Origin: a virus
Lineage: Duplodnaviria > Caudoviricetes
Virus record (IMG/VR): IMGVR_UViG_3300032277_002806
Coordinates: 1-36,738 of that record
Direction: 5' to 3' (one strand)
Length of the DNA: 36,738 bases
The notes beneath the pieces are model-generated. The model did no database searches. It saw only the letters and a list, made by a program, of their open reading frames with translations, and was not told the DNA's origin. Shown in pieces: positions 1-36,738 of this stretch. Each line of letters starts with the position of its first letter. Positions within the stretch are counted from its first letter, which is position 1. Position numbers and translations under genes: made by a program.

Positions 1-127
1 GGCGGTCAGCGCGCGAGGCCGGGCGACGGCCAGGCGGTTCGTCAGGTAGAGCTCGTCGTCCGTCAGCGCGACGAGCGCCCCGGGCTGGACCCAGGCGTGC
101 TCGACGCCGCAGCGGTAGGTCAGGACG
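1..127 (+). repeat. 127-bp direct terminal repeat, copy 1 (assembly overlap of a circular contig)
   Basis: ggcggtcagc...aggtcaggacg is identical to 36612-36738; a CDS reads in frame across the junction. Confidence 0.97.
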
Positions 128-1590
128 TGGCGGCTGGCGCTGCGCCGGACGGCCTGCGCCAGCCCCACCCGGTCGGCAGCGCCGTCGGTGTAGATCAGAT
201 CCGACTCGACGCTGTGCAGGGTGCTGGCGGCGGGGTCGGCGCTGGTGAGCAGCGCGAGGCGGCTGTGCAGGAGGCTGGAGTCGCCGGCCTCGGGGCGGTC
301 GGCGCCGTAGCGCTTGGTGCGCTTGTGCTCGCCCGCCTCGACGTCGACCGCGAACCGGAGCTGGACGGCGTCGACCACGTCTCGCGTCCCCTCGGTCTGG
401 ATCGGCCCCTCGCGCACGAAGCCCGGGCCGGTCGTGAACCGGGCGGCCACGTCGTCGAGGCGCGCCCCCAGGTGCCAGGGCTCCAGGTAGAGCCCCTGGG
501 GGCCGTGGACCGTGCTGGCGTCGAGGATCGGCAGCACGTTGCCGGTGATCCAGGCCCAGATGTAGACGCTGGGGTCGTCGACGTAAGAGCCGGAGGGGAT
601 GTTCAGCGCTGGCGCCGCGGCGCGGAGGCGGGCCATGTCCAGGCGCGCCCCGCTCCGCCGGCCCAGGTAGACGACCAGGTCCCCCAGCCCCTCCACCAGG
701 CGCTCCCCGTCGAGCAGCGCGCCGTCGTCGCCGCTCCACCCGATGTAGTAGTCGAGCGTGGCGTCCACGGTCAGCGCGCCGGGGGAGCTCAGGTCGATCA
801 GCGTCACGGGGACGCCGTTGGCGTCGGCGCCGTGGCTGGCGTTCAGGCCGTCGTTGGTGCCGTCGCTGGCGTAGACCTGGACGATCGAGCCAGCCTGGCC
901 GGCCTGGGTGGGGTGGTAGGCCGCCAGGAGCTTCTCGGCGGAGCTCGTCGTGTCGACCATCCAGGCGGGGCTGCCCGGGCCGGAGCCCGTCGCGCCGCCG
1001 GCGGTGGTGTAGGCGCCGGGGCGACCCCACACGAAGGGGCCGGCCTTGTCGACCGCCGAGCTCGCCGCGGACGGCCAGGTCGTCGAGGTCACCCGCCAGC
1101 CCGCGGGCAGCAGCGGCACCCGGTCCTCGAGGGGCAGCGAGCGGAGGCTCAGGGCGACCGGATCGTCCGCGCCTCCGAAGGTCGGATCGTGCACGCGCCC
1201 GGACACCAGCACCAGGCGGCTCTCCCAGGTCGTCCCCGGGAGCCAGACCGCGTACTCACCCGTGGCCCGGGCCGGGTCGTAGCCGAGGCGGAACACCAGG
1301 TGGGCGACGTCGGCCGGGAGGTAGAGCTCCTGGAAGCTCACCTCGGGCATGCTGCTCGACTCGCTGAACAGGTCGAACGTCGCGTCGTGGGGCACCTCGG
1401 GCAGGCCCCCGACGAACCGCAGGCGGCCCCCGTCGTCGGTGTCGATCTCGACCGGCGCGCTGGAGAGCCGAAGCGGCTTGCTGCCCCAGTAGATCGTCAG
1501 CAGGAACACCGGCTGCGCGGCGGCCCGGAGCGCCCGGCGGGTCAGCGCCGGCGCGCCCTGGCTGGGGTCGAAGGGCGGGAGGCCAGCCAT
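1..1590 (-). CDS. Minor tail/hub-like structural protein, 5' part (551 aa as join 1590..1 + 36611..36546); absent from ORF track
   Basis: ATG at 1590, 3 nt after the stop of the 1100-aa tail gene; MAGLPPFDPSQGAPALTRRALRAAAQPVFLLTIYWG...; open to base 1 and continues to TGA at 36546; tail-module position. Confidence 0.85.
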   Translation of the reverse strand, partial: MAGLPPFDPSQGAPALTRRALRAAAQPVFLLTIYWGSKPLRLSSAPVEIDTDDGGRLRFVGGLPEVPHDATFDLFSESSSMPEVSFQELYLPADVAHLVFRLGYDPARATGEYAVWLPGTTWESRLVLVSGRVHDPTFGGADDPVALSLRSLPLEDRVPLLPAGWRVTSTTWPSAASSAVDKAGPFVWGRPGAYTTAGGATGSGPGSPAWMVDTTSSAEKLLAAYHPTQAGQAGSIVQVYASDGTNDGLNASHGADANGVPVTLIDLSSPGALTVDATLDYYIGWSGDDGALLDGERLVEGLGDLVVYLGRRSGARLDMARLRAAAPALNIPSGSYVDDPSVYIWAWITGNVLPILDASTVHGPQGLYLEPWHLGARLDDVAARFTTGPGFVREGPIQTEGTRDVVDAVQLRFAVDVEAGEHKRTKRYGADRPEAGDSSLLHSRLALLTSADPAASTLHSVESDLIYTDGAADRVGLAQAVRRSASRHVLTYRCGVEHAWVQPGALVALTDDELYLTNRLAVARPRALTA

Positions 1591-1593
1591 CGG

Positions 1594-4500
1594 CTACACC
1601 TCCTCTTCGTGGACGATCGACTCACCGCGGACCACGTGCTCGAGGCCCATGGCGCCCGGCGCGGCGTTGGTGATCGCGAAGTTGCCGGTCAGCCGGCCGT
1701 AGCTGAAGAACCGCTTCCCGGGGAGGCTGGTCGCGTCGGCGCCGCTGGAGCCCCGGGCGATGTAGGGCAGCAGCCCGCAGATCCGGCGCGCCCCCCGCAG
1801 GGTGCGCAGCGCGCCGAACAGATCGCGCAGCACGCCCTGGCGGGTCGCCACGGGGTGAGCGCCAGCGGTGGTCGTCGCCAGGATGTAGTCGGGCGCTGGG
1901 GACGCCTGGAGGAGCTTGCGCTCGGGCACCAGGTCCGAGAAGGGCAGCGCCCAGATCTGCCGGGCGGGCCCGAGCTCCTGGGCGCGGCGGGTGCCGTCGC
2001 GGGCGGTGACCAGCTCGGTGTTCGGCTCCAGGCGGAGCTGCCAGCCCCGGCTCGGGTGGTACCCGAACGGCAGCACGCGCCCGATCAGCCGCCCGCCGAT
2101 CTTGTAGCGCCCGCTGGCGGTCGTCTGCGACGGCAGCACGATCCGCCACCCCTGGGCCGTGCGCCAGGTCGAGAGCCGGACGACGCCGACGACCTGGGGC
2201 GCCCAGATCGCGCAGGTGCCCGAGGTCGGATCGCCGCTGGCGACCTCGTCAGGGTCCAGGAAGATCACGACCTGCTGCTGGGTCTGCGTCGTCGCCCCCA
2301 CCCAGGCCCCGGCGGTGTTGCCCACGATCGTGCGCCGCACCGCGCCGGCCGCCCAGGTCCCGCCGGCCAGCTCGTTCTCGGTCAGCCAGCGCGGCGCCAG
2401 CGCCGCGGCGGCGGCGGGGCGGACGGTGTTGCCCTCGCGGGTGTAGGAGACGGCGCCCAGGTCCTCCGCGGCGTCGATGGCGATCGCCTGGGTCCAGCTC
2501 CCGCCGCTGTAGTACTCGATCTCGATGTCGCGCACGTTGAGGCCGACGAACCCGAACGCCATGAGATCGCCGCCGACGTGGCTCACCTGCCCGAGGCCGC
2601 CGTCGATCTGGTAGGCGATCGAGACCGCCGCGCCGTCTGCGTCGTTCTCCCAGGGCACCCGGGGGGACGGCGTGCGCCCCAGCGGGTCCATGGCGCGGAG
2701 CGGGGTGTCGCTGTCCAGCTCGATCTGCCAGGAGTCGCCGGGGCGGGTCGGGCCGCCCCGGGCGCGCACGTGGATGTTCTCGTGGACGTAGACGGCCGCG
2801 TCGACGAAGGGCGCCGGGTAGAGGTCGTCGGGGAACGTCGCGCCGATCAGCCCCTGCCCCACGCTGTCGCCGATCGCCCACTGCCACAGGTGGGCGGTCC
2901 AGGCGTCGGTGTTGACGATGTCGCTGCCCCAGCGGATCTCGCTGGTGCCGGCGCCGCCGCCGCCGTCGGTGAGCGCGTCGGTGCTCGGGCCCGCGTTGTA
3001 GGCGCGGCGGCCCGAGCCGGCCACGCGCCAGTAGAGGACGAACGCCCCGTCGGCCAGGTGCCACAGCACCTCGATGGGCTCGGCGCTGTTGGTGTCGATG
3101 TCCGAGCCGACCGCGCCGCCGGCGTTGTTGTCGTAGACCCGGATGTGGGTCTCGCCCGAGACCGCGGCGAAGCGGATCGAGACGTCGTAGTCCTCGGCCG
3201 CGTCGTCGAGGATCGCCCGGATGACCTGGCGGTCCCCGGAGAGCGAACCGCCGGAGCTCGGGTCCCACACCCAGCGACCCATGATGCCGCGGGCGATCGT
3301 GGTGGTGACCGTCAGGTCGTAGCGGGTCTGCTGGGAGCTGGTGGAGACGCTCAGGGCGCCGTTGACGATGGAGGCGGTGTCGGTGCCCGTCAGCGTCCAG
3401 CCGTTGCTGTCGGGCTTGTCCAGGCCGGCCTGGCTGCCGCTCCAGCTGGCCTGGTGGACGCCGCTGCGGAACAGGCTGACGCTGGGGTGGGTGACCGTGC
3501 TGTAGCCGCCCAGGATCCACCAGGACTGCGAGCCGGCGTAGCTGCCGGGCGCCGTCGCCTCCCACCCGGCGATCATCATCACCCCGCCCTTGTAGGGGCA
3601 GACGGTGAAGCCAGTCGGGTAGACGGCGCTGGCGCCGCCGGTGTTCGCGTCCCACCAGATCGCGGTGGCGCTCCCGCCCGCCCCGCTGGCGGTGCCCAGC
3701 AGCTCGAAGGTGCCGCCGTGGTCGGGCGAGCGGACGACCTGGCCCGCGTGGTCGACGTAGCTCCGGCGGGCGTAGGCGTAGATGTGCCCCTCGGGCGTGA
3801 CGCAGGCCGCCAGGTCCGGGTCGTCGAGGGTGATGCTGCCGGTGATGCCCGACTGGCCCAGGGTCGCCGGGAGCGCGGTCGAGTCCGCGCTGGCCAGCGG
3901 CGCGAAGGCGTCGGCGACCCGACACCAGCGCCCCGAGTCGCTGGCGCTCGAGCTCAGCCGGATGTACAGCAGGACGAACCACCCGCCGACGCACACCAGG
4001 TCGAAGCCGCCCCCGGCGATCGTGCTGGCGGCGGAGATCTCGGTGAACGTGTAGCCGCCGTCCGAGCTCGCCCACTGCCGGAGGACGTCCTGGTAGGCGA
4101 TGTCCTTGTGGAGCCACTCCCCGGCGACCAGGAGGACCTGGCCGTTCTGGTAGGCAGCGCGGAGGCGACCAGGATCACCCCCGGTAGCAGCCGGTCCTGG
4201 GGTTCCGGCGATGTCGACGTCGGCGTCCAGGACGTAGTCCGCCGCCTCCTCCCAGGTCGCGCCCTTGTCGACGCTGGCCCACATGCGGATCTGGGCGATC
4301 TCGTTTTCGGTGTCGAAGACCCAATGGAACAGGCGGAGCTCCCCGCTCGGGAGCAGCAGCAGGCAGGGGTGGAGATCCCAGGCCATGCCCGTCGCCTGGC
4401 TGTAGACAATCGACTGCGCGCCCCAGGTCTCGGTGTCTGGGTCGAAGATCGTCACGACGACGGCCTGGACGGCGCCCCCGCCCGAGCCGGTGCGGTCGGC

Positions 4501-4896
4501 GACCTGGACCACGGTCTGGTCGGCCAGGCGCACGCTGTGGCGGTTGTTGTAGGTGAACGTCGTCGTCCACCACTCGTCCAGCGCGACGTGGGTGATCCCG
4601 ATAGGGACGTCCGCGCCGTAGTAGTCGGTCTCGCCGTCCTCGTAGTAGTAGAAGCCCGCGGCGCCCGCGACGGCGATCCCCCCGCGCTGGGTCTGGACGT
4701 GGAGGTGGGTGCCGGCGGTGATCGTAGCCCCGACCGGGGCGCTCGCGTAGAGCGCCATGGCGGTCGCCCGATCCGGCTCGGGCTGGTCAGGGAACGGCGA
4801 GTACTCTGTGACCCCGCTCGATTCGTCCGCCCAATACGTGAGGCGGTCGTCGGGGATCAGGAGCCCGGCCAGGTGTTCCGGTGTCGCGTCAGCCAT
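1594..4896 (-). CDS. Large tail protein (1100 aa) with BNR/Asp-box beta-propeller region; probable receptor-binding/baseplate component
   Basis: Three Asp-box motifs SVDKGATW, SSDGGYTF, SPDHGGTF; beta-rich G/S/T/W composition; downstream of tape measure. Confidence 0.75.
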   Translation of the reverse strand: MADATPEHLAGLLIPDDRLTYWADESSGVTEYSPFPDQPEPDRATAMALYASAPVGATITAGTHLHVQTQRGGIAVAGAAGFYYYEDGETDYYGADVPIGITHVALDEWWTTTFTYNNRHSVRLADQTVVQVADRTGSGGGAVQAVVVTIFDPDTETWGAQSIVYSQATGMAWDLHPCLLLLPSGELRLFHWVFDTENEIAQIRMWASVDKGATWEEAADYVLDADVDIAGTPGPAATGGDPGRLRAAYQNGQVLLVAGEWLHKDIAYQDVLRQWASSDGGYTFTEISAASTIAGGGFDLVCVGGWFVLLYIRLSSSASDSGRWCRVADAFAPLASADSTALPATLGQSGITGSITLDDPDLAACVTPEGHIYAYARRSYVDHAGQVVRSPDHGGTFELLGTASGAGGSATAIWWDANTGGASAVYPTGFTVCPYKGGVMMIAGWEATAPGSYAGSQSWWILGGYSTVTHPSVSLFRSGVHQASWSGSQAGLDKPDSNGWTLTGTDTASIVNGALSVSTSSQQTRYDLTVTTTIARGIMGRWVWDPSSGGSLSGDRQVIRAILDDAAEDYDVSIRFAAVSGETHIRVYDNNAGGAVGSDIDTNSAEPIEVLWHLADGAFVLYWRVAGSGRRAYNAGPSTDALTDGGGGAGTSEIRWGSDIVNTDAWTAHLWQWAIGDSVGQGLIGATFPDDLYPAPFVDAAVYVHENIHVRARGGPTRPGDSWQIELDSDTPLRAMDPLGRTPSPRVPWENDADGAAVSIAYQIDGGLGQVSHVGGDLMAFGFVGLNVRDIEIEYYSGGSWTQAIAIDAAEDLGAVSYTREGNTVRPAAAAALAPRWLTENELAGGTWAAGAVRRTIVGNTAGAWVGATTQTQQQVVIFLDPDEVASGDPTSGTCAIWAPQVVGVVRLSTWRTAQGWRIVLPSQTTASGRYKIGGRLIGRVLPFGYHPSRGWQLRLEPNTELVTARDGTRRAQELGPARQIWALPFSDLVPERKLLQASPAPDYILATTTAGAHPVATRQGVLRDLFGALRTLRGARRICGLLPYIARGSSGADATSLPGKRFFSYGRLTGNFAITNAAPGAMGLEHVVRGESIVHEEEV

Positions 4897-5410
4897 CGGC
4901 CCCCACTCCCTCGGGCACCCACTCCGCGCGGAGCCAGAAGACGTCGGAGCACGCCTCGTAGTCCATGCGAGAGGTCCCCTCGCTGTTGATCTCGGTCATC
5001 GCCTCGTCGGTGTAGACGTGGATGCTCCAGGTGTCGCCGTCGCGGATGACGTCCCAGTACCCGCCGGGGAGGATCGACCCGTCGGACGGCTCATACTCGC
5101 TGATGACGCGGTAGTTCTCGCCGGAGAACTCCCAGGTCACGCCGTTGGTGACGCCCTCGCCGGTGATCTCGTGCTCGTCGATGTGGACGGTCCAGATGTA
5201 GACCTCGCCCGTCTCGCTGTCGAAGTAGAGGCAGGCGCGCTCGCCGGCGAACTGCTGACCGCTGTAGGGCAGCCCGGGCCAGGTCTCCTCCGTTGGACTC
5301 CAGGGCCAGTCGTGGAAGGTCGGCTCGGCGGGCGCGGTGTCGGCGACCGCTCCGGAGTCGGCGGGTGCGTCGGAGCTGGTGCAGGCGAGCAGGAAGATCA
5401 GGGCGTACAT
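4889..5410 (-). CDS. Lipoprotein (173 aa), possible superinfection-exclusion factor
   Basis: ATG 5410 gives MYALIFLLAC-TSSDAPADSG: short hydrophobic signal, LLAC lipobox, flexible linker, acidic beta-rich domain. Confidence 0.7.
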   Translation of the reverse strand: MYALIFLLACTSSDAPADSGAVADTAPAEPTFHDWPWSPTEETWPGLPYSGQQFAGERACLYFDSETGEVYIWTVHIDEHEITGEGVTNGVTWEFSGENYRVISEYEPSDGSILPGGYWDVIRDGDTWSIHVYTDEAMTEINSEGTSRMDYEACSDVFWLRAEWVPEGVGADG

Positions 5411-5511
5411 GGCGGGGCCTCGGTGCTGGTTGTGCACCTGCAGACTACCGCCCCCGGGCGTGAGAGATTGCCCGCGCGCTCCTCGAGCTCCGATCGCCGT
5501 CAGACGGGGGC

Positions 5512-7650
5512 TCATCGGCGCCTCCGCATCTGACCGCCCGGCGTGGGGTTGACCGCGTCGTGGAGCGGGCCCGCCATGGCCAGTTCGTCCAGGGTCAGCT
5601 CCTGGTACATGCGGTGGCCGTACACGAGCTGGATCCGCGTCGCGCTCCGACCGGCGCCCCGGCCGCTGTTCAAGTCGCGCACCCCCTCGGGCCCGCCCGC
5701 GTTGGCCACGCCCTGCGGGGTCAGCACGCCTTCGTTCAGCCGGAGTCGGGCGTTGAACTCGTCGCCGGCGCCGCCGCTGTGGTAGCTGGGCGGCTCCTGC
5801 CCGGCGATCTGGGCGACGGCCGCGGCGGTGGAGATCCCCACGCCTGCGGCGAGCACCCCGCCGGCGACAGGCCCGAGCCCGACGGGCGGCGGCTGGAGCG
5901 CCGCCGCCGCAGCGACGATCCCGGAGATCGTGACGTCGGCGATCCCCGCGGCCTGGTGGACGCGGAACGCCCGGCGCGTCGCGGTGTTGGCCTGGCTCAG
6001 TCGCTTCTCCAGCTCCGCGGTCTCGGCGGCGGTCAGCGACTCCTCGCCCGCCTCGAGCTCGGCGCGGAGGTCGCTCGCCCGGGCGGCTCTCCGATCAGCG
6101 GACTGGCTCCACAGGTCGTCCACGCCTTGGAGGGCCAGGGACGCCCCTTGGTGGATGCCCCCCCAGAAGTTCTGGACATACGCCTTCAATTCGCTCAGAG
6201 CTGACTCGATGTGGGCGGTCGCCGAGGCGATGCCTGACTCGATGCTCTTGAGGGTCTGCGTCTGGAGAGAGGTGACGTCGCGTGCGTACCGCGCCTCGAT
6301 AGCGATCCGCGCCTCGGTGGCCTGGACGAGTTGGGCGCTGACGTCGACGCCGGTGGTTTCCAACTTCTGGAGCCGTTCCACCTGCTGATCGATCGCCTGG
6401 GACTGCCGCTCGTAGCCTCGGACCAGTTTTTCGCCCGCGTTCAGCTGGTCCTCGCCTGCGGCGCTGGTGATCCCCTGTAGGCTCACCTGTACCGCAGCGC
6501 GGCGGACGATCGCCTGCTCAAGCGACTTCTCAGCCCGAACGGCCTCGCGGGTAGCGGTCGTGTTCTCGCGGACTACCGGTGTCGCGTCGGCGGTGACCTC
6601 GGCGCCGCGCTGGATGGCCTTGTTGTTGGCCTGGTACGCCTCCATGGCCTCGGTCGCGACGCTGATCCCGTTGATGGTGCCCTGCGTCAGGGTCAGCATG
6701 CTCGAGGCGTAGGTCTTGCCGGCCTTCACGAACTCACCGGCCAGCACCAGCTTGACCACGTCCCCGAAGCCCTTCACCGCCCCCATCATGTCCTTGATGC
6801 GCTGGGTGAAGAACGCGCTGATGAAGACGAAGCCGGCGTTGAAGTCCGCGAGCAGCTCACCGCCGCCGCCGAACAGGTCCGTGAAGGTCGCCAGGGCGCC
6901 CTGCAGGTTCATTTTCAGGTTGGCGATCTCGCGCTGGAACTTCGCGGCGCTGGCGGCGGCCTGTGGCCCGACGCCGACGCCGAACCGCTCGGCCTGGTCC
7001 GTGAAGGCCTCCAGCGGTGTGTCGCCCAGCGCGACGTTCAGGGCGCCGCCGCCCTCCCCGAAGAGCTCTATCGCAGCGGCGGCGCGCTCGGTCGGATCGG
7101 CGATCGCCTGCAGCTTGCCGATCGACTCCTTCAGCACCTCGTCTGTCGAGCGCAGCGAGCCGTCCGCGTTGGTGGCAGCGATCCCCAGGCGCTCGAACGC
7201 GACCAGACTCTCCCCGGTGCCCCGGGCGGTGTCGGCCAGGCGCTTGGGCAGGGTGTTCAAGACCGAGTCCAGAGCGCTCAGCTCCTGCCCTGAGCCCTCG
7301 GCCGCCAGCCGCAGTCCCGCCAGGGTCTCTGGCAGAACACCGCTCTTTGTGGCGGTGTCCACCAGCTCGTTGCGGAGGTCGGCGACCTGAGTCGTCACGT
7401 CCGCGATGGCGGAGGCCGCCTCCTTGGCCACTGAGATCTTGGCGAACGCCTTCCCCCAGGCCATGGCCGACTTCGACGCGGCGCGCTCGGCCGACTTCGC
7501 AGCCTGCGCCTGCGCCTTGGACATCTGGCGCTGGAGGCGCTCAGCGGCCTTCGCCGCCTGCTTGTCGGTGTACCCGGGGATCTTGGCGAACTCGGCCTGG
7601 TACTTCGAGATGTCCGCGAGGACCTGGAGGGAGTAGCTGCGCGTCGCCAT
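5512..7650 (-). CDS. Tail tape measure protein (712 aa)
   Basis: Ala-rich helical sequence; N-terminal LQVLADISKY; typical core (FERLGIAATNADGSLRSTDEVL...AIELFGEGG); C-terminal YHSGG motif; downstream of tail chaperone. Confidence 0.9.
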   Translation of the reverse strand: MATRSYSLQVLADISKYQAEFAKIPGYTDKQAAKAAERLQRQMSKAQAQAAKSAERAASKSAMAWGKAFAKISVAKEAASAIADVTTQVADLRNELVDTATKSGVLPETLAGLRLAAEGSGQELSALDSVLNTLPKRLADTARGTGESLVAFERLGIAATNADGSLRSTDEVLKESIGKLQAIADPTERAAAAIELFGEGGGALNVALGDTPLEAFTDQAERFGVGVGPQAAASAAKFQREIANLKMNLQGALATFTDLFGGGGELLADFNAGFVFISAFFTQRIKDMMGAVKGFGDVVKLVLAGEFVKAGKTYASSMLTLTQGTINGISVATEAMEAYQANNKAIQRGAEVTADATPVVRENTTATREAVRAEKSLEQAIVRRAAVQVSLQGITSAAGEDQLNAGEKLVRGYERQSQAIDQQVERLQKLETTGVDVSAQLVQATEARIAIEARYARDVTSLQTQTLKSIESGIASATAHIESALSELKAYVQNFWGGIHQGASLALQGVDDLWSQSADRRAARASDLRAELEAGEESLTAAETAELEKRLSQANTATRRAFRVHQAAGIADVTISGIVAAAAALQPPPVGLGPVAGGVLAAGVGISTAAAVAQIAGQEPPSYHSGGAGDEFNARLRLNEGVLTPQGVANAGGPEGVRDLNSGRGAGRSATRIQLVYGHRMYQELTLDELAMAGPLHDAVNPTPGGQMRRRR

Positions 7651-7653
7651 GGC

Positions 7654-8190
7654 TCAGCCCCCCTTGCCCAACTCGTCGCCCAGGTCGCGGACGATGCCGT
7701 CGACCATGGCGCGAGACGGACGGTCGATGAGCCGGCGGTGGGGCTGGCCCTTGATGAAGACCGTGTAGGGGGCGCGGGAGCTGAGCGTGGCCACGAGCTG
7801 ATTGCCGAGGACCTGGTAGTTCAGATCGAGCAGGCTCTTGGAGAGGCCCGTGTCCACCGGCCACGCGTTGAACGCCTTGATCGCCCGCGCGCCCAGCCTC
7901 CGATCGATCGCCGCGACCAGCAGCGGCCCGACGCGGTCCATTTGGTCGAGCACGGCCCGGGAGAGGTGGGGGTCGACGCGGATCAGACTCCCCCGCGCGC
8001 TGGCGCCCACGCGCTGGCCGCGGAGGTAGCGCCCGCCGCGGGTGTCCCAGCGGGCCTGCTTGCGGGCCATGCGCGGCGCGGTCCCGACCTGCTCCGCCTT
8101 CGCGTCAGCCTCGCCCGCCTGCACCCTGTAGAACGACTCCTGGAGGCTCCAGAACTCGTTGGACTTCGGGTAGCGGACGGGGGAGGGCAT
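7654..8190 (-). CDS. HK97 gp10-like neck/tail-completion protein
   Basis: WPVDTGLSK and APYTVFI motifs resemble the PVDTGxL / xxYAxxV pattern of that family. Confidence 0.55.
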   Translation of the reverse strand: MPSPVRYPKSNEFWSLQESFYRVQAGEADAKAEQVGTAPRMARKQARWDTRGGRYLRGQRVGASARGSLIRVDPHLSRAVLDQMDRVGPLLVAAIDRRLGARAIKAFNAWPVDTGLSKSLLDLNYQVLGNQLVATLSSRAPYTVFIKGQPHRRLIDRPSRAMVDGIVRDLGDELGKGG

Positions 8191-8199
8191 GCGAGGTGC

Positions 8200-8526
8200 T
8201 CAGCGGCAGAAGTGGGAGAAGGCGGTCCAGCCGGTGGGGGTGACGTCGGCGGCGTCGGAGTTCGCCAGGGCCTCGGGGATGGCGGCTGGGGTGGGAGAGA
8301 GCCGAGGGGGCGGGGTGCGCTGCGTGGACCGAGAGACCCCGCCCGAGGCCCGGGCCAGCTCCAGCATGAGACCTCGCTCCCCCCGGCTCAGGTCGAAGAT
8401 CCCGAGGGGGCCGCGGGGGCCGGTGAAGCCGAGTCGGCTGGCGAGGGCGAGTTGGGCGAGGACCCAGCGGCGCGCGACTCCTGGGTCGGGTTCGGCGTAG
8501 ACGGGGCCGCCGCCGTCGCGTTTCCC
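8200..8526 (-). CDS. -1 frameshift extension of tail chaperone (gpGT-like); not in ORF track
   Basis: -1 frame from G GGA AAC is open (KRDGGGPVYAEPDPGVARRWVLAQLALASRLGF...AFSHFCR*) to TGA at 8200-8202, filling the gap to the next gene. Confidence 0.75.
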   Translation of the reverse strand, partial: GKRDGGGPVYAEPDPGVARRWVLAQLALASRLGFTGPRGPLGIFDLSRGERGLMLELARASGGVSRSTQRTPPPRLSPTPAAIPEALANSDAADVTPTGWTAFSHFCR

Positions 8527-8864
8527 TCCTCCTCCTCCGGCGGGGGGACCATGGACTCCAGGATCTGCCCCAGGGCGAAGTCGGCCGCGGTGCGGATCTG
8601 GAGCTCGACGCCGGGGACGTGGCGCCAGCGCTGGGCGAGCTCGCGGAGAACGGCCTCCCCGTAGACGCGCAAGCTGGCGCCGAGCCGGGTCCGGGGGCGG
8701 TCCCTGGCGGGCGTGTCCCAGGCGAGCCCGAGGGCGGCGCCGAGCATGGCGGCCTTGTCCAGCGGGTCGGCGTTGACGTAGCCCTCGAACAGCGCGAGGC
8801 GGTGGAAGACGTCGGGCGGGAGCCGGAGGGGGATCTCGGTGTCGGCGATGGTGACAGGGAGCAT
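8388..8864 (-). CDS. Tail assembly chaperone (gpG-like)
   Basis: Follows the tail tube gene; EEEEGN at a slippery site followed by a low-complexity tail. Confidence 0.75.
   Translation of the reverse strand: MLPVTIADTEIPLRLPPDVFHRLALFEGYVNADPLDKAAMLGAALGLAWDTPARDRPRTRLGASLRVYGEAVLRELAQRWRHVPGVELQIRTAADFALGQILESMVPPPEEEEGNATAAAPSTPNPTQESRAAGSSPNSPSPADSASPAPAAPSGSST
8520..8526 (-). other. Programmed -1 ribosomal frameshift slippery heptamer GGGAAAC
   Basis: Plus-strand GTTTCCC; X XXY YYZ phase matches the chaperone frame. Confidence 0.78.
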
Positions 8865-8887
8865 GGCGGGGTCCTTGGGTGAAGACC

Positions 8888-8901
8888 GTTCAGATCTGAA
8901 C
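8888..8901. promoter_or_regulatory. Perfect 14-bp palindrome GTTCAGATCTGAAC (copy 1)
   Basis: Intergenic, 23 nt upstream of chaperone ATG; identical copy at 34772-34785. Confidence 0.55.
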
Positions 8902-8913
8902 GATCGGGGGTGG

Positions 8914-8937
8914 CTGACTGCGGAATTCCGCAGTCAG
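8914..8937 (-). terminator. Hairpin after tail tube gene (CTGACTGCGGAATTCCGCAGTCAG)
   Basis: 24-bp perfect inverted repeat 4 nt after the stop; no U-tract, so may be an mRNA-stabilising or partial terminator. Confidence 0.55.
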
Positions 8938-8941
8938 GGGG

Positions 8942-9442
8942 TCAGGCGTCGTGGACGTTGGAGCCGTCGAGGGAGATCCGGTCCGTCGCGCTGGGGTAGC
9001 TGGTGTACGAGAGCTCCCAGGCGTTCCCCTCCTTGGCCTTCGACCACGCCCCCTGGATCCGGCAGTTCGGCAGGATCAGGGTGAAGCTGTAGGCGCCGCG
9101 GGAGCCGACGACCTTCAGGTCCCCGGTCCAGACCAGCCCGCCCGGATCCTGGGTGACCTTGGCGGACTGGGCGCCGAAGTGCATGAGGATGTCGAAGGGC
9201 TTGGCCGTCGTCGGGTCGGTCATGTTGCCGTCCTGGTGGACGGTGATCGTCCCCGTGACGGGCAGGCGGTCGCCCCGGATCAGCTCCAGGAACTCGCCGT
9301 TGTTGTAGACGGGGATCGCCTCGCGCTGCCCCTCCTCCAGGCCGTCGATGGAGAAGGTGCCCGGGCCCGGGGCCAGTTCGGTCTCAGTCGCGTCGGGGTT
9401 GACCCAGGAGATCGTGACGTCGTTGCGGTTCATGACGGGCAT
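8942..9442 (-). CDS. Major tail (tube) protein
   Basis: 166-aa beta-rich protein directly before the frameshifting chaperone and followed by a hairpin. Confidence 0.7.
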   Translation of the reverse strand: MPVMNRNDVTISWVNPDATETELAPGPGTFSIDGLEEGQREAIPVYNNGEFLELIRGDRLPVTGTITVHQDGNMTDPTTAKPFDILMHFGAQSAKVTQDPGGLVWTGDLKVVGSRGAYSFTLILPNCRIQGAWSKAKEGNAWELSYTSYPSATDRISLDGSNVHDA

Positions 9443-9452
9443 GGCGTGCCTC

Positions 9453-9956
9453 TCAGGTAGTGGTCAGGGGGGTGTCGTACATGGCGACCAGCGCCACCTC
9501 GACGAAGAGCCAGAGCTCGGTGTTGGGCGCGGGGATGCGCTGGGAGAGGACCGGCCCGGCGTGCAGGCTCAGGGAGTCGTCCTGCCAGCTCCGGTCCGCC
9601 ACCAGGTGGTTCAGCGCGTGCTTGGCGGCCTTCTCGGCGGCCCGCCAGGCCGTGACCTGGGCCCGGGGGGGCACCTCGAACAGGAACCGCAGCACGATCG
9701 GCGCCTCGACGTAGAGCTGGCCCCGCTGCTCGAAGGCTTCCGAGTTCAGGGCCGTCCGGTCGTCGAAGAAGAACCGCAGGTGCTGCGCGTGGGGCGCGTC
9801 GCGCTCGGGCAGGAGGGGGTACTCGCTCTCCCGCCAGGCGTCCGCCGTCGCGCTCCAGGCGTAGCCGGTCCCGGCCGCCTCGTCGTAGACGATCGGCGTC
9901 AGGCTGGAGAGCCGGGCGCTCAGCGCCTCGGCGACTTCGTGGGCCTCGAGCGGCAT
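9453..9956 (-). CDS. Putative tail terminator/completion protein
   Basis: Size and position immediately upstream of tail tube. Confidence 0.5.
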   Translation of the reverse strand: MPLEAHEVAEALSARLSSLTPIVYDEAAGTGYAWSATADAWRESEYPLLPERDAPHAQHLRFFFDDRTALNSEAFEQRGQLYVEAPIVLRFLFEVPPRAQVTAWRAAEKAAKHALNHLVADRSWQDDSLSLHAGPVLSQRIPAPNTELWLFVEVALVAMYDTPLTTT

Positions 9957-9958
9957 GG

Positions 9959-10729
9959 CTACCGCCGCCCGTGGGAGTCGTACCAGGTGTCGCCCCGGCT
10001 GCCGAGGAAGGTCTGGGGGCGTGCGCTCCGGCGCTCAGGGTCGGGGACGCCGTCGTCGGTGCTGTCGTAGACGAAGTGGATGGCGTCCTGGGCCTCGCGG
10101 AGTTCGCCCTTCTCTCCGCCCCCGCCGGCGTAGCGCCGGTACAGCTGGGAGTAGCGCTCGTCCTGGTCGAACAGATCGCCGTAGAAGACCTTCAGGGTCC
10201 ACAGGGTGTGGAGCTCCAGCAGGTCGGAGGAGGAGATCACGAGCTCGGGGCGGTTCCCCTTGCGGATCAGCCAGCGAGTCAGCTGCACCCAGCTCTCATC
10301 CAGCCACTTCTGGAAGTCGGTCTCCCCGGTGCCCTGGAGCGCGCGAGCGATGTTCGAGTGCCGGGCGCTCAGGTCCAGGTCGGTGGCGGCCTGGGTCGGC
10401 GCCGCCCGGACCACGCCCGCGTCGTTGCGGAGGGTGCGGGTGTTGCCGTCGGGCATGACCAGCGCCCACTCGACGTGGTACCGCATGTCCAGCGGCTGCC
10501 CTGCGAGGCTGGGGGCGCCGACGGTGTACTCGGCGACGTCGCCGGTGAAGCTGACCGCGAGCGCGTTCACCAACGCCGTGGCGCCGCGCTTCAGGGTGAA
10601 GGTGCCGGAGTCGGGCTTCACCAGCGCCCCGGACCGATAGACCGGGCACGTCAGCGTCCCGCCCTGATCTCGTTGCAGGAGATCGGGGGCCTGGAAGCGG
10701 CTGGCGTACTGGGTCGCGGTCGAGGGCAT
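9959..10729 (-). CDS. Putative head-tail adaptor with N-terminal beta domain
   Basis: Position; beta-rich N-half and helical C-half typical of connectors. Confidence 0.5.
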   Translation of the reverse strand: MPSTATQYASRFQAPDLLQRDQGGTLTCPVYRSGALVKPDSGTFTLKRGATALVNALAVSFTGDVAEYTVGAPSLAGQPLDMRYHVEWALVMPDGNTRTLRNDAGVVRAAPTQAATDLDLSARHSNIARALQGTGETDFQKWLDESWVQLTRWLIRKGNRPELVISSSDLLELHTLWTLKVFYGDLFDQDERYSQLYRRYAGGGGEKGELREAQDAIHFVYDSTDDGVPDPERRSARPQTFLGSRGDTWYDSHGRR

Positions 10730-10736
10730 GGGCGGC

Positions 10737-11231
10737 TCAGACGCTCCGGCCGAAGAAGAGGACGGTGACGTTCGCGGCGTTGGAGCCGTCCTCGTTGGTG
10801 ATCGTGAAGGCGTCTGAGCCGGGGCTGTTGCCGAACCCGCTGGGGTTGTAGGCCGCGTCCCAGGCGCCGGCGCCGCCGACGTGCTTCTCGGGGCTGGTGC
10901 CGGAGAAGACCGTGGAGTTCCCGCCGCTGGACTTCGGCGCCCACTTGATCCCGCTGGCGCTGGAGTCGGCGTCGTGGACGATCGCCCAGCCGACGATCGT
11001 GCTCATGACCAGCGAGGCCCCCAGCGCGTCGGTCAGCGCGCCGTTGAGATCGATGTCCTGGGTGCCCGAGGCCGCGATCGTGTACTCGGCCTTCATGACC
11101 TCGTCGGCCTGGCCGGCGCCCGAGCCGTCGGGGATGTTCTTGGCGAACTTGACCGCGTGCTGGACGCCGCCGCTGTAGGGAGCTGCGGCGTCGAGCTGGG
11201 CGGTGATCGCGAGCTGGATGTTGGTCTTCAC
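10737..11231 (-). CDS. Virion structural protein (164 aa, beta-rich)
   Basis: GTG start with GGAG; G/S/A/T-rich; head-neck region. Confidence 0.55.
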   Translation of the reverse strand: MKTNIQLAITAQLDAAAPYSGGVQHAVKFAKNIPDGSGAGQADEVMKAEYTIAASGTQDIDLNGALTDALGASLVMSTIVGWAIVHDADSSASGIKWAPKSSGGNSTVFSGTSPEKHVGGAGAWDAAYNPSGFGNSPGSDAFTITNEDGSNAANVTVLFFGRSV

Positions 11232-11263
11232 GGGGAGGCTCCAGGGAGGCGCGTGGCCTCGGC

Positions 11264-11701
11264 TCAGTCAGGGACGACGATGTAGAGGACGTGGACGACG
11301 AGCTTCCCGGCGTCGAGATCGGAGTCCGCTCCGTCGCCGAAGTTGGCGCCGGTGGCGGTGAAGGTGGCGATGAGCTGCGCGGCGTCGGCCGAGATCCAGA
11401 CGCCCTTCTGCTCGTAGCGGCCGTTCGCCGGGCTGCCGCTCAGCACCTCGAGCGCGGTGAAGAAGGCGTTCGGGTCGCCGCTCGTCCCGACCTGGACCGT
11501 CACGCTGGTGATGTTGGTCTCGGTGTCGGCGAAGTCGGTCTCCAGGTCGAGCCAGCACGCGAGCACCACGGCGCCGGTGGGGAGGGCGCCGCCGATGTTC
11601 TCGGTCTCGCTCGTCGCAGCGGCGATCAGGTCGGCGTAGGAGATGTGGGTGCGGCGGTGCTTGATGCTGCCGCCGGCGGCGCGCTCGTAGGTCGTCGGCA
11701 T
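11264..11701 (-). CDS. Possible capsid decoration/structural protein (145 aa)
   Basis: LPTGAVVL...TVQVGTSGDPNAF...AGKLVVHVLY pattern of small beta-sandwich head proteins; near the capsid gene. Confidence 0.5.
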   Translation of the reverse strand: MPTTYERAAGGSIKHRRTHISYADLIAAATSETENIGGALPTGAVVLACWLDLETDFADTETNITSVTVQVGTSGDPNAFFTALEVLSGSPANGRYEQKGVWISADAAQLIATFTATGANFGDGADSDLDAGKLVVHVLYIVVPD

Positions 11702-11704
11702 GGG

Positions 11705-11887
11705 TCAGTCCTGTTGCTTGAGCGGAGGCGGGGGCTCGCGCCCCTCGCGCACCGCGCGGGTGTAGGTGTTGGCCGCGCGCCGGGCGGCCTTGCGCGCCTG
11801 GTCGGCGGGGATGCCGTCTCGGACCTGCTGACGGATCAGCTTGTCCATGGTCCGGCGCACGCCTCGGACTTCTCCGTCGCCGGACAT
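11705..11887 (-). CDS. Small basic hypothetical protein (60 aa)
   Basis: Tightly packed between neighbours; GC3-biased codons. Confidence 0.6.
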   Translation of the reverse strand: MSGDGEVRGVRRTMDKLIRQQVRDGIPADQARKAARRAANTYTRAVREGREPPPPLKQQD

Positions 11888-12523
11888 CTACGCCGCCTCG
11901 AAGACGGTCAGCCGGTCCCCGATCTGAGACGCCATCGGGCGGCTCATGGGAGAGTCGATGGAGGCGGCCTTGCGGGCCATGGTCTGCAGCTTGACCTGCA
12001 GCGCGCGCTTGACGTTGGGGTCGATCTTCCCGCCCAGGAAGCGCTCGAGCACCATGCGCAGGAAGTCGTGGTAGCCGGCCTCGTCGCGGTTCCAGTAGAG
12101 CTGGTCCCCGAGGAAGTAGGGCTGGTTCCAGACGTCGTGCCAGACCGGCCCGCGGTGGCCCTGGAACATCTCGTTGTAGGCGTCGACGGTCTTCCCGAAC
12201 GCCTGACACTCGGTCTCCTCGGGGATCTCGACCCAGCCCTTGCGCTTCAGGGTCGCGATGGCGTGGGTCGCGTCGCCGTCGGGGGCGCCCTTGATGTAGC
12301 GGACGCCGCTGACGCCGGGCTGGTGACGGAGCACACGGAGGGCGGGCAGGATCTGCGGGCCCGCGTCGGTCTCGAACACGTCGAAGCGATCGGCCTTGCA
12401 CAACAGGGTGAAGCGGTGCGCCGGGGCGTGGCGCGGGAGGGCGGCCTTGCCGGTCTGGCGCGCTGGGCGGCTGGACTGGATGGCCTGGCCGGCGGCGGGA
12501 GGGGCGGGGGGGCGACGGGGCAT
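11888..12523 (-). CDS. Hypothetical protein (211 aa) after capsid gene
   Basis: GAGG RBS, normal composition, operon packing. Confidence 0.7.
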   Translation of the reverse strand: MPRRPPAPPAAGQAIQSSRPARQTGKAALPRHAPAHRFTLLCKADRFDVFETDAGPQILPALRVLRHQPGVSGVRYIKGAPDGDATHAIATLKRKGWVEIPEETECQAFGKTVDAYNEMFQGHRGPVWHDVWNQPYFLGDQLYWNRDEAGYHDFLRMVLERFLGGKIDPNVKRALQVKLQTMARKAASIDSPMSRPMASQIGDRLTVFEAA

Positions 12524-12567
12524 GGCGGGGTCCTCGGTGTGTGGACCCGGAGCGAGCAGGTGAAGGC

Positions 12568-12587
12568 GCGCCCCGAGGTCGGGGTGC
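12568..12587 (-). terminator. Hairpin downstream of major capsid gene
   Basis: gcgCCCCGA-gg-TCGGGGtgc inverted repeat just after the stop at 12592. Confidence 0.4.
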
Positions 12588-12591
12588 GGGC

Positions 12592-13515
12592 CTACTGGCT
12601 GGAGACGATCGTGCGACCTCGGCCGGCCTCGATCACGGTAGTACCGACGTAGTAGTGGCCCACCACGGCGGTCTCGCCCTCGCGCTCGGTCCGGACCTCG
12701 GCGACGCGGATCACGCCGTTGAGATCGACGATGACGAACGAGCTCCGCGGGGCGGGCTTCATGGCCAGCTCCTTGTAGCCGATGGCCCCGCGGCCGAACA
12801 TGCCCCCGCCCCAGTCGGCGTTGGAGTTCAGTCCCTGCACCTGGTTGGAGGTGCAGATCTCGATGCCGTTGTAGAAGCCCTTGAAGCCCTCGCCGCGCAG
12901 CGCCTGCTGCTCAGCGCTGGCCGGGCGCCACTGGGTCAGTCCGCCGCGGCTCTCCAGGTCCGACTGCCAGTCGGTGTACTGCTTGGGCTTGAGCACGGTC
13001 AGGTAGGGCCCGGGCACCAGGGCCTGCTCCAGCGCGAACTGCGCGGCCAGGAAGGTGTCGTGCGTCATCGGCGTGCCGGTGGTGCCGACCTGGGTGAAGC
13101 CGTCGATGTCCTGGGCGATCAGGTTCGTCAGCGTCATGCCGGCGGACCGGACGATGCTCATCGCCAGGCGCATCGAGTTGACGACGCTGTAGGGGTCGAC
13201 GGCGTTCATCCAGTCGGAGAACTCGTAGGCCAGCCCGTAGCGCGCCGGGGAGACGGTGTACTCCGCCTCGGTCAGCGCGGTGTTGGCGACCGCCGCGCCC
13301 TCCGCGGTCGCGGCCATCAGGTCCGCGCCGTCGAGGCCGAACAGGTTCCCGTGGAGGGTGTTCGAGCCGATCAGGTCGTCGCCGAGCTGGATCAGGACCG
13401 GGTGGTTCCGGAGGGAGGCGCGGGAGCCCAGGGAGAGCAGGGCTTCGCGCCGGGTGACCTCGGCCACCAGCAGGTCAGCGCCGTTGCCAGAGCCTTGATA
13501 GATTTCGTCAGCCAT
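12592..13515 (-). CDS. Major capsid protein (307 aa)
   Basis: After scaffold; ATAEGAAV, GFYNGIEICTSNQV, GMFGRGAIG and VGHYYVGT segments match the HK97-fold layout. Confidence 0.85.
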   Translation of the reverse strand: MADEIYQGSGNGADLLVAEVTRREALLSLGSRASLRNHPVLIQLGDDLIGSNTLHGNLFGLDGADLMAATAEGAAVANTALTEAEYTVSPARYGLAYEFSDWMNAVDPYSVVNSMRLAMSIVRSAGMTLTNLIAQDIDGFTQVGTTGTPMTHDTFLAAQFALEQALVPGPYLTVLKPKQYTDWQSDLESRGGLTQWRPASAEQQALRGEGFKGFYNGIEICTSNQVQGLNSNADWGGGMFGRGAIGYKELAMKPAPRSSFVIVDLNGVIRVAEVRTEREGETAVVGHYYVGTTVIEAGRGRTIVSSQ

Positions 13516-13637
13516 GAGGGGGTCGCTCCGTATTCCTTTCGCGTTGTGGCTCTTACGCGATTGACGGGAGCGACCCTGAGCCTGAGGACTGTTGGACTCT
13601 TACCTGAACTGGTGAACGCCTGTCAAGTGGACAGGCG

Positions 13638-14264
13638 TCAGGTCTGGTTGGCCGAGCTCTTGATCCAGGGGACGTCCGGGGCGGACTGCTTCATGGTGCC
13701 GAAGATGGCGCCGCGGGCCTCCTGGTACTCGGCGTCGGTCATGGTGCGGACCTGCTCCGGGCTGAACTGGGCAGCGCCGGGCTGGATGGTGCGCCCCTTC
13801 TGGCCGGGGAAGCGAGTCTGGCCGCCTGGGGCGCCCTGGCCACCCTGACCGCCCTGGCCACCTTGGCCACCTTGGCCACCCTGACCGCCCTCGCCCTTCG
13901 GGATCAGCGACCGCAGCACCAGCGGGGCCTCGTCGGGCTTCTCGATCAGGCCCTTCATCCAGTCGTCGAAGGCCGGGCGCCCCTCGGCGGGCAGGCGGCC
14001 GTACTGCCACTCGAACGCCTCCTGGGCGTCCGCGTCGGTGACGCCGGCCCGGGCCATGCCCATCGCGACGGTGTGGCCCTGCTCGAGGGCGGCGCGCTCG
14101 GCCTTCATGGTCTCGATGGTCTGCGCGTGGCGCTCGGCGAGCTTCGCGCCCTTGGACGCTTCGGCGAGCTCGCCGCGCACTGTGGTCAGCTGGCCCTTGA
14201 GCTCGTCGCGCTCGCGGATGATCTCCTGGAAGCGGGCGTAGGGGACGGTATCGGGATCGGGCAT
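13638..14264 (-). CDS. Capsid scaffolding protein with GQG-repeat linker
   Basis: VPYARFQEI motif, coiled coil, (GGQ)n linker, C-terminal helix MTDAEYQEAR; between portal and capsid. Confidence 0.8.
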   Translation of the reverse strand: MPDPDTVPYARFQEIIRERDELKGQLTTVRGELAEASKGAKLAERHAQTIETMKAERAALEQGHTVAMGMARAGVTDADAQEAFEWQYGRLPAEGRPAFDDWMKGLIEKPDEAPLVLRSLIPKGEGGQGGQGGQGGQGGQGGQGAPGGQTRFPGQKGRTIQPGAAQFSPEQVRTMTDAEYQEARGAIFGTMKQSAPDVPWIKSSANQT

Positions 14265-14277
14265 GGCGGAGTCCTGG

Positions 14278-15855
14278 TCAGGCGGGGTCGGGAGGGGTGG
14301 GCAGTGCCGGCTTCGTGGGCGGCTTGGACTTGAAGCGCTCGTTCTCTTCTCGGATGCGCAGGAGGTGCGCCTCGGCCTCGCTGCGGGTCGTCCCGGGGTG
14401 CTCGGCCTGGTAGGCTTCGACGATGGACATGCGCCCCTCGGCGATGAGCTCCCGGTGGTGCTCGCGTCGGTTCTTGAGCTCCTGGGGGCTCAGCGGGATC
14501 GAGGTGTAGTCGAGGCGGTAGCCGGTCTCGGGCAGCGGGTCGGGGTAGGCGCCCGCGAGGTTCACGATCGCCGCGGACTTCTCGATGAGCTCGAGGTCGC
14601 GCGGCTGGAACTGCGGCGTGTAGACCGACTGCGCCTCGCGCTTCCCGTCGCGGGAGATGCTCAGCGCTGCGCCGCTCCACGCGTCCCCGCTGGAGCTCCG
14701 GACGATGTTGGCGGCGTCGATGCCGGCGGAGCTGACCACGGCGGTCTCGAACGCGGAGATCGCCTGCTGCAGCTCCAGGACGTTCGCGCTGGAGCCCCAC
14801 TGGCCCACCTGCGGATTCTGGACGCCGGGGTCGGCCTCGAGGTGCAGGAAGGCGGTGGGGTCGACGACGACGGCGCTGCGGGGGCCGGCCTCGGTGTCCT
14901 CGGGCTTCGTGCCCGCGACGTAGACCCCGACGCCCCAGCGCTGGGGCCAGGACGCCTGGAAGACGCAGTGCTGCCAGAACGTCCAGAGCGCCGAGATGTC
15001 CAGGCTCGCCTCGACCAGCTCCAGCCAGTCCCAGGCGTTCCAGACGCTGCCGGTGGCCTCGGCGTGGTAGAGGATCCAGGGGACGAAGGGGCGCCCGGCG
15101 CGCTCGCCGGTCGTCCAGCGCCAGGGGTAGGCGGCGCCGACCATCGGCTTCCCGATGAGCGCCTCGGTCAGATCGGCGCCCGGCTTCCCGCTCATGGTCG
15201 CCTCGAAGACGCTGTAGCTGGGCGCGTCCGCGTTGGAGATGTCGTACACCTCCCACACCCACTGCCACTTCTTGTTGACCGGGCGCCAGCGGAGCTCGCG
15301 GACGATCACGGGGCGGTCGGGGTCGTCCGCGGTCGCCTCGACGACGACGGTATCCGGCGGGGCGAAGCGGTAGGTCAGCCCCTGCTCGGGCTGCCAGTCG
15401 ACGCGCACCAGGCCCTCGCGCAGGCCCAGCACCATCGCCTGGATGCGCCGCATGCGCGGCCAGAGACCCGTGCGCCCCAGCAGCCCCGGGCCCACGGGCA
15501 CGCGACGCAGCGCCGTCCGGAGCTGCCCCTCGGCGCCCTGGACGGGGACCTGGCGCTCCTCGATGCGGTCGCACAGGAAGCCCGGGAGCTCGCCTTCGAC
15601 GGCGTGCCGGACGCGCGGGGGCGAGAAGTACAGGACCGCCAGCTCGTTGCAGATCGCCGAGAACGGGTTCTTGGCCTGGCTGACCGGACCGATCGCGCCG
15701 CGCCTCGTCTCGCCGAAGTGCTTGAGCATGGCGTTGTGCAGATCGGTGTACCACTGCCCGGTGAGCAGCCGCCGTCGCCGGCGGGTCTCCAGCCAGCGCT
15801 GCGCCTCGAACGGGTCAGGCGGCGTGGGCGGCGTCTGAAAGCTCGGCTGATGCAC
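14278..15855 (-). CDS. Portal protein (start uncertain: GTG 15855 or upstream)
   Basis: About 525 aa directly after terL; AWSGAALSI motif and helical C-terminus typical of portals. Confidence 0.8.
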   Translation of the reverse strand: MHQPSFQTPPTPPDPFEAQRWLETRRRRRLLTGQWYTDLHNAMLKHFGETRRGAIGPVSQAKNPFSAICNELAVLYFSPPRVRHAVEGELPGFLCDRIEERQVPVQGAEGQLRTALRRVPVGPGLLGRTGLWPRMRRIQAMVLGLREGLVRVDWQPEQGLTYRFAPPDTVVVEATADDPDRPVIVRELRWRPVNKKWQWVWEVYDISNADAPSYSVFEATMSGKPGADLTEALIGKPMVGAAYPWRWTTGERAGRPFVPWILYHAEATGSVWNAWDWLELVEASLDISALWTFWQHCVFQASWPQRWGVGVYVAGTKPEDTEAGPRSAVVVDPTAFLHLEADPGVQNPQVGQWGSSANVLELQQAISAFETAVVSSAGIDAANIVRSSSGDAWSGAALSISRDGKREAQSVYTPQFQPRDLELIEKSAAIVNLAGAYPDPLPETGYRLDYTSIPLSPQELKNRREHHRELIAEGRMSIVEAYQAEHPGTTRSEAEAHLLRIREENERFKSKPPTKPALPTPPDPA

Positions 15856-15918
15856 TGTCACACCAGCAAGGTACCGGCTTTTGGGGCGCACTGCAATCCT
15901 GAGCAGGTGAGTACATGA

Positions 15919-17343
15919 TCAGTAGATTCTGGCAGCGACCTCGCGCCGGGGCCGGAGCACCGCGCGGTCGAACAGGAGCTCCGTCGCGTACCTGGCAGCG
16001 TCGATCGGATCCTTGTGGTGATCGTCGGGTCTCCCCTCCCAGCGCTTCATCCCCTCGATGAGTCCCTGGCAGCGGAGGTTGACGGTGGCCTGGTTCTCCT
16101 TGAAGAGGCTGTTCATCAGGCGCACGCCGCGGGTGATCGAGCCCCGGCGCTTGTTGGGCGTGAACAGCTTCAGCCCCTCGGCGTGCAGGTGCCGGCGGGG
16201 GCGGCCGATGATCTTGGAGAAGGCCATCATCAGGTCGCTGTTGGACTTCGCGTTGCCCCAGTAGTCGCCGCCGTGGGCCCGGTCGCCCACCCAGTAGTCG
16301 ATCTCCGACCAGCCCCCGATCCACGGGTGGCGCTCGATCATGGCGAGGATGGCCCGGGCGTCGTCCTCGGTCGAGGTGCGCCCGTCGCTCCGGGCCTCGT
16401 CGAGGTACCAGACGCGCTCACCGTCGTCGGAGCAGCACACGAGCTGGGCGGCCTGGCGGCCGGCCTTGGCGCCGTGGTCGATGCCGATCGCCGTCCAGAC
16501 GAGCTCGCCCGGGCCCTCGTTCGTGACGCAGCCGTCACCGAAGGCGGTGAACCACCGGCCGGCCAGGACCGGATCCCAGTCGCCCTCGACGCGCATGCCG
16601 CGCTCGACCTCGAGGTACCCGGCGATCAGGTCCTCGATCTCCTCGGGCGTCTTCCAGGGCTTCTCCAGCAGGCCCCCGCGGACGGTGATCGCGTCCATGG
16701 TCAGCGAGGTGTGGAGCTCCGCGATCGTCCCCTCCTTGACCTTCTTTCGCAGGTACTCCAGCGGCGGGCTCTCCGGCGTCGGCGTCATGGAGATCCGCAA
16801 GGTGCCGTTGAACCGGGAGAGGCGCGGCATGACCTCGCCGTAGACGCGCTCCGGCGGGGGCTCGTCGAGGTAGGCCCCGTGGTAGCTGCCGCCGGCGATC
16901 CGCTTGGCGCCCTGCTCGTAGGTCGCGAAGATGATCACGCTGCCGGCGCCCGGGCCGGACACGAAGGGGATCCTGGGGTTCTTGAAGCCCGCGAAGCCCC
17001 CGCCGGGCTCGTAGCGCACCCGCTCGTCGATCTCGTCCTTCGGGAGCATGTCCCACAGCTTCGCGCACAACGGGTCCATCTGCGTCCAGCTCTCGCCGAT
17101 GACCAGGAGCCGGACGGGCGGGCGGTGGACGGGGCGCAGCGGGTGCGTTCCCCGGGCGGTGTGGACGATGTCGAAGCTGAGCCCGTAGGTCTTGCCGATC
17201 TGGTTGGCGCCGCGCCAGAGCGCGCGGCGCGGGAGGAGCGAGGCGAAGTCGGTCTGGGGGGTGGTGAGTCGGACGTGGGGCAGCGGGTTTCGCTGCGACC
17301 GCGTGCTGGTCTTCCGCGCCAGCGCCAGCGCCCGGCGCGCCAT
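15919..17343 (-). CDS. terL: Terminase large subunit
   Basis: Walker A GANQIGKT, Walker B AYLDEPP, coupling motif SMTP, RNase H-type nuclease IGIDHG...GDR...DPIDAARY. Confidence 0.95.
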   Translation of the reverse strand: MARRALALARKTSTRSQRNPLPHVRLTTPQTDFASLLPRRALWRGANQIGKTYGLSFDIVHTARGTHPLRPVHRPPVRLLVIGESWTQMDPLCAKLWDMLPKDEIDERVRYEPGGGFAGFKNPRIPFVSGPGAGSVIIFATYEQGAKRIAGGSYHGAYLDEPPPERVYGEVMPRLSRFNGTLRISMTPTPESPPLEYLRKKVKEGTIAELHTSLTMDAITVRGGLLEKPWKTPEEIEDLIAGYLEVERGMRVEGDWDPVLAGRWFTAFGDGCVTNEGPGELVWTAIGIDHGAKAGRQAAQLVCCSDDGERVWYLDEARSDGRTSTEDDARAILAMIERHPWIGGWSEIDYWVGDRAHGGDYWGNAKSNSDLMMAFSKIIGRPRRHLHAEGLKLFTPNKRRGSITRGVRLMNSLFKENQATVNLRCQGLIEGMKRWEGRPDDHHKDPIDAARYATELLFDRAVLRPRREVAARIY

Positions 17344-17886
17344 TCAGCCGGCCTCGACGAACCGCGCCCCGGTGCGCTCCATGTACTCCGCGACGAAGAT
17401 CTCCAGGTCGTCCAGCTCCAGCTCTCGGGCCTCTTCCCGGAGCCGGTCTGCGTACTCCTCGGCCGAGAGCTGGTCGTCCGGGTCGGCCTCCTCGGGCAGG
17501 CGCTGGAGTTCGCCGTGGATCTTCAAGACCAAGGCGCGGGCCTTCGCCGCGGCGGTGTGCGACCCGTGCTCGCTGGCCCGGGCCGCGTCGCTCAGGGCCT
17601 CGGCGCCGAGCCGCACCAGGAAGTCCCGGGGCGAGAGCCGCATGCGCTCGGCGAAGTCCTCGCCGTCCTGGTCGTCGACCGCCGCGACCCGGCCGCCGCC
17701 CTGGTGCACCTGGAGGTCGACCAGCTCCCCGGCCGACCCTTCGCGCCACCACTTCCGCAGGGTGTTGTGGCTCACCCCGATCTCACCAGCGACCTGGCGG
17801 AACCGGGGGCGGCCTTCGTTGTCGTCAGCGCTGGCCTGGAGGGCATCCAGGGCGTTGGCGCGATCGTTGGGAGAGTACTTGCCCAT
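17344..17886 (-). CDS. terS: Terminase small subunit
   Basis: N-terminal HTH (FRQVAGEIGVSHNTLRKWW), helical C-part, abuts terL. Confidence 0.75.
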   Translation of the reverse strand: MGKYSPNDRANALDALQASADDNEGRPRFRQVAGEIGVSHNTLRKWWREGSAGELVDLQVHQGGGRVAAVDDQDGEDFAERMRLSPRDFLVRLGAEALSDAARASEHGSHTAAAKARALVLKIHGELQRLPEEADPDDQLSAEEYADRLREEARELELDDLEIFVAEYMERTGARFVEAG

Positions 17887-17970
17887 AAACTGTTCAGGAG
17901 TTCAGTGTTTCCTGTTCAGCGCGCGCGCGCAAGTCGAGAACAAGACCTCCCCCCCTCGAAGTCTGGAGGA
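17887..17970. other. Candidate packaging-initiation (cos/pac) region
   Basis: Gap upstream of terS with three GTTCAG repeats, a (GC)6 run and a C7 run. Confidence 0.35.
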
Positions 17971-18354
17971 TCATGCCTCCCTCCCCGACCAACGGCCGCG
18001 CTCCAAGGCGAGGACAGCGCAGGCCTCGCCGAGGGTGGCGCCGGCGCCACCCTCATGTGAGATCCCGCCTGGCCCGCTCCCTGCGGGGACTGCGACCACC
18101 CAGCACCGCTCGGGGGGCGCGTCCGGGCGGTGCCCGCAGGTGACGCCGGCGCCATGCAACACCAGCAAGCAGCCCCCGGTCGCGTCGTCGTCGAGGGCGG
18201 GGAAGGCGCCGGGGCGGACGAGGTCGGGGTGGGAGACTGCCTCGTAGTGCAGCGTGCGTCCGGTGGGGCTCTCCAGCCAGAACGCGGACAGCATGCCGCG
18301 CTGCCAGCGCCAATGGGGCAGCGAGGTGCTCACCTGGGCGATGACGGTGTTCAT
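17971..18354 (-). CDS. Phage hypothetical protein (127 aa)
   Basis: ATGA overlap with upstream gene and GGAGG RBS; WRWQRGM...PALDDDATGGCLL. Confidence 0.7.
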   Translation of the reverse strand: MNTVIAQVSTSLPHWRWQRGMLSAFWLESPTGRTLHYEAVSHPDLVRPGAFPALDDDATGGCLLVLHGAGVTCGHRPDAPPERCWVVAVPAGSGPGGISHEGGAGATLGEACAVLALERGRWSGREA

Positions 18355-19184
18355 GCCTCCCTCCCGAAGCCAGCCGGCGCCCGGTGCACGCCAGGCGCCC
18401 CGTCTCCCCGATCGCGGTCCATGCCGACGACCTGGGTCAGGTCGACCAGCTCCCCGGTGGCGAACACGAAGCACTCGTTGCCGCCCTTCGGTGCGTCGAT
18501 CCAGGCGTCGGTGAAGCGGGCCTTCTCGGTGTCGGTGAGATCGAGGGTGAGCAGGTAGTCGCAGTCCTTCAAGACGACGTGCCAGCGCGTTGCGGGGTCC
18601 TCCTGTTGGGGGTGCGGGGTGGGCACGAAGTCTTGACCGCGCGCCTGGAGTGCGAACCGCGCCGCGTCGATGGCTCCCCGGAGCGGGTCGACGTCCCGAC
18701 CGGTCCACCCGGTGAGCCCCTCGATCAGCCCGCTGCAGCGTGGCGAGACCACGGCGCGATTCGACTTGAAGAGGTGGTTGATGTCGCGGCAGCCCCGGGT
18801 GATGCCGCCGGGGCTCTTGTAGGGCGTGGTGATCCGGAGTCCGAAGATCTGGAGTTCCTGAACAGGTCGCTCCAGCGCCTTCGCGAACTCCGCCATGAGA
18901 ACGCTGTTCGACTTCCGGCCGCCGGAGTATTCGCTCGCCCGGCTGGCCGTCCAGTAGCCGACGTCACCCCAGCCAAAGCCGTTGCGGGCGAGCATGTCGA
19001 GGATCGAGTCGGCGTCAGGGTGAACCTCGTCGAGGAACCAGACGCGGCTGCCGTCTTTCGACCAGCAGACGAACTGAGCCGACACGCCGTGGAGGATGCC
19101 GATCGAGAGGATGACCTGGACGTCGGGCGGGTCTGCGGAGAGGCGCGCTTCGGTGAAGTCGGTGAAGAATCGGGGGTGGTTCAT
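18351..19184 (-). CDS. Stand-alone, probably inactive paralogue of the TerL nuclease domain plus ~90-aa C-terminal extension (277 aa)
   Basis: Colinear match by eye to this genome's TerL C-terminus over ~180 aa; IGIDHG>IGILHG, VGDR>TASR, KDPIDAARY>RGAIDAARF. Confidence 0.85.
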   Translation of the reverse strand: MNHPRFFTDFTEARLSADPPDVQVILSIGILHGVSAQFVCWSKDGSRVWFLDEVHPDADSILDMLARNGFGWGDVGYWTASRASEYSGGRKSNSVLMAEFAKALERPVQELQIFGLRITTPYKSPGGITRGCRDINHLFKSNRAVVSPRCSGLIEGLTGWTGRDVDPLRGAIDAARFALQARGQDFVPTPHPQQEDPATRWHVVLKDCDYLLTLDLTDTEKARFTDAWIDAPKGGNECFVFATGELVDLTQVVGMDRDRGDGAPGVHRAPAGFGREA

Positions 19185-19225
19185 GGTGTGGTCTCGGAAG
19201 GGGAGACGCTTAGTGCAGGGCTGCA

Positions 19226-20035
19226 CTAAGCGTCCTGGGGGTGAAGGTTGGTGGTCGCGAAGAGGGTGGGCTGCGCATCGCGCTCCAAGGCGTCGCCGTC
19301 GAAACGCAAGCTCGGGAGCACGGCATCGACGTAGCGCACCTCTGGCTCGACACAGACGTACCGGCGCGCCTCGGTTGGGGAGAGGCGCTCGATCGCCACC
19401 GCGGCGCGACAGGTGCCGCCGAAGGGCTCCAGGATCAGGTCGCCGGGGCGGGAGCTGGCGCGGAGGATGCGATCCCAGAAGAGCAGCGGCTTCTGGCAGG
19501 GATGGATCGGGCGGCGCCATGTGCAGTCATCGATCTTGTCGCGACCCGGTTCCGCCTCCCGGGTGCGCTCGGTCTGGAAGTTCCTGTGGTTCAGGGGCCA
19601 GATGTTGTTGAGGCCCTGCGGATGGGCAAACGGGGGCCCGCCGCGAGTGTAGACGCCGCAAACCTCTGTGGAATCCGTCCAGGTTTTCGCGTTCCTCCAG
19701 CCGACCATGCTGGCCGTCGGCGTCTTGTCCCAGACGATCAGCCGCCGGAAGGTCCAGCCGTGCGCGAGCAGGAGCGGGTGGAGGGTCGCCCAGCTCTCCG
19801 CGGTGCCCCACAGGTAGACGGAGGCCGACGGAGCGCAGGCGATGCCCCACGCTTCAACGTGGGGCCGATACCACTCCACCAGGTCCTGCCCCGTCGCCTT
19901 GTCCCACTCGCCCTTACCGAGCCCATACGGGCCGTCGGAGAGGACCAGGGAGACGCTGCCGGCGTCGAGGGTCGGGTAGACGTCCTCGGCTGGCGCGATG
20001 TGGATCTGCCCGCGGCGAAGGGTGATCGAGGTCAT
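19226..20035 (-). CDS. DNA N4-C/N6-A methyltransferase, beta class
   Basis: Motif IV variant SDGPY, IVWDK, HPCQKP, SAM-binding LEPFGGT. Confidence 0.9.
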   Translation of the reverse strand: MTSITLRRGQIHIAPAEDVYPTLDAGSVSLVLSDGPYGLGKGEWDKATGQDLVEWYRPHVEAWGIACAPSASVYLWGTAESWATLHPLLLAHGWTFRRLIVWDKTPTASMVGWRNAKTWTDSTEVCGVYTRGGPPFAHPQGLNNIWPLNHRNFQTERTREAEPGRDKIDDCTWRRPIHPCQKPLLFWDRILRASSRPGDLILEPFGGTCRAAVAIERLSPTEARRYVCVEPEVRYVDAVLPSLRFDGDALERDAQPTLFATTNLHPQDA

Positions 20036-20052
20036 GGGGGCTCCGGGTGGGG

Positions 20053-20838
20053 TCAGGTGGTGGGGGCGGGGCTCAGCGCCGCGGCGAGGGCCTCGCGCTG
20101 GCTCTCCAGGCGGCTTTCGAGTCCCACGCGGGACAGGACCTCGTCGGCCGGGAGGCGAGCGAGCAGGGCCTCCAGCACGGCGATGTCACGGCGCAGCCAG
20201 TCCAGACCCAGCGCGGGCGCTGGGAGCTCGTCCTCGTCGAGTTCGCTGCACTTCCAGCAGTAGCCGGAGGTGTCCCCCGTGGGCTGCCTGCACCCAAAGC
20301 AGGGCGGCCGATCGGGGTCGACGTTGGGGGCGGGCCGGAGGTCGGCGGGGTGGTCGGGGTTCCAGTCCCAGGCCCACATGAAGCCGCAGCCGGCAGCCTG
20401 GGCGGCCTGGCGGTCGCTGGCGCGGTCGCCGACGAAGAGGGTGTTGGGCGCCCCGATCCCTGCGTCGGCCATGGCGTGGAGCAGGAGGCCGGGGGCAGGC
20501 TTCCGGCAGCTGCAGCCGGCGTCTGGAGCGTGCGGGCAGGTGAAGACGGGCACCTCGCGGGGGTCGTCGTTCAGGCGATAGAGCCCCTCGGCGACGAGCA
20601 GGGCGTAGAGCTCGGTGACGATCTCCAGGTGCTCCTCCTCGGTCATGAAACCCAGCCCGACCCCGCCCTGGTTGGTGGCGAAGGCGAGGGCGCCGCCCGC
20701 GGCGAGGTGGGTCTGGATCCGAGCGACGACGCCTGGGAGGAGGGCTTGTTCGCCGATCCGGTTGGGGCAGGGCTGGCCGGGGACGGTGCAGCGACGGACT
20801 GTGCCGTCGAGGTCGAGGATCAGGAGCTGGGGGGTCAT
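20053..20838 (-). CDS. HAD-IIIA phosphatase (GmhB/HisB-N-like) with C-terminal Cys-rich extension
   Basis: DLDGT, TNQGG, CPH...CSCRKPAPG, VGDRASD motifs; extra CxxC...CxxC. Confidence 0.88.
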   Translation of the reverse strand: MTPQLLILDLDGTVRRCTVPGQPCPNRIGEQALLPGVVARIQTHLAAGGALAFATNQGGVGLGFMTEEEHLEIVTELYALLVAEGLYRLNDDPREVPVFTCPHAPDAGCSCRKPAPGLLLHAMADAGIGAPNTLFVGDRASDRQAAQAAGCGFMWAWDWNPDHPADLRPAPNVDPDRPPCFGCRQPTGDTSGYCWKCSELDEDELPAPALGLDWLRRDIAVLEALLARLPADEVLSRVGLESRLESQREALAAALSPAPTT

Positions 20839-21473
20839 GAAGTACTCCGGGTGGTCACGACGTTGTCGTCGGCCTCGAGCTGTGGGGGCTGGTGGACGTC
20901 GATCAGGTGCGCCTGGCCAAGGCGGGCCCGCCTGATCGCCTGCTTCGCCTCCGCGCGGATCGTCTCGCGAACCCAGTCCAGGGGGGAGCGCTTGCCGCCG
21001 ACGCTAATCGTGGAGGTGTCTCGAATGGTGTTGAGGCCGCCACAGGCTGCCAGGGCGGCCTGGACGGGGAACACGCCGTCGGGCCCCAGGACCTCGGCGG
21101 CGATCTCCAGGGCCTGAGAGGTGCGCGTGCTGCGGGGCAGGTACCGCGGGGCGGTACCATTGGAGAGCCGGAGCTGCGGCCCTCCACAGGCAGCATGAAT
21201 AAACCGCCAGACGTCCTCGGGGGTCACCGAGCCGGCGGCCTCGGGCACCAAGGCGAGGATCTGGCCGGGCGTGGGCCAGAAGCGGTGGGTGCCCGAGGCG
21301 AAGGCGTCGAGGGCGGCGGTGAAGACCTCGGGCTCCAGGTGCCCGAGGATCCGCAGCCAGCCCCGGAGGGCGAGCCGGCGCATGGTGGGGTCGGCGTAGG
21401 TCTTGGGGCGCGGGTAGCTCAGCGCCTCCAGGTAGGCCAAAGCCTCGGCGATGTGTTCAGCGCTTAGGGCCAT
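20835..21473 (-). CDS. Helicase loader/inhibitor-like replication protein (G39P/P-position)
   Basis: W..IL....PE....A......RFWPTPGQI motif; directly after initiator. Confidence 0.65.
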   Translation of the reverse strand: MALSAEHIAEALAYLEALSYPRPKTYADPTMRRLALRGWLRILGHLEPEVFTAALDAFASGTHRFWPTPGQILALVPEAAGSVTPEDVWRFIHAACGGPQLRLSNGTAPRYLPRSTRTSQALEIAAEVLGPDGVFPVQAALAACGGLNTIRDTSTISVGGKRSPLDWVRETIRAEAKQAIRRARLGQAHLIDVHQPPQLEADDNVVTTRSTS

Positions 21474-22374
21474 GGGGATCCTCTTGGTGTGGGTTCTCGG
21501 CTTGGAGCTGTTGGAGGTCGCTGAGGAAGCTGGTGTCAGCGCTGGGAGCGGGAGGTGACTCCCCCCGGGCGCGCCGGAGGTCACCCATGAAGCTGTTGTC
21601 GAGGTCGGCGACGGTCGCTGTCTGGGCCGGGCGGGCTTCCAGCGGTGGGGTAGAGTGGCCGCGCTCCTGGAGCTGGGCTCGGAGCTTCAAGCAGGCGCGC
21701 TCTCCGAGGGCTGGGCCGCCTTGGAGACCCAACGGCCCAGGGTCCCCGAACCGAAGCGCGGGCCAGCCGCCAGCCTGGACGACTTCGACCAGGTGCGCCG
21801 TGTCGCGGACGCCTCGCTGGCGCAGGCGCTTCAGCAGCCGACCACCGGCGAGCGATTCGAGATCGGGAGAGAGCTGAGCCGCCGCTCCCGCGGCGCTCGG
21901 GCTGGCGAGGGGGGTAGGGGGGAGAGAGAGATCTTCTTCAGGGTTTTCTTCAGGGTCTTCTTTGGGGGGATCTGAGATCCCGGGGTCCGGGGGATCTGAG
22001 ATCCCGGGGTGGGGGGATCTCAGATCCCCGGGATCTTCTGACCCGGGGATCTGAGATCCCGGGGTCCCCGGGATCTTCTGACCCGGGGGTAGACCACTCC
22101 AAAGGATCTCCCAGAGGGAGAGACGCCCGGGCCGAATCGTCCGGCGAATGACTCCACGCTTCGCGAGCGCTCGCAGCCGGCGCTTGGCAGTGTCCGGATG
22201 CAGATCCGCCATGCGCGCCAGATCTGCGATCGACGGGTAGCAGGTGGTCCAGTCCGCGCCGCCCTTACGCCAAACCACCCGGCGTGTCATGCCGAGTAAC
22301 AGAAGGCGCTCAGCTCCAGAGAGCCCAGAGTCCAGCACCAGGGCCTGGGCCAGGCCTGAGCAGGAAGGGGTCAA
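21457..22374 (-). CDS. Replication initiator (HTH_36 / lambda O-like)
   Basis: CYPSIADLARMADLHPDTAKRRLRALAKRGVI winged helix; internal iteron array. Confidence 0.85.
   Translation of the reverse strand: MTPSCSGLAQALVLDSGLSGAERLLLLGMTRRVVWRKGGADWTTCYPSIADLARMADLHPDTAKRRLRALAKRGVIRRTIRPGRLSLWEILWSGLPPGQKIPGTPGSQIPGSEDPGDLRSPHPGISDPPDPGISDPPKEDPEENPEEDLSLPPTPLASPSAAGAAAQLSPDLESLAGGRLLKRLRQRGVRDTAHLVEVVQAGGWPALRFGDPGPLGLQGGPALGERACLKLRAQLQERGHSTPPLEARPAQTATVADLDNSFMGDLRRARGESPPAPSADTSFLSDLQQLQAENPHQEDPHGPKR
21967..22088. repeat. Iteron array / probable replication origin
   Basis: GGGATCT(G/C)AGATCCC at 21967, 21991, 22014, 22046; CCCCGGGATCTTCTGACCCGGGG at 22026 and 22066; T-rich tract at 21931-21963. 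Confidence 0.8.
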
Positions 22375-22646
22375 GGACAGCTCCCGGCTTCAGTGGCGAG
22401 CCACCGCTCACAGCGTGTTCGGGTCCATCGCTCGCCTCTGTTCCATCGGCTGGCCAGCTTGCGCCGTGAAGGCACGCGGGCCACGCCTTCGCGCCCTCCA
22501 GTCGCCTCCCACAAGGCCACCTGCGCCAGCCAGTAGCGCAGGTCCATTTTGCAAACCCCCTCGGGCAGAGGGGGGCCTGCGGTCTGGAGGGCCGCCATGA
22601 TCTGGACCCAGTCTCGCAGGTCCACTTCGAAGAACGAATCGTCCAT
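22371..22646 (-). CDS. Small HTH-like protein (91 aa)
   Basis: Coupled to both neighbours; PSRRKLASRWNRGERWTR resembles an HTH. Confidence 0.55.
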   Translation of the reverse strand: MDDSFFEVDLRDWVQIMAALQTAGPPLPEGVCKMDLRYWLAQVALWEATGGREGVARVPSRRKLASRWNRGERWTRTRCERWLATEAGSCP

Positions 22647-23233
22647 CAGGCACTCCGCAGGTTCGTGCTGAGCCAGGCGCAGCGCTGGCCGCTCATGCAG
22701 CGGTTGAGCTCCTCGAACGGGATCGCGGCGCTGACTGTCCACCAGTAGTGCCCGCCGCTCCCCTGGCTGCGGGTCGCCTTCGGGTACCACCTGGGGTTCT
22801 GTTTCCAGCGCTCGAAGTTCGCGTGGCAGGCGCGCCGGAGTTCGTCGAAGGGCAGCAGGTAGGCGACCCCGAGCAGGGGGATCGCGTAGACGACGTAGTC
22901 GCAGACCTTGCCGTCATCCAGCGCCCAGCCGATCTGGTGCCAGCGGGTGACCAGACGTCGTTCGGGGTCGAACTCGCAGCGGCTGAACTCCTCGAGCAGC
23001 ACGTCGCGGTAGTCGGTCGAGCGGATCTTCTCGTCGATCCTGAACGCGGGGCCGGACTTCAGGTAGACGATTCGGTCGACCCCTTGGGTCTGGAGAGCGC
23101 AGCGTTCGCTGGGGACGCGCATCGAGGTCAGGTAGTCGGGCCAGATCTGGCGGTAGAGGTCCTCCCAGGCTGCCTCGGAGACAGCGCCGCCCTCCCAGGC
23201 CGCCCGCTCCTGGAAGGAGTAGACGCGGCTCAC
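22646..23233 (-). CDS. PD-(D/E)XK-family nuclease-like protein (195 aa)
   Basis: GTGA-coupled to the methyltransferase; QTQGVDRIVYLKSGPAFRIDEKIR gives D...DEK. Confidence 0.7.
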   Translation of the reverse strand: MSRVYSFQERAAWEGGAVSEAAWEDLYRQIWPDYLTSMRVPSERCALQTQGVDRIVYLKSGPAFRIDEKIRSTDYRDVLLEEFSRCEFDPERRLVTRWHQIGWALDDGKVCDYVVYAIPLLGVAYLLPFDELRRACHANFERWKQNPRWYPKATRSQGSGGHYWWTVSAAIPFEELNRCMSGQRCAWLSTNLRSA

Positions 23234-24834
23234 AGGAGCTCCGGCACAGGCGAGAGGTGCTGCTGTCGTGCCGGTGTCGCGGCCTCCAGCCAGGAGTTGA
23301 CGGCCTCCAGGTAGCGGAGCTCGTCGAGCTCGGCGCCGACGTACTGGCGCTCGGCCGTCCTGCAGGCGCGGGCGAGCGGTGCCCAGCCCGCGTAGAGGTC
23401 GAGCACCCGCCCCCCGACAGGGCAGAAGGTCTCCATCAGCTCGTGGAGCCACCCCACAGGCTTCTCCGAGTGCTGGGTGCGCTTGGAGGCGTGCGCGTTG
23501 GAGGTCGAGCGGATGAGCGGCTTGGGGCTGCCCTTGGTGAACAAGAGCAGGATCTCGCTGTCGCCCCGCCAGTGGTGGCCCGTGCCGAGGCCGCTGGTCT
23601 TCATCCAGGCGCCGCCCGACTTGTAGACCCACCGGAAGCGGTTGGCGTTGGCGACCCGGAAGAAGTCTCGGAGGCGCGGGAAGGTGCACCACATCAGGAG
23701 ATAGGTGTCCTGCTTCGCGCAGTCCCAGGACGCGTCCAGCACGCTCACGATCGTCTCCATGGAGACCGTCTCGTAGTGGTCGGCGGCGCTTCCGTTGAGG
23801 CCCGAGTTGTAGTGCCAGGGGGGATCCGCCTGGACCAGGTCCGCCCCCTCGACCTCGGCGAGCAGGTCCGCGAGGTCTCCGTGGCGCAGGTCGATCTCGG
23901 GCGGGAGCTGGGCGTCGGCCAGGTGCCGGCGCAGGTACTCCAGCCGCTGCTGATCGCGCTCCGCGCGGCGGACAGCCCGCAGCGCCCTCATTTCGCTGGA
24001 GGTCATGGCCGGCTCGGGCTTCTCCTCCTCCAAGGCTGGTACGATCGAGAGGCCGGGCTGGTCGGGGACAGCCTGCTCCCCGTCGACGAACTCGACGGCC
24101 TCCTCCAGCGAGAGCGCGCCGGTCTCGACCTCCTCGACCAGCTCCGGGCTCCCCTCGTCCAGGACGCGCCTGGCTTCCTGGACCTCCTCCTGCGAGACGC
24201 CCAGGGTCTGGGCCACCTTCGCCCGGATCGCCTCGGGGTCGTCCAACTCCGCGGCCTCGCGCAGGCCCTGCTGGATCCGCTCGGACGGGGACGGCGCCGG
24301 CTGGCGGGTCCGCATGTCGTAGACCTGACCGCCCCGCTGGACTCGGCGGCTATCTGCCGTATGCGGCAGATGCGGATAGTCCTCCGCGGCCGACAGCTCC
24401 GCTCGGACTCGGGCGACCATGCCTTCGCTGCGGGGGTGGCCGATCTCTCGGGCGAGCCTGCGATCGGACCACACGGCCCACTCGGGCTGGGCGAGGAGGT
24501 TCTGGATCATGCGGCGCTTGTCGGCGCGGGAGACGGTGGCGACCAGATCGGCGTTGCCCGTGCACGAGATCCGCACGGCCTCGGCCCAGGTCACCTCGTA
24601 GATCACGACGTGGATCTGGTCGCGGCCGGCGCGCTTGTGGGCGGCGTGGCGGTGCCAGCCGTGGGCGAGGTAGAGGACGCCGTCGACGCGCGCCACGTCG
24701 ACCGGGGGGAGCTCGTAGCCGGGCTCAGCGAGCAGCGCCGCCAGGCGCTCGACCTGGGCGTCGTCCAGGACAGCGCGGGCTTGGAGGCGGGGGTCGAGGC
24801 GCAGGGCGTCGGGGTGAAGGCAGGTGGGGATCAT
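23230..24834 (-). CDS. ParB-like N-domain + HTH fused to MT-A70-like N6-adenine methyltransferase (534 aa)
   Basis: LPPVDV...LAHGWHRHAA (ParB/Srx), WSDRRLAREIG (HTH), ADPPW, LLMWCT, HSEKP, VLDLYAG. Confidence 0.85.
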   Translation of the reverse strand: MIPTCLHPDALRLDPRLQARAVLDDAQVERLAALLAEPGYELPPVDVARVDGVLYLAHGWHRHAAHKRAGRDQIHVVIYEVTWAEAVRISCTGNADLVATVSRADKRRMIQNLLAQPEWAVWSDRRLAREIGHPRSEGMVARVRAELSAAEDYPHLPHTADSRRVQRGGQVYDMRTRQPAPSPSERIQQGLREAAELDDPEAIRAKVAQTLGVSQEEVQEARRVLDEGSPELVEEVETGALSLEEAVEFVDGEQAVPDQPGLSIVPALEEEKPEPAMTSSEMRALRAVRRAERDQQRLEYLRRHLADAQLPPEIDLRHGDLADLLAEVEGADLVQADPPWHYNSGLNGSAADHYETVSMETIVSVLDASWDCAKQDTYLLMWCTFPRLRDFFRVANANRFRWVYKSGGAWMKTSGLGTGHHWRGDSEILLLFTKGSPKPLIRSTSNAHASKRTQHSEKPVGWLHELMETFCPVGGRVLDLYAGWAPLARACRTAERQYVGAELDELRYLEAVNSWLEAATPARQQHLSPVPELL

Positions 24835-24853
24835 GTCGTTCTCCTGGGGCGGC

Positions 24854-25267
24854 TCAGGCCGCGCGGTCGCGGGCCAGTTCGGTGTTGAGAAGGGCGACCA
24901 GGGAGCGCAGCTCCTCGCTCGACTCCGCGACCTGGGCATCAGCCTCGGCGCGCTCGTCGGGAGCCAGCGAGGACGCCTTCGCCACGCTGGCCTCGAGCTC
25001 GGCGGCGGCCTCCCGGATCTGGGCGCTCAGCCGCGTCGTGAGAGGAGCGAGCAGCTCCACGCCCTCGCGGAACTTGTCGAGGTGCACGCGCAGGCGGTCC
25101 AGCTTCTCGGAGTACTCGGAGGTCAGCGCCGTCAGGGCCTGGAACTCCGCCGGGGTCAGCGGCTCGCCGCCCTCGACCTTGAGCACGGGCTGGGAGAAGG
25201 GGAGGGAGTTGAGGTCCTCAAGGAGGTGGATCTCGCCGAGGAGGTCGGACAGAGTTGGGGCGGGCAT
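24854..25267 (-). CDS. Coiled-coil hypothetical protein (137 aa)
   Basis: GGAG RBS, amphipathic helical composition. Confidence 0.7.
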   Translation of the reverse strand: MPAPTLSDLLGEIHLLEDLNSLPFSQPVLKVEGGEPLTPAEFQALTALTSEYSEKLDRLRVHLDKFREGVELLAPLTTRLSAQIREAAAELEASVAKASSLAPDERAEADAQVAESSEELRSLVALLNTELARDRAA

Positions 25268-25306
25268 GGGATCTCCATGTTCTGGGGGTGGTAGGTGGGG
25301 CGGCGC

Positions 25307-25627
25307 TCAGTGGGCGGGCGCGCTGACCGTCTCGGAAGGGACTGTGGTGGGGTCGAGGTGCTGGAGGCCGTAGCCGCGGAGGGCCTGAGATCGCTGTTGG
25401 GGGTTCCAAGCGAAGATGTCGGCCATAGCGTTGAGGGCAGACTTCCTGGGGAGGGTTGGCGGTTCTTGGTCCCGAAGCCAGTGCCCGACCGCAGGGCGAG
25501 TGCAGGCGACTCCCAGAAGTTCCAACTCGTCACAGAGGCGCTGGTGGGTCCAGCCCTTCTTTTTCAGCCCTTGTTCAATGAGCCTGGCAATAGTCAAAGC
25601 GTTCCCTCGTATCGGCGTGAGAGACAT
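25307..25627 (-). CDS. Cro-like XRE HTH regulator (start 25627, alternatives 25633/25654)
   Basis: GWTHQRLCDEL...TRPAVGHWL HTH; divergent from repressor; first gene of the lytic unit. Confidence 0.75.
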   Translation of the reverse strand: MSLTPIRGNALTIARLIEQGLKKKGWTHQRLCDELELLGVACTRPAVGHWLRDQEPPTLPRKSALNAMADIFAWNPQQRSQALRGYGLQHLDPTTVPSETVSAPAH

Positions 25628-25684
25628 TATCATTGTCCCTCGTGGAGATAGCATGGGTGGCCCTGTTGAGACAATATCTTTGTA
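25623..25684. promoter_or_regulatory. Operator pair O1/O2 with divergent promoters
   Basis: GACA-TTATCAT-TGTC (25623-37), GACA-ATATCTT-TGTA (25670-84); leftward TTGTCT-18-TATCTC with TG extension. Confidence 0.7.
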
Positions 25685-25709
25685 CAGAAAGAGCCTCTAC
25701 GATTTCAGC

Positions 25710-26129
25710 ATGCTCCCCAAAAGCGTTGCTGCCATTCTCCAAGCCACCCGGAAGACAGCCAACATCCGCCAGGCCGAGCTCGGCCTGAGGGTAGGGGTCT
25801 CTCGCCAGCAGATCTCGAACATAGAGAACGGGCGCTCGGATACAACTATCGGCCGCCTCATGAAGCTTGCGGAGGCCCTTGATCTCGATGTGATCCTACG
25901 GGTGGTTCCTCGGCAACAAGCGCATTTAGGCCAGCTGCTCGCTGGAATTGCCGCTCTCCCAGCAAGGGACCAGGCGCGGGTCGCAAAGCTCGTAGTGGCG
26001 TTGCCGGGGCTCGATCAGCGTTCGGAGATGCTCCTTGATGTGCTGCTGACGCCGGATGAACCAGCGTCAGCACAGGAGCCTCTGGAGGCACATCCTGGTG
26101 TTGAGGGCGTAGTCCAGAACATCGGCTGA
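25710..26129 (+). CDS. CI-like XRE repressor (139 aa), no S24 peptidase domain
   Basis: RKTANIRQAELGLRVGVSRQQISNIENGRSDTTIGRLMKLAEAL is a canonical HTH_3; flanked by operators. Confidence 0.88.
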   Translation: MLPKSVAAILQATRKTANIRQAELGLRVGVSRQQISNIENGRSDTTIGRLMKLAEALDLDVILRVVPRQQAHLGQLLAGIAALPARDQARVAKLVVALPGLDQRSEMLLDVLLTPDEPASAQEPLEAHPGVEGVVQNIG

Positions 26130-26272
26130 GCAGCTCCAGGACTAATGCCAGGGTCTCAGGATCTGCTGTTTTGAGCATTGGGACTATCTGTACGTACAAG
26201 CCAAGCACGTGAGCGTCTGCTTCGTCCGAAGCTAATTCGGTACGATTCCTCACGCATGATGGACGCTTTTTA

Positions 26273-26313
26273 GACAATATCTTTGTCTTTACGGGTGGGA
26301 CAGTGCTATTGTC
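26273..26313. promoter_or_regulatory. Operator pair O3/O4 overlapping a rightward promoter
   Basis: GACA-ATATCTT-TGTC (26273-87), GACA-GTGCTAT-TGTC (26299-313); TTGTCT-18-TATTGT with TG extension. Confidence 0.72.
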
Positions 26314-26663
26314 CTTTGCGTCCCCGCAGAGGTTGCTGTGCTTCTCTTCTCCGCTGATCGCCTCTCCAGAGGCTGGTTCAACAATATGGAGACTCATTCT
26401 TCTGTTGCAAGTCGGCATGCTCGCTCGATTTGTGCTGGCGTCCAAGTTTTGCCTCCCTTCGGGTCTCCAAAACATATACCAGGGCAGGCCGATTGTCTAA
26501 CCCCGTTCGCTGAGGCCGGCTCGACACCCACCTCCAGTGTAGGAGCGCCGGCGCCTACCCCTGTCCGGGCTGAGCCCTTCTCCCCCTGCGCGGCCTGCCC
26601 CTGTCCGGGCGGCTGCGAGCTGTATGGCTGCGCTCTGCGCCCTCTCACCGACAAGGGGGCACA

Positions 26664-27236
26664 GTGACCACCTCTCAACTCCGCTGGGGCTGGCAGGCCC
26701 GGTACGAGCTGTGGTCTTGCGCGCGCCCTGGGGACCAGCTCGCCAGGGACCTGACTCCCTCCATGCGCCAGGCGCTGGCTCTTCTCGCGCCACAAGCACC
26801 GAACACCTCGGCGCCACGGGTCCAGACCCGCGCAGTGAACGTGCATGCCACCACGATCCACGCACTGAACGAGCGAGGGTTGTGTGTCTGGGCTCGCTGG
26901 GGTGAGCGGGTGGCTCGCCTCACCCCCCCAGGGGTGAAAATCGCTCACCGCCTGAACTGCGATTCAGGGCCCACCCCGGCCTGCCTGGTGGGCTTGCCGC
27001 CCGCGAGCACGCGCCTCTTGGAGCGGTTGAGAGACACGATCGTCAAAGCCGCTCCCGGGGTTCGCTTCTGGATTCCCGCGCACGTCTCCCCCTCCCGGGC
27101 CCTCTCGCGCCGCGGGTTGGTCGAGTTCCGCCCGCGGCGCCGGCGGCGCGCTGACCCGTACCCGAAAGGCTGGTCGGTCGAGGTCTGCGCCACGCCCGAC
27201 GCCATCGAGCTCCTCTTCCCCCGAGGTCCGCAGTGA
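26664..27236 (+). CDS. Tandem winged-helix-like protein, paralogue A
   Basis: LTPSMRQAL...TTIHALNERGL...RLTPPG plus a second similar unit; similar to next gene. Confidence 0.65.
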   Translation: MTTSQLRWGWQARYELWSCARPGDQLARDLTPSMRQALALLAPQAPNTSAPRVQTRAVNVHATTIHALNERGLCVWARWGERVARLTPPGVKIAHRLNCDSGPTPACLVGLPPASTRLLERLRDTIVKAAPGVRFWIPAHVSPSRALSRRGLVEFRPRRRRRADPYPKGWSVEVCATPDAIELLFPRGPQ

Positions 27237-27730
27237 ACCCCATCCGCCTCGACCGCCTGTCTGCCCTCCAGCAGCAGGCCCTGGCCACCCTGGCGAACGG
27301 CCCCACCTGGTGCGCCACGGCGTCGGTCGGGCTCCACCCCAGCACGATCAACGCGCTGTACCGCCTGGGCCTGGTCGAGCGCCGCCGAACGACCGGCGCG
27401 CTGGAGGCCAGCCTGACCAGCCTCGGGTCCAACTTCGCGGCCCAGCTCCACGGCGCCCCCTGCGCCCCCTGCGCCGAGCTGGAGCTGGACCTGACGCCCG
27501 CGCAGGAGGAGTTGATCACCCGGCTCCAGAACAGCCGCCCCGGCGCCTGGGTGCCCGCTGACCCCCGCTCCGCTCGCGTCCTGGCCCGGGAGGGTGGAGT
27601 CGCCGTCAGGCCCCGCAGCCCCCAGGACATTGCGACCAGCCCCTACCCCCGCCGTTGGACCGTCGAGGTCCAGCTTCGATTCGTCCGGGTCGCCTTGACG
27701 CGCCCCACCCTCTCCAGGAGAGCAGCATGA
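27233..27730 (+). CDS. Tandem winged-helix-like protein, paralogue B
   Basis: LSALQQQAL...STINALYRLGLV...SLTSLG; GTGA coupling. Confidence 0.65.
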   Translation: MNPIRLDRLSALQQQALATLANGPTWCATASVGLHPSTINALYRLGLVERRRTTGALEASLTSLGSNFAAQLHGAPCAPCAELELDLTPAQEELITRLQNSRPGAWVPADPRSARVLAREGGVAVRPRSPQDIATSPYPRRWTVEVQLRFVRVALTRPTLSRRAA

Positions 27731-28659
27731 GCAGCCTGCCCGATCCCTCCACGACCCTTCGCCGCAACACACCGGGCCACCGCCCCGGCTTCGAAGCCCG
27801 GCCCCTGCGGGACTTCCCGGAGGCACGCGACCCCGACGGGTGGGTCTGGGGACCGTTCGTCACCGTCGACATCGGCCCCAGCCTCCTCGACCTGATCGAG
27901 GGGCTCCAGCTCTGCTGGGCGCTCCAGCGCTCCGGGCGGGTCCGCTGCGCCCTCCCGCTCGTCGGAGGCGACCCCGAGCGCCGGCGCTTCATGGCGCGGG
28001 TGGGCCTCGTCCACCCCGACGCCCACAACGCCCCCACGCCGCTGATCCCGTACTTCGACGACATGGTGGGCCCCTGGGGGCCGCGCGCCCCGGAGCACCC
28101 GCGACTCCTGTGGGCGTGCGCTGTGCTGGGGGTTCCGCTCGACGCGCTGAACGGGCCCCTGCTCACCCGCCCCAACCCGATCCAGGGCCCCTTCTTCGGG
28201 CCGACCGGGGGCTCCCCTCGCGCGCCCCGCGTGCTGGTCGCGCCCGGCGGAGAGAAGGAGCTGCACGCCGCTGCCCACGAGCTCCAAGACATGGGCGCCA
28301 GGATCTACCTGGCCCGCGACGCCCTGCTGCCCCCAGAAGACCGACCGCCCGTGACCCCGCCGGACGCCGCGCTGCTCGCGCTCTTCGGCTTGCTCCGAGA
28401 GGCCGACTTCGTGATCAGCAGCGACGCCGCGCTGACGGCGATCGCCGCGACCTGGGGCACGCCCACCGCGGACTTCTCCGGCGCCCCCTGCGCCTCCTGG
28501 GACGTGGCCGGCGTCGCGCTGGACAGGCTCCGCCCCTTCTTCGCCAGCGAACTGGACCGCTGCGGGTGGACCGACGAGGGGCCCCCCACCGTGGCGGAGT
28601 CCGCCTACTGGGTCTTCCGCACGCCCCTCCGCCCCTCCGCGCCGGAGGCGACGCCGTGA
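27727..28659 (+). CDS. GT9 (heptosyltransferase)-like GT-B fold protein (310 aa), divergent
   Basis: LLREADFVISSDAALTAIAATWGTPT matches the GT9 C-terminal signature, but DSG..H is degenerate. Confidence 0.55.
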   Translation: MSSLPDPSTTLRRNTPGHRPGFEARPLRDFPEARDPDGWVWGPFVTVDIGPSLLDLIEGLQLCWALQRSGRVRCALPLVGGDPERRRFMARVGLVHPDAHNAPTPLIPYFDDMVGPWGPRAPEHPRLLWACAVLGVPLDALNGPLLTRPNPIQGPFFGPTGGSPRAPRVLVAPGGEKELHAAAHELQDMGARIYLARDALLPPEDRPPVTPPDAALLALFGLLREADFVISSDAALTAIAATWGTPTADFSGAPCASWDVAGVALDRLRPFFASELDRCGWTDEGPPTVAESAYWVFRTPLRPSAPEATP

Positions 28660-29012
28660 ACGCCACCACCCACAGCGCCGCCTCGCGCCGGCGCCGTCGC
28701 TCCTACCAGTCCAGCGTCGCCGGGCGGGTGGCTGCCTGCAGCTCTGTCCGCGCCGACTACCTCCGCGACAGCGGCCAGGACGCCCACGCCAGCGCCGACG
28801 ACCTCGAGCAGGCCGCCGCGGCGCTGCGGGAGCTCGACCACCGGCACGCCGCGCTCAGCGCCCTGCTCGTCGAACTCCAGGCCACCCAACCTGACCTCGG
28901 CTCCATTGACCACCCAGGCGCCTGGATCGTGGCGAGGGAGCGCCGGCGCGCGATCGCTGCGCTGGAGTCCCTCGTCGCCCTGGGCACACCTCAACAACGA
29001 GAGCTGACATGA
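28656..29012 (+). CDS. Hypothetical helical protein (118 aa)
   Basis: GGAGG RBS, GTGA overlap. Confidence 0.65.
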   Translation: MNATTHSAASRRRRRSYQSSVAGRVAACSSVRADYLRDSGQDAHASADDLEQAAAALRELDHRHAALSALLVELQATQPDLGSIDHPGAWIVARERRRAIAALESLVALGTPQQRELT

Positions 29013-29257
29013 GACGCAGACAGCAGGAGCGCTCCGCGGAGCGCGAGATAGCGGACAAGATCACAACCATCCGAATCGCTTTGGCAGCGGCTGAGAGTGA
29101 GGCCGCCACCGCAGGCGGCTACGCGCGCCGGGCGCAGATCGAAGCGGAACGCGCCCAGGGCTGCGCCCGTAGGGCTGAGGCGAGCGTCCAGAAGGCGCTG
29201 GAGGCGCTGGAGGCGCTGGAGGCCCTGGGCACGCCCGAGCAGCGGGAGCTGACGTGA
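29009..29257 (+). CDS. Coiled-coil hypothetical protein (82 aa)
   Basis: ATGA overlap; same C-terminal tail as previous gene. Confidence 0.65.
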   Translation: MRRRQQERSAEREIADKITTIRIALAAAESEAATAGGYARRAQIEAERAQGCARRAEASVQKALEALEALEALGTPEQRELT

Positions 29258-29487
29258 GCCGCTCTTCGAAGCCCCGCCGCCCTGGCTCTCGCACCGACCG
29301 TGGGCGCATGACCCTGATCTTCGGGCGCTGGCTCCCCGCAGCCACGTTCAAGGAGCACACGGCCAGCTGCGACCCGCTCGAGCCCGCCAACCCCGACCAC
29401 CAGACCGCCCTCCAGCGCGCCGGCCTCCGAGGTCGCGCCCCGACACCAGGGTCTGCCCTGGCCCGGGCCATGAGCCGGAGCCGCTGA
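29254..29487 (+). CDS. Hypothetical protein (77 aa)
   Basis: GTGA overlap, operon packing. Confidence 0.55.
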   Translation: MSRSSKPRRPGSRTDRGRMTLIFGRWLPAATFKEHTASCDPLEPANPDHQTALQRAGLRGRAPTPGSALARAMSRSR

Positions 29488-29489
29488 CC

Positions 29490-30281
29490 ATGCCCACCGT
29501 CGACGATCTTCTCGCACAGGCCGAGGCCGAGCTGGCCGACACCCTGGGCACCCTCCAGCGCCAGAAGGTCCGCGTGGAGATCCTCCGCGAGGTCGCCGCG
29601 CTGACCTCAGACGCGCCCCCAGCTCCGACGACGGCGCCGCCTGTGGTGTGCCGCCCGCGCCTTGCGGCCCAGCCTGCGGCCCAGGTCGCCGTCCGCTACG
29701 GCGGGTTGAGCCACCAGGTCCACTCCGTGCTCTCCCACCGGGGGCCGCTGCGGGTCAAGACGATCGCCCAGCGCATGGGGCGCCCCTCCAACCAGATCTC
29801 CAAGATCCTCTCCGACGGGCGAATGAAGCTGTTCGAGCGGACCAGCGAGGCGAAGTTCGCCCCCTGGCAGGCGATCCCCGGGGTGCTCTCGCTGCTGCCA
29901 GATCCGACCCCGGAGCCCGTCCCCCAACGCCTCCCCCCCGGCCCGCAGCCGGCGCCGCGGGGCACGTCGCGGCCCATACCCCCCGACGCCCGACCGACGC
30001 CGACAGAGCCGGCAGGGTGGTTCACAGTCCGAGAGGATCCCACCGGGCGCCGGTACCGGCGAACCGGGCTGACCTGGCGGATCCACCGCGTCCTGTTCGC
30101 TGACCCGTTTCCGCTCTCCGCCCGAGACCTCGGGCGCCAGCTCCAGGCGACGACGACCAACGTCCAGACCGCGCTGGAGAACGGCGAGGGGATCTGGTTC
30201 GAGCGAGACGAAGAGCGACAGCGGCTGTGGAAGGCGCTGTTCGTCGAGACCACCCCGGCCCTGTCCCGGAGCACCTCGTGA
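29490..30281 (+). CDS. Coiled coil + two winged-helix repeats (263 aa)
   Basis: GLSHQVHSVL..GPLRVKTIAQRM...LFER...W versus GLTWRIHRVL..PLSARDLGRQL...WFER...W; Pro-rich linkers. Confidence 0.7.
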   Translation: MPTVDDLLAQAEAELADTLGTLQRQKVRVEILREVAALTSDAPPAPTTAPPVVCRPRLAAQPAAQVAVRYGGLSHQVHSVLSHRGPLRVKTIAQRMGRPSNQISKILSDGRMKLFERTSEAKFAPWQAIPGVLSLLPDPTPEPVPQRLPPGPQPAPRGTSRPIPPDARPTPTEPAGWFTVREDPTGRRYRRTGLTWRIHRVLFADPFPLSARDLGRQLQATTTNVQTALENGEGIWFERDEERQRLWKALFVETTPALSRSTS

Positions 30282-30314
30282 ACGCCGCCCAACTCCCCGA
30301 GGAGGACTGAGCCC

Positions 30315-30599
30315 ATGCTGCGTCGTGTAGCCGTCACCGTGGCGATCGCCGTAGCCGTGGGCTGCGCACTGCCCGGGGCCCCCATGGCGGTTCGGCTCGC
30401 CGTCGTTGTGATCCTCGCCGTAGCCGTGGCCGGTGCGCATGCCGTGTTGCTTGCGCTGGAGCCCTTGGAACTACCTGGGTGGCTCGCCGGCGCCCTCGGG
30501 CTCGTCGTGTGCTTCGCCGGGGCTGTCGTCGGCGCCCTCGAGTTGCTCGTCGTCGTGGCGGCTGCGCCTACCGGACCACCATGGGGGCTTGGGATCTGA
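30315..30599 (+). CDS. Small hydrophobic membrane protein (94 aa)
   Basis: GGAGG upstream; about three hydrophobic segments; TGATG overlap with xis. Confidence 0.55.
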   Translation: MLRRVAVTVAIAVAVGCALPGAPMAVRLAVVVILAVAVAGAHAVLLALEPLELPGWLAGALGLVVCFAGAVVGALELLVVVAAAPTGPPWGLGI

Positions 30600-31078
30600 T
30601 GAACCTCGGCGCGCGAGTCGTGGAGCTCCTGGAGCAGATCGTCGCCCAGGTGAACGCCGGCGCCCCGCCGCCGGCGCTCCTGACGCCCCACGCCTGCGAT
30701 CTGTGGCTCGGCCGCCGCCAGGGCTGGACCCGCGAACAGATCCGCGCTGGCACGATCCCCGCCTACGACCTCGGCGGCGCCCGGGGGTATCGTCTGGTGC
30801 CCGCTGAAGTACTCGCTGCCCTCCCGCGGGCTGGAGGTCGCCATGCCCAGGAAGAAGACCGTCTCGATCCGAACCGACCGCCGACGCCTGGACCCGGAGA
30901 CCGGAGCGCCCTACAGAACGCTCCGCTGGACCGATCCGACGACCGGCCAGCGCAGCAGCAAGGCCCTGGGGTATCTGAGCGACCTCGAGGCCGAGGACGC
31001 CGCCGAGGACCAGCGCGCTCGCCTGCGGCTGAATCTCGCCTCCGCGAGTACAGACGTCAGCGGGATCGTGACCGTTGA
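30599..31078 (+). CDS. Excisionase-like (HTH_17/MerR-type) protein; frame runs 236 nt into int
   Basis: LLTPHACDLWLGRRQGWTREQIRAGTIPAYDLGGARGYRL pattern; directly upstream of integrase. Confidence 0.7.
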   Translation: MNLGARVVELLEQIVAQVNAGAPPPALLTPHACDLWLGRRQGWTREQIRAGTIPAYDLGGARGYRLVPAEVLAALPRAGGRHAQEEDRLDPNRPPTPGPGDRSALQNAPLDRSDDRPAQQQGPGVSERPRGRGRRRGPARSPAAESRLREYRRQRDRDR

Positions 31079-32066
31079 CGAACTCGTCGAGCGCTTCATC
31101 GCCGAGGGGCTGCACGGTGGACACGAGCACATCCGCGCCTCCCTGAGCCGTCTCGGCCACCTCGGGCGCCTGCTGGGCGAGACCCGCGTCGATCAGATGA
31201 GCACTGCCGTCCTCCGGCGGTACCAGGCCCAGCGCAAGCGCGAGGTGACCCGCCTCGGCGCTCCGACCGCCTCCTACTCGGTCCACACCGAGGTCAGCCA
31301 GCTCCGCACCGCCTGGCGGTGGGCTCGCCAGGTCGGCCTGGTCACGCAGGAGCCGCCGCCGTCGCCGTCGCGGGCCACGCTGGAGAACGACGCCCGCCCG
31401 CCCCGGTGCCTGACCGAGGGCGAACTCCGCCAGATCCTCGAGCTGGCCCGAGAGCTCTGGGGGGAGGACGCCGCGATGCCTCGCCTCCTGCAGTTCACCG
31501 CCTGGTGCCCCCGGCGCCCGAAGGCGATCGGTGAACTCCGGCGAGAGGACTGCGCGCGGGTGCTCGATCCGGCGCTCCCTCGGGCCAGTCAGCTCGTCTA
31601 CTGGCGGGCGGACAAGGGCGGGGAGGGGAGGGGCTGGGGCCCGATCCCAGAGCCGGCGCGGCGCGCGCTGGTCGCCCAGCTCCAGGCTACCGCGGAGGAC
31701 GCAGCCCCGGACGATCGAGTCTGGACCACGCCGAAGGGCCTGCCCCTGGCGTCGACCCGCTGGGGCAGCTACCGGCAGCGGATCCAGAAGCACCTGGCTG
31801 AGAAGATCGAGGCGGCCCGGGCCGAGGGGCGCACCCCACCAGCGGCGATCCCGAAGTGGACCACCTACGACCTACGGAAGTTCGGCGCCTGGCAGGTCTA
31901 CCAGCGCTGCAACAACCTGCTGATCACCGCCCGCTACACCGGGCACACCGACCCGGCGACGCTGCTCAAGCACTACCTGGCGGCCTGGCCAGGCAGCGCC
32001 GAGGACCTCGCTGAGGCCATTGACTGGACGCCCGAGATCCTCCCGCTCCGAGCTGTGAGCGGGTGA
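30843..32066 (+). CDS. int: Tyrosine integrase (407 aa)
   Basis: Arm-binding-like N-terminus; catalytic set R (CPRRP), K (DKG), YDLRK, TGH, Y (LKHY); GGAGG RBS. Confidence 0.88.
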   Translation: MPRKKTVSIRTDRRRLDPETGAPYRTLRWTDPTTGQRSSKALGYLSDLEAEDAAEDQRARLRLNLASASTDVSGIVTVDELVERFIAEGLHGGHEHIRASLSRLGHLGRLLGETRVDQMSTAVLRRYQAQRKREVTRLGAPTASYSVHTEVSQLRTAWRWARQVGLVTQEPPPSPSRATLENDARPPRCLTEGELRQILELARELWGEDAAMPRLLQFTAWCPRRPKAIGELRREDCARVLDPALPRASQLVYWRADKGGEGRGWGPIPEPARRALVAQLQATAEDAAPDDRVWTTPKGLPLASTRWGSYRQRIQKHLAEKIEAARAEGRTPPAAIPKWTTYDLRKFGAWQVYQRCNNLLITARYTGHTDPATLLKHYLAAWPGSAEDLAEAIDWTPEILPLRAVSG

Positions 32067-32070
32067 TTTT

Positions 32071-32252
32071 TGGGCGCAGATCTGGGCGCAAGCCTCGTAA
32101 CTGTCTGCAATGAGTGGCTATCCCAATTTGATCTTGACCAACTGTTCAACACTCGAAGTTCAATAATTACAGTTGGTTGGATTCTGGTTGGCTCGCTGAA
32201 TCACCCAGAAAACGCCCCTCTCGGCCCCAGCAATGGGCGCAAAGTGGGCGCA
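32071..32252. other. Probable attP
   Basis: AT-rich segment after int flanked by paired TGGGCGCA repeats (32071, 32083; 32234, 32245); central inverted repeat ACCAACTGT (32137) / ACAGTTGGT (32169). Confidence 0.7.
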
Positions 32253-32338
32253 CATGTTTACGGCGCTGTAGACGATATTTGCTCAGCGATCATAGATAGG
32301 CGCCCCACCCAGGCGACTCACACCCTACGATCCAGGGC

Positions 32339-32665
32339 ATGTCCGATCAGCGCCTGACCCTGTACGGCCACCTCGCGCGCCAGCGACGCGACGCGCAGGC
32401 CCACGCCCGAGCGGCGCACGTCCAAGGCCGGGGGGCCGAGGAGGCAATCTGGCAGGCGCTCGCGCTGCGTTGCCTTGAGGAGATGTGGCTGATCGACATG
32501 GTCGAGGGGGCGGAGCCGGCGCCCTGGGATGAAGAGGCGCTGAGGCAGGCCAGGGCCGAGCGGGCGCCGCTGCGCAGCCCGTCGTTGCGGCTCGTCGCCG
32601 CGGTGGCGCTCCTGAGCGCTCTCGGGGGCGCTGCGCTGGCGCTGGCTATCGCTTCCAGCGTCTGA
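32339..32665 (+). CDS. Hypothetical protein with C-terminal transmembrane helix (108 aa)
   Basis: ATG start, hydrophobic C-terminus; lies just beyond attP. Confidence 0.6.
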   Translation: MSDQRLTLYGHLARQRRDAQAHARAAHVQGRGAEEAIWQALALRCLEEMWLIDMVEGAEPAPWDEEALRQARAERAPLRSPSLRLVAAVALLSALGGAALALAIASSV

Positions 32666-32960
32666 ACACCGAGAGCCGTTGTGCGTCGGGCAGGCTGCTC
32701 CAGCGGCTGCCCCAGGCGTCGGACAAAATCGCCTCGAACGCGGGCCGGTCGTCGTCGGTGGCCTCGGTGTTCAGATCGGCCCAGACCTCCGTCAGGGTGC
32801 GCGAGGTCGGGCTGTAGTCCGCGTCAGTGTTCAGGAACGTCTCGTCTATGTTCGCCGAGCCCCGGTGGATGTGGATGCCCAGCGAGAGGCAGGTGAGCGC
32901 GCCGGCGGCGCTCACGCGAATGTGGTCCTCGCGCTCGACGTTGTCTTCAGCTTGTCCCAT
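32646..32960 (-). CDS. Hypothetical protein (104 aa), last gene of late unit
   Basis: 2 nt after previous stop, GAGG RBS. Confidence 0.6.
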   Translation of the reverse strand: MGQAEDNVEREDHIRVSAAGALTCLSLGIHIHRGSANIDETFLNTDADYSPTSRTLTEVWADLNTEATDDDRPAFEAILSDAWGSRWSSLPDAQRLSVFRRWKR

Positions 32961-32962
32961 GG

Positions 32963-33169
32963 TCAGTGATCCTCGGTAGCGTAGAGAGGGGGCGGGGGTG
33001 GACGGCCTTCTACCACTTCGCGCGCGCGCTCGTGCAGCTGACGCGCTCGCGCGACGCCGTCGCGCCCCAGGCGACCGGAGAACGTCGCGCGCTCCGGGCC
33101 CGGGACTCGGCTCTCCAGCGTCAACAGCCCGAGATCCAGAAGCGCTCGGACGCGCGCCCGATCGCTCAT
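32963..33169 (-). CDS. Hypothetical protein (68 aa)
   Basis: ATGA overlap, GAGG RBS. Confidence 0.55.
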   Translation of the reverse strand: MSDRARVRALLDLGLLTLESRVPGPERATFSGRLGRDGVARARQLHERAREVVEGRPPPPPLYATEDH

Positions 33170-33672
33170 GGGGTCGCCTCGCAGCGCCAGGCCTCGACGA
33201 GCGCCACCAGGTCGCCGGCGCTCAGCAGCCCCAGGGCGAGCGCTGCGAACGCCAGCGCGACCAGCGCCCCGCGCCAGGTCGAGACCAGCGCCGCGATCCC
33301 GGTCGCTGCGCGCCAGAACTGTCCGCGCGCCTGGGCGAGTTCGCTGGCGGCGCCGATGTGCACCCGGATGTCCTCGCGGAGATCCGCGAGGCCGCCCGTC
33401 GCCAGCGCAGCAGCCTCGACGATCGACTGCTGCCCCCCCGATTCCAGGAGGAGATCGTAGAGTTGCTCGGCGTCGGCCTGGGCAGACGCGGCGAGTTCCA
33501 GCGCCGCCTGCAGGTCAGCGAGCGCCGGCGGTTCCTGTCGGGCGGCCCGATCGCCAGCGAGCGCGCGCAGCCCCGCGAGCTGCTCGACTCGGGCTCGGGC
33601 GTCGCCTGGTCGGTAGACCTGATCGAGGATTGAGAGAATCCTCGGGGATCCGGTCGCCTCCGCTTCAGTCAC
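33166..33672 (-). CDS. Helical protein with C-terminal transmembrane segment (holin/lysis accessory candidate)
   Basis: Coiled-coil N-part, GALVALAFAALALGLL; lysis-region position. Confidence 0.5.
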   Translation of the reverse strand: MTEAEATGSPRILSILDQVYRPGDARARVEQLAGLRALAGDRAARQEPPALADLQAALELAASAQADAEQLYDLLLESGGQQSIVEAAALATGGLADLREDIRVHIGAASELAQARGQFWRAATGIAALVSTWRGALVALAFAALALGLLSAGDLVALVEAWRCEATP

Positions 33673-34102
33673 GCGGCAACCGGCGGAGCTCGGCGAGCGG
33701 GGCGGTGACTTCGACGGCGATCAGCCACGCCCCGCCGCCGGGGGTCGGCCCCGCCAGCGTCAGGTAGTCGAGGCTCTTGGCGGGCCCGTCGACGGCGCCG
33801 GGGTGGATCCGGGCGCCCTCCCGACCAGCGAGCGCGTCGCGCCAGACCGCCAGCGGCGCGCCCTGCAGGATCTGCCCGAGGTCCTGCCCGAGCAGGGTGC
33901 TCTCGCGAAACGCGGCGTCGCCGATCGCCCCGCCGGCGCAGGCGAGGACGCGCCCGTCGGCGCCGGCGGTCTGGACCCCGATCGGGGCCGACTCCAGGGC
34001 GCTGATCAGCTGCGCGGCGTCGTGCCCTCGGCGGCGCTGGCGGATCTGGTGCTGGAGCCAGGCCAGTGCGAGGCCGAGCGCGAGGCCGAGCAGGTAGTCC
34101 AC
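33665..34102 (-). CDS. Membrane-anchored stand-alone PAS-domain protein (145 aa)
   Basis: N-terminal TM YLLGLALGLALAWL then RQRRR; LESAPIGVQTAGADGRVL...LLGQDLGQIL...DALAG...LIAVEVT follows the PAS consensus. Confidence 0.7.
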   Translation of the reverse strand: MDYLLGLALGLALAWLQHQIRQRRRGHDAAQLISALESAPIGVQTAGADGRVLACAGGAIGDAAFRESTLLGQDLGQILQGAPLAVWRDALAGREGARIHPGAVDGPAKSLDYLTLAGPTPGGGAWLIAVEVTAPLAELRRLPRD

Positions 34103-34419
34103 TACGCCGCCCGGGCCTTGCGGAGGTCGCGGAAGACCATGCCGAACCCGGAGATGATCCGCTGCTCCGCCGCCTCGCCGACGACATCGACGCCCTTCAC
34201 CCGGGCGCGGATGTCGACGTCCGCGGCGATCTGGCGCGCCATCTCGTCGATCTCGGCGTCGGTCGCGTTGATGTCGATGTCGCTGACCTCGTCGTAGATG
34301 GTCGGGAGCTTGCGGAGGATCTGCCCGACGGGGCGAGCGAAGCGCGGGCCATCTTCGGCGAGCTCGGCGAGCAGCTCGACGGCGGGGAGGGTGTAGCGGA
34401 TGAGCTTGCTGATCATCAT
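34102..34419 (-). CDS. Hypothetical protein (105 aa)
   Basis: GGAG RBS before ATG 34419; 1-nt overlap with PAS gene. Confidence 0.65.
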   Translation of the reverse strand: MMISKLIRYTLPAVELLAELAEDGPRFARPVGQILRKLPTIYDEVSDIDINATDAEIDEMARQIAADVDIRARVKGVDVVGEAAEQRIISGFGMVFRDLRKARAA

Positions 34420-34465
34420 GGGGGCTCCAGGTTGTGACCGCGGTTGTCGCGGCGGGGCTATGGGC

Positions 34466-34489
34466 GCCGATCTGGACAACCAGATCGGC
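34466..34489. terminator. Intergenic hairpin GCCGATCTGG-acaa-CCAGATCGGC
   Basis: 10-bp perfect stem 12 nt after the stop at 34502; no U-tract. Confidence 0.45.
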
Positions 34490-34501
34490 AACCCGGGAGG
34501 C

Positions 34502-34753
34502 TCAGACGCGCGGGGGCCAGCGCCAGTCGCCGACGTCAGCCCCCGCGGTGGACGAGGTGATCCAGTCAGGGTGGGCGGGATCGGTCCCGTAGATCGGGAG
34601 CGCGTCGGCGTCGTTGGCGCCGTCGAGGAAGAGGCGCAGGTTGACGCAGTTGTCAGACCAGACGGCGGTGACGATGGCTGGGCGCCAGCGCTCGACGTCC
34701 TCGTACTTGTTGGGGAGGCGGTAGTGGACGATGCGTCCGATGGAGGGCTTCAT
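34502..34753 (-). CDS. Small phage protein of the MKPSIGRIVHY...WxWPPRV type (83 aa)
   Basis: AAGGAG RBS before ATG 34753; recognisable phage motif of unknown function. Confidence 0.8.
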   Translation of the reverse strand: MKPSIGRIVHYRLPNKYEDVERWRPAIVTAVWSDNCVNLRLFLDGANDADALPIYGTDPAHPDWITSSTAGADVGDWRWPPRV

Positions 34754-34771
34754 GGTGGGCTCCTTGTTGGT

Positions 34772-34785
34772 GTTCAGATCTGAAC
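34772..34785. promoter_or_regulatory. Perfect 14-bp palindrome GTTCAGATCTGAAC (copy 2)
   Basis: Intergenic between amidase stop and next RBS; identical to 8888-8901. Confidence 0.55.
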
Positions 34786-34788
34786 GGG

Positions 34789-35436
34789 TCAGGCCGCCAG
34801 GGCGACGACCCGGCGGCGGAGGTTGGCTTCGACGCCGTCGACCAGCGCGACGGCGATCGCCTTGCAGGTGCCGTCGACCTTGCCGGGCGTGAGGAGGTGA
34901 GCGTGGTGGTCGACCGCCAGCGGCTCGAAGCAGACGCCGGCGACGTTCCGGGGGCCGCTGTAGATCCCGTCGATGGTGTGGAAGGCGTTGGCCGTCCACT
35001 CGTCGGGGTGGGCTGCCAGGGCCAGGTGTCGGGGGATGGAGGGCAGGCGCCGCGCGAGGGCGGCCCGGATGTCGTCGCCCAGCTCCGCGCCCAGCCGGCT
35101 CCGGTGGTCGTAGCAGACCAGGCTGTAGTCGCGCCCCGGGGCGACGCTCACCCCGTAGGCGTTCATGTGGCAGGCGACGTAGACGGCCGGCCCCGGGTGG
35201 CGCCTGGCCAGCACGTTCGCGCGCTCGTGGCGCTCGCCGTAGTGGCCCGAGTCGATGACGACGACCCGGACGCCGGCCTCCTCGAGGAGGGCGCGGGCCG
35301 CGCTGATGTAGAGGCCGGTGAAGTAGACCTCCTGCTCGTGGCGCTCGACGGCGCCGTCGTCGTCGATGTCGAAGCCGGCGCCGCGGTCGTCGCGCCCGGG
35401 CTTGCCGTAGTGCTGGCGGTCGAGGATGCAGATCAT
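34789..35436 (-). CDS. Endolysin, N-acetylmuramoyl-L-alanine amidase (Amidase_3)
   Basis: ILDRQHYG, HEQE, ERHERAN, VACHMNA, VCFEP provide the Zn ligands H/E/H and catalytic E. Confidence 0.88.
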   Translation of the reverse strand: MICILDRQHYGKPGRDDRGAGFDIDDDGAVERHEQEVYFTGLYISAARALLEEAGVRVVVIDSGHYGERHERANVLARRHPGPAVYVACHMNAYGVSVAPGRDYSLVCYDHRSRLGAELGDDIRAALARRLPSIPRHLALAAHPDEWTANAFHTIDGIYSGPRNVAGVCFEPLAVDHHAHLLTPGKVDGTCKAIAVALVDGVEANLRRRVVALAA

Positions 35437-35448
35437 GGTCAGGTCCTC

Positions 35449-36123
35449 CTACAGCGCGGGGAGTTCGGCGAGGACGTAGTGGCCCGCGTCGAGGTCGAGG
35501 CCCGTCACCGCGGCGCCGGGGTCGTTGTGCTCACCGAAGGCGACGTAGAAGTCGGCCCCGCTGCTCAGGTCGTACGCGACGTCCTGCTCGGTCGCCTCCA
35601 GGGTCGCGCCGGCGGCGTCGAGGAAGAGGAACGAGACCTGGCTGATGTCGTCGGACCCGTTGATGTGGGCGATGACGCGCACGCGAACACAACCAGCCTC
35701 GGTCGCTGGAGTGCCCGCCGCGGTGCCGGTGTGCGTCTTCCGCTTCCGCGTCCCGCCGTCGTCGACGATCCCGCAGCCGACCGCCCAGGTCCCAGGGCCG
35801 GAGGGGCTCATGAAGCCCACGCCGCACCACACGTCCGCCGGGAGGGTGTTGACGAGGATCTCTCCGATCAGGGCCCGGGCGTCGTCGGCGCTGCTGACCG
35901 TCTCCTTCAGCAGGCCGCACTGGCTGAGCTGCCGGTTCGGGCTGGAGCCGCCGCCGTCGAAGTCGATGACCACGTTCGGGGCGGTGCCCGACAGGTCGTT
36001 GATCGTGACCTCGTTCAGCACCTGGGTGGCGCTGGACTGGTCGAAGTTGGCCCAGGCCGCGGTGCTCGATGTGGCGGGGTTGCTGGTCGTGACGTTGACC
36101 TGGGGCTGGGCGAGGGCGCTCAC
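35449..36123 (-). CDS. Putative tail-associated beta-rich protein (224 aa)
   Basis: GTGA overlap at 36120-36123; last gene before lysin. Confidence 0.6.
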   Translation of the reverse strand: MSALAQPQVNVTTSNPATSSTAAWANFDQSSATQVLNEVTINDLSGTAPNVVIDFDGGGSSPNRQLSQCGLLKETVSSADDARALIGEILVNTLPADVWCGVGFMSPSGPGTWAVGCGIVDDGGTRKRKTHTGTAAGTPATEAGCVRVRVIAHINGSDDISQVSFLFLDAAGATLEATEQDVAYDLSSGADFYVAFGEHNDPGAAVTGLDLDAGHYVLAELPAL

Positions 36124-36530
36124 CGGGACACCCGCCAGCCGGCGGTGATGATGATCTCCACCTCGATCACGTTGTCGGCGTTGCCGCCGTCGACGTTGTG
36201 CTTGAGGTAGAGCTTGCCCTCGGGGGCGTAGTAGGGCGTGCCCAGCGCGCCGAGGTCCGCGGCGCCGGGGTTGAACCGGGCGGCGGCGGCGGCGGCCTCC
36301 AGGACCATGTCGTCGGCCTCGTCGCTCGCGTCGGCGACGCGCCGGAGCTCGGGCTGAACGGTGGTCGATCCAGTGCCGGAGATCAGACTCACCGAGCACT
36401 TGTGGATCCGCCCGCGCTGGGGCAGGCCGGAGATCGTCAGCTCGTCGGCGACGGCCTGCGCGGTCAGGCGCTCGGAGACGAGGTACTCCCCGCCGGAGGG
36501 GGTGGTGGGGGTCGCGGCGGTGTCGGCCAT
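36120..36530 (-). CDS. Putative tail-associated protein (136 aa)
   Basis: GGGAG RBS; beta-rich; follows the junction-spanning tail gene. Confidence 0.6.
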   Translation of the reverse strand: MADTAATPTTPSGGEYLVSERLTAQAVADELTISGLPQRGRIHKCSVSLISGTGSTTVQPELRRVADASDEADDMVLEAAAAAARFNPGAADLGALGTPYYAPEGKLYLKHNVDGGNADNVIEVEIIITAGWRVSR

Positions 36531-36545
36531 GGTGGCTCCCGGGGA

Positions 36546-36611
36546 TCAGGCGACGTCGCGGACGTCGCGGAGGGGTGAAGGGATGAGGATGAAGTCGAAC
36601 AGCAGCGCGCT
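36546..36611 (-). CDS. 3' end of the junction-spanning tail protein (...SALLFDFILIPSPLRDVRDVA*)
   Basis: Same frame as 1590..1 after circularisation; stop at 36546-36548. Confidence 0.85.
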   Translation of the reverse strand, partial: SALLFDFILIPSPLRDVRDVA

Positions 36612-36738
36612 GGCGGTCAGCGCGCGAGGCCGGGCGACGGCCAGGCGGTTCGTCAGGTAGAGCTCGTCGTCCGTCAGCGCGACGAGCGCCCCGGGCTGGA
36701 CCCAGGCGTGCTCGACGCCGCAGCGGTAGGTCAGGACG
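36612..36738 (+). repeat. 127-bp direct terminal repeat, copy 2
   Basis: Identical to 1-127. Confidence 0.97.

Follow-up and report, generated by a model that had tools for sequence, protein, structure and literature searches.

The 36,738-nucleotide stretch of DNA analysed here, referred to as the window, is an entire viral contig with a GC content of 71%. Owing to its 127-base terminal repeat, the phage genome is probably complete and circular. Family matches identify an integrase (PHROG 1), replication genes, a methyltransferase, the large terminase subunit (TerL), a scaffold, a capsid and a tape measure protein, and an integrase combined with replication, packaging, capsid and tail genes indicates a temperate tailed phage. 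The recognisable genes from replication through tail are all located on the minus strand. The open reading frame (ORF) under study, whose product is named P0001, is situated where the replication genes end, after the last methyltransferase gene and two ORFs upstream of terS (Table 1).

An earlier sequence-only reading of this DNA gave the coordinates, strand, length and intact frame of the ORF correctly, as re-checking confirmed. The stop-to-stop frame extends further, to 19526, and there overlaps the methyltransferase gene in another frame. The ATG at 19184 is taken as the start because it falls at the TerL domain boundary and because the sequence upstream of it ranks within the best 1.4% of minus-strand positions. 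With a GC3 of 0.88 and a codon-adaptation index of 0.61, the gene resembles the neighbouring methyltransferase gene. Additionally, 17939-21000 is present, letter for letter, in a second assembly that probably derives from the same sample.

Table 1. Position of P0001, its parts and its neighbours in the window
Feature	Position	Strand	Remarks
P0001 ORF, 277 aa	18351..19184	-	dead TerL-type nuclease domain, linker and small C-terminal domain
P0001 residues 1-182	18639..19184	-	RNase H/RuvC-like TerL nuclease fold without the first two catalytic aspartates
Leu31, replacing the first catalytic Asp (TerL Asp289)	19092..19094	-	GAC>CTC; Asp in 120/121 relatives
Ser81, replacing the second catalytic Asp (TerL Asp354)	18942..18944	-	GAC>AGC; Asp in 121/121 relatives
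Gly170, replacing the auxiliary-site Asp (TerL Asp445)	18675..18677	-	GAT>GGA; Asp in 120/121 relatives
Asp173, equivalent to TerL D448	18666..18668	-	sole catalytic Asp retained; Asp in 121/121 relatives
P0001 residues 183-198, linker	18591..18638	-	likely old gene end plus intergenic DNA; carries start-site motif AGGACYCCGC (18592-18601)
P0001 residues 199-277	18351..18590	-	likely once a separate small gene; begins at in-frame ACG
N6/N4 DNA methyltransferase	19226..20035	-	upstream neighbour; distal replication operon; family match
Perfect inverted repeat, 14 bp, 2-base loop	19205..19234	.	spans methyltransferase stop codon; 20 bases upstream of P0001 ORF start
127-aa ORF without family	17971..18354	-	downstream neighbour; start overlaps P0001 ORF stop (ATGA)
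Probable terS	17344..17886	-	weakly matches an HTH; 12 frames of related loci encode similar proteins
terL, 474 aa	15919..17343	-	ATPase and nuclease intact; all catalytic aspartates present
Probable portal	14278..15891	-	position between terL and scaffold/capsid; conserved in related loci; no family match

The inverted repeat (z -6.2, reached in 0 of 200 shuffles) has no U-tract. The hairpin, which separates the methyltransferase gene from the P0001 gene, could be a terminator, a processing site or an operator and may influence the expression of P0001. A sigma-70 promoter scan of 17300-20300 detected none, a result that is uninformative at 71% GC, and PADLOC matched 0 of 7 proteins. P0001 and the next ORF end in a shared 15-base stretch (17973-17987 and 18352-18366), and both proteins finish in GREA; containing a GGAGG site and the ATGA overlap, this stretch forms a repeated coupling cassette. 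The short non-coding segment before terS (17887-17970) carries three CTGAAC repeats on the minus strand and includes the point at which the second assembly breaks (17939-17953), while many related viral contigs start 400-800 bases before terL; the segment is a possible late promoter or packaging start. Elsewhere in the genome, a GGGGATCTGAGATCCC-type unit recurs in both direct and inverted orientation at 21960-22093, within the replication-initiator gene; these repeats are likely origin iterons. There are two methyltransferases in the genome, and at 23230-24834 a ParB-like domain is fused to a DNA methyltransferase. The ORF after this gene, at 22646-23233, encodes 195 aa that include a DEK motif; by eye it is PD-(D/E)XK nuclease-like, and it has no family match. 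Furthermore, the AT-rich region directly after the integrase (32070-32330), with a 15-base near-palindrome at 32070-32091, is a candidate attP.

Nuclease homology and altered active-site residues

In a BLASTP comparison with the TerL of the window, residues 5-180 of P0001 aligned with residues 263-455 of TerL, 84 of 193 positions being identical (44%, E 4e-43). The colinearity with the TerL C-terminus that had been described from the letters alone is borne out, all the quoted motif pairs being present in this alignment. The N-terminal packaging ATPase domain is absent, as the alignment begins at TerL 263 and no Terminase_6N match was obtained. The three aspartate substitutions proposed earlier (D>L, D>S and D>G) were found at TerL D289, D354 and D445, and the two loops reported as shortened have lost five residues after the first aspartate and eight after strand 3. 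The former loop, L0 in G20c, is deleted together with its Lys and Arg, and all the deletions are in-frame. By motif position, as opposed to residue-level superposition, D289 is equivalent to G20c D294 and SPP1 D266, D354 to G20c D347 and SPP1 D321, and D448 to G20c D429 and SPP1 D403; D445 sits three residues before the last aspartate, as SPP1 H400 does. Several features had been missed by the sequence-only reading, namely the retention of the third catalytic aspartate (D448), the change of a fourth conserved aspartate (D349>G) and the further changes K444>R, S402>G, G353>A and Y452>F. Hence, two of the three catalytic carboxylates of TerL are replaced (L31 and S81) and one is kept (D173). Around the cleft, the basic residues R355, K366, K398 and R451 are kept, with Arg in place of K444. 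E53 and D57 are likewise retained, as they are in active TerLs.

Such a combination of residues is exceptional among the relatives. Across a wider alignment of 230 proteins, the four sites read DDDD in 187 and DDHD in 27, whereas 13 fragments lack the first site and one protein has Gly there. P0001 alone among these 230 has a residue other than Asp at D354, two fragments falling short of the site. With regard to the auxiliary site, the 214 complete four-site rows with an intact triad hold D in 187 cases and H in 27; the TerL family of the window reads K-D-x-x-D-A-x-R-Y, compared with D-H-x-x-D in many terminases. A split two-gene terminase was considered and rejected, as the terL of the window is whole with all its aspartates and the separate copy is the dead one.

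The AlphaFold model of P0001 shows a block of pLDDT 85-98 for residues 1-180 and values of at most 60 beyond, a confidence that is not independent of active TerLs because the input alignment was made of them. Terminase nucleases rank first in a structure search with the model. Residues 1-185 match D6E (5oe8) with a Z of 15.3 and an rmsd of 3.1 over 158 aligned residues, P22 follows with a Z of 15.1, and RuvC resolvases are matched with a Z of about 8. The model thus has the RNase H/RuvC-like fold of TerL C-terminal domains. The retention of the structural core, claimed earlier, is supported by this match and by the 26 of 28 hydrophobic columns that stay hydrophobic in P0001. Homology to TerL, the lost aspartates and the fold match together therefore identify a dead terminase nuclease domain which, as in pseudo-enzymes, has conserved its fold and lost catalytic residues. 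According to excerpts of the G20c and SPP1 studies, D294, D347 and D429 of G20c are indispensable and its loop L0 is modelled on DNA (PMC5389553), while the D266N mutation of SPP1 abolishes pac cleavage (PMC3592435). By analogy with these equivalent mutants, P0001 would be devoid of cleavage activity. P0001 is a TerL-derived pseudo-nuclease with what is likely a captured neighbour gene, and not a TerL.

Tail, descent and selection

The extra tail of about 90 aa noted by the sequence-only reading is present (95 aa), yet it is built like a separate gene, which that reading did not recognise. The motif AGGACYCCGC has four copies in the window versus 0.64 expected, and 0 of 100 shuffles reach four, a figure that is post hoc as the motif was first spotted by eye. 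In three copies, a single base separates the motif from the ATG of a gene (at 14264, 12523 and 8864). The remaining copy lies, in exact register, one base before an in-frame ACG that forms codon 199 of P0001, with a Shine-Dalgarno-like AGGAGG at the same place. Codon 199 coincides with the start of a predicted small domain. From this DNA anatomy, the tail likely originated as a gene that was captured. A dead nuclease gene some 195 codons long appears to have lost its stop codon, and the ATG of the next gene appears to have become ACG. Weak translation initiation at the ACG is possible. The P0001 gene offers a clear snapshot of a probable gene fusion in which the start-site motif of the neighbour is still readable within the coding sequence.

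Structural comparison of the tail gave a lead only. Residues ~195-260 superpose on ESM Atlas models of small Actinomycetota proteins with TM values of 0.62-0.67 over 61-66 residues, and some of these look-alikes are named DUF3107, the TM values being below the bar for naming a family. A Pfam search of the tail gave no DUF3107 (PF11305) match even at E up to 10, so that the look-alikes are structural only, and no homologues of the tail were found among proteins of 30-151 aa, the fetched related loci, Pfam or PHROGs. The single-sequence fold of the tail has a pLDDT of 51. On the strength of the look-alikes, about 65 residues of the tail are predicted to resemble small DUF3107-type proteins in fold.

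P0001 is a singleton, with no orthologues in any collection searched. A word-index protein search returned P0001 itself and two TerL-type proteins. A scan of 1.84 billion representatives gave 119 matches, all of them except the self-match confined to the nuclease part, and the second catalytic aspartate is substituted in no other protein among them. The shorter matches look, from their sequences, like TerL fragments cut off at contig ends. In DNA scans, P0001 had no match in viral contigs or genomes and matched only its own contig in metagenomes, and no close match was found in cultured phages. Scans with conserved motifs would miss dead copies because the motifs include catalytic residues; a motif pattern avoiding these residues detected 40 viral loci, 38 of them in frame and all with the second aspartate. 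A second separate copy was found in none of the 45 nuclease-profile-positive records among 49 related viral records, of which only eight are at least 90% complete (five of those with a match); one record contained two pieces in a single frame. Similarly, none of the 158 matching loci among 170 related loci has a nuclease match in two frames, many of the 170 starting near terS with the region upstream unseen.

The best BLAST match of P0001 among the 230 proteins is, narrowly, the TerL of the same phage (141 bits, next 139). In trees of subsets of 122 nuclease domains, its end branch measures 1.21 against a median of 0.21 with 50 rows, where it is the third-longest, and 1.55 against 0.32 with 24 rows, where it is the longest. 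Given this branch and the lack of a second copy in 45 records and 158 loci, the gene is accessory and fast-changing. An AU test of a clade of P0001 with its own TerL (p 0.124) neither shows nor rejects duplication within the genome. A two-residue insertion, common to the phage's own TerL and five of the other 120, is missing from P0001, which therefore either split off before the insertion or derived from a related phage. Inserts occur in some other TerLs of the family (P0133, P0171, L099 and L100); they are either located in the ATPase, where they look intein-like by eye, or in the nuclease domain, with a length of about 25 aa. Between P0001 and TerL, pS reaches 0.47, with 0.42-0.46 in unrelated GC-rich pairs, and the synonymous sites look saturated; the split is therefore old and dN/dS against TerL is unobtainable, as it is among orthologues for a singleton. 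Since the start-site motif still lacks any mismatch and the synonymous sites look saturated, it is probable that the dead domain stood alone for most of its history.

Neutral decay was simulated by point mutation, without indels, in 3000 runs, each continued to the number of altered invariant columns seen in P0001 (9 of 23), with the phage's own terL standing in for the true donor. The neutral runs accumulated a mean of 29.5 foreign residues in the 147 other columns versus 14 observed (P 0.017) and kept a mean of 21 of the 28 hydrophobic columns versus 26 observed (P 0.025). Moreover, they showed a mean of 5.4 radical changes, a value as low as 0 being reached in 0 of 3000 runs (P 0.001 with unbiased mutation). 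A cruder first simulation reached only mild significance (17 of 26 kept versus 12.2; P 0.03), and the open frame survives in 6-18% of neutral point-mutation runs (P 0.06-0.18). The GC3 value was discarded as proof of selection, as GC-biased neutral runs also reach 0.88. Where conservation is at least 85%, radical changes affect 3 of 7 aspartate columns versus 0 of 26 others (p 0.006, with a statistic chosen post hoc), and the five changes at non-Asp columns are mild. Invariant columns show no excess of change compared with the other columns that do not vary among the four nearest TerLs (10 of 24 versus 22 of 53, p 1.0; ungapped, 9 of 23 versus 13 of 44, p 0.58). The 'targeted' loss of catalysis suggested earlier thus holds in so far as radical changes fall on aspartates, but not in the sense that invariant columns changed more often. 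The wider claim of a catalytically dead domain with its fold kept and probably maintained agrees with the alignment, the structure and the simulation, the last of which suggests purifying selection on the fold. P0001 has probably been kept by selection for a non-catalytic role as a binding-only terminase mimic.

Possible functions and comparison with known systems

Terminase is one of the main patterns sensed by bacterial immunity. A protein that is folded, dead, optional and fast-changing points to a binding role. P0001 is an intact lone copy of the TerL nuclease domain that has lost two of three catalytic aspartates and two loops with its fold core kept; in the mechanism proposed here, selection would have kept it as a binding-only mimic. 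It would then occupy a protein, of the host or of a rival, that targets the terminase nuclease and, judging from gene order, might act before the real terminase is made. Our reading of P0001 as such a selected mimic, most likely a decoy against a protein directed at the terminase nuclease, is tentative; the decoy leads among the mechanisms, albeit weakly, and the protein it binds may be a sensor or inhibitor that has yet to be described. The more specific option of an Avs decoy, raised by the sequence-only reading, receives mixed evidence from excerpts of two reports. In its favour, SeAvs3 is described as a two-cavity sensor whose firing needs both TerL domains (bioRxiv 2026.08.25.746987) and as binding the folded nuclease extensively (PMC13601566), so that a copy of the nuclease alone could occupy a single cavity and leave the sensor unfired. 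On the other hand, SeAvs3 recognises TerL active-site residues of the class lost in P0001, EcAvs2 and Upx respond to the ATPase domain, and KpAvs2 is activated by the lone nuclease domains of 3 of 5 terminases (excerpts of PMC13601566), whereby P0001 could even be a trigger. It appears somewhat unlikely that phages repeatedly make dead half-terminase mimics which block terminase-sensing immunity, occupying one of two sensor cavities without setting the sensor off, with P0001 as a nuclease-half example that absorbed its downstream neighbour.

Against the decoy, the apparent losses of a stop and a start could mark relaxed selection. P0001 would then be a relic of recombination or duplication, its harmful nuclease removed, tolerated and drifting, with the small downstream gene perhaps as the useful part. 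Its singleton status in all collections searched, its long end branch in both trees, the invariant columns without excess change and the apparent loss of the stop and of the neighbour's ATG agree with such an origin. Nevertheless, the relic is considered unlikely, as neutral decay is rejected on three measures by simulation, all deletions are in-frame, and the start falls at the domain boundary. Additionally, synonymous saturation and the perfect motif suggest that the dead domain was probably long-lived as its own gene, and an independent stand-alone copy exists in Caulobacter phage Sansa. Interference with packaging is rather improbable; here the dead domain would dock on portal, TerS or TerL, delaying or tuning the phage's own packaging or blocking a co-infecting relative. 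The isolated SPP1 nuclease domain pulls down procapsids via the portal and full-length SPP1 catalytic mutants still bind (excerpts of PMC3592435), and both the match of P0001 to its own TerL and the position of its gene two ORFs upstream of terS fit this role. However, the TerL C-terminal tail, a proposed portal anchor in excerpts of PMC5389665, is replaced after the last helix. Moreover, the lack of a second copy in the 45 related records, few of them complete, argues against a core packaging part, and no sign was seen of the prophage expression that TerI-type defence needs.

It is quite improbable that P0001 serves as a DNA-binding pseudo-nuclease which grips DNA ends or branches uncut, protecting them or regulating late genes or the packaging site. 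Late regulators often occupy the corresponding position in temperate phages, and the kept basic cleft residues with the acids lost, as well as the RuvC resolvases among the fold matches, favour contact with DNA. However, P0001 lacks the loop that is modelled on DNA in G20c, including the Lys and Arg of that loop, the net charge of its nuclease domain is 0, and the isolated P74-26 nuclease domain shows no detectable DNA binding in excerpts of PMC5389665. An active nuclease with a rebuilt site is extremely improbable. Although D173, E53 and D57 are kept, the metal-bridging aspartate is now Leu, and its loss abolishes cleavage by SPP1 and P74-26 (excerpts of PMC3592435 and PMC5389665); E53 and D57, being present in active TerLs too, are no replacement for it. 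As a natural dead nuclease-only copy, P0001 is a ready reagent for asking whether half a trigger can block Avs1-3, Upx or packaging proteins, while its being a single sequence from an uncultured phage limits the reach of the finding.

Among known systems, P0001 shares its fold with the TerL nuclease domains of D6E (5oe8), P22 (4dkw), HK97 (6z6d), SPP1 (2wc9) and G20c (5m1f). With the nuclease domain of its own TerL it shares 44% identity, the last catalytic aspartate and the basic cleft residues. Unlike TerL, it has no ATPase, the first two catalytic aspartates and the auxiliary one are lost, two loops are deleted, the C-terminal tail is replaced, and it is encoded by a separate gene beside a complete terL. 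The Avs1-3 and Upx sensors, the Listeria prophage TerI/anti-TerI pair and the anti-Avs3 proteins ORF55 and ORF83 illustrate that terminase is a defence target which phages counter; none of the counter-measures described in the excerpts consulted is a terminase copy, in contrast to P0001. TerI and Rip1 target the small terminase subunit (excerpts of PMC13601566). Literature searches of open PubMed Central and bioRxiv brought up no article on a terminase-derived decoy or dead terminase paralogue.

A comparable protein is encoded by Caulobacter phage Sansa (KT001913). Its gp95 (AKU43499; 14881-15426 of locus L104), annotated as 'DNA-packaging protein', is a stand-alone TerL nuclease domain of 181 aa, whose gene lies a few genes from an adenine methyltransferase. 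It is 25% identical to Sansa TerL (E 2e-14) and has a Pfam Terminase_6C match. The first aspartate of the TerL motifs is kept in gp95, whereas a Glu and the last Asp are replaced, and these changed acidic residues we take to be catalytic on the basis of the TerL motif. Like P0001, gp95 stands alone in the replication arm beside a full TerL and has changed acidic motif residues. Unlike P0001, which has no Terminase_6C match, it belongs to another TerL lineage, keeps the first aspartate and has no fused tail. As gp95 is an independent case, the stand-alone nuclease-copy arrangement has therefore arisen at least twice, and Sansa provides a cultured and tractable system for studying stand-alone degenerate TerL nucleases.

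What the first reader, a model, noticed from the sequence alone, without database searches (positions are those of the whole stretch)
33166..35436. Membrane-anchored stand-alone PAS sensor inside the lysis region
Seen: 33665-34102 encodes one N-terminal TM helix, a basic stop-transfer patch and a PAS-like domain with no output domain. It is translationally coupled to a 105-aa gene upstream and a coiled-coil/TM gene downstream, all following the amidase. No classical holin or spanin pair is recognisable. Known: PAS domains sense small ligands, redox or light and signal through partners. Inference: a possible sensor-gated lysis-timing module (PAS protein acting as holin or antiholin with the 168-aa TM protein), or a decoy for host histidine kinases.
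Basis: partly seen in the sequence, partly recalled or inferred. Interest (0 to 1): 0.72.

Follow-up and report, generated by a model that had tools for sequence, protein, structure and literature searches.

The report
PAS-domain membrane protein in lysis cassette
An uncultured temperate phage carries, among its likely cell-bursting genes, a small protein with a predicted membrane anchor and a predicted sensor-type (PAS) fold but no output part, which likely helps time host lysis, although neither a lysis role nor any sensed signal has been tested.

Summary
The observation largely holds. 33665-34102 (-) is a real 145-aa gene: a short N-terminal hydrophobic helix, an Arg patch, a PAS fold (AlphaFold2 pLDDT 74; best structural Z 10.7; all top matches PAS), one short helix, then a stop. 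It overlaps its neighbours by 1 and 8 nt, three genes downstream of a signal-less amidase in a circular 36.6-kb temperate phage; no holin family or spanin was recognised. Two distant homologues share the output-less architecture, but their contexts are unknown, and 0 of 36 virus records with a related amidase carry a detectable PAS gene. A separate PAS family in cultured phages lies within two genes of a Pfam-recognised endolysin in 4 of 7 lineages examined (three lysin classes). Best reading (0.45): a LysF1b-like single-pass lysis-timing protein whose cytoplasmic PAS domain would govern clustering with the coupled 168-aa membrane protein. True ligand sensing is possible (about 0.2) but has no direct support; LOV and FixL motifs are absent. 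Four literature searches found no description. This scan noted the same theme before on at least five other genomes; this protein shows no sequence similarity to the cultured family and is likely an independent lineage.

The parts
33665..34102 (-). 145-aa TM-PAS protein without output domain (the finding)
34043..34096 (-). N-terminal uncharged helix, residues 3-20, predicted TM anchor with three G/A-xxx-G/A motifs
   Evidence: homologues P0017, P0018 have stronger TM segments
34022..34042 (-). Basic patch, residues 21-27; predicts N-out, PAS in the cytoplasm (positive-inside rule)
   Evidence: topology inferred
33704..33988 (-). PAS core, residues 39-133, ending in the E-V-T junction; W87, E95, H100, E131, T133 invariant in 3 of 3 homologues
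33166..33672 (-). 168-aa helical protein, acidic N-terminal 120 residues, C-terminal TM (135-153; a weaker segment at 120-133); holin or partner candidate; no family
34102..34419 (-). 105-aa amphipathic protein without a TM segment, head of the coupled chain; no family
34420..34501 (-). Structured spacer before the 105-aa gene: hairpins at 34466-34489 and 34437-34453 with complementary loops; no U-tract
   Evidence: z -3.08, 0 of 200 shuffles; one search lists no minus-strand terminator
34502..34753 (-). 83-aa protein of PHROG 2293 (unknown function)
   Evidence: E 4.5e-13
34789..35436 (-). 215-aa N-acetylmuramoyl-L-alanine amidase (Amidase_3-like endolysin), no signal or SAR segment
   Evidence: E 0.006, under cut-off; family profile to PlyPSA 1xov, E 4.8e-8
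32963..33169 (-). 68-aa ORF, 4-nt overlap with the 168-aa gene; no family
32646..32960 (-). 104-aa ORF, last gene of the late strand; no family

Best explanation
The gene encodes a 145-residue protein with a predicted single membrane anchor and a predicted cytoplasmic PAS fold that likely works as a holin-like timing component of this phage's lysis cassette. Shown: gene, overlaps, position after the amidase, absence of an output domain. Predicted: PAS fold (strong), TM anchor with N-out/C-in topology (moderate). Inferred: it is made late, in fixed ratio with the 105-aa and 168-aa proteins through translational coupling; it accumulates in the inner membrane; the PAS domain, by dimerising or by binding the cytoplasmic helical part of the 168-aa protein, would hold the membrane helices inactive or bring them together, and so set when the signal-less amidase escapes. 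PAS here would replace the charged cytoplasmic helix of LysF1b-type proteins. Whether the switch is concentration alone or a ligand is open.
For: Amidase has no export signal, so a membrane lesion is needed (established lysis biology); this protein and the 168-aa protein are the only small TM ORFs on the late strand. 32 of 37 loci with a related amidase have at least one small TM gene beside it, so the slot is a lysis cassette filled by interchangeable membrane genes. Single N-terminal TMD, basic residues after it, predicted N-out/C-in, 92-150 aa and overlap with a second membrane gene match the tested LysF1b class (PMC13056207). The output-less architecture is kept in 2 of 2 true homologues at about 34% identity. 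In cultured phages a different TM-(coil)-PAS family lies within two genes of a Pfam-recognised endolysin in 4 of 7 lineages: phi14:2 (GH19, overlapping), MA9V-2 (GH108; 63, 74), phi18:3 (GH108; 71, 74), phi38:2 (M15 peptidase, overlapping; 107, 110); the N-terminus of the phi14:2 protein hits PHROG 2658 'hol-like chemotaxis' at E 1e-3.
Against: Genomic context of the two homologues is unknown (contigs of 1.1 and 1.4 kb; not recovered). 0 of 36 virus records with a related amidase have a PAS_4 match and none has a homologue of the PAS, 105-aa or 168-aa genes, so it is not a core part of this lysin's cassette. The cultured family is not detectably homologous (hhalign probability 0.1%), so it supports by analogy only, and one lineage (Kikimora) has no annotated lysin within 3.5 kb. 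The TM core is short (about 14 residues). The cytoplasmic part is 22% charged and globular against 30-50% and helical in LysF1b. The genes lie at the end of the late strand, a usual place for cargo genes (own knowledge), behind a hairpin spacer. A 3-TM 94-aa ORF at 30315-30599 is another holin candidate.
Confidence: 0.45

Rival explanations
1. Dominant-negative decoy: a kinase-less copy of the TM-PAS part of a host receptor that would heterodimerise with a host histidine kinase or cyclase and damp its signalling, during late infection or lysogeny; its place in the cassette is incidental.
For: Keeps TM, N-cap helix, PAS and the E-V-T junction with a short helix, the front part of a receptor. 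Best structural match is the membrane-proximal PAS of CitA; the equivalent DcuS domain dimerises, silences the kinase and binds a membrane partner (PMC3892338 abstract). P0017 has a weak PhoR hit (E 0.036).
Against: No host receptor is close: among 1.84 billion representatives only two short proteins match truly, whereas a decoy would be expected to resemble its target. Tight coupling to a phage membrane gene in the late strand.
Confidence: 0.17
2. True sensor gate: as the best explanation, but the PAS pocket binds a small molecule or cofactor reporting host energy, oxygen or redox state, and binding changes lysis time. This is a sub-case of the best explanation and counted inside its 0.45.
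For: PAS fold; W87 and H100 invariant in 3 of 3 homologues, H100 at a position that faces the pocket by the canonical PAS register (recalled, not measured on the model). PAS seems to have been recruited to lysis cassettes more than once.
Against: No LOV motif, no His in the F-alpha helix, the single Cys is not kept in P0017; three sequences are too few to define a pocket; membrane-proximal PAS domains can be pure relays.
Confidence: 0.2
3. Passenger cargo: a captured fragment of a host receptor gene, expressed in the late operon without a role in lysis, or with another envelope role such as superinfection exclusion.
For: Absent from all 36 amidase-relative records; near-singleton family; end-of-operon position followed by two more orphan genes.
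Against: Codon pattern fully matched to the phage (GC3 0.95); overlaps on both sides; same truncated architecture in two distant homologues, which argues for selection.
Confidence: 0.25
4. Split or frameshifted sensor kinase or cyclase (artefact of assembly or a pseudogene).
For: Overlap with a helical downstream gene could mimic a broken receptor.
Against: No H-box or GGDEF motif in any frame of the genome; the 168-aa protein ends in a TM helix and has no kinase hit; a second record of the contig is identical over 27668-36738 (L043; it may come from the same data); homologues also stop after PAS.
Confidence: 0.02

Closest known systems
LysF1b single-TMD holin-like proteins with LysF1a (mycobacteriophages Girr, NBJ; PMC13056207: abstract, section 14 part 1 of 2, section 24 read)
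   Same: One N-terminal TMD, basic residues after it, predicted N-out/C-in, size within 92-150 aa, gene overlapping a second membrane gene in a lysis cassette with a non-SAR endolysin.
   Different: Cytoplasmic part is a globular PAS fold, 22% charged, not an extended helix with 30-50% charged residues; no DUF2746 hit; gene lies upstream of its membrane neighbour; no function tested.
Phage T4 holin T with antiholins RI and RIII (PMC11413866, passages read)
   Same: Single-pass lysis protein with a globular domain that regulates timing; T-type holins appear as weak structural matches (E 0.036-0.18).
   Different: T is N-in with a periplasmic domain; here the charge bias predicts the reverse. 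No sequence or PHROG match. That T's domain is GAF-like is recalled, not confirmed in the passages read.
Output-less TM-(coiled coil)-PAS proteins of cultured Bacteroidota phages (phi14:2 gp089 annotated 'PAS domain-containing protein', MA9V-2 gp249, phi18:3 gp090, phi38:2 gp11, phi19:1 gp108, Ingeline_1 gp36)
   Same: Membrane segment plus PAS or PAS-like domain, no output, at or near lysins.
   Different: No detectable sequence homology; they have a coiled-coil spacer; uncharacterised, annotation only.
Membrane-proximal cytoplasmic PAS domains of CitA/DcuS kinases (PDB 5fq1; PMC3892338, abstract read)
   Same: Best structural match (Z 10.7, rmsd 3.6, 102 aligned); PAS directly under a TM helix.
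   Different: No periplasmic sensor, no kinase; 14% identity; a shared fold shows no function.

Membership tests
PAS domain superfamily | Five-stranded antiparallel sheet with helices in A-B-C-D-E-F-G-H-I order | tested here: met
   (predicted model)
PAS domain superfamily | Score over a Pfam PAS family cut-off | tested here: not met
   no hit at E<=1; homologues under cut-off: PAS_4 E 1.6e-4, PAS E 2.2e-3
LOV photoreceptor | NCRFLQ flavin motif (motif recalled) | tested here: not met
FixL-type heme PAS | Proximal His in the F-alpha helix (recalled) | tested here: not met
   His at 18, 27, 100 only; F-alpha is 81-91
Ligand-sensing PAS (any) | Bound cofactor or ligand | not testable with these tools
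   invariant W87 and H100 are a lead only
Sensor histidine kinase / diguanylate cyclase | Output domain in cis or elsewhere in the genome | tested here: not met
   motif scan of six frames; family scans
LysF1b-like holins | Single N-terminal TMD followed by several basic residues, 92-150 aa | tested here: met
   TM core short
LysF1b-like holins | N-out/C-in topology | tested here: inconclusive
   charge bias only (0 K/R before, 4 after); no topology predictor run
LysF1b-like holins | Extended helical cytoplasmic tail with 30-50% DEKRH; DUF2746 | tested here: not met
   22%, globular; no Pfam hit
LysF1b-like holins | Lysis defect on deletion; triggering by energy poisons | not testable with these tools
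   needs experiment
Class III holin (T4 T) | One TMD, N-in/C-out, periplasmic globular domain | tested here: not met
   charge bias predicts the opposite; no PHROG or Pfam hit
Two-component spanin | Lipoprotein o-spanin ORF in the cassette | tested here: not met
   genome-wide lipobox scan gave one hit, inside 4889-5515, none in the cassette (simple pattern)
Amidase_3 endolysin (34789-35436) | Fold family and zinc/catalytic His-Glu-His-Glu set (set recalled) | tested here: met
   H9, E36, H90 invariant in 14 of 14, E171 nearly invariant; profile hits PlyPSA E 4.8e-8; Pfam score under cut-off

The most novel reading that the evidence does not exclude
Phages have repeatedly and independently grafted PAS sensor domains onto holin-like membrane proteins, making a class of lysis clocks that read the cytoplasmic state of the host (redox, oxygen or a metabolite) and set burst time; this gene is a lineage separate from the Bacteroidota-phage family.
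Probability: 0.2. Interest if true: 0.88.

Novelty: new variant of a known kind. Interest (0 to 1): 0.57.

Why it matters
Known control of lysis time comes from holin concentration, membrane energy, or superinfection sensed in the periplasm (T4). A holin-like protein with a cytoplasmic PAS domain would be a route from host physiology to burst time. The architecture appears in unrelated phages with different lysin chemistries, several of them cultured on the marine bacterium Cellulophaga, so the question can be tested now. If PAS is only a dimerisation module, the result is still an undescribed type of single-pass lysis protein, and a help in finding the missing holins of uncultured phages.

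Tried and rejected
Homologue searches: word-index search gave only the protein itself and, with the 3-row alignment, the same three; only lengths 79-293 were searched there, so longer fused forms were covered only. P0016 (E 2e-14) was dropped: a 571-aa repeat protein. No related loci in viral contigs, cultured phages or metagenomes (one search returned only the contig itself, L043). The single-sequence model was poor (pLDDT 52) and its fold search uninformative (best Z 3.8). Complex prediction of the PAS protein with the 168-aa protein: 'no answer', no evidence either way. ESM Atlas for the 168-aa protein: best 0.80, chance level; no BLAST alignment with the Kikimora coiled-coil/TM protein. 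Profiles of neighbour clusters from 37 amidase loci gave no credible match to the six downstream genes (best 8 bits). Scans for uncultured members of the cultured PAS family found nothing new: phi14:2 itself and L046, a false match inside a 630-aa ORF; 6 loci, all near copies of the cultured phages. Sequencing runs: one DNA holder, possibly the source; no RNA holder listed. Host not determined: the one genome hit of the amidase family is a 3.9-kb contig in a Gemmatimonadota bin, too weak to use. Promoter scan empty. A GAF fold for T4 holin T could not be confirmed. Rejected: split kinase, LOV, FixL heme site, spanin pair.
Full report
Setting. The window is one complete-looking contig with a 127-nt terminal repeat and 71% G+C, classed as a virus record. 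It has a terminase, tape measure, capsid protein, DNA methyltransferases, a replication initiator and an integrase: a temperate tailed phage. The host is unknown; a lipoprotein-like ORF hints at a diderm. The late genes run on the minus strand and, across the circle junction, end in: amidase (34789-35436), 83-aa gene, 82-nt spacer, 105-aa gene, the PAS gene (33665-34102), 168-aa gene, 68-aa gene, 104-aa gene.

The gene is real. Its frame has GC1/2/3 of 0.82/0.55/0.95, like its neighbours; four of the five other frames hold stops and the fifth is its mirror on the plus strand. It starts in a TAGTG overlap with the stop of the 105-aa gene and overlaps the 168-aa gene by 8 nt, which overlaps the next by 4 nt. 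There is no clear ribosome-binding site before it, so translation is likely coupled.

The fold is PAS. Profile libraries miss it. A search of 1.84 billion representatives gave 4 proteins at E<=0.001: itself, one repeat protein that I dropped, and two true homologues, P0017 (158 aa) and P0018 (167 aa), at 34% identity. Both have weak PAS hits under the cut-off and one is named 'PAS domain-containing protein' by its source. With these three rows AlphaFold2 reached pLDDT 73.9, with blocks near 90 in the core. Foldseek found 117 PDB chains at E<=0.001, the rows shown all PAS; VIA-align ranked the cytoplasmic PAS of CitA first (Z 10.7, rmsd 3.6, 102 aligned), with ThkA and RHA05790 tied at 9.9. The ESM Atlas feature score was 0.96. 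All three proteins end shortly after the E-x-T junction, and no kinase H-box or GGDEF motif occurs in any frame of the genome.

The anchor is moderately supported. Residues 3-20 are uncharged, but only about 14 are strongly hydrophobic (KD17 1.45-1.54); the homologues reach 2.7. There is no Lys or Arg before it and four Arg after it, which by the positive-inside rule puts PAS in the cytoplasm; no dedicated topology predictor was run. No LOV motif, no His in the F-alpha helix, and the one Cys is not conserved. W87 and H100 are among 20 invariant columns; with three sequences this is a lead only.

Is it a lysis gene? For: the amidase family (14 sequences) matches PlyPSA and has no export signal, so a holin is required. 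A genome-wide hydropathy scan leaves the PAS protein and the 168-aa protein as the only small TM proteins of the late strand; a 3-TM ORF (30315-30599) and a 108-aa ORF (32339-32665) lie on the other strand. In 37 loci with a related amidase, 32 have at least one small TM gene nearby, in many unrelated clusters (sequences): the slot is a lysis cassette with exchangeable membrane genes. Against: none of these loci has a homologue of the PAS, 105-aa or 168-aa gene, and 0 of 36 whole virus records (11 at least 90% complete) have a PAS_4 match (this profile also misses the window protein, so divergent copies could escape). The homologues lie on contigs of 1391 and 1056 bases that I could not retrieve, so linkage of this very family to lysins rests on one genome.

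Analogues. The best viral structural matches are short 'PAS domain' proteins of uncultured phages and two Cellulophaga phage proteins, which I matched to phi19:1 gp108 and phi18:3 gp090 by organism and length. Following these by tblastn gave seven lineages. Within two genes of a Pfam-recognised endolysin: phi14:2 (overlaps GH19), MA9V-2 (GH108; 63, 74), phi18:3 (GH108; 71, 74), phi38:2 (overlaps an M15 peptidase; 107, 110): 4 of 7. Ingeline_1 has it two genes from a DUF5675 protein (lysin role recalled, untested); phi19:1 five genes from its lysozyme, overlapping a gene with a weak holin hit (E 0.049); Kikimora has a soluble PAS with no annotated lysin within 3.5 kb, but overlapping by 8 nt a coiled-coil gene with a C-terminal hydrophobic tail, the same pairing as here. 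These proteins are related to each other, so they are not seven independent events; phi14:2 was chosen for its context; only phi14:2, MA9V-2 and Kikimora have Pfam PAS hits. They are not detectably related to the window protein. They show that the architecture recurs at lysins of three enzyme classes; they are not direct evidence on this gene.

Mechanism. The closest tested system is LysF1b: one N-terminal TMD, basic residues behind it, N-out/C-in, overlapping a second membrane gene, needed for timely lysis and proposed to activate its partner (PMC13056207; abstract, section 14 part 1 of 2 and section 24 read, supplements not seen). The window protein meets the anchor, size and gene-coupling features but not the charged helical tail or DUF2746, so it is not filed as a member; it likely works like one. 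T4 holin T is the precedent for a globular domain that regulates a single-pass holin, with the opposite topology (PMC11413866, passages; class III topology in PMC3556154, passages). Membrane-proximal PAS domains can act by dimerising and by binding a membrane partner (PMC3892338, abstract). I therefore propose that the PAS domain controls clustering of this protein with itself or the 168-aa protein and so the release of the amidase: 0.45 for a lysis role, of which about 0.2 with true ligand sensing; passenger or other envelope role 0.25; kinase decoy 0.17; broken receptor 0.02; the rest unassigned.

Novelty. Four full-text searches (listings only: 5, 1, 0 and 0 papers, none on this subject by title or abstract) found no description of PAS proteins in lysis cassettes; subscription journals are largely outside that library. 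GenBank annotation already calls phi14:2 gp089 a PAS protein. This scan has noted the theme on at least five other genomes (unchecked AI notes, not counted as support); none was found for this genome or sequence. Verdict: a new variant of a known kind (single-pass holin-like lysis proteins), interest 0.57; the sensor-clock reading, at 0.2, would deserve 0.88.

Noticed in passing
window 34420-34501 (-): Two GC-rich hairpins with complementary loops (UUGU and ACAAC) ahead of the coupled chain; z -3.08, 0 of 200 shuffles; the lowest-energy fold partly pairs the ribosome-binding region of the 105-aa gene. Could set the translation level of the whole chain.
   Followed up: partly
window 30315-30599 (+): 94-aa ORF with three hydrophobic segments in the early region before the integrase; no family. 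Alternative holin or exclusion protein, or a shadow ORF.
   Followed up: partly
window 4889-5515 (-): Lipoprotein-like ORF (hydrophobic stretch ending in Cys, from an internal Met) between the tape measure and the large tail gene; the only lipobox hit in the genome.
   Followed up: no
window 32339-32665 (+): 108-aa ORF with a C-terminal TM helix, downstream of the integrase, converging on the late strand.
   Followed up: no
window 1-127 and 36612-36738: 127-nt direct terminal repeat: circular assembly; a tail gene runs across the junction.
   Followed up: yes
window 19226-20035 and 23230-24939 (-): Two DNA methyltransferase genes, one fused to a ParB-like domain.
   Followed up: no
L049 3453-4368: Brevundimonas phage Kikimora: soluble PAS gene overlapping by 8 nt a coiled-coil gene with a C-terminal hydrophobic tail, next to a tRNA cluster, away from annotated lysins.
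   Followed up: partly
L042 9103-9621, L048 2911-3546, L047 2935-3537, L041 6203-6925: In these Cellulophaga phage proteins a basic N-terminus precedes a short hydrophobic segment, which may give the opposite, T4-T-like topology; all are annotated hypothetical.
   Followed up: partly
L001-L008, L014, L022 downstream of the amidase: A conserved TM protein with a Cys-rich C-terminal domain (cluster of 10) and a small two-helix membrane protein (cluster of 9) follow the amidase in many relatives; uncharacterised lysis candidates.
   Followed up: no
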